A stretch of DNA of 64,000 nt from Euglena gracilis (GCA_039621445.1 CP154954.1:3167715-3231714); one strand, 5' to 3'; positions 1 to 64,000 are shown, counted from the stretch's first letter. Program-made: numbers and translations. Notes: a model not told the origin generated them from the sequence alone.

Positions 1-712
1 CCAGCGACACCACCATCAGAAGCCACAAAAGGGTTTGCCCAGCCCACTAGGAAACTTTCCTCATCAATTTTGTTCCGACGAAAAGAGGCTCCCCAAACTG
101 GGTGAGCTGGGACTGCCCAACAAAACAATTACAATCTAGATTCGGATGACAGGGAAAATGCCAAACATGGTGGTTTCCAGGATGATTTCAGACATTTGGG
201 AGACTGTTATACGGACCACTCAATTTGGCTGGGCTCCACGTTATTGGGGCCTGGCCGCCTCCTCCGGCCTCTCCGAAGACAGACATGTTTAGTCCCAGGA
301 CTTTAATAGGAGCTCCTGGGAAGGGTGACTGGTTGACGGCGGGCAACATGGGACAGGGCTGAAAATTGCGGCACGGAGGCAGAACAAAAAGGGTGAGGAA
401 ATGAAATGGTTCCACCTGTGACTGCCGGGTGTGTTGAGTGGTGGGCGGTCAAAACTAGCATGAGGCAATGAATCTGTGGTGCTGAGAACGTTGAGAATGC
501 AAAGATCAAAACAGAAGACAAAAAGTGTTTTATTTTCGAACTGCGGTGAATTTGAAGTTAGTGAAGTTCTGGTAACAGAAATCAGTTTTTCCTCCTGTGA
601 CGACCTGTCTTCGCCGAGATCTTGGAACTCGCAGCTGACCTATTTTCCCGGTGGATTTTGGGTCGAATGTGCCGGGACAGGATTCCAGATACGGGGACGG
701 GACAGGGGGGAC

Positions 713-1200
713 CTGGAACCCGGGGACGGTGCCGAGCACCGCCTGCAGCCGCTCCGGGCCGAGCCGCGGCTCCGCCATCGGCACCAGCGGCCGCTCCTCC
801 ACCCGCCGTCAGGGCGGTCGTTAAGCAAAAAATAATACGCAGTCCCAACACCTTCAATGAAATATCCGTTGGGGAAAGTCGCCGAAAACATGGCCTTTAA
901 TAGGTCGAGTCCTGGGGAAAAAGTTATATCTGGCATCCTTGGACCCACACATCCACCCAAACCGTGGAGAATTCTTTGCCTTAAATGAAATTAAAAATGA
1001 ACTTTTAATTTCAAATTCAAATTCAAAGTTAAGTTTGACTTCAAATCTGAATTAAAGTTAAACCAAAAGTTGAAGCCCGTCAGGGCGGTCTTTAACGCAA
1101 AAAAAAAAACCTTCCCGGCTGTTGAGGACCGCCCTGCAAGCGGCCGCCGGCCCCGGCGCTCCTCCGCCCGTGGCCACCGCCAGCACGGGCAGCAGAACAT
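713..1200 (-). CDS. First two exons of an unidentified gene running off the left edge (MFCCPCWRWPRAEERRGRRPRVEERPLVPMAEPRLGPERLQAVLGTVPGFQ...)
   Basis: GC-rich exons 1200-1140 and 804-713 join in frame through a nonconventional intron with a perfect 10-bp stem. Exon 2 ends at CAG|GT. A pyrimidine tract plus CAG lies upstream of the ATG. Confidence 0.6.
805..1139 (-). other. Nonconventional intron in the left-edge gene
   Basis: ttgCAGGGCGGTC...GACCGCCCTGacggc, perfect 10-bp stem. Confidence 0.75.
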
Positions 1201-1239
1201 GGCCCGCCCACCCCTGACCGGGGAGTCGGGCACGTGACG

Positions 1240-1290
1240 CTGTGGGACGGGCGCAGCGAGGGGGAGTGCAACAGCGAGATTTGGGGGATT
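1240..1290 (-). promoter_or_regulatory. Candidate spliced-leader trans-splice acceptor of the left-edge gene
   Basis: C-rich tract ending cccgtcccacAG about 39 nt upstream of ATG 1200. Confidence 0.35.
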
Positions 1291-2345
1291 TGGGGAATGA
1301 TTGCTCGTTTATCCAAAATGCGAGCTTAAATACGAGCTTAAATACGAGCTTAAATCTTCACAGTGTGTAAAAAATATGCCAGCATCACCCAGCATTTCTC
1401 AACATCTCCCATCCCAGCATCCCATCATCAGAAATGCTGCCATCCATCCCCATAATTTCCTGTTCAGCTTTGTTGGAGGGGCAATTAGCGCTTTTCCGTT
1501 TCCCGAATGCCTTTTCCTTTGTTTTTCTGTGTCGCCTTCAAGGACAAGCCAGCGTTTCAAAAACAAAATCTCTACAGTTTTGTGTATAGCACATGAATAA
1601 AAAACCACCCGGTGACAGAGTCAGGGGACCTGCTGTCGTCGCAAGCCATTGTGATGGAGAGAAGCCATTTCAAGTAAATAACAATATATAAGCTTAAAAT
1701 AATAAAATAAACTTGTTAGGCGGTCTGCGGCATTAATTATGGTTGAACTTGACCAATCCCGGGGAAGCGGGGTCTCGGAGTGAGTAGGCAGGCAGGCACT
1801 ACCCCTGAGGGGGTTCGGTGCTTGCCTAGTTGTGGGCCAAAAAAGTGTCCAAAAATGGGCTGTTCTAGGCCTCCACCGCCTTCGGAACGAGAAGTCCCCA
1901 TCAGTCAAATGTGGATACTTTTGGACAATTGCCCAACCCCCCGGGGGTCGGATCCGGGTGCCTTGGAGTGCCTGCCCAGGCTCCCCGGGTGGGTCGGCCT
2001 CGCCTTAAGGTCAGCCTGTTTAGACTTCAGGTCGAGAGCGGGGGGGGGGGGGGCGGAGGGCTGATACCACACTCACACGTCAATTTCAATAGGTTGGGGC
2101 ACACTCTCTCATCGCCTCGCTTCGTTTCATTTGGACTCCCGCCATTTCCTACCTGCAAGGAGGACACATAATAAGGAAATCTCCCTCCCGCCATTTGCTG
2201 CAAGGACACATGAATCTCCGCAAATAAAATTGAACTGGATCAGCAACGCGCAGTCAGAAGGTTCCAATGTGTGCAGAGGAGGATCCCATAGCGGGGGCCC
2301 TCGTCCTCTCCAGGGGTTTTCGCAGGGAGGGCGGGCGCAGTATCG

Positions 2346-2426
2346 GTGTCGCACGCGTCACACGTGCCACATATGTCACACGTTTCACACGTGCCACATG
2401 TGTCACACGTGTCACATGCGTCACAC
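2346..2426. repeat. 9-bp tandem repeat overlapping the mnmG stop codon
   Basis: About 9 degenerate tgtcacacg units. Confidence 0.85.
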
Positions 2427-5400
2427 GGGTACCGCGGCCGCGGCCTCGGAGCGCTTGCGCCGCAGGTCGAGGTGCAGCCGCTGGCAGCGGCTGCCCACAT
2501 GGGCACACGCAGTGGCAGTTTCCTTTCCGTTTTGGGGTTTGATTGGGTCGGAATTTGCACAACACAACCCATGTCACCACGGTCTGAAGGTGAGCTTTCT
2601 GGTTCAGTTTATCACGACACAGTTCTTTTCCAAATGTTTTTGCAGAATCTGCCGGCGGTGGAAACTGGTGGAAACCCAGCACAGGGCACTGGACCTCATC
2701 CCCCCAACCCGTGATTGACCATTACCATTTACCATTAACACCAAATAACTGCGGTGGGTGCCCTGCCAAGCCTGGGCCTTGTGGGAGGGTGCATGGGAAG
2801 GTTGGGAGGGTATACCCTGCAGCTGGAAGGTGGGGGTGTGGTCGAACCCCCCCCCAACAAAGACGGGGGGTCCGATTCCTAATTCCTAATTCCCAATTCC
2901 CAATTTCTAATTCCCAATTCCCAATTCCCAAAATTCCCAATTCCTAATTCCCAATTCCTAAACAGCCGCGGGGCGTGGCGCCACCGTTGCCGATGGGTCT
3001 CGGGCAGGGCCGCTGGGCGGAGGGCCGCCACGTCAGCGCTCGTCACGCCGGGGATGCGGCTGGCCTGGGCAAGGGTCTCCGGGCGGACCTCGCGCAGCTT
3101 CTCGCGGCCGATGAAGGATATGGTGTGGATGGCGGCGTAGTCCAGGTCGGCGGGCAATTGCTGGCACGCCTCCCCGCCGGGGGGGGGGGGGGGAGAAGAA
3201 CGGCCGAGCGCAGGGCGTTGGGAGGACTTGAGGCAGATTTGTTAAATCTCGCGTCGGAACAATTCTTTTTTGGGAAAAAGGTGGCAGGTGTTGGGGAAAC
3301 TGCGCAAAAATGCTCAATAATGCGCAAAAAATGTACATGTTTTTGGAAAAAAAACTGCACAGAAATGCTCGTAATTTTAGAGAAAATGCTCCAAAATTAC
3401 GAAAAAAGCAAAAAAAATGCCCCCAAAAATATGCAAAAAAATGGTGCAGGATTTCTACAATTGTATGGAATTTTGAAGAAAATGTCAGTTTCAAAAAAAA
3501 ATCAAACCATTCAAAAAATTGGAAAAAAAACTTGCGAAAATGGTCAGAAAATGCAAAAAAAATGCAAAAAATCACAAAAAAAATGCGCCAAACCAACAAA
3601 AAAAAAAAAACGGACAAAACTGCAAAAAAAAAATGCAAAAATGCACAAAAATGCATGTTTGCACATTTTTGGAAAAATTGAAAAAAATGTGCAAGAAATG
3701 CACAGGCGGAAAAAAAATGCGACAGGCATTCACCCCCCTTGTCTTCAGGAGTGGGCGTGGCTTCATCCCCATCGACGCTGCCACCCGTTCCGCCTGCAGC
3801 TGCGCCCGGCGGATGAAGCCCTCGTACTTGATGTCCACCTCCACGGAGTCCTTCTCCTCTGCCTGCAGGCCGGCCTCGGGAGGTGCCCCGTAGCCGTGGG
3901 CCGGCGACAGGGTTGAGACCCGCGGGTTGGTGCGCGCGCACGCGTGTAGTGTGGTGGGTGGCTTTGTGCTGCGCATGCGTGGTTGTGTGTCGTGTGTCTG
4001 TGTGTGAGTGTGAGGGAGTGTGTGTGAGTCTGCACGGGTGTGTACTTGCGTGCGTGCATGCAAATGTGTGTGCTTGTCTGTGGGTGCATGTGTGTGTGTG
4101 TGTGTATGTGTGGGGGGCAGAAGGAGTGGTGTCTGGGTGACAGAAAAAGTTTGCCCCCCAAAAATTGTTAAAAATGTCACGTTTGGGGATTTTTTGGGGT
4201 AAAGTTTTGTCAAAAACGCCAAGAACCAACCGACCCCAAGTACCAACCCCAGGCGGGCCGGACCCTGCAAGAAGGGGAGATATGGTCCAGGGGGTCCATC
4301 TCTGCGCATTCCTCATACATATTGTTGGGTCATATAATTCTGGGAAATAAATTCCGAAAAGAGGCAAATTTTTCTCAACAAACCCAAGAACATTTACAGA
4401 AATGCATGTGTTTGCTAAATTTCAAAAGACAGCATGGGAGCGCTGCCAAATATTGCTTTTCAAAGCGCTGGCACGGCTGTGTGCCCTGGCTTCCAACAGG
4501 CTGTATTGCACGTGTGGCCGGCGGAGGATCCCCTCGACCCCACACTGTGGCTGGGGCGGGGCTGCAACGCTCAGAATCGCCCAACACTCAGGGAATGTTC
4601 ACCATGTTGCAAGGCGTACGGGGCTTTCATGCCCCCCCCCCCTACACGGGGTCGGACCCCAGCCCCCCTAGGGGGGGGGGGGGGCTGGGGGGTGGGGGGT
4701 GGGCGTGGGTTGAAAATGTCTTCTCCGCCCGCATGCCCTACACAGGGGGAGGATATTGTGCACCTTAAAAAAAGCAGGACAATGAGTGCCCTCTCAAAAG
4801 AAGCACATGCACATTTTTTGTTTCTAAAAAAAAGATCATCAGATACTTTGCACGAAGGAAATTTTGGGAGTATTTTACCGTTTCTCAGAAATAGTTCATC
4901 TTGGGCAAAAAAGGAACGTTGGGGAAATCTGGGAGGCACATACATCGTTTTGGAATAAAATTGGTCGTTATTTGAAGGTTTGAAAATTTTTCTATATTTG
5001 TCTGTATTTGTTATATTTGTTAATTTATATGGGCCCAAACATGAAGCCCCGTCTGTGGTCTAATGGGCATACATAATTGGGTGGGCCTTATACTTGAGGG
5101 GGAGTTATGGAGATTCCAAACAGCTTCAACTGGTCGGCCACGGTGTGCTCAAGGGACATCGCCGACTTCATCTCCTGCCCGCTCTCGGCGACCAATGCCT
5201 GCCCCAGTGGTGTGCTGAGGCTGTGCTGCAGTCTTCAAAGCGTCGAGAAGCCAACAGCAATGGCAGCAGCAGCGAAATCCATGCATAAAAAAGAATGAAA
5301 TAAAAAAATAAATGAAATGAAATGAAATAAAGCAACCACCACGATGGACCGAAACACAATACAGCACGATTGGGGTCCACCCGCACCGTCCCCAGGCGCG

Positions 5401-8400
5401 CTTTCTCCTTCTCCATTGTGGGCAGCCCTCCGTCCTCGCCTCAGCCGGCCAAGCAATGGAACGCTCACAGGCATGCAGTCCAGGCAGTTCATGCAATTCC
5501 AGTGGGTCCGCACAGCACCCGAGTATGTCCCCTGAATGTGAGCCTCCTCCAAACATCGGAAGGCCGAGTTTTCATTCCTGTCAGGGGCCATACAAGAAAC
5601 TGCGTTGCCGGTGCATTTTGCGTTCGCCCACGCACTGCACAAATGGGTTTGGACCCGGTCTCCTTCAGCCACGAGGGGGACACCGGCGGGGGGCTGGGTC
5701 TGGCGCACTTCGCCTGGAACTCCTGCCACTGCCGTTCAGCAACGAGGCCGTACTTGTACCTGGGCCGGGAGGGCAGCGATCCAACGGGCAACCCCGTCAT
5801 TTGGAATGATGCAACTGAACAGGGCGGATCAAGTGTGAATGTCCGGGGGAATGGGAAGCCTGCTTAGGATGTATGGTTGAGTGTGAGACCCCAGATCGAC
5901 TGCTGAGGACAAAAATGGTATAATCTCCAAAAAAACACAATCAATAATGACCCATTATCTTGGTAGTGCCCCTCCCCCGAAAATTGGCTTCAGTCAAGTT
6001 GACCAGTGCAGCAGGTAGGCCAATCCCGAAAAAGCCAGGTTTGCAAGTGTGGCTCACTTCAGGCGCCGGGGGGGGGGGGGTCTACCCACATGTTTACTCG
6101 AAAATTCCAGTAGTTCCTGAATTTGCCTGGCTCTCGGAGCACCCTAGGTGCCTGCCCCATCAGGGGGTCATGCCTCCCTGGTTGCAAACGAAAAATAGCC
6201 AAAAAGGGTGTTTTGGGTACTCCAACACACCCGGTGGGGGTGAGCCGCTGGTCCGCGTTGTCGGACCGCAGCAGCAGCCGGTGCTCCGACCGAGACGTGA
6301 ACACGCGGTACGGCTCCGCCTGGTGCTTCGTGATGAGGTCGGCCCCGCGCCGCCCAGCGGGCCATGGCAAGGCCGTACGGGAAGGCCTGGGGGGGGGTTG
6401 CCCCCTCACCTGGGGGAGGGTAGGGTATTACATGAGAGGGGGAAAGGGGGAGGAGTGGTCTGGAACCCCCTCCCCCCAGGGAGGGGGTGGAAAGGGGGGT
6501 CGACGCCCCCTCCCCTTTCTTGGGTAAAGAAAAATCCGCGCGGAAATTATGTTTTTGGCGATATTTTCCCCGACCAAATCGACAAAAACAGATGGGAATG
6601 GATGGGAAAACCACAAGGCTGTGTCACGAAGCGCCAGAGAAGGAAAAATTATTGGTTCCATGGGCGTCCCCGGGACCCCTCTCGACCCTGGGGGGGTGGA
6701 CTGGACCCCCCTCCCCTAGGGGGGGAGGAGGGGCCTCCCCTCCCCCTGTTCAAAACCAACGCTCTTAATACCCTGGGGGTGGGTCAACCCCCCACCACCA
6801 CAGCAACCGCACAAAGAAAACGGCTTTGGTTCCATTTTGACTGAAAAATCGGCGCCTCTGGAATCACGGGAAGGCCTGGTGGTGGGGGGTCGGGGCACTC
6901 ATATGATTTCGGGGCTTCCCGCACAGCCCTGGGCCATGGGCCTGGCCACGCCCGGTGTGTTGGTGCTTTTTGACCCACCAACCTGACTTTGAGGTGCCCT
7001 AAACTAAATCCCCCCCAAAATGAATACCAGGCCTTCTTTTGGGGTCCTGGGTTTTGGGGTCATTTTGGAGGGGGGGGGTTAAAGTTTTCAGGCACACATA
7101 TCTTTGCAAGGGAGAATGCCGAAAAGCAACCGTCCACTTGGCCCCCTCTCCCCGCAAAGGAAAGCGTGCAAAAAGATATGTTTTCGTGAAAATCAGGACG
7201 TGGTGGTAAGCGCAAAAAAAATCAATCAAAACAAAAATTCTCCAAACGACAAACATTGGTAATTGGTAAGCAACAGTCCGATGGTCCCCCCCAAAAAGGT
7301 TAAAAATACCCAGAATGGCTGATGATAATGCAAAACGTGGCTCAGCATTCTGAAGGGTTGTGACAAACGACGAAAAGTTGCCATAAGTTGGCTAAAAATT
7401 GCCACAAGTGCCCTTAGAAATGACCAACAACGCCAAAAATGGCCAAAAAGTTGTCGGAAATTGCCAAAATGCCCAAACTGGTTAAAGTGTTGAGTTAGCG
7501 AACAGGGCCAAAATACAGCCTAAAATGGCCCTATACCCCAACCCATGGTCAATACTTGACGCCATAGGTGCCCCCCCCCCCCAGTCTGAGACGAACAGTG
7601 GTATGTTTTAATGACCATCTTACTGGTGGGAGACCAAAACAATCCAAAAAGGGCCATATCAGGAGGTAGGCGTGCAGCTGAACGTAGACCTGGCATCCTC
7701 TACAGCTAAGAATTAAATTTAGGTCCACAGTGATTTCCTTTGATAGGCCGTAATTTTGGAGACATTTTGAAATTTTTGTATTATTTTTTGTGTATTTTTT
7801 GACCCCGAAATGACCCAAAAACGGCTGAGTCAAAAACAGGCCAAAACGGTGCAAAATTAATTGGACAAGGGGGTTGAACCCCCCCCCAATTAGAAGCCCC
7901 CCCCCCCTCGGGTTTCCCGCCGCCAAAATCTAAATAGCAGCCCCCCTCCCCCAGGCAGCTGTACGTATTCAAGGCGCTGGCCAACCACAAGCACACAAAT
8001 GCAGGTGGATCGGATTCTTTGGGGGCATCAAAAAGAGTGACATCTTCGAGGAACTCTGGCAGGGGACCCGAGAGTGTGCGCATAAAAAAAGAATTATTTC
8101 CACGTCAACACAAGTCCAAAAAGCCCGACTTTTTACACCCGACGCGAAGCGCCGAAAGTTTTTTTGGGCCCCACACAAGGGTGCCCCATTAGAAGCCCCC
8201 CTCGGGTTTTCCGCAGACTGACAGAACAATAACCCCTGGGGGCTTCTAATTGGGGGGGGGGGTCGTTTCAGTACCCCAAACAACTTTGCCCACTGCAAAA
8301 TTCATGGGCCAATCTTTTTGGCCCCAACCCTTGTAAACATCCGAGCAGTACTCAAAAACATTGATAAATTAATTAACCACTTCTCCGAAAAGCAATTTGG

Positions 8401-11400
8401 TGTGAAAAACATTTCTATTTTTAAAATTTGAAAACTCAGTTAAAACAGGGGGGGTATGCAACTTGGCCCTTCAAATTATGCAAGTAAAAAAAATTGCAAA
8501 ATTGCAAATTTTTTTTGCAAAAAAATGCAAAAAAAATGCAACTTGCATTAAACCCCTGAGAAAAGGCTGGAATATGACAGAGTTTTGCTGCCTAAAATCC
8601 GTGAACATGTGGCAATGCCGGTGTACCTGTCAATGATTCACAAAGAAGACCCCCTGGAAGACAACGGCAAGCACTGAAGCTTTGAAAATCAACACGAGTG
8701 GCACCTGCACGTTCAGGCAAAGCAAATCGTCCCTCCAGGTCACCATTGAACATCAATAAAGCGGCGGCCTTTTACTAGGGTGAAAGTATCAAAGACCCCA
8801 GGCAACTGCGGAGGGACCAAACATGACATGGCGACCAACTACAAAAAAAATTGTCCCGGGTAAAATATTTTATGCAAAAAAAATGCAAAAAAATGCAAAA
8901 AAAGCAAACTTCGGAAAAACCTGATTGTGCAAAAAAACCTGCAAATTATGCAAGTTGCATATTCCCCGCCCCCTGGTTAAAAACCCAGTTGAGACCAGAG
9001 ACAGTCAACAAAGTTGGGTACAAACAGGGCAGGAGTGCAAACAGCATGTGTTGCCAGCATTTTCCCTGTGCTTTCTAACCACCACGCCCACCTGTGCAAG
9101 ATGCCCCCCCACTGTCCTTGCACTCCGACGTAAAAAACTGGCAGAAACCACGGCCGCAAGTTTTTGTAATAGGAGGTAGGAGGGCCTTGTATTGGCGGGT
9201 GCGAGGGTTGCAGGGGGGGGGGGTGAGCCGGTCCCCGTCACAACCTCAGACAACAACCGCCCCCTCCCCTCTAAACTCAGTGGGTCCTGGTGCCATCCAT
9301 GCAGGGCGGCGGCCGTCCACCATGGTGCCGATGTACGACGACTCCCGCGGCAGCTCCAGCGCGGGGCGGCCACAGGGTATTGAGTGGCCAGGGGGGGGGG
9401 GGCACAACAGACTCTCCAGCTTAAAGCGCTGGAAAAGTTTGGGGGGAACTGGAAAAAAAGGCCCAATATCGCGGCTTCGCATACGTTTTTTTTAAAAAAC
9501 AAAATCAAGAGCATGCTCCAAGAAAATCATTGTACAAATCGCGCGGGGGGTCCCAGACCCCCCTTCGGGTCTGCCCCCCCTCCTGCCCGGGTCTGCCCCT
9601 CTGCCCGTGCAAAACACCAGTTCACTAAATCCCCTGGGCGGCCCAGCGCCGCGAGGGCAGCGTTGGCCCCCGCCACGAGGCCCTGCCCCGCCGCCTCCTC
9701 GTACCCCGTCGTGCCGCACACCTGTGGGGGGGGGGGGGCTGGATTTGAAATAAAAATCATATAAATATCATTATTTATCAACCTATGAATATACATTAAA
9801 ACATATTTGTACACATTGATATATTAATACATATTAAATATATTAAAAAAAATGCATTAATATGTTCATACGTGCATGAACACATTAATACATGTTAATA
9901 CATATTTGTAATGCACGTTGTTAATTTATACATATGTGATCATATATATATGAATATGTGTATATATGTGTGTATCAAGTCAGTTGGTAAGTGATGGAGC
10001 TGGTGTTTCGCAGGGGATAGGTCAATTCAAGGTGCCACTTTCATTCCGCCCCCCCACACCTGGCCAGCGAGGTACAGGCCGCGCACCGTCTTGGCCTGCA
10101 GGGTTCGCGTGCACTGCGTGGCGGGAATGTAATCATATTCGATGGCGTAGCCGGGCCGCACCATCTTCACCTGCTCCATCCCCGGCAGCGTCCCTCGATG
10201 GGGGAGCCCGGGCGAGGTCCAAACAGGAGGGGGAGGAAGAGCAGCAAGGGTTGAGCTTCGAAGGGTGATTATATGTGGAGCTCTTTTGTAGAACGTGGAG
10301 GACACCACCAACGTTTGAGGATCGTGTGTGTGTTTATGCACACATGTGTGTTTCTTTGTCTGTGTGTGTTTGCGTGTTTATTGTTTATCTGCTTGTGTGC
10401 ACGGGAGTGTGTATGCTTTAAAATAAATGCGAGTGCGCGTCTACCCCTGTGCAGGGGGGGGGGGTGCGCTGGACGGCCCTCGGAAAAAAATGCGCAAAAA
10501 TGCGCAAAAAAAATGCGCAAAAAAAGCGCTCAGTTGTGACATTCCTAAGGGGAAAAGGACTTAGAAAAATTTCCAACGATAAGCCCAAAATTAAACCAAA
10601 ATCACCAAAAAGAGCTGAAATGAAGGCATTTTTGGCCAAAAAAAATGCACAAGCAACGTCACTCAGCAGCGTCACTCTCCGTTCACCATAACCAACAATG
10701 TCAGCCATGGTGCCCCTTACTTGTGACCAGGGGAGTAGGATTCCGCATTTCATCTTGCTCCATCTGCTCAGCTTCTTGGCAGCAAGCTTTTGTCCAAAAA
10801 ATAAAATTTCCATTGAACAATAGCTTGGATGATCAGCCCTTGAACTTGAAGCCATTTTGTGAAAAAATCTGAGGGAAGAATGGAGAATTTGATTATTGGC
10901 GGAAAGAGGGATGGATGACAACATAGAATTGTTCAGAAGATCGGTGTTCAGGAACACCAATGTCAAATTTGTTTTTGACATGTGGACAATATGGACAATA
11001 TGGACAAAATGCCTCCAAAAAGTGTAAAAAAAAAGTGGGAAAATGGAAAAAATGCGCAAAAAAATGCGTAAAAATGCGCATTTTTTTGAAAAATTGACAA
11101 AAGTGCGCAAAAAAATGCGCGAAAATGCGCAGCGCATTCCCCCCCCCTGCCCTGTGATGAATGAGTGGGTGTGAGTGTGAACAGACGGGCATGTCTGGGT
11201 CTCTTGGCAGTGTCCCTTTCTGTTTGCGTGTAGTGTGGGAGACCTGCCCTGCCCCCTCTTTCCGGGACCCCCCAGCCCGCAGCAGCCCCAGCTGCAGGCG
11301 CTCCGGCAGCCCGGTGGAGCAGCCCCGGGCAGGGTTTGCCATTGCTCAGGGAGGACGAGGGGGAGCACCGGTGCACGCTCTGCTGGTTTCAAACCCTGGG

Positions 11401-14400
11401 CCTGGACGTAGAGCTCCGGCGTGCGGCGCCCCTCGGGCTCCAGGAACACTGGGTGGCCCCGGAGTCGAATGGGGTGGGGGGGTGAGAAAAGGGGCAATTA
11501 ATGATATTTACAATTATATTATCCAATAATAATAATAATAATAATGTTTATAATGCAATATCTTATGTCAGTGTTTACTATTATTCATAATAAGATTATT
11601 TTTTTTTTCGTATTATTGATCAATAGTTATAATTAATCAGTGTTTTCCAATTCATTAACATAAATTACAATTAATACTTTTTTCATATTTGGCTTCGGTG
11701 GTGTCTGTGCTGCAGCTCTGCGTTCGAGTTTCATTTCACCCAAGCTTGGAAGCAATTTCATTGATTCCGGTGTTGCAGAGCTCTTCCACTGGCGTTTCTC
11801 ACTAAGCGGCTGGGGGAGGATTCAAATCTCCATTCGGCGCCAGGTGGCTTTCCTTCTGGGCAAACTTCACAATCTTGTCCTCGATGGAAGGGCAGTTGCG
11901 AGGGCCTTTGGAATCCACCCAACCGCCATAGATCCACCCCAGGGTCCGGGTGAATCAACAAAAGAAAACCGGGTCCCAACAGGCATCTGTCTCCCAACCT
12001 CCAAGGTCAGCAGTACCAAAATTCAGTGGATGCTTGAGGTCCGAATGTGAAAGCCTTCATCGAAACAATTTAATGTATAATTATACCACATTTGTGTCCC
12101 GGATGGATTGCGGGTAAGCACTTGGCCAGACACAGTTCACTGTACACTTCCGTTCCCCAAAACACCGCCATCTGCCGGGCCCTGTTCGGAGTCTCATGGA
12201 GGTTGTTGCGGATCAGTTGGTGGGTGGCGGCGGTCGTCCGCGTCCCATAGCACAGCATCGGTGCAGGGCTGTTTGGCTGAAAATAATTGGGGCTTTTGTG
12301 AAGGAAAAAAATTTTGGGGCTGTGAGCAAAATGCAACTCCACCAGCGGGCAAAAGCGAGGCAAATTTTGCGACTTTTCGCGTGAGGAACCCCCCTACCCA
12401 GCCAAAAAAAAATCCCTGTCCTGTTCCCGCTCCACGTGCCGAGCGGTGTCGTGGGTGAACCACCGCGTGCGGGAGTCCCCCGGCATCGGCTCCATCCACA
12501 GATTCACTTAGCGACACACTTCCCGGGCGCAAACCCACCCACCCACACCTACTGTTTTCGGGAACCCACCCGGGGGGTCAAATCAGTGTTACCTGCCCCC
12601 CCCCCCCTGTCGTACGACCGGGTTCCTGCAACCTGTGACCGGGGGGGGGTGGTCATAACACCCCCATGACCTGCAACCTGTGACCGGGGGGGTGGTCGTA
12701 AATGAGGGGTGGTTGTACGACAAGGGGGGGGGGGGCGGGTAAGTGAATGTTTGGCTCCATCACCGCGAAATTCACGGTCCGGCCATCAACGCGGGGCGGC
12801 GTCCCCGTCTTCAGCCGGTCGGTGGTGAAGCCTCGGCCAGGCCCGGCACTGGGGCCCCGACGGATGCGTCCGCGGGGCTGGACCGCATTGCCACAGTCAG
12901 ACACTTGGGGGAGGGCGACACCTTGTGCCTTTTGGGGGCCTTTCCGTTGCAGGGTCGTTTTGGGGAACCGACTCGGGCCGAAGGAGACGAAATTCCCGTT
13001 CCCCGTCCCAGCGCATTCAACGAGAAATCCGCAGGAAACATTGCCGAGAAAATGGTATGGCCATATCATGGCAAAACGGGCCGACTTGGTGAAAAAAAAA
13101 ATGGTGTGGAACAACCTTGGACCATCGCCCGTCCACCCAAAACGTCAAAAAGGTGTTCTTCGACATTTTCATTTTTAACAACATTTGAGTTCTGAACCGG
13201 CTGTTTCAGTGTTTGGTCGGCCCTTAGGCCTAAGGGCGGTCCTTGACGGGAAAAAAAACCTTCCCGTCCCAAATGGACCGCACTGCTTGAGAATGGCCGT
13301 TCTCCGCCCCTCGGCGCTTTCGGTGCCTGGGATGCACAGATAATTAACACCTCCTCCCCAACCCGACCCTAGGGGTTCGAAGATGTTGTCTTCTCCTGCC
13401 TGCCCAAAGCACCCCACCATGGGGTGACCCTTCTGGAGAACAGCCTGGCCACAACTGTATCATTTGTAGTCCTTTCAGAACAAAGCTCCAAATGCAAATT
13501 GCCACCAAAAACACAATTAATGACAACTTCAACAGCGACTCTGGCAACAAGGACAGCTTCAAGGCGAAAGGTGGGGGGAAAAGGCTGGTTGAAAAGAGGT
13601 GGCCCGCTCGCCCCGGCCATGAAACGACACCACTGCAGCACCGGCCACAGCTGGACACCCAGGTCCGCAACAACCACGTCACCACATCACGGGGCACGCC
13701 CACGCACCGCCACCGCCCCCGAGCACCCTGGCCCCCCGGCCCGGCCTGTCCCAGACGCTGCAGCTGCTCCGTGATGCCCGTCGAGGCCTGCTCCCCGGCC
13801 CGCCCAGCGGAGCGCGTGGTGCGGCCCACCCAGATGGTGCCGTTCATGAACGGGCGGCAGCGGCGACTGACGGGCGGCCCGGGCAAAGCATGTGTGGGGT
13901 GTGCCACCGGCCACCGACACCGACTGACCCCACCCCCTTGAAAATGCGGGAAACCCCAGCCAGCCTGTTCTGATTCCTTGGGTGGTGCCCTATGGTGCTC
14001 TCAAAGAAAAACACACATGCTGGTTCACTTGGAACAACTCCGCCTACCCATCACTTGCAAGGGGGAGCACCAGGGGGGAGGGAAATTGAGTGGGCAAAAA
14101 AAAAGATGCAACAAGGCTGGGCATTCCAAACCTGGGATGTTCTAAAGCTCGCCGCTGGCTGTACCAGCGGTCAGCACGAGGGTCGGGGCATGGAACTCCA
14201 TCCCGTACACGGTCCGTCCCATGGATTCACTTCAATACCCCCCCAGGGAGACTTTTTCCTGGGCCCAAACACGCGAACAAATAATGCACCTCTCCCCCCC
14301 CAGACATTCATTTAGTGTGGTTCACAAAAGACGTGTGAACCACAATTTTTTTTTCGGTGTCCACAGGTGAACCACAAAAAAATTTTTGGTGTCCACATGT

Positions 14401-17400
14401 GAACCACAAAAATTTTTTTGGTGTCCACAGGTGAACCACAAAAAAAATTTTGGTGTCCACAAAAAAATTTGTTGCCCACAAAACATGATTGAGGATCGAA
14501 AAAAAAAATCAAGTTTTACAACTAAAAGCGGATTGATCTTGAGACGCCAAAATATGGACCTTGGCTCCGGCGCAATCTGTAAAATGCGGCAGCGAATCAC
14601 ACCCGCAGGCTTGTATGGGAATCTCGGCGGAGGGGGGGGGGGTGGGGGGACCCCCTCCAACCTCCAGTTTTCGGTCGCGAAACTTCTAAATTTCCGGGTC
14701 AAAAAAGTTGAACCAAAGGGGTGTAAGGGGTATGGGAGGGGGTCGCTGACCTCTTAACCTTTCAAAAATTACTGTAAATACCTGCAAATTGCAGGTGTGT
14801 AATTTGTAAATCATAATTTATGCGAAATTTGCGATGCTAGTCTTTTCCCTCGTCCATTACGTGCAAGTCCCATTAAGAGCTCAACGCTATTCAAACCTGG
14901 TCCCCCCACCCCCTTGTTTTGGAAGGGGGGACCTCCCCCCCCTCCTCTGCGGGGGCAAAAAAAAAAAACTTCCGGCGCCAAAAACGGGTCAAAAAAACGG
15001 GTCAAAAACGGGTCAAAAAACGCTCATTTTCGGCTCAAAAACAGTTCTTTTGGGTCCGAGAAAAATCGTTTCGGGCTGAATTTTTTTTCGACTTTTTTTC
15101 CGAATTTTTTCCACCTTTTTTAACCCCAAAATGGCCTAAAACAGCTAAGTCAAAACACGCCAAAACTGTACAAAATGGCCCAAATTGGCCGAAAAATGGC
15201 TGTAACTCGGGCTGGGCAGGGAGTTGCGGGGAAATCAAAATGCGGTTAGATAGGGCTTCAAAGGGCTTCAATTCAAGTCAGGGGACGTTTCCTTTAACTC
15301 CCCACCACCAGGGAATTTCTTAAGCCGGAGGGTACCCTATCCCCCGGGGGGGGGGTCCAGCCAGCCAGCAGCTCAAATCCAGCCAGCAGCCCAAATTCGG
15401 GCTGGGACCCCACTCCCCAGGGGTCGACTGAAATAAAGTCGGGTCCAGCCCAGCCGGAGGCCGGGCCAGCCGGCCGAAGGCCGGGCCAGCCGGCCGCAGG
15501 CTGGCCAGCCAACTGGGCTGCCCAGCTCACCTATCCCTGCATTTTTTCCCCTCACCACAGCTTCCTCCATCACAGCCCCCAGCCTTGATCTAGCTCCATC
15601 CACCAAAATGTCGAAAATGGCAAAAATGTGTTAGAAAATTTTGTTTTCACCGACCCAGCCCAGCCCAGCCCCGCCCCCCCCCCCCCCCGGACCCCCCCCC
15701 CCCCCCCCCCCCCACCCCCCCGGGGGGCGGCCCAGCCAGCAGCTCAAATCCAGCCAGCAGCCTTTTTGCCAGCCGGAGGCTGGACCCCCCCCCCGGGGGG
15801 TCCTTAAGAAATTCCCTGCCCACCACTTTCGAAATTTTCATCATTTAACAATTATCAGAAAAATCGATTTATTGACCCAAATGTTTGGTGTCCACATGTG
15901 AACCACAAATATTTTCTTGGTGTCCACAGGTGAACCACAAAAAAATTTTGGTGTCCACAGGTGAACCACAAAAATTTTTCTGGTGTCCATATGTGAACCA
16001 CAAAAAATTTTTTGGTGTCCACAGTGAACCACAAAATGACAACCTTGGTGTACCACACTAAATGAATGTCTGCTCCCCCCCCCCCCGAGGGCCCAGCGGT
16101 CCAAACCTACCCACCCACCCACCCCTCCTTCACCCCCCCCCCCCTGGGTGGGTCACCGCAGGGGGCAGGGAATCCATGGCCCGCACCCCGCGGACCTCGT
16201 CGTTGTGCTCATCCACTAACAGCTCGCTGACGGTGCCCTCGCGCAGGCAGAGGTTCGGGGTGGTCTCCAGCACCTGCCGCATATATTGTGAGTACTCCAC
16301 CTGAAAGGCAGGGGCCAAAGAGTCGAATGTGCCTTTCAGATCGACAAGAATCGATGCAAATTGCATTATACATTCTTCCTGCTTTAGCAAAAAAAATATT
16401 AATAAAAATATTAAAAATATAAAAATATAAATTATATATTTTTTTGAAAATTGTGTTGCTTGACCTGCTGTGTTATAATTAAATAATCTTTCCCTTGCAT
16501 GCTCCCGAAACAAAAACTGCTGAATGGGAAACGGTTCTCCTCCTCGTCCAAGGTTTCCTCCTTATGAAGGTTCAGGCTGCCACACTAAGGTAAATTTGGG
16601 TTCCTGTTTCTTAAAATCACCAAAACATCCAATCCCTGCACGCTTTTCTGTCAGCCTTTCCAGCACCAGTTTGCATAGACACGAAGCATCAGACATGCAA
16701 AACACAGGATGTCGGCAAGCCTGTGACCCTGTGAATGTGCAGACAGCCACGCTTGGGGCAGAGCGTACCTTGTCTGTCTGGGCTCGCAGGGCATGCACAG
16801 CCGACCTCAGGCACAAAACTCTGCCAAAATGGCATGGATGCCAAAAAAAGACAAAAATTACAGAAATAATGAAAATGTAAAAAATCAACAAAATGGCAAA
16901 AATGACAAAAATGAAAAAAAATGACAAAAATGACGCAACCCCAAACCAAAACCAAAGTCAAACTCATGGAGGAGCTGCTTTGGCCGCTCAGCGGTGGCGT
17001 TCAGGCCTGGCCGGTCCTTTGGAGGCGTTCAGGAGGCGCTTGTGGAGGTACGACGCGTCGGCCGCCTTGCCCATCTCACCCCCCAGCGCGTCCACCTCGT
17101 GCACCAGCTGGCTCTTGGCGGAGCCCCCGACGGCTGCCTTCGCTGCCCGGCCTGGCAAACAACAACATAAACCCGTGAAAACAGAAAAAAAAGGGGAAAT
17201 TATTGTTTTTTTTTCATTTGTTCAAACTAAATAAACTCCTTTTCATTCATTGGGGGAGAGGTCGGTGAAATAAAAATGGTGAAAACATCATTTTTTTTGG
17301 AGTTTTGGGCTGGCGAGCACCCCCCTGGCATGCTGGCGAGCACCCCCCTCCCAGCACAAATACTGCGTCGTGGTGGAAATTGGTCCCACCATCTTTCCAT

Positions 17401-19541
17401 GCATTTTGTAGAGGCCTTAATTCTGAAGTAAATGTTGACGAACAGATTTTCTTACCCCGATATGGACAAGGTGGTTACCTCTCCCCTGGAAACGCCGAGG
17501 TTAATCCACCCAAGCTAAATTGATGAAAGATCCAGCCAGCTAACCTCTGTTCCAAAACAGAACAAAAATCATATTCAATTTGTTATCCTTGACAGACATC
17601 TCTAGACACTTGCGATTTGGCTGTGTCAGGATTTGTTGGGATTTGTCAGGATTTGTTATGTTTTGTCGGGATTTGTCGGGATTGAACACTGGGGTTGGGG
17701 TCCTGGCCACATTATTTTGGACAGATTTGATCCAGAATGCATACACGGTCCGACGACGGGAAACAACAATGACGTGAAAAAATGATGGAAAATATTTAAT
17801 GTTGGAAACGCAATCAACGCAATGGGAAGATTAAACTTTTATGGAAAATGGTGGTATTTTTTCTCAATTGTTATGAATAAATCAGCAGAAAAGCAACTGA
17901 AGATTTAAATGTAATTAAATCTAAATTTCAAAAATAAATATTTTTTATGCAATTGGCTTTTAAACTCGAAAATATTCAAATTGAAACTTAAATTGAGGTT
18001 TAAAAAATCGTCAAAATCGTTTTGTAGGTGTCTTTTTTGTGGTTCCTTTATTACAAAAAAAGAAGTCCAAACGTGACCATATTTCATACCCCCAACTTTT
18101 TGTGGTGAAAATTGACTACCCCTGAACGTGCCCCCCACCAAAGGGCATAGAAAAGGTACAGGGGAAAATGATAGGAAGAATGAATGGGAAAATTGGGTGG
18201 TTTCCCATTATTTTTGTTTAATATCATTTTATTGTTATGTATGTCAGTGTTATTATTATATATGCTATATATTATTGTACATTGTATGCCATTTATTATA
18301 TGTTATATTATATATTGATATATTATGTATTATATATTACACATTATATATTATATATTATTTGTTTTATATATTTTATATTTTTGTTTGTTTACTTTTG
18401 TTTCCCATCATTTTTGTCCGGACTGTACTAAGTCTGCTGATGCTGATCTTCTACCAGGCACACTTTGGCCGAAAAAATGAAGCCATCTGCTCAGATAGCC
18501 ACCATTTTCAGGACAATCTGTGAAGACAAAAAAGTTTTCAAAGAAGAAAAGCAAGGAACAGAGAAAACTACAAAGCTTTGCAACAAAAAAGGAAGGACAA
18601 AAAGATGGTCGAAGTTATTCACTAGGAAGGCTTTGGTTAGGCATTCATTTGCACAAATTTTTTCTCTGTCGGGATTTGTAGGGATTTGTTGGACCCCACC
18701 TGCAGAAAGACCAAAAAATGCTGTCCATTTATAGGGATTTTGGAGGTGCCAGGACCTGGTGGCTGAAACATTTGGGCCTGTGGCCAACTTTGGAGGTGGG
18801 GGGCATGTTGGCCCCAACAGGGGGGGGGGGAATGAGCCGGGGCGGCGGAGGTATGACGAGGAAGCCTGAGCTGGGACAATGGAGTTGCGCAGATATTTTA
18901 TGGTTTTGTTTTGAGGCATTTTGGCTTGGCGGCTGGTTGCCCCCCCTTTGGTCATTGGGGTCAACATGGCGCCCCGAAGTTGCCCTCCCCCCTCCGGCTT
19001 GTTGGGGCCACAATGGACTGGGCCAATGAGCCGGGGGGGGGGGGGGTTGAGTCGGGACCCCAGCCCATCGTGGTGCTGGGTACTCTACACGACAACATCT
19101 CTTTCAACGAACCACATTCACCCGTTCAAAAGTTGAACGTTTGTGGTTGATTCACATTTGAAGCGGGGGGGGGTGGAGGCAACATGTGCCCTCGAATGCA
19201 AAAATGCTATAAAAAAAAACCCGCAAAAAAGCAATTTTTGCTAAAATCGAAAAACGTCAAAAACACGCAAAAAAGTTTGCGCCCCCCCCCCGCCCCAAGC
19301 CATCCCCCGGGTGCATGCGGGGCTGCGGGCGGGTTGCACGGCTGCCAGGCGATCTTGTCCAGGGTCATCGTCAGCAGCAGCGTGCGGGCCCCAAGGCGCG
19401 CCGCCGCCAGAGCCGCCTCGCAGCCTGCGTGCCCGGCGCCGACGACCACCACGTCGTAACACAAAAACTGCAAAACAACACACAACACAAGCGCGCGCGC
19501 GCACACACACACACACACGCACACGCACACGCACACACACA

Positions 19542-19635
<94 letters not shown>

Positions 19636-21120
19636 CGCTCGCTCGCTCGCTCTTCACACGCACACTCGCACGCACAGAACTACTGGAAGGCCTCGAGACC
19701 TGCATTGCACTGCACTGCCTCTGCCATTCCTCTGTACTCTAAAACCCAAACCACTGCACTGCCACCGCCATTGCACTGCAATTGCACTGCCGCTTCGCTG
19801 CATGGCACTGCACTGCCTCTGCAGTTGGTCGTGGTTTGCGTCAACTCCACACAACACACACACACACACATACACACACACACACACACACGATGTTGTG
19901 CAATGTATTCACTACAGATTGACCAGATGCACCTTTCTCATCTCCGGCCTGCTGTCTTCATTGGGGGGGGGGCATATGTTACCTGCAAGTCTGGTCCTCC
20001 CCTGGCCACTGCGCAGTGGGGGGCAGTGCGCTTTGCAGGTACGGCGCAGGCGACGAGGAGTCTGCCGCGCTGGCGCCGGTGTGGGCCGCCATGGCGAGGG
20101 AGGGCCGCCCGCGTCCCCCTGCTCAAAAGTATGCACTGCAGGGGGGCATGTAGGAGCCGCAGTTATATATTTGGGTAGAATTTCAACACCTTCAGCAGGG
20201 ATTCTGTTATTGGGGGGGGGGTTCCCTGTTTTGTCAAAAACTTTAGGGACCCAAATATGCCGCAACTCACCATATTTCATATAAAAAATCATCTATTTTT
20301 GAATATACATTATCAGCAGTTCGAGTTTGAATATGTCCAACACTACAACACAGAAAAAAGCAAAATGATGGAAAGATCCTGTGATGCCGAAAATGGTGGT
20401 ATTATTTTGCATGAAGCGGGTTTGCCCATTCAGTCTTCAAATCAAACGCCACAGGGGGGTCATACACTTTTGGAGGGTTGTGCATTTGAGGGTAATGGGG
20501 GGGCTGTACAGTTAGGGGGGGGGTTCGCTGTGCAAATTCAAAAAAAAACAGTATAATTGTATCAGGGGGGATCTGCACATTACCACAACACCATTTCTCA
20601 AAATTCGACACTTTGTGTGTTAAAAAGAAAACTTGGCAAGAAAACCGGTAACAAACAGATCCATCAGAAGCTCACCCCCTCAGGCAAACATGTGAGGGCC
20701 AAGCATGGGCACGGCTGGAATTGAACGCTGGTGGACGGTGTACCGCAATGGGCATTGTGGCGCACCCACCGCCTTAGAGTCATTACCAGCACACTAAAAC
20801 TGAACAAAGTCAGAGATCACCCATTTGGAGATCGGTGGTGTGCAGGAGCTGACTGGTGACACGGACAGTGTGCATTCTGATTCCAAATAACCCCACCCCA
20901 CAAACACAGACCGACTGATTTGATCACCCAGGGTGGGAGGGGAGGTGAAAGGGGTACCCTGGAAGAGGGGGGAACGCAACATAAAAAAAAAAACAAAAAA
21001 AAAAAACAAAAAAACAACAAAAAAAAAAAAAAAAAAAAAAGAAAAAAAAACATATGAAAAATTTTAGAAGCTCCGGAATGCACACTTTCTGCTGGGAGAG
21101 CGAGCAGAAAAAATAATTTC

Positions 21121-21154
<34 letters not shown>

Positions 21155-23268
21155 TTGCAAAAAATATGCAAAAAATGCCAAAAAAATTTTTGTCCTGGGG
21201 AAAATCGGGACGTCAAAAAAAATTTTTGTCTGTCAAAAAAAGAAAAAATGAAAAAAAAACACCAGAAAAGCACAAAAAAAAACCCCAAAAACTAATTTTA
21301 TTTATAAAAAAAAAAAAAAAAAAAAAAAAAATTGTGTTGTGTTTCCCCCTGGAGTGGCAGGCAAACCCGGGTGAAGGGCAGGGCAAGGGCAGGGGGGGCA
21401 GCGGTGACTCAAGATTTCCCCAAAATAGGCTTTTCTGTCATCTGGGCATCTCTACCTTTGGTGCCAGAAATGCTTTCGCCAAATACCCTATCCCTGAGGT
21501 AGTCGGCCTGACACAGACTCCCGATTCCAAGGTTGGGTTTTGGGTTTTGGGTCCCCCCACAAAATTTTGTTTTTTGGTACTCCCCCCAAAAACCCCAAGA
21601 ATTTGAATTTTTGGGACCCCCTGCTTGAAAATTTTCTTCTCATCAACACAGCCCTTTCTTTATGGCTTTTTTCAAGAAATTCTACAAAGCTGTGGACAGG
21701 TTCAATACCAGATTTGCCCTCAGCATGGAAAGGGCAAGTGTGTAAACGTTTGTTGTCCCACGAAGCCATTGTTGAGGGGATTGTCAACCGTGTCCCTTGT
21801 GACCACAGTGTCAAGGCCACCAATTTCGCAACCACCCTCCATGAGTTTGGGCCAAAAACGTGGCGCTGGAGGGGCGAAAAACGCTCATTTTGGGCTCAAA
21901 AACAGGCCAAAAAACATCGTTTCGGGCAAAATTCTTTTTCGATTTTCTTTCGACTTTTTTGACCCAAAACTGGCCGAAAATGGCTAAGTCAAAACAGGCC
22001 AAAACTGTACAAAATGGTCAAAATCGGCCGAAAAATGGCCGTAACTCGAGCTAGGCGGGGACTTGCGGGGAAATCAAAATGTCGTTAGATAGGGCATGTT
22101 AAGGGCTTCAATTTAGGTTTGTGGATGTTTCCTTTGGTTCCCCACCATTTTCGAGAAATTTCAGAAAAATTTGAAAAGTGTCGCCCAGCAAGCTTTGATT
22201 GAGGAGCTGCTTTTGAAATGCCATAAATGATGACCTTCGGAACAGAACTCATGGCAAGGCCAGTATTCTTCATGTGGTCGACCATTGTTTCCCGTGGTTT
22301 TCTCCCATCGTCAATGGAGACCCAAAACTTTGATATTTGGGTACCCCCCAAAAATTTTTGGGCCGATTTTGGGACCCCCACCCCAAAAATACAAAAACAA
22401 AACCCAACATTGCCGACTCTTTCCAAGGGCGAAATTTAAAGACCCTCAGTCTATATCAGCACATTGGGGGGGGGGGGGGGGGTTTATCAGGGCATCTGCA
22501 CAGCAACCTCAGGGCCTCGCGGAAGGCGGTGCCTGCCGAGGGTCACAGAGTGGTCGGATGACGCCGGTCCGGCTGTCCCCCGTCCACCAGCGGCGCAGTG
22601 CGCAACTAACGCTGGCCAGGCACGCCACCACGATTGCTGCCCAAAGCCCCGGTGCCAGCGTCAGTGGGCCGCCGTCACTGGCGGCGGTGGGGAGAGCGCT
22701 GTTGAAGGTGGGCAGCCCTGTGGGGGCATGAGAGGCTCAGGGTGGAGCAGCGGCGGGGGGCGCAACAGCAACACAGACCTCAAGAATCGCGACAGGGGAA
22801 AAGGGCAAGAAAAATGCAAAATAACAAAAAAAGATACAATAAATGTAGAAAATAATAAATAGAAAAGATTTGCAAAATTCGGAAAGCAAGCAAAAAAACA
22901 AACAAAACCACTTTTTGTGCCACCCCTTGCCGAGAGGCAGAGAGAGAAGCGGCAACGCCCCCCCCTCCCCCCACGAAGAGGGAAATCATTCGACCCGAGT
23001 AGAGCGACCCCAAGCACAAACAGGGAGCGTGCCATGGCAGCGTTGTGCGGGCACCGGCCGATCCACGCTACACACCGTCCATGCCGCGGTCCACGGGGGT
23101 CGGCCGCGGGTCGGTCTGCACCTCCCGGCCGGCGGCGGCTAAGCCAGACCGCGGTCCTACCGGGGCCACCCGCCGGTGGGCAGGCGGCCGTTGGAGGGCC
23201 GCCGACCCCGGCAGGGGGAGGAGGAGGAGGAGGAACACCGCCGCCAGCCGCCAGCCGGCAGCGGCCAT
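2421..23268 (-). CDS. mnmG: tRNA uridine-5-carboxymethylaminomethyl(34) synthesis enzyme GidA/MnmG, plastid-targeted, 26 exons, about 799 aa
   Basis: Hand-spliced exons (minus): 23268-23076, 22717-22547, 20118-19983, 19459-19331, 17135-17013, 16802-16769, 16300-16182, 14214-14161, 13851-13752, 12832-12757, 12491-12421, 12258-12188, 11934-11841, 11449-11402, 11324-11277, 10191-10060, 9721-9640, 9367-9315, 6340-6231, 5759-5700, 5417-5372, 5216-5151, 4535-4492, 3902-3763, 3159-3019, 2479-2421. GidA motifs appear in order: [16 protein letters not shown] (FAD binding), [120 protein letters not shown]. The IAWQPCNP signature is cyanobacterial/plastid-like. Confidence 0.95.
2875..2960. repeat. (AATTCCC/AATTCCT)n heptamer array
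   Basis: Direct inspection. Confidence 0.9.
6421..6775. mobile_element. hAT-like MITE with 7/8 TSD
   Basis: TAGGGTATTA...TAATACCCTG; flanks GGGGAGGG / GGGGTGGG; the same TIR occurs at 27066-27324. Confidence 0.7.
9368..9639 (-). other. Nonconventional intron in mnmG with a 7/8 flanking direct repeat
   Basis: gccCAGGGGATTTAGTG...CACTCAATACCCTGtggcc; flanks GGGCCGCC / TGGCCGCC. Confidence 0.85.
10452..11149. mobile_element. hAT-like MITE
   Basis: CAG(G)n..TGCGCTG / CAGCGCA..(C)nTG; flanks (C)CCCTGTG / CCCTGTG; aaaaatgcgc subterminal repeats. Confidence 0.7.
11325..11401 (-). other. Nonconventional intron (77 nt) in mnmG
   Basis: 5' gccCAGGGTTTG ... CAAACCCTGcccgg 3'; 9-bp perfect stem, CAG at +4..6 and CTG at -8..-6; restores YVQ|GCSTGLP. 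Confidence 0.9.
12492..12756 (-). other. Nonconventional intron in mnmG flanked by a perfect 8-bp direct repeat GATGGAGC
   Basis: Stem CCAAACATTCACTTA / TAAGTGAATCTGTGG; restores VMEPMPGD. Confidence 0.85.
14301..16072. mobile_element. Non-autonomous TIR element (hAT-like) with subterminal ~31-bp tandem repeats
   Basis: TIR CAGACATTCATTTAGTGTGGTTCAC / GTGTACCACACTAAATGAATGTCTG (24/25); flanks ct(c)n on both sides (8-9 bp TSD, ambiguous in the homopolymer); gtgaaccacaaaaaattttggtgtccaca repeats near both ends. Confidence 0.85.
15309..15818. mobile_element. hAT-like MITE with perfect 8-bp TSD CCCACCAC
   Basis: 16-bp TIR CAGGGAATTTCTTAAG / CTTAAGAAATTCCCTG; an empty homologous site exists at ~22140. 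Confidence 0.92.
16803..17012 (-). other. Nonconventional intron in mnmG
   Basis: ggcCAGGC...GCCTGaggtc; restores [12 protein letters not shown]. Confidence 0.85.
19493..19652. repeat. Compound microsatellite (CA)n(CT)n(CGCT)n
   Basis: Direct inspection. Confidence 0.95.
19983..23268 (-). other. Exons 1-3 encoding a Euglena class I plastid-targeting presequence (signal peptide, transit peptide, second hydrophobic stop-transfer segment)
   Basis: [24 protein letters not shown] (hydrophobic signal), then an R/P/A-rich transit region, [22 protein letters not shown] (second hydrophobic segment followed by basic residues), then [17 protein letters not shown]. Exons 1-2 and 2-3 join in frame through GT-AG introns. 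Confidence 0.75.
21877..22165 (+). repeat. Dispersed repeat homologous to ~15016-15840 but lacking the MITE insertion
   Basis: Collinear matches: acgctcattt..ggctcaaaa, gctaagtcaaaac, actgtacaaaatgg, gcggggaaatcaaaatg, aagggcttcaatt, ccccacca.tttcga. Confidence 0.85.
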
Positions 23269-23283
23269 AGGGGTGGTGGGGCA

Positions 23284-23310
23284 CTGGGGAGGTTGGGAGT
23301 TCGGGGGAGG
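23284..23310 (-). promoter_or_regulatory. Candidate spliced-leader trans-splice acceptor of mnmG
   Basis: Minus strand ...ctcccaacctccccAG, 15 nt upstream of the ATG at 23268. SL trans-splicing is established in euglenids; the site assignment is inferred. Confidence 0.45.
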
Positions 23311-25290
23311 GGGGGGGGTTCCAGGGCTGGAAAAAGGCTGCTGGCTGGCTGGACCCCCCCCTGGGGGGGCCAAATTTTCTTAAGCAACGCCCTGGAAGGG
23401 GGGCTTTTGAACCACCACCCCTAAAAACCTGTCCTTGAAGGGGTTTCAAACGCCTGACCACATTGGCAGCCCCCCTCAAGGTGTGACTGTCCTAAAAAAG
23501 AAACCTGACCGTGGCAGGGGTTTGGAAAGCTACAACAAAGTGGGGCACTCGATGCCTGGCTGAAAAAATACTGTTTGTTGGGGACTCAAAAAACCCCACT
23601 TGTTTCACCCGTTGCTCCACGAGGCCGCACATGCTTCAGAGACCACCTCAGACCAACATAACCCCAAATGGCGGTCCCGTCGGCAGGGACAGCTGGACAG
23701 GGGGCGGGACGGACAAACAGGAGAGATATCGATTAGCTAAGAGATTAGATCGAGAGATAGAGTAGATATCGATATATAGATAGCTAAGAGCGAGAGAGAG
23801 ATCGAGAGGATTATATATAATAGATATATAGATATATATATATAATCTATATATAATATAGTATATATATATATATTATATTATTTATATCTAATATATA
23901 TATCATATATTATCTATATATATATATATCTCTATATATATATATACCTATCTATATATCTATATCTATCTATTATATCTATAATTTCTATATATATATT
24001 ATATTATATATATATATAATATTTATATAAATATATAATTTTTTTCTTTCCTTCTGGAGGGCAGAGGGGATGTTATTTCAGCGATGATCTTCCGAACGCG
24101 AAAACCACGACACCTGGCATCCATAGAACAAAAAGATATGGTTTGCAACATCTTGGATTTCGACTGGGGTTGGGTTCCAGTTCCCCCCTTCTGGGCCAAT
24201 TGCCCGGAAGGGGTCACCAAGGAGTCCTTAAGAAAAGAAAAGAGAAGAACTGCCCCTGAGGACTGCCCTGGTTGTGGGAGAGGGATGCCCCGGCAACAAA
24301 AAGTCAATGCCCAACTAAGTGCATCAAATGATGAGAATTTGAACGTCTGAACTCAGCCACTAATCCACCCTTCAAAAGAGGGGGGGGATAGGCATGTCGG
24401 AAATAAAGTTTCAAATCTCCAATACAGGCTTCGGGGTTGCACCTGCCAGTTAAAAACACAGCCCATGCGCGTGGTAAAGGTTCAACGGAACTGAGATCAA
24501 TGGCATAACCTCACCCGCCTCTTTTATTTTTCCCTGAGAAGATGAAACCCCCCTCCTTTCCTCCTTGGACCCCACTCGTGCTCCGCACTGTCACAGCCAG
24601 CAAGAGGGGAATCATGTAACCCCCACCCCCAAATACAATGCCAGGTTATTGAAACTAACTTTTGGCCCTGCCCCCCCCCCCCCCGCAATGTTATTTGGCC
24701 CCTTTTTCAGCGACATGAAGGAATTTTGCCTGAAAAGGGGGGTGCCAAGTTACTGGAATCATTTTTTTTTGCCCCTCCCCCTGCCAAGTAATTCGGCCCC
24801 TGCCAGGAGCAAGGACCCCGCCAGGTTATTTGGGGGGTTTAATTGGGAACATTGTCTTATATCACATGTATGAACGTAATGTTAGATTTGGCGGTTAGAG
24901 GCTAATTGCTGCATCCAGAAACGCACACACACACGCGCGCACACTCGCACGCACGCACACGCGCGCGGACACACATCCACACACACAGATGCACATGCAC
25001 ACACGAACGTGTATTACATGCGAAGCATATGCTGTGCGAAATGGGCCCAAAAATGTACCAGTGACCCTAAATTGCATAAAGCCATCCTGAAAAAGCGTCA
25101 TGGTACAAATCAGTAAGACTGGGGCGTCTCCCGCAGGCGATGCCAAACGTCCAAAAGACGCCGTGACAGGTGTCTTGAAAATGCTGTTAAAATCGCAGGA
25201 AAAGGTGAGGAGGCAAACACACACAGGAATGCATATGTGTTGTGGTGGGTGGAAGGCGGGGCAAAATGTTGAGTTCGATGGGGGGACAGC

Positions 25291-50898
<25,608 letters not shown>

Positions 50899-51924
50899 CT
50901 GGAAGCAAAGGGGGAGACACACCAATCACAAGGCGGGGGAGAATGCAGTAATATGTTTTCCAAACTATGCGGTGGTTATATTCCATTTATTAATGCGGAA
51001 TTATGCGAAAAAATGCTGACTTGATGCCTATGAAATTGGCCATAAATACTTGACTAAAATGCCCAAAGCAGCCCACTGGTCTTGAATATGTCAGAAATAG
51101 CCCGATTGATCCAACGCGAATGAACTTAGTCCAAATTTGACAAAATAACCCCAAAAAGGCTGCATTTCCTAGTAGTATGGGGGTCTCAGATGCAATATAG
51201 GAGCAGCCCTGACGATACAAGGCATCAAAGAAATGGCACACAAAAAGCGATAAAAAAGTGCTGAAACTCTGAAAAACAGTTGCCAAACTAGCCAAATTAT
51301 CAAAATTGTCCAAAATTATGTATATGGCCAAAACTATACAAAAACGGGTGGCATCGTTTAAGATTGCACCAAACAGCCAAAAGTGGACTAAAGTGTCAAG
51401 GGGCTGAAACTAGCCAAAAAAAAAAAAGAAACAGCCAAGAATCCCATCTATTACCAATTAGTTGCTCACCTGCCAAACCACTTTTGGGCCATTTTTGGCC
51501 ACTATTGGCCATTTTAATGCCACTTTTGGCCATTTTCAGCCAACTTTTCAAAGAGTTTTGGCCAGTTGGCGCAATCCTGAAAAATCTCAAGTTGCTTTTT
51601 GAAATTACACCAATTTTAGCCATTTTGTGAAATTTGCAACTTTGTGGGGGTTATCAACCTTCCTTTTCGTGCCATTTTTGGCATTATCAGCCATTTTTTT
51701 GCGGCTGCTATCATTTTGGGCATTTTTGTAACTTTTTCCTGTTAAAAAAATTAAAACAAAATTATTGTTTCTGCTTACAGTTCATTCCAGTACTGAAGCC
51801 AACAAAAAAATATCGCATATGACAGGGGCATAATTTGAACTCTGACCTTTCTTTCTTTCATTATCAAAAACAACACACACATACACCAATCATACTTTCT
51901 TTGGATTTCTGCTGAAAATTGGCA

Positions 51925-51958
<34 letters not shown>

Positions 51959-52089
51959 GGGGGGGGGGGGGGTCAGGTGACTTAAAAAGAAGCCTGCCAG
52001 GGATCTTGCTTTGGAGGGAATGGTGATCTCCCTGGCTTTTTGAGAACACATGCCTCCCTTCCAGGATCATGAAATGTTGGTGAAAACAC

Positions 52090-55000
52090 CCCAGCCCTGC
52101 CAAATGATAAACGTCTGCTGGAGGACGCCCAAAGTATCACCCCCTCCCACACCACAGCGAACCAAAGAACACCAAGAAGAGATCACCAAAACAGGTGATA
52201 TATTATATGTTATACAGGGTCATGCGAGATTGTGGGAGATAACGCAGTCAGAATCTTGCCCTCTGTGTAACCCTCAATCATAATTGTTTAAAAAAAAGAA
52301 AAGATCCAGAAATATTTCTCAGACACCTGTGCCAAATGCCTTTCTAAATGTTTTTCTTGTTGCATTCCCCCTCCCTAAATAAAAAAATTGCACAGGATTA
52401 TTTGGATCGCTGTTTTCTTCCCCCCTGCCTCTTGCAGCAGTTCCTTGTTGGACAAGTCATACCTGCCGTGAGAGGCAAGCTTCGAATACCGCTTGAATGG
52501 TGTCGTGGACCCAGCCATCGTGGGGGAGGAGGACCTCGCACTCCATCCGGGGCAGGGGTCTTGTGGATGAGGGGTGAAAACAGCGGATGAAACTGAGATG
52601 GGCGGAAAATCTCATATCCTCAAAGTGAGTTGTTCTGGATCAAAAATTGACAATTGTTATCAAAATAACTCGAGTTTGTTGTCCTGTGCACCGTTTTGGC
52701 CACCCACACGCCTGGCCCTTCCAACGTCCTGGTATTTTGCAACGAACCTTCCTTCGCACAGGGGGGCCATCCCATCCAGGAAGACCCACTCCCATCATTT
52801 AGTATCCTAGCCCTGTCTGTTTCAAATTTGTTTCACCTGTCTGTATAAAAAATATTGACCCCTCCTGCAAAAAAAAGATTGATTCCATACCCCACGCCAC
52901 TTTGCATTTTGTTTTATCTTCAGAAGTCAGGAGAAATACACAGGACAATCAAACTGGAGAAAAAATTGCCTCTTCTTTTTCGCAAAAAAAAAAATGGTTT
53001 TGAAACAAAATGAACACTAGGGAAGATTATGTTTTGGGGCTCTGCTTACACAGAAATAATTCAATCAATACCAAGAAATATTTTTGCAGAATTTTTTGGC
53101 TGGCTGGAGAAAATAAAAAAAACCGAAAAACTGAAAAAAAGCTTTAAAAATTGGACCCACCTTCACAAAAATGTCCAATCAGGGGGAGAAACAGCGTTTG
53201 GGTTAGTGTTTGGGTTAGGGTTAAAATCCAGAATGGGGTTTAAGGGTTGGGATTAGGGTTTTCGTTCAGGGGATGGCTTTGAAAATGAAAAATGGTGGCC
53301 AACCACGCAAATTCACCGGAGACCCAACACTGAAGCCCATAAAAAGCCTTATTCAATGGCATTTTTGATTCCCCCGCCAGACCACGAGACAGCAGCTGTT
53401 TGATGTATGCGGTTGCCGGTTGCCAGGTCAACCCTGCCAGGCGGCGGGCCACCGGCTGGGTAGCTGGGCAGCTGGCAGCCACATGCTTCAAACAGCTGCT
53501 GTTTTGTGGGACCATCAGACACGTGAAGAGCTCAGCACTACACGACACCTGGTGCAATGTATGCATCTATCTTCAGCGCAGTCGTGCAGTTGCGGGGAAA
53601 CCAAAATACCGTTAGATGGTGCGTTCCAAGGGCTTTGTTTTATGACACCAGACATTTCCTTTGATTTTGCTTCATCTCCAAGATATTTTGAAGGCATCAA
53701 TTTTTTTTACCACTTACAAGCTCGGGCTACACAAGGAGTTGGGAAAAAGTATGGTTGGATATTTAGATAAAGGCGCATTCCAAGGGCTTCAATTTTGGTC
53801 AGACAGTTTTCTTTTGCTCCATAGCACTGAGCTCCGCTGAGGGCTGGAACCAAATTCTACATGATTTGTACAACTCTGCAACTGATGTGGAAAGGGAAAA
53901 AACCAATTTCACATTACTAAGACAAAAATGCACCTGTAATGCGCAGTCAAAACTTAACACCAAAAAACTGCAAAATTCCTGTTCAATTTAATTTAACACC
54001 AAAAACAGCAAGACCCAGTATGTATGTATGTATGTATGTATGTATGTATGTATGTATGTATGTATGTATGTATGTATGGTATGTATGTATGTATGTATGT
54101 ATGTATGTATGTATGTATGTATGTATGTATGTATGTATGTATGTATGTATGTATGTATGTATGTACGTATGTATGTGTCCTGGAAGTTAAAACCCAGGTT
54201 TTTGAACCTTTTTAAATGGTGCACAAGCCGAAAATTGGGCCTGTTCCCTGGGTCCCAACATCGGCAAATGATGCAAATGCCACCGTGGAGGGTTCCAAAG
54301 GAAACCAGAGCAGAGGGTCAAAAAGTTGGGTTTCACCGCCAGGTTGCAAAAATATTGCAACATTGCGCTTAGGCGCAATGCAAAAATCAAAACCTTAAAT
54401 GTGAGTTAGGCCGCTGAGATCATTTCCATAACACACAAACGAACTCTTGAAAACCCCGGGTGACACCAGAGAAAGGACATCCGGTCCCCTTTTTCTTCTC
54501 CTGTCCCTCTGACGCCTTGGAAATGCACCCCCCAAAAGGATGGCAGGAATTAGGCCTATCAATCCTAACCTTAACCACTTCTTCACTAACGTTGAATATG
54601 TCCACGTCGATAACCTCCACTATCTAGGGTAGGGTATCTAGGGCATCTAGGATAGGGTATCCAAAGGTACACTTGCCATATTAAAGCACATTTACATATA
54701 TCTGTATATGTTAGACAGGAAACCCATTCCCATTGAAGAAATTTAACCACAGATGTAGGCCTTCATAAAATATTAGCACTGAACTGAGTTTTTCCCCCTA
54801 GAAGGGTTTCTCCGGACAGTGTTGGAGAAAGCCATGCGGCTGACCTGCTTGGATCACGTGGGCAGCGGAAGTTATTTCAATAACAGATCCCAGTTTTAAT
54901 TCTTCTGGCAGATCATGTGGTTTTTGTAATTGAAAATAGAGTTCTAGAGTGTCAATAAACAGCCCACATCAATTGGATTTCGGTTCGAGGGGGTGCTTGG

Positions 55001-58000
55001 CACTTTGACGAAGACCTGGGACCACAGATCGCTGGAAAAGGGTGCCATCATGCATGCAATGACACAACATGACAAACAATGAGCAACCACTGTGCGAGCA
55101 ATACACAACGCTTTGCTAAACAGCGCGGCGTGCAGAAACGTTCCACAGGCCACCACTGGAGGTGCAGGTGATGCAAGAAAACAATCCATCAAAAAAAAAA
55201 CAGGAAAATATTTTCGTAAAACAAAATAAATCAAAGCAAATTCAATTTAATAATCAGCAGGCTAAATAGCGAAACCACGTTTTTAATCGTCCTGGGTTCT
55301 TGTGATCGCCAAAAAGGCAAAAAGGAAGTTTAAAAACATCCAAAAACTTAAAAAAAAAGCATAAAATTGAAATTTGGCATGTTTCAATTTCAATCATCGG
55401 GTGCTTGCTACACCCTGGAGAAAGCCAGCAACCCCAAACCGCAGCACCCGCGCCACGACACCAAATACCTGTCAGGAGGCCAGCGGCCCCCACCAGGTGG
55501 GTCCAGCGGTGGTACCGGATTGCTGGCCGGTGCATGACACCCAGCACAGCACGTCGAACAGGGATCGTCCGGCGAGACGACCTGGCCTTGGGGCAAGGCG
55601 GGGGTCAGGGCGGTCGGCAGCAAGGGCTCAGCCCTCCGTTGGAGGCGCTTGAGTGGCCCATGAGGAAAAGTGGGGGGGGGGGGGCTGTGACTTCAAAAAA
55701 CTCGGTATGCGAAAATGCAAAAAAAATGCAAATAATGCAAATAATGCAAAAAAATGCACAAAAGATGCAAAAAAGTGTATAAAAATCCCAAAAAAAATGC
55801 AGCGCAGCCAGCTTCAAAAAATTTTTGCGGTGGTTCTGGTGCAGAAACAGCACGTTTTTTTTGTGTGCTTCTCTCGCCTTTTTTTTGTTGTGTGTTTGGT
55901 GTGAGGTATTTCCCCAGCAAACTTGTAATTGGCTCCATATTTTGTCATATCTTCAGGTGGGGGGAGGCAGGCAACAGCATTTTGGGGATTGGATAAAGCA
56001 ACTCCCGTTCCAAAAACCCCGCCCCGCACATCCCCCCTCCCTGTACCACTTCCACACCGCCAATGGGAGAACGCGAGGCAACTCACGCGGTGGGCCGGGA
56101 AGGGGCGGGTCCGGGCCGGGGGCCGCGGGGCAGCTGGGGTCGTGGAGAGGGCTGGCGGCCCCCCAGGCCGAGCCGCCAGCCTCGGTGGGCGTTATTGGCC
56201 AGGCTCTCCGCGCTGCGGCCGGTGATCCAGTGGTCAATTGGACGATGAAACTACTGGGCTAAACTGAACAAGAACAAATACAATACAAACATGAAACATA
56301 ATACATAATATAATAATATAATATAATTAATTATTAATAATTAATTATAATAACTGCTAATAATTAATTATAATAATTAATTATTAATTAATCAATAATT
56401 GTTTATTAATAATATAATAAACACACAGAAAATAAAATTAATAAAATAAAATTAATAGAAAAAATAAAAAAAACAGAAAAAATAATATCCATATCAGAAA
56501 CACCTTTGGAAATGCTGGGCTTAAAAAAAAAGAAAATACTTGACTTCTTCGCTGGGCCGTTGGTAGGATAATCCCGCCAATGTTGTGTTCGCTTGGGCCG
56601 TTTGTACAACTGCACAAACGGCATGTTTTCTGGCATTTCTTTGAATTCACCAAGCAGGCACCGAAACCTAGTGTCACTTCATTAGGGTGTCATAGGTGTC
56701 CCAGGGACGTTGACAAGTTGGGTGCAGCAGAGCAGAAGTCCCCCAGAGCATTTGAGGCACATGCTGGGGCCTAAGGTCTGCCTCATCAACAAGTCGTCCT
56801 GAGACGGAGCCCTACACCATGCAACCAAAATGAAGAATGTGGGGTTTTTTCAAAAAAAATCATCATCTATTTCAGCAAATTAAGGTCTTTTCGTAATAAA
56901 AATAGCTAAGATATTAATGCCGTCCCACTCAGAAGTCATTGCTCAGCCTCCTGCTTGACAGGGAATCCATTCATGAAAAAACATTCCAGAGGTACCTTCT
57001 CCCTGTTTGTTTACGACCACTGACCTGCAACCGAGGGACAACAGGCACACAATGAAGAGAAATTTTTGATAACCTGACCGGTCAATGACCAGGGGGTCGC
57101 CCCAATGCATCCTGCGTTCTGCGGGGGTTACCATTGGACATGGGGTGGTCGTATGACAGTGGGTACAATGGGGAACGTGTCATGCAGAAAATACATTCAA
57201 CAAAGCATACACTTTCGGAATGAACCAGAATTACAAGAAATGTTTGATGACTGTTGATGAAAACAGAAAATGCTCTTTTGGAAATGGGGGTAACCATTTT
57301 TTCAAAACGTTTTTGGATCCTTGAGAGGCAAATACTTTTTTTATAAAAAAAAGCCCTTCCAAAGCCATGAATTTGACTTTCACAAAAGTTCCAGGGCTTC
57401 AAGTAAATCGTTCAGCAACCCTGCAACGTGGGCTTCCACGGCGAAATCACCTGCTGGCCCTGGTCTGGTGGTCATGCCATTTCTTTCCCAGTGGTTGGGG
57501 ATTTCTTTTGAAGAAATGGACGAGAACCAGCGGAAGGCCTGGGAATGGACCACGTGAGTGATGAATGCGGAGAGACTTTTGGGTGAAAACGCAGTCACCT
57601 TTCTTAAAAACTTGTCTGTGAGAGGGAGGCCTTTGAGAATGCGCCTGTGGCCAAACTTTGGCGCTCGAAATGGCGCCAGAATGACAAGAAAAAAAATTTG
57701 GGGCTCCCACACATCGCTGCGCAAGCCAACCCAAAGAGGGTGACAATGGTGGCGGAGTGGGGAAATACATACCCTCACAGATAATCCAGATCATGGTCAT
57801 TTTTTTTGCATCCAACGAGGCCCAAAAGTCTCTGGCGTCGAGCCGAACCAGGCAGGCCTGCCTCCCCTTCAGCCAGTATTGGCTATGCCTGCATGGCAGT
57901 CTATCGTTTCCAGATGCCTTGCGATCAGCACCAAGCAGGGGTTCTCTTAAGGATTCCTCGGAGGGGGGGTGTCCCGCAGGCCAGCCGGAAAAAAATAGCT

Positions 58001-61000
58001 AGCTGGACGGAGCTAGCCTGGACCCCCCCTCCCGAGGTGGGGGTTCAGGGAGAGGGTCCAGCCGGCTGGCAGCTGGACCTGGAAGGGGCAAAAAAGGACA
58101 ATGCCAGCCAGATTTTTCAGCAAAAAAAATATCAGGTGGAAAACCAAAAACCACTCAAAAATGCTATTTTGACCCCCTTTTTTTTAAAAAAAAATTGGCG
58201 CTTTGCACCAGCCTGGCTTTGCCAGGCAGGCCCAAACTTCATTTCAGCGGACTCCGGGGGTGGGGGGGGGTGGGGCTGGAAAAAAAGGAGCTGGCTGGCT
58301 GGACCGGGGTCGCCTCCAGCTCAAGAAAAACCCTGGCACCAAGCAATCCCTATCCAACAGCGAGGCATGTCAGGGGAGGAGCGGCGCAAGCCAGAGGGAA
58401 GGAGGCAGTGACAGTGGGGTCGTCAAAAGGCACAGCTGCCCCCCAACTCTGGAAACAGGTACAATCTACGAGTGTACGACGCACAAACACAAAAAACCTG
58501 GTGGTGGGAAGGAATATATTGTGCCGATATATCCATATATGTGTGTACATATACGTGTAAATGTACACATATATGTCGATATATATGTGTGTGTATGTAC
58601 ATATGAGAGTGTGTTTGCATGTATATACAGACATATATGAAAAAAAATATATTTGTATTTATGTGTACATATGTCGATATATATACATATATATACTTAT
58701 ATATATATATTACGTGTGTCCATGCACATAAATATGCCGATATATATGTACACATATTTGTATATGTCGACAGAGGGTGGAGGGACAACCATACAGTACA
58801 CAGCAGTTTTCCGCTGAGACGGCACTGTCGTCAATACGACGCGGAGGAGGTCACTGGAAGCCTGCACCTGTCCAGCAGCTGGCCTTGGGTGGATGTAGCC
58901 ACGCCAGCCGGCCAGAAAAGAACGGCTGGGGAGACCAGAGACGGGCGAAGGGCCTGATGGGGTTGGGCAAGACAAGCGTGGCTGGTGCAGGTCCAGGCAG
59001 CCGAGGACATGGACTCACTAAGTGACCCAATGAGCGACCAGGCAGCTTTTACATAAGACAAACCCACACATCCACTTTTTTTGTGAAAACCCCACCCATC
59101 CAGGTTTTCACAAGCAAAGAGACCTGTGTTCACTTGAAAAAAAAAATAGTCAACAATATTTGATGGGGAGGGCACGTTGTGTTGTATTTTTACATCTGTA
59201 AAAATACAACAATAAAAATACAACAATGTTACATTTTGCCTACCTACACATTCCTTGCAACTGGACTGTTGTTTGGAATTACCCACCCCACTCTGACCGT
59301 TCAGTACCCGGGAGCAAGCACAGAGCACCGCAGAACCCTCCCAAAGGTCGAAATTACTGGTAAATCGCTCACTATACCTGAACACAATTCTGCAAGTGGA
59401 AGGGGGGGACGACCATGTTTTCATTTCTCCTTCCAGCAGCCTCCCCGGGGGCTTAACACACTGCCAGTTGGGAAGCCTCGACCTTGCCAGCGGGTGGAGA
59501 GGGAGCGGGGCTGGCTCTGCCTGTGGGAGGGCGGCAGCGCAGGGTGTTGGCCGACCCCACAGCACCGGAGCAAAGCGACAGCGCGGAGCCATCGGTGAGC
59601 TCGTCAGACGGGCGACTGGGGACCGAAACCCCCAAACTACCGCACATGCAGAAAAATACACAAAGAATGAAGCACTTGCAATTTGTGTGCAATGCGAAGG
59701 ACCGAAGGAAATCTTGTGAGTCCTTTGAATCAGACAGATGATGGTTTTTAGCCCATTGGGTGACACATGCACACATAATCACAACACAGAGTTAGCATAT
59801 TCCGAAACGTGCTGTAATTAAATGAAGATAGCCCTCCAAAAGAGTGCCAGCATTCAATGCTGCGGGGGCTGTACCCACAGCAACAGCTTGGGTCTAAGGT
59901 ATGGTACAGACGGGGGTGGGGCTGGCATAAATGGCTGAGGAGTGGCCCAAATTGCCCAACCCCTCCATCTTGGGCCAGACGCTGATCCCACCCTGCCACG
60001 CCACCGTCCGCTCGTTTTGACGGTCTGGAAGCGGGGTAAATGGTGATGGGGACAATGTCTGTGAGTGCCTGTTCTTTGTATTTAATCGTGCAAATGAAAA
60101 AAAAAGAGTGGTGAACTGTGTGGCATCAAAACTGTTATTTTGTGCGCATGGCCAGACATTTTTGCTGGAGGCGCTGCCGTAATTGATTTAAATTTAAATT
60201 TACTAGAAAAAATACCTCAACGTCTAACAATTTCCTGGTTTCTTGTTCACTGCGACTTTGCTTACCCCCAATGTGAAAAGAAAATGTGAATAATAAATAT
60301 TTTAAAACGCTCCAAGCAATAAAATAACTTGGAAAATCAACTGGAATAACAGCGAGGAAAACTAGATTCAACATTGAAGATAATAAAAGGGTTTTTTTGC
60401 ACCTTCAATTGCCCTTTTACAGAAAGAGCTCTTCCAACAATTTTTCCGAAAAATGGGTTTTGGGGCCACCTATGCCGGCTCCACCACCACCCACACCCTG
60501 ATGAGGCCTTTCCTTGGAAATGGCGGAGGGGTTGGGCTGGGCAGTCTCAAGGGTCAGGCCACTGTTCCCCAGCCAGCCTTGGGAGAGGGGGGGGAGGGCA
60601 GCCACACTGTTGTCACCCGCATGTTGCTGGCTCGAGCAATAGGGTATACTGGCTTTTGTTTCAGGGCCATTTCTTCCAGTGTCCAGCAAAACGCCCAGCC
60701 AGTGGACCCCCCCCGGGAGTCCACTGGCCCGGTCCAAAGATGTTTGGACCAAAAATTGACCGCCTGTTCATAGATTTTTGCAGATTTGGCAGTTTCTTCC
60801 CTTTTAATAGATAGAGAGAGATGAGTAAAAATAGAGAGAACGAGAGAGAGAGAGTAGAGCGAGAGACAGAGACAGAGAGATATGTATATATATATAGATA
60901 GTTAGATATATATATATATAGTATAAGATAGAGAACGACGACAGAACATAGAGAAGAGATATGGGACTAGAGAGATAGATAGTACTCAGAGAAGCGAGAG

Positions 61001-61990
61001 GGAGATAGCGTATAGGTATGGAGGACAGAGACAGAGATATGTATATATTAGAGGTAATATAGAGAGCAGACATAGATATATAGACATCTACGATATGATA
61101 CAGAGGAGATATAGATCTGATGATATAGAGATAGATGAGATAGATATAGATATGATAGATATATATATAGGATATAACTCAACTAACTCAATGTCCCCCC
61201 CCCGGGGGGGGTCCCAGTAGTTGTACCTACCGGGGCCTTCGGCCGCCCAGGTGAAACTACTGGGACCCCCCTTGGGTTTTCCCTGGGGAAACCGACCCAC
61301 CGCCGGGAACTTTTTCCGCCGGCGGGGGTATTTTCGGGTTATTTTTGGGAATAGGGTTAAGGTTCGGATTCGGGTTAGGGTTGGGGTTAGGGTTAGGGTC
61401 GGGGTTCGGGGGAAATTAGGCAGTGGGGCCATAATTTCGGCCGAACTTAGGCCGAATTTCCGAGACAGTTTTATACCTGAATTTCAACCCAATTTCGGCC
61501 TGACTGTTTTCCCAAATCGTAACCCTAACCCTACCCCTTATTTTAACCCCAACCCCGATCCCGTAACCAACGGAAATACGGCGCGTCGGGGCACGAAAAC
61601 CAAAATTTGGAGTTGGTGAAAGAAGTGGGACCCCCGCCCCCAGGTTAAACTACTGGGCCCCCCCCCCCGGGGGGGGGGGGGCAGTGAGTTAGTCTTGCCA
61701 CATATATATACATATATACACATATATACACATATATATGTATGCATATATATACATATATACATATATATGCATATATATAAATATATGTACATATATA
61801 TACATATACATATATGAAGAAATATATATAATAATGTATATAATATATACATATATATACATATATATGTATACATATATCTACATATATATATATTATA
61901 CATATACATATTATATATTATATATATATATTTATAAATTATAAATTTTATATTTATATATTTATAAATTTTTATAAATTATAAATTTTA

Positions 61991-62031
<41 letters not shown>

Positions 62032-62630
62032 TTCTTTCCCCCCTTGAGATTTTGTCGAGGCGCCCTCTCATGTCTTACATGTTTTATTCTGCAACAAGGC
62101 CGGCAGACTGCCAAACGAGGCCTGGTGGAGTGGGCGGTTTATTTTCGGAGATCGTCATGAACATACTATGCATATTATATATTATTATAGACAATAGGGA
62201 CGGCAATCACAGTGTTGGGGTGGGGGATGGAGACTCTTTAAACCAACAGTGTTCTAGAGAGAGGCCGGGCCCCACTGAGCGGTTTAAAACAAAACAAAAA
62301 TGCGAAATGTATTGCACGCTGGAACAAATAATCTCCTGTTCAAAATTGCAAAAAAAAAATGACGAAGCGGCGTTTGACTGGACAGAATGTGACAATTATC
62401 TCTTCTTCCTTGTTTCTTTTTTCAACACACTGAATCATTTTTTTGTGATTTATCCGGAGTTGATCAAGCTCGCATCTCCGAGGCAATAAACCCTCCCCAC
62501 CCTCAGTTTTTTTTTGCCAACTGGAACCCACTTGTGGTGACACCCAGGTGGTCAACATCGCTGTCGTTTCAAAAGCACAACAGCATAGCAACGTGGCCAT
62601 AACCAGCAGGTATCTCCTTTGCACGTCCCA
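52090..62630 (-). CDS. Scattered candidate exons (Ufd2 N-terminal extension and/or a further gene), not assembled
   Basis: Short coding-like minus-strand segments, several with AG/GT flanks: 55015-54968 [16 protein letters not shown], ~54619-54570 [16 protein letters not shown], ~52481 [11 protein letters not shown], ~57450-57385 [22 protein letters not shown], ~57110-57074 [12 protein letters not shown], ~58867-58826 [14 protein letters not shown]. No recognisable family. Confidence 0.3.
54018..54175. repeat. (TATG)n microsatellite
   Basis: Direct inspection. Confidence 0.95.
57936..58335. mobile_element. hAT-like MITE with perfect 8-bp TSD GCACCAAG
   Basis: Ends CAGGGGTTCTCTTAAG...CTCAAGAAAAACCCTG; internal ggctggctggaccccc motifs shared with the 15309-15818 element. 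Confidence 0.85.
61182..61693. mobile_element. TIR element inside a (TA)-rich microsatellite, carrying telomere-like repeats
   Basis: actaactca..tg.(C)n(G)n.cccagtagtt at the left is mirrored at the right end; internal GGGTTA and TAACCC runs in opposite orientation. Confidence 0.6.
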
Positions 62631-63489
62631 AATTAAAATAAAACGAGCGATCCAGCAAACTTTGTATCTGCGCAGTTGGCAGCGGGCATGCTCTCACCAC
62701 ATTGCACAACCTTCTTCCCAAAATTGCTTCTCTCACAAAATAATACACCTAAAAATCAAGGTACATAACAAGAAACCGATGAAAGGCATCACGGCAATCA
62801 AGGCTTTAATCCTCCTTTGCTTGTGCCTTGGAATAAAGGGGAAAAACAAATGTAATTGAAAAGGTGAAATTGTTTTTTTGGTCACACCGTCTCATAAATC
62901 TTCCAATGCAGACAATGTCCAGCATTTGAGACCACTGGATTCACTTAGTGAGCCCAGGGAGACATTTTCCTGCGCTCAAACCCACCCCCATCCAATTCTT
63001 TCTGAAAACACACCCAGCCCACCCAAGAATACATATCCAGGCAACCAACCAAAATTCCCAAAACTGGTCGCCGAGAACCGTTGAATTTACACTGGTTTTT
63101 TTCTGACCCATTACGGCAACCCAAACCCACCCACAGACTCAACCACCCGAGGGCGGTTAGACCCCCCCCCCAGTCCAGCGAACAATCAGGTGTCAAAATT
63201 TGCGGTCTGAACAGGGGGGTGTTCATGGGACCAGCATTCATTGGACACGGTGGGGTCTAACAAACTGCGGGGTGCATGTACTATGGGTTGTCTGCCCTTA
63301 GGAGGCACCCCCGCGGGGGGGGTCAGTTTTCAGTTCCAGTGCCAGCCGACCAGGCACCGATGGTCACGTCCCATTTTGGTGCCATGGTCGACCCTGATGA
63401 GCCCCGATCGCCCGGTCGCTCCTGGTTGGCCCTGGTCGGCCGCGGTCGGCAAATAATTGGGCACAGGTGGGGGGCATGACAAAGAAAAT

Positions 63490-64000
63490 TAGGCATAAGC
63501 CATTTTTTGCCAACTTTTGCTCACATTTGGTCTCTTAATGGCCTCTTTTGAGCAGATTCCATCCATTTTGCCCAGTTTTTGCTGCTTTTGGCACTGTGGC
63601 CCACTTTGGGCCGCTTTAAGCCATTTTTGGTTGCCCTTTTTACCACGTTTGGCCATTAGAGGCCTACTTCTGCTACATTCTGGCCACTCTTGGCCGATTT
63701 TTGCCCACTTGAGGCTGCTTCTCCTGCTTTTGGCCACTTTTGCCCATTTAAGGCTGCTTTTGCTGATTTTTGGCCAGCCTTGTGCACTTTTGATAACCTT
63801 TGGCTGCTTTCTGCTGCTTTTTTGATTGTTTTTGTTTCCCTTTGACTGCTTTTGCTGCTTTCTTGACTGCGTTTGGCCACTTTTGATGACTTCCACCGCT
63901 CTTTGCTGCTTTTTGACGAATTTTGGTCACGTTTGGCGTCTTTTGACTGCTTTTTAGCCACTGTTGCCGACTGTTAATCACCTTTTGGTGCTTTTTTTGA
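63490..64000. repeat. Degenerate tttggcc/ggccaaa-rich dispersed repeat (similar tracts at ~7320-7530 and ~51240-51740)
   Basis: Recurrent tttggcc/ctttt motifs; no exact alignment attempted. Confidence 0.5.

What the first reader, a model, noticed from the sequence alone, without database searches (positions are those of the whole stretch)
2480..19330. Nonconventional intron geometry equals one hAT transposon plus one 8-bp TSD: a candidate self-neutralising transposon-to-intron system
Seen: most non-GT-AG mnmG introns are N3-[CAG...CTG stem]-N5 (e.g. 11325-11401, 12833-13751, 11935-12187, 16803-17012, 5418-5699, 3903-4491, 2480-3018). Seen: the same window has MITEs starting CAG/TAG and ending CTG with 8-bp TSDs (15309-15818, 44808-45185 and 57936-58335 perfect; several 7/8). 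Known: CAG/TAG termini with 8-bp TSDs characterise the hAT superfamily, and the +4..6 / -8..-6 pairing is the euglenid nonconventional intron consensus. Inference: 3+5=8, so splicing removes the element plus exactly one TSD copy and restores the original mRNA. Any such insertion would be a seamless intron at once, in either orientation. As predicted, the 8 nt outside each stem arm still resemble each other: 8/8 (12492-12756), 7/8 (9368-9639), 6/8 (41801-42517) and 4-5/8 in most others scored. A MITE origin of these introns has been suggested in general terms; I cannot confirm whether the exact TSD arithmetic has been published.
Basis: partly seen in the sequence, partly recalled or inferred. 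Interest (0 to 1): 0.92.

Follow-up and report, generated by a model that had tools for sequence, protein, structure and literature searches.

The report
Transposon-shaped introns in a euglenid gene
Most odd (non-GT-AG) introns of a euglenid tRNA-modification gene look like small cut-and-paste transposons plus one copy of their 8-base insertion scar, so the cell's unusual splicing rule would erase such insertions exactly from the message.

Summary
A 22-intron mnmG/MTO1 gene lies on the minus strand (2440-19461); removing the homology-mapped introns gives one open frame. Nineteen introns are non-GT-AG. Thirteen have a terminal helix set 3 nt and 5 nt inside the junctions, eight of them with exact CAG...CTG.

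The window also holds free-standing CAG...CTG inverted-repeat elements with perfect 8-bp target-site duplications (15309-15818, 44808-45185, 57936-58335) and one with 7/8 (33872-34237).

The 8 nt outside the two helix arms match each other in 59 of 104 positions in those 13 introns. About 36 are expected from mismatched pairs (0 of 200,000 permutations reach 59). Without the two best introns the count is 44 of 88 (p=2e-4). The signal comes mainly from a few young-looking introns.

So "intron = element + one 8-bp duplication" is well supported here. The 3/5 spacing, TSD-like repeats and a MITE origin are already published. An 8-nt repeat at a newly gained intron was published but read as break repair. 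I found no paper stating 3+5=8.

The hAT assignment is unproven: no transposase domain is in the window and no genome is held. RNA junctions could not be checked.

The parts
2440..19461 (-). mnmG/MTO1 (GidA-family) gene, 23 exon blocks and 22 introns. The N-terminal end upstream of 19461 was not mapped.
   Evidence: tblastn with P0001/P0002. Joined exons give one open frame ending in a stop. Pfam GIDA and SAM_GIDA_C on ORFs of this region.
16803..17012 (-). Nonconventional intron 2 (210 nt), N3-CAGGC...GCCTG-N5; flank 8-mers 5/8
12833..13751 (-). Nonconventional intron 6 (919 nt), N3-CAGGCC...GGCCTG-N5; flanks 4/8
11935..12187 (-). Nonconventional intron 9 (253 nt), N3-CAGGG...CCCTG-N5; flanks 2/8
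11325..11401 (-). Nonconventional intron 11 (77 nt), N3-CAGGGTTTG...CAAACCCTG-N5; flanks 5/8
9368..9639 (-). Nonconventional intron 14 (272 nt), N3-CAGGG...CCCTG-N5. Flanks 7/8, with an 8/8 window one base over. Inverted repeat 12 of 16.
5418..5699 (-). Nonconventional intron 17 (282 nt), N3-CAGCCC...GGGCTG-N5; flanks 4/8
3903..4491 (-). Nonconventional intron 20 (589 nt), N3-CAGGG...CCCTG-N5. Flanks 4/8; best 8-window 6/8.
2480..3018 (-). Nonconventional intron 22 (539 nt), N3-CAGCGGC...GCCGCTG-N5; flanks 5/8
12492..12756 (-). Nonconventional intron 7 (265 nt). Element 12497-12753 has CA...TG inverted-repeat ends containing ATTCACTTA. Perfect 8/8 flanking repeat; junction can slide 10 nt.
17136..19330 (-). 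Nonconventional intron 1 (2195 nt). By hand reading of the intron ends printed, the terminal helix is CGCAGCCC/GGGCAGCG with one mismatch and flank sum 8; one search's own helix list gives only a 5-bp GCCCG/CGGGC helix with sum 9. Flanks 4/8.
14215..16181 (-). Nonconventional intron 4 (1967 nt), CATGGATTC...GAATCCATG ends, flank sum 8, flanks 5/8. It carries the nested elements listed below.
4536..5150 (-). Nonconventional intron 19 (615 nt). By hand reading of the ends printed, the ends are CACAC(C/T)GTGGC with flank sum 8; one search's helix list shows no such helix. Flanks 4/8.
3160..3762 (-). Nonconventional intron 21 (603 nt), CACGCC...GGCGTG ends, flank sum 8, flanks 2/8. The homology optimum lies 1-2 nt away (3161-3763).
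13852..14160 (-). Nonconventional intron 5 (309 nt), CAGCGGCGA...TCGCCGCTG with spacers 3+6 (sum 9); no flank repeat
12259..12420 (-). Nonconventional intron 8 (162 nt), CAGGG...CCCTG with flank sum 7
10193..11277 (-). Non-GT-AG intron 12 (1085 nt), TGGGGGG...TCCCCCA ends, flank sum 9
5217..5371 (-). Non-GT-AG intron 18 (155 nt), helix GTGCTGTA/TGCAGCAC, flank sum 10
11455..11845 (-). Non-GT-AG intron 10 (391 nt). No clear terminal CAG/CTG helix; 6/8 junction repeat (GCCACC core).
6341..9314 (-). Non-GT-AG intron 15 (2974 nt); terminal helix ambiguous; best 8-window 6/8
16301..16768 (-). Conventional GT-AG intron 3
9722..10059 (-). Conventional GT-AG intron 13
5760..6230 (-). Conventional GT-AG intron 16
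15309..15818 (.). MITE, 510 bp, 16-bp perfect inverted repeat beginning CAGGGAATTTCTTAAG, perfect 8-bp TSD. Nested inside the 14301-16072 element.
14301..16072 (.). 1772-bp non-autonomous TIR element. 21-bp perfect inverted repeat beginning CAGACATTCATTTA; 32-bp subterminal repeat arrays at 14335-14461 and 15884-16036; flanks 6/8 (C-run). Nested inside mnmG intron 4.
44808..45185 (.). MITE, 378 bp, CAGGCAT... ends (11 of 16), perfect 8-bp TSD
57936..58335 (.). MITE, 400 bp, CAGGG(G/T)TT.TCTT.AG ends (13 of 16), perfect 8-bp TSD
33872..34237 (.). MITE, 366 bp, CAGGGGTTTT ends (10-bp helix), TSD 7/8. Lies inside the GT-AG intron 33170-34348 of the UFD2-like gene.
41801..42517 (-). Probable nonconventional intron of the UFD2-like gene. 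In gene orientation N3-CGG...CTG-N5; flanks 6/8. Not confirmed by a homologue.

Best explanation
The non-GT-AG introns of this euglenid mnmG gene are descendants of non-autonomous cut-and-paste DNA transposons. These elements have short terminal inverted repeats beginning CAG (or close variants) and make an 8-bp target-site duplication.

In the pre-mRNA the two inverted repeats pair. The euglenid nonconventional splicing machinery cuts 3 nt upstream of the 5' arm and 5 nt (sometimes 6) downstream of the 3' arm. Because 3+5=8, what is removed is the element plus the equivalent of one TSD copy. What remains is the first 5 nt of the upstream copy plus the last 3 nt of the downstream copy, which is the original 8-mer. 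The pre-insertion reading frame and sequence are restored whatever the target sequence was, provided TSD position 6 is a purine.

Shown here: the geometry, the residual duplication, and free-standing elements with the same ends and 8-bp TSDs. Taken from the literature: the cutting rule and its portability. Inferred: that insertion came first and that splicing was immediate. The superfamily is most likely hAT-like but is not established.
For: 1. Geometry. 13 of 19 non-GT-AG introns have a terminal helix with flank sum 8, and 8 have exact CAG/CTG. Intron lengths were fixed independently by protein homology and an open frame.

2. Residual duplication, stem-anchored. 59 of 104 flank positions match against 35.8 expected from mismatched intron pairs, and 0 of 200,000 permutations reach 59. 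Without introns 7 and 14 the count is 44 of 88 (p=2.2e-4).

3. Register. The match rate is 0.567 in the 8 nt next to the helix against 0.267 in the 32 surrounding positions.

4. Stem-agnostic test on all 19 introns. The sum of best 8-windows is 93 against a null of 68.4 +/- 4.9.

5. Free-standing elements. Those at 15309-15818, 44808-45185 and 57936-58335 have CAG...CTG ends and perfect 8-bp TSDs; 33872-34237 has 7/8 and sits in a GT-AG intron. The 14301-16072 element has a 21-bp TIR and subterminal repeat arrays.

6. Shared end motifs between introns and elements. CAGGG(G/T)(T/A)TT occurs in MITEs 15309, 57936 and 33872 and in introns 14, 8 and 11. CA.A.ATTCA(C/T)TT occurs in introns 7 and 4 and in the 14301 element.

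7. Purines. Intron +1 and exon-2 +1 are purines in 19 of 19 each, as expected if both are copies of one target base.

8. Literature.
- The code N3CDG...CH'GN5-6|R was defined by knock-ins, and synthetic 50-bp introns splice (PMC12501133, sections 8, 10, 11 read).
- 84.4% of E. agilis introns are 'slidable' through junction repeats (same paper, section 5).
- A recently gained gapC intron has eight-nucleotide direct repeats (PMC4770533, passage).
- Ac/Ds ends are C/TAGGGATGAAA with 8-bp TSDs (PMC3260210, passages).
Against: - Junctions rest on protein homology only. No RNA reads could be laid, so the 3/5 placement within sliding ranges is assumed from the published code.
- Individually only introns 7, 14, 10 and 20 beat their own off-period null at P<=0.03. 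Introns 9 and 21 have 2/8.
- 4 of 19 introns have flank sums of 7, 9, 9 and 10, and 2 are unclear.
- The shared end motifs are short and T-rich and are not significant after multiple comparison.
- No multi-copy family could be shown within 64 kb.
- No transposase domain is in the window.
- The sample is one gene.
Confidence: 0.7

Rival explanations
1. The elements are 8-bp-TSD transposons, but not hAT. They might be mobilised by Merlin (shown in Euglena gracilis with 8-bp TSDs), a P-like superfamily, or an undescribed one. The arithmetic still holds; only the family label changes.
For: No hAT (or any) transposase domain in 179 ORFs of at least 110 aa. Two Merlin families with 8-bp TSDs are reported in E. 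gracilis (PMC8101967, passages). No paper in the library links Euglena and hAT transposons. The target preference nTnnnnAn, which I recall for Ac-type hAT, is not evident in the 4 perfect TSDs.
Against: All Merlin families start their TIR with GG (PMC8101967, passage); the elements here start CAG/CA. Short 10-21-bp TIRs, 8-bp TSDs, a C/TAGGG-like terminus and subterminal repeat arrays match the hAT description (PMC3942097, PMC3260210 passages).
Confidence: 0.4
2. The junction repeats come from double-strand-break repair or another intron-gain process, not from transposase target duplication. The resemblance to the MITEs is then coincidental.
For: The 8-nt repeat of the newly gained gapC intron was read this way (PMC4770533, abstract and passage). 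Most introns here have only weak repeats.
Against: The same terminal motif and the same 8-bp repeat length occur at elements that do not interrupt exons, including elements nested in introns. The repeat sits exactly against the inverted-repeat ends. Break repair does not predict a fixed 8.
Confidence: 0.1
3. The causal arrow is reversed. The introns themselves are the mobile units, for example excised circular intron RNA reinserted by reversal of the splicing reaction and copied to DNA. The free-standing 'MITEs' would be such copies.
For: Nonconventional introns are reported to leave as full-length circles (review PMC11282704, passage). The machinery is unknown.
Against: A reinserted intron would carry its own 3+5 spacer bases and would not create a perfect duplication of the new target. 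Four elements here have perfect 8/8 target repeats. The 14301-16072 element has transposon-type subterminal repeat arrays.
Confidence: 0.07
4. The 3/5 spacing and the 8-bp TSD agree by chance. The excess flank identity reflects a shared junction consensus (Y|R, C at the third position) rather than common descent.
For: Mismatched intron pairs already share 2.75 of 8 positions, above the 0.267 background. This shows a common consensus in both flanks.
Against: The permutation test keeps that consensus and still gives 0 of 200,000. Perfect 8/8 and 7/8 cases cannot come from a weak consensus.
Confidence: 0.05

Closest known systems
Euglenid nonconventional introns (Milanowski et al. 2014, 2016; Nomura et al. 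2025 code 5'-N3CDG-/-CH'GN5-6|R)
   Same: Non-GT-AG borders, CAG at +4..+6 pairing with CTG at -8..-6, 3-nt and 5-6-nt spacers, purine at the exon start, junction direct repeats, coexistence with GT-AG introns in one gene.
   Different: Nothing in kind; these are further examples. What is added here is the reading that 3+5 equals the 8-bp TSD of same-ended free-standing elements. I did not find that reading stated in the passages and sections read of PMC3935182, PMC4770533, PMC6221363, PMC11282704 and PMC12501133. The J Mol Biol 2021 circular-RNA paper and all supplements could not be seen.
Introner elements (Micromonas, Aureococcus, dinoflagellates; Huff et al. 2016 as described in review PMC11282704)
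   Same: Short non-autonomous DNA transposons with TIRs and TSDs become introns. Splicing removes the element plus the TSD equivalent, so the insertion is seamless.
   Different: Introners use spliceosomal GT/GC-AG sites, partly co-opted from a specific TSD sequence (3 nt in M. pusilla). Here the cut sites are measured from the TIR helix and are sequence-independent apart from one purine. The TSD is 8 bp and the machinery is unknown.
Amoebophrya and Fritillaria non-canonical introns (PMC7789003; review PMC11282704)
   Same: Non-canonical borders, 8-20-nt inverted repeats that bring exon ends together, direct repeats overlapping the junctions, and a suggested MITE origin.
   Different: The direct repeats are 3-5 nt and variable in position. 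No fixed spacing rule equal to a TSD length is reported.
Ac/Ds and other hAT elements
   Same: 8-bp TSD, short TIRs (10-25 bp), a terminus C/TAGGG..., subterminal repeats and many short non-autonomous derivatives (PMC3260210, PMC3942097). Ds has been reported to behave as an intron in maize (Giroux et al. 1994, seen only as a reference in PMC3935182).
   Different: No hAT transposase was seen here. Ds splicing uses cryptic spliceosomal sites and is usually imprecise. Several elements here end CAGAC, CAGCC or CAGGC rather than CAGGG.
Merlin elements of Euglena gracilis (PMC8101967)
   Same: DNA transposons documented in a euglenid, with 8-bp TSDs.
   Different: Merlin TIRs begin GG; the elements here begin CAG/CA.

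Membership tests
Euglenid nonconventional introns | Borders other than GT/GC-AG | tested here: met
   19 of 22 homology-mapped mnmG introns have no GT-AG placement among the equally scoring junctions.
Euglenid nonconventional introns | CDG at +4..+6 pairing with CH'G at -8..-6 (spacers 3 and 5-6 nt) | tested here: met
   8 of 19 have exact CAG/CTG with 3+5 and 1 of 19 has 3+6. Five more have a 3+5 helix with other end triplets. Five do not fit.
Euglenid nonconventional introns | Purine as first base of the downstream exon | tested here: met
   19 of 19 in the 3/5 representation. The placement within sliding ranges was chosen by me.
Euglenid nonconventional introns | Removal from RNA at these junctions by the non-spliceosomal route; circular product | not testable with these tools
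hAT superfamily (non-autonomous derivatives) | 8-bp target-site duplication | tested here: met
   Perfect 8/8 at 15309-15818, 44808-45185, 57936-58335 and intron 12492-12756; 7/8 at 33872-34237 and 9368-9639.
hAT superfamily (non-autonomous derivatives) | Short TIRs (10-25 bp) with a C/TAG-type terminus | tested here: met
   TIRs of 10-21 bp begin CAGGG, CAGAC or CAGGC. Reference values come from PMC3942097 and PMC3260210 passages.
hAT superfamily (non-autonomous derivatives) | Cognate transposase with BED finger and hAT dimerisation domain | tested here: inconclusive
   0 of 179 scanned ORFs of at least 110 aa have any transposase domain. Fourteen low-complexity ORFs were not scanned. No genome is held.
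hAT superfamily (non-autonomous derivatives) | Target preference nTnnnnAn (recalled from memory for Ac-type hAT, from no call) | tested here: inconclusive
   Of 4 perfect TSDs, none has both T2 and A7 on one strand. Three have A at position 7 on the + strand. n is too small.
Merlin superfamily | TIR begins 5'-GG | tested here: not met
   All elements begin CAG or CA. The criterion is from PMC8101967.
Introner elements (spliceosomal) | GT/GC-AG splice sites supplied by the element and TSD | tested here: not met
   The TIR-bearing introns have non-GT-AG borders.
Introner elements (spliceosomal) | Many near-identical copies in the genome | not testable with these tools
   There are no multi-copy families within 64 kb. 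The metagenome scan gave only chance single hits.

The most novel reading that the evidence does not exclude
The euglenid nonconventional splicing system acts as an RNA-level eraser for one class of DNA transposon. It reads the paired terminal inverted repeats and cuts 3 and 5 nt outside them, which is exactly the 8-bp target duplication. Any such insertion into an exon, in either orientation, is then silent from the first transcript if TSD position 6 is a purine. That would explain why about 72% of Euglena introns are nonconventional. It would explain why both junctions share a Y|R consensus, being two copies of one target. It would explain why most introns are 'slidable', and it would make decay of the intronic halves of the TSD a clock for intron age. 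The staggered cut leaves a 2-nt 3' overhang relative to the helix. This hints at a dimeric endonuclease docking on the helix end, which is speculation.
Probability: 0.5. Interest if true: 0.8.

Novelty: new variant of a known kind. Interest (0 to 1): 0.62.

Why it matters
The origin of euglenid nonconventional introns and the logic of their odd 3/5 spacing are open questions. The 2025 genome-wide study calls the origin unclear, and the 2016 paper read an 8-nt repeat as break repair. If the spacing equals the target duplication of a resident transposon class, intron gain, the splicing code, the Y|R consensus at both junctions and the abundance of sliding junctions get one explanation. That explanation can be tested at once on existing data (649,158 E. 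agilis junctions) and with the existing knock-in assay. It would also be a clear case of host RNA processing and a transposon's insertion chemistry being matched to each other.

Tried and rejected
- **RNA junctions.** The run search listed no RNA holder.
- **Whole genome.** None is held.
- **Second gene.** A UFD2/UBE4-like gene lies on the minus strand, about 25-46 kb (Ufd2P_core). Two word-based homologue searches found nothing. The HMMER search gave only fragments. One fragment, P0122, maps three exons whose two introns are GT-AG. So there was no replication set of nonconventional introns. Two Pfam calls on guessed ORFs hit nothing.
- **De novo intron prediction.** Prediction from the published code plus coding potential gave 80 candidates on the gene strand against 37 on the opposite strand, with only 5 true ones. 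It is too unspecific.
- **Helix-only scans of the window.** Chance pairs dominate. Pairs with 7/8 flanks are no commoner at the true register than at shifted ones.
- **Family search within the window.** Only low-complexity hits.
- **Metagenome scan with a 16-nt TIR.** 116 single chance hits. Ten had a weak inverted partner, and none had a TSD (at most 4/8).
- **Earlier findings of this scan.** Nothing held.
- **Literature.** The J Mol Biol 2021 circular-RNA paper is not held. Supplements are closed; the sliding-distance chart and datasets of PMC12501133 may already show an 8-nt limit.

Full report
**What the region is**

The window has no N and about 50% G+C. No genome is held for it. Stop-to-stop frames on the minus strand between about 19.5 kb and 2.4 kb carry pieces of an MnmG/GidA/MTO1 protein.

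A word-based search with one exon returned MnmG proteins. The best hit, P0001 (581 aa), is 80% identical to that exon. By tblastn it is 66-100% identical to successive exon-sized pieces of the window. I treat it as a transcript fragment from a related euglenid.

I enumerated all donor/acceptor pairs around each pair of neighbouring hits and scored the joined translation against P0001 (P0002 for the first junction). This fixed the length of each of 22 introns uniquely. The position was left free to slide where the junctions repeat. Joining the 23 exon blocks gives one open frame that ends in a stop. Pfam finds GIDA and SAM_GIDA_C in ORFs of the region.

I call the organism a euglenid because of the intron type. 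No tool named it.

All seven introns listed as N3-[CAG...CTG]-N5 are among my equally scoring junction placements. Because the gene is on the minus strand, they read N5-CAG...CTG-N3 on the + strand.

Three introns are ordinary GT-AG: 16301-16768, 9722-10059 and 5760-6230. Nineteen are not.

**Geometry**

For each non-GT-AG intron I listed maximal terminal helices and the number of intron bases left outside them. That 'flank sum' does not depend on how the junction is slid.

| Group | Introns | Flank sum |
|---|---|---|
| Exact CAG...CTG | 2, 6, 9, 11, 14, 17, 20, 22 | 8 (3+5) |
| Other end triplets | 1, 4, 7, 19, 21 | 8 |
| CAG/CTG or TGG/CCA | 5, 12 | 9 (3+6) |
| CAG/CTG | 8 | 7 |
| Other | 18 | 10 |
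| No clear end helix | 10, 15 | unclear |

For introns 1, 7 and 19 I read the sum-8 helix by hand from the intron ends that one search printed, allowing mismatches. One search's own list of uninterrupted helices shows no sum-8 end helix for introns 1 and 19, and for intron 7 a different sum-8 helix in another register.

So the geometry holds for 13 of 19 and the exact motif for 8 of 19. This agrees with the experimentally defined code 5'-N3CDG-/-CH'GN5-6|R. That code tolerates a 6-nt acceptor spacer and covers 61.2% of nonconventional introns in E. agilis (PMC12501133, sections 8 and 11 read).

**Free-standing elements**

- Their inverted repeats are 16 of 16 (15309-15818), 13 of 16 (57936-58335) and 11 of 16 (44808-45185).
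- A fourth element, 33872-34237, has a 10-bp perfect end helix and a 7/8 duplication. It lies inside a GT-AG intron of a second gene, so it does not interrupt an exon.
- The 15309 element is nested in a 1772-bp element, 14301-16072. That element has a 21-bp perfect inverted repeat and arrays of a 32-bp subterminal repeat near both ends. It is itself nested in mnmG intron 4.
- My coding-potential scan found no coding signal at the flanks of 44808 and 57936.

Simple pair counting does not support 'several 7/8' MITEs. There are 77 pairs with 7/8 flanks at the true register, against 53-91 at shifted registers and 71 in the reversed sequence.

**Is the 8-nt flank similarity more than chance?**

A duplication of the target predicts that base x matches base x + L, where L is the intron length, in the 8 nt just outside the 5' helix arm.

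- *Profile, 13 helix-anchored introns.* The match rate is 0.567 in those 8 positions and 0.267 in the 32 surrounding positions. It drops to 0.08 two positions further out on either side.
- *Total, 13 introns.* The count is 59 of 104. Pairing each upstream 8-mer with the downstream 8-mers of other introns gives 2.75 per pair (35.8 in all). That control keeps any shared junction consensus. 0 of 200,000 permutations reach 59.
- *Without the two best introns (7 and 14).* 44 of 88, p=2.2e-4.
- *Stem-agnostic, all 19 introns.* I took the best 8-window near the junction at period L and compared it with periods L +/- 12-60. The sum is 93 against 68.4 +/- 4.9, and none of 100,000 draws reaches it.

Against the claim: taken singly, only introns 7 (8/8), 14 (8/8 one base over), 10 (6/8) and 20 (6/8) beat their own null at P<=0.03. 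Introns 15 and 4 are borderline, and the rest look like chance. This is what decay of the unconstrained intronic halves of an old duplication would give, but it is also simply a weak signal in most introns.

The first intron base and the first base of the downstream exon are purines in 19 of 19 each. This fits the published purine rule and the published Y|R consensus at both junctions. If the two junctions are the same position of two copies of one 8-mer, the parallel consensus follows.

**Do introns and elements belong to the same families?**

End motifs group loosely:
- CAGGG(G/T)(T/A)TT... occurs in MITEs 15309, 57936 and 33872 and in introns 14, 8 and 11.
- CA.A.ATTCA(C/T)TT... occurs in introns 7 and 4 and in the 14301 element.

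These similarities are 10-13 of 14-16 bases. After allowing for about 500 comparisons they are suggestive only. Within 64 kb no element has a second full-length copy. A metagenome scan with one 16-nt end gave only chance hits.

**Superfamily**

The published description of hAT is short TIRs of 10-25 bp and 8-bp TSDs (PMC3942097, passage). Ac/Ds ends are C/TAGGGATGAAA, with subterminal repeats (PMC3260210, passages). The elements here fit these features.

But no transposase domain of any kind occurs in the 179 ORFs of at least 110 aa that I scanned (108, 71; 14 low-complexity ORFs were left out). Merlin elements with 8-bp TSDs exist in E. gracilis, although all Merlin TIRs begin GG (PMC8101967, passages). 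So hAT is the best guess and is not shown.

**What is already known**

- A MITE origin was proposed in 2014 from the inverted repeats (PMC3935182, abstract and passages).
- The 2016 paper reports 'eight nucleotide direct repeats' at a recently gained gapC intron and suggests double-strand-break repair (PMC4770533, abstract and passage).
- A 2024 review calls CAG/CTG the TIR and notes TSD-like repeats at the junctions. In my term search of that review, '8 bp', '8-bp' and 'hAT' do not occur.
- The 2025 PNAS paper defines the 3 and 5-6 nt spacers by mutation and shows that synthetic introns splice. It reports that 84.4% of introns slide on short repeats, and still calls the origin unclear.
- Seven of my eight literature searches bear on this point. 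None found a paper that equates 3+5 with an 8-bp TSD or names the transposon family. only fetched hAT reference papers.
- Supplements and the 2021 circular-RNA paper could not be read.

**Verdict**

The central inference, intron = element + one 8-bp duplication, is well supported for this gene and is consistent with published experiments. It is a precise and apparently unstated sharpening of a known hypothesis rather than a new kind of system. The hAT label and 'any insertion at once' remain inference.

Noticed in passing
window 14215-16181: Three-level nesting. MITE 15309-15818 lies inside the 1772-bp TIR element 14301-16072, which lies inside mnmG intron 4. Without the nested element and its 8-bp duplication, the intron would be 187 nt. 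It is unknown whether nested elements are removed separately from the RNA.
   Followed up: partly
window ~25300-46000, minus strand: A second, very long gene for a UFD2/UBE4-type ubiquitin chain elongation factor (Pfam Ufd2P_core on 3 ORFs). Two of its introns (33170-34348, 31626-33021) are GT-AG. 41801-42517 looks nonconventional (N3-CGG...CTG-N5).
   Followed up: partly
window 14335-14461 and 15884-16036: Arrays of a 32-bp, internally palindromic subterminal repeat, 4-5 copies at each end of the 14301-16072 element. These are the kind of array that binds transposase in Ac/Ds.
   Followed up: no
mnmG introns, 8-mers flanking the helix: Both flank copies share a weak consensus. Position 6 is always a purine and position 8 is mostly C (10 and 9 of 13). 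This could be a target-site preference or a splicing constraint mirrored in both copies.
   Followed up: partly
window 19544-19653, 37099-37495, 47331-47883, 23812-24037, 54018-54176, 61702-62027: Long microsatellites: (CT)n just upstream of the first mapped mnmG exon, (GT)n of about 400 bp, AGA/AAT arrays, and (TA)n. Many elements and introns also carry long G or C homopolymer runs just inside their ends.
   Followed up: no
window 3300-3700 (inside intron 3160-3762): A 400-bp A-rich low-complexity block with repeated AAAATGC-like units fills most of this intron.
   Followed up: no
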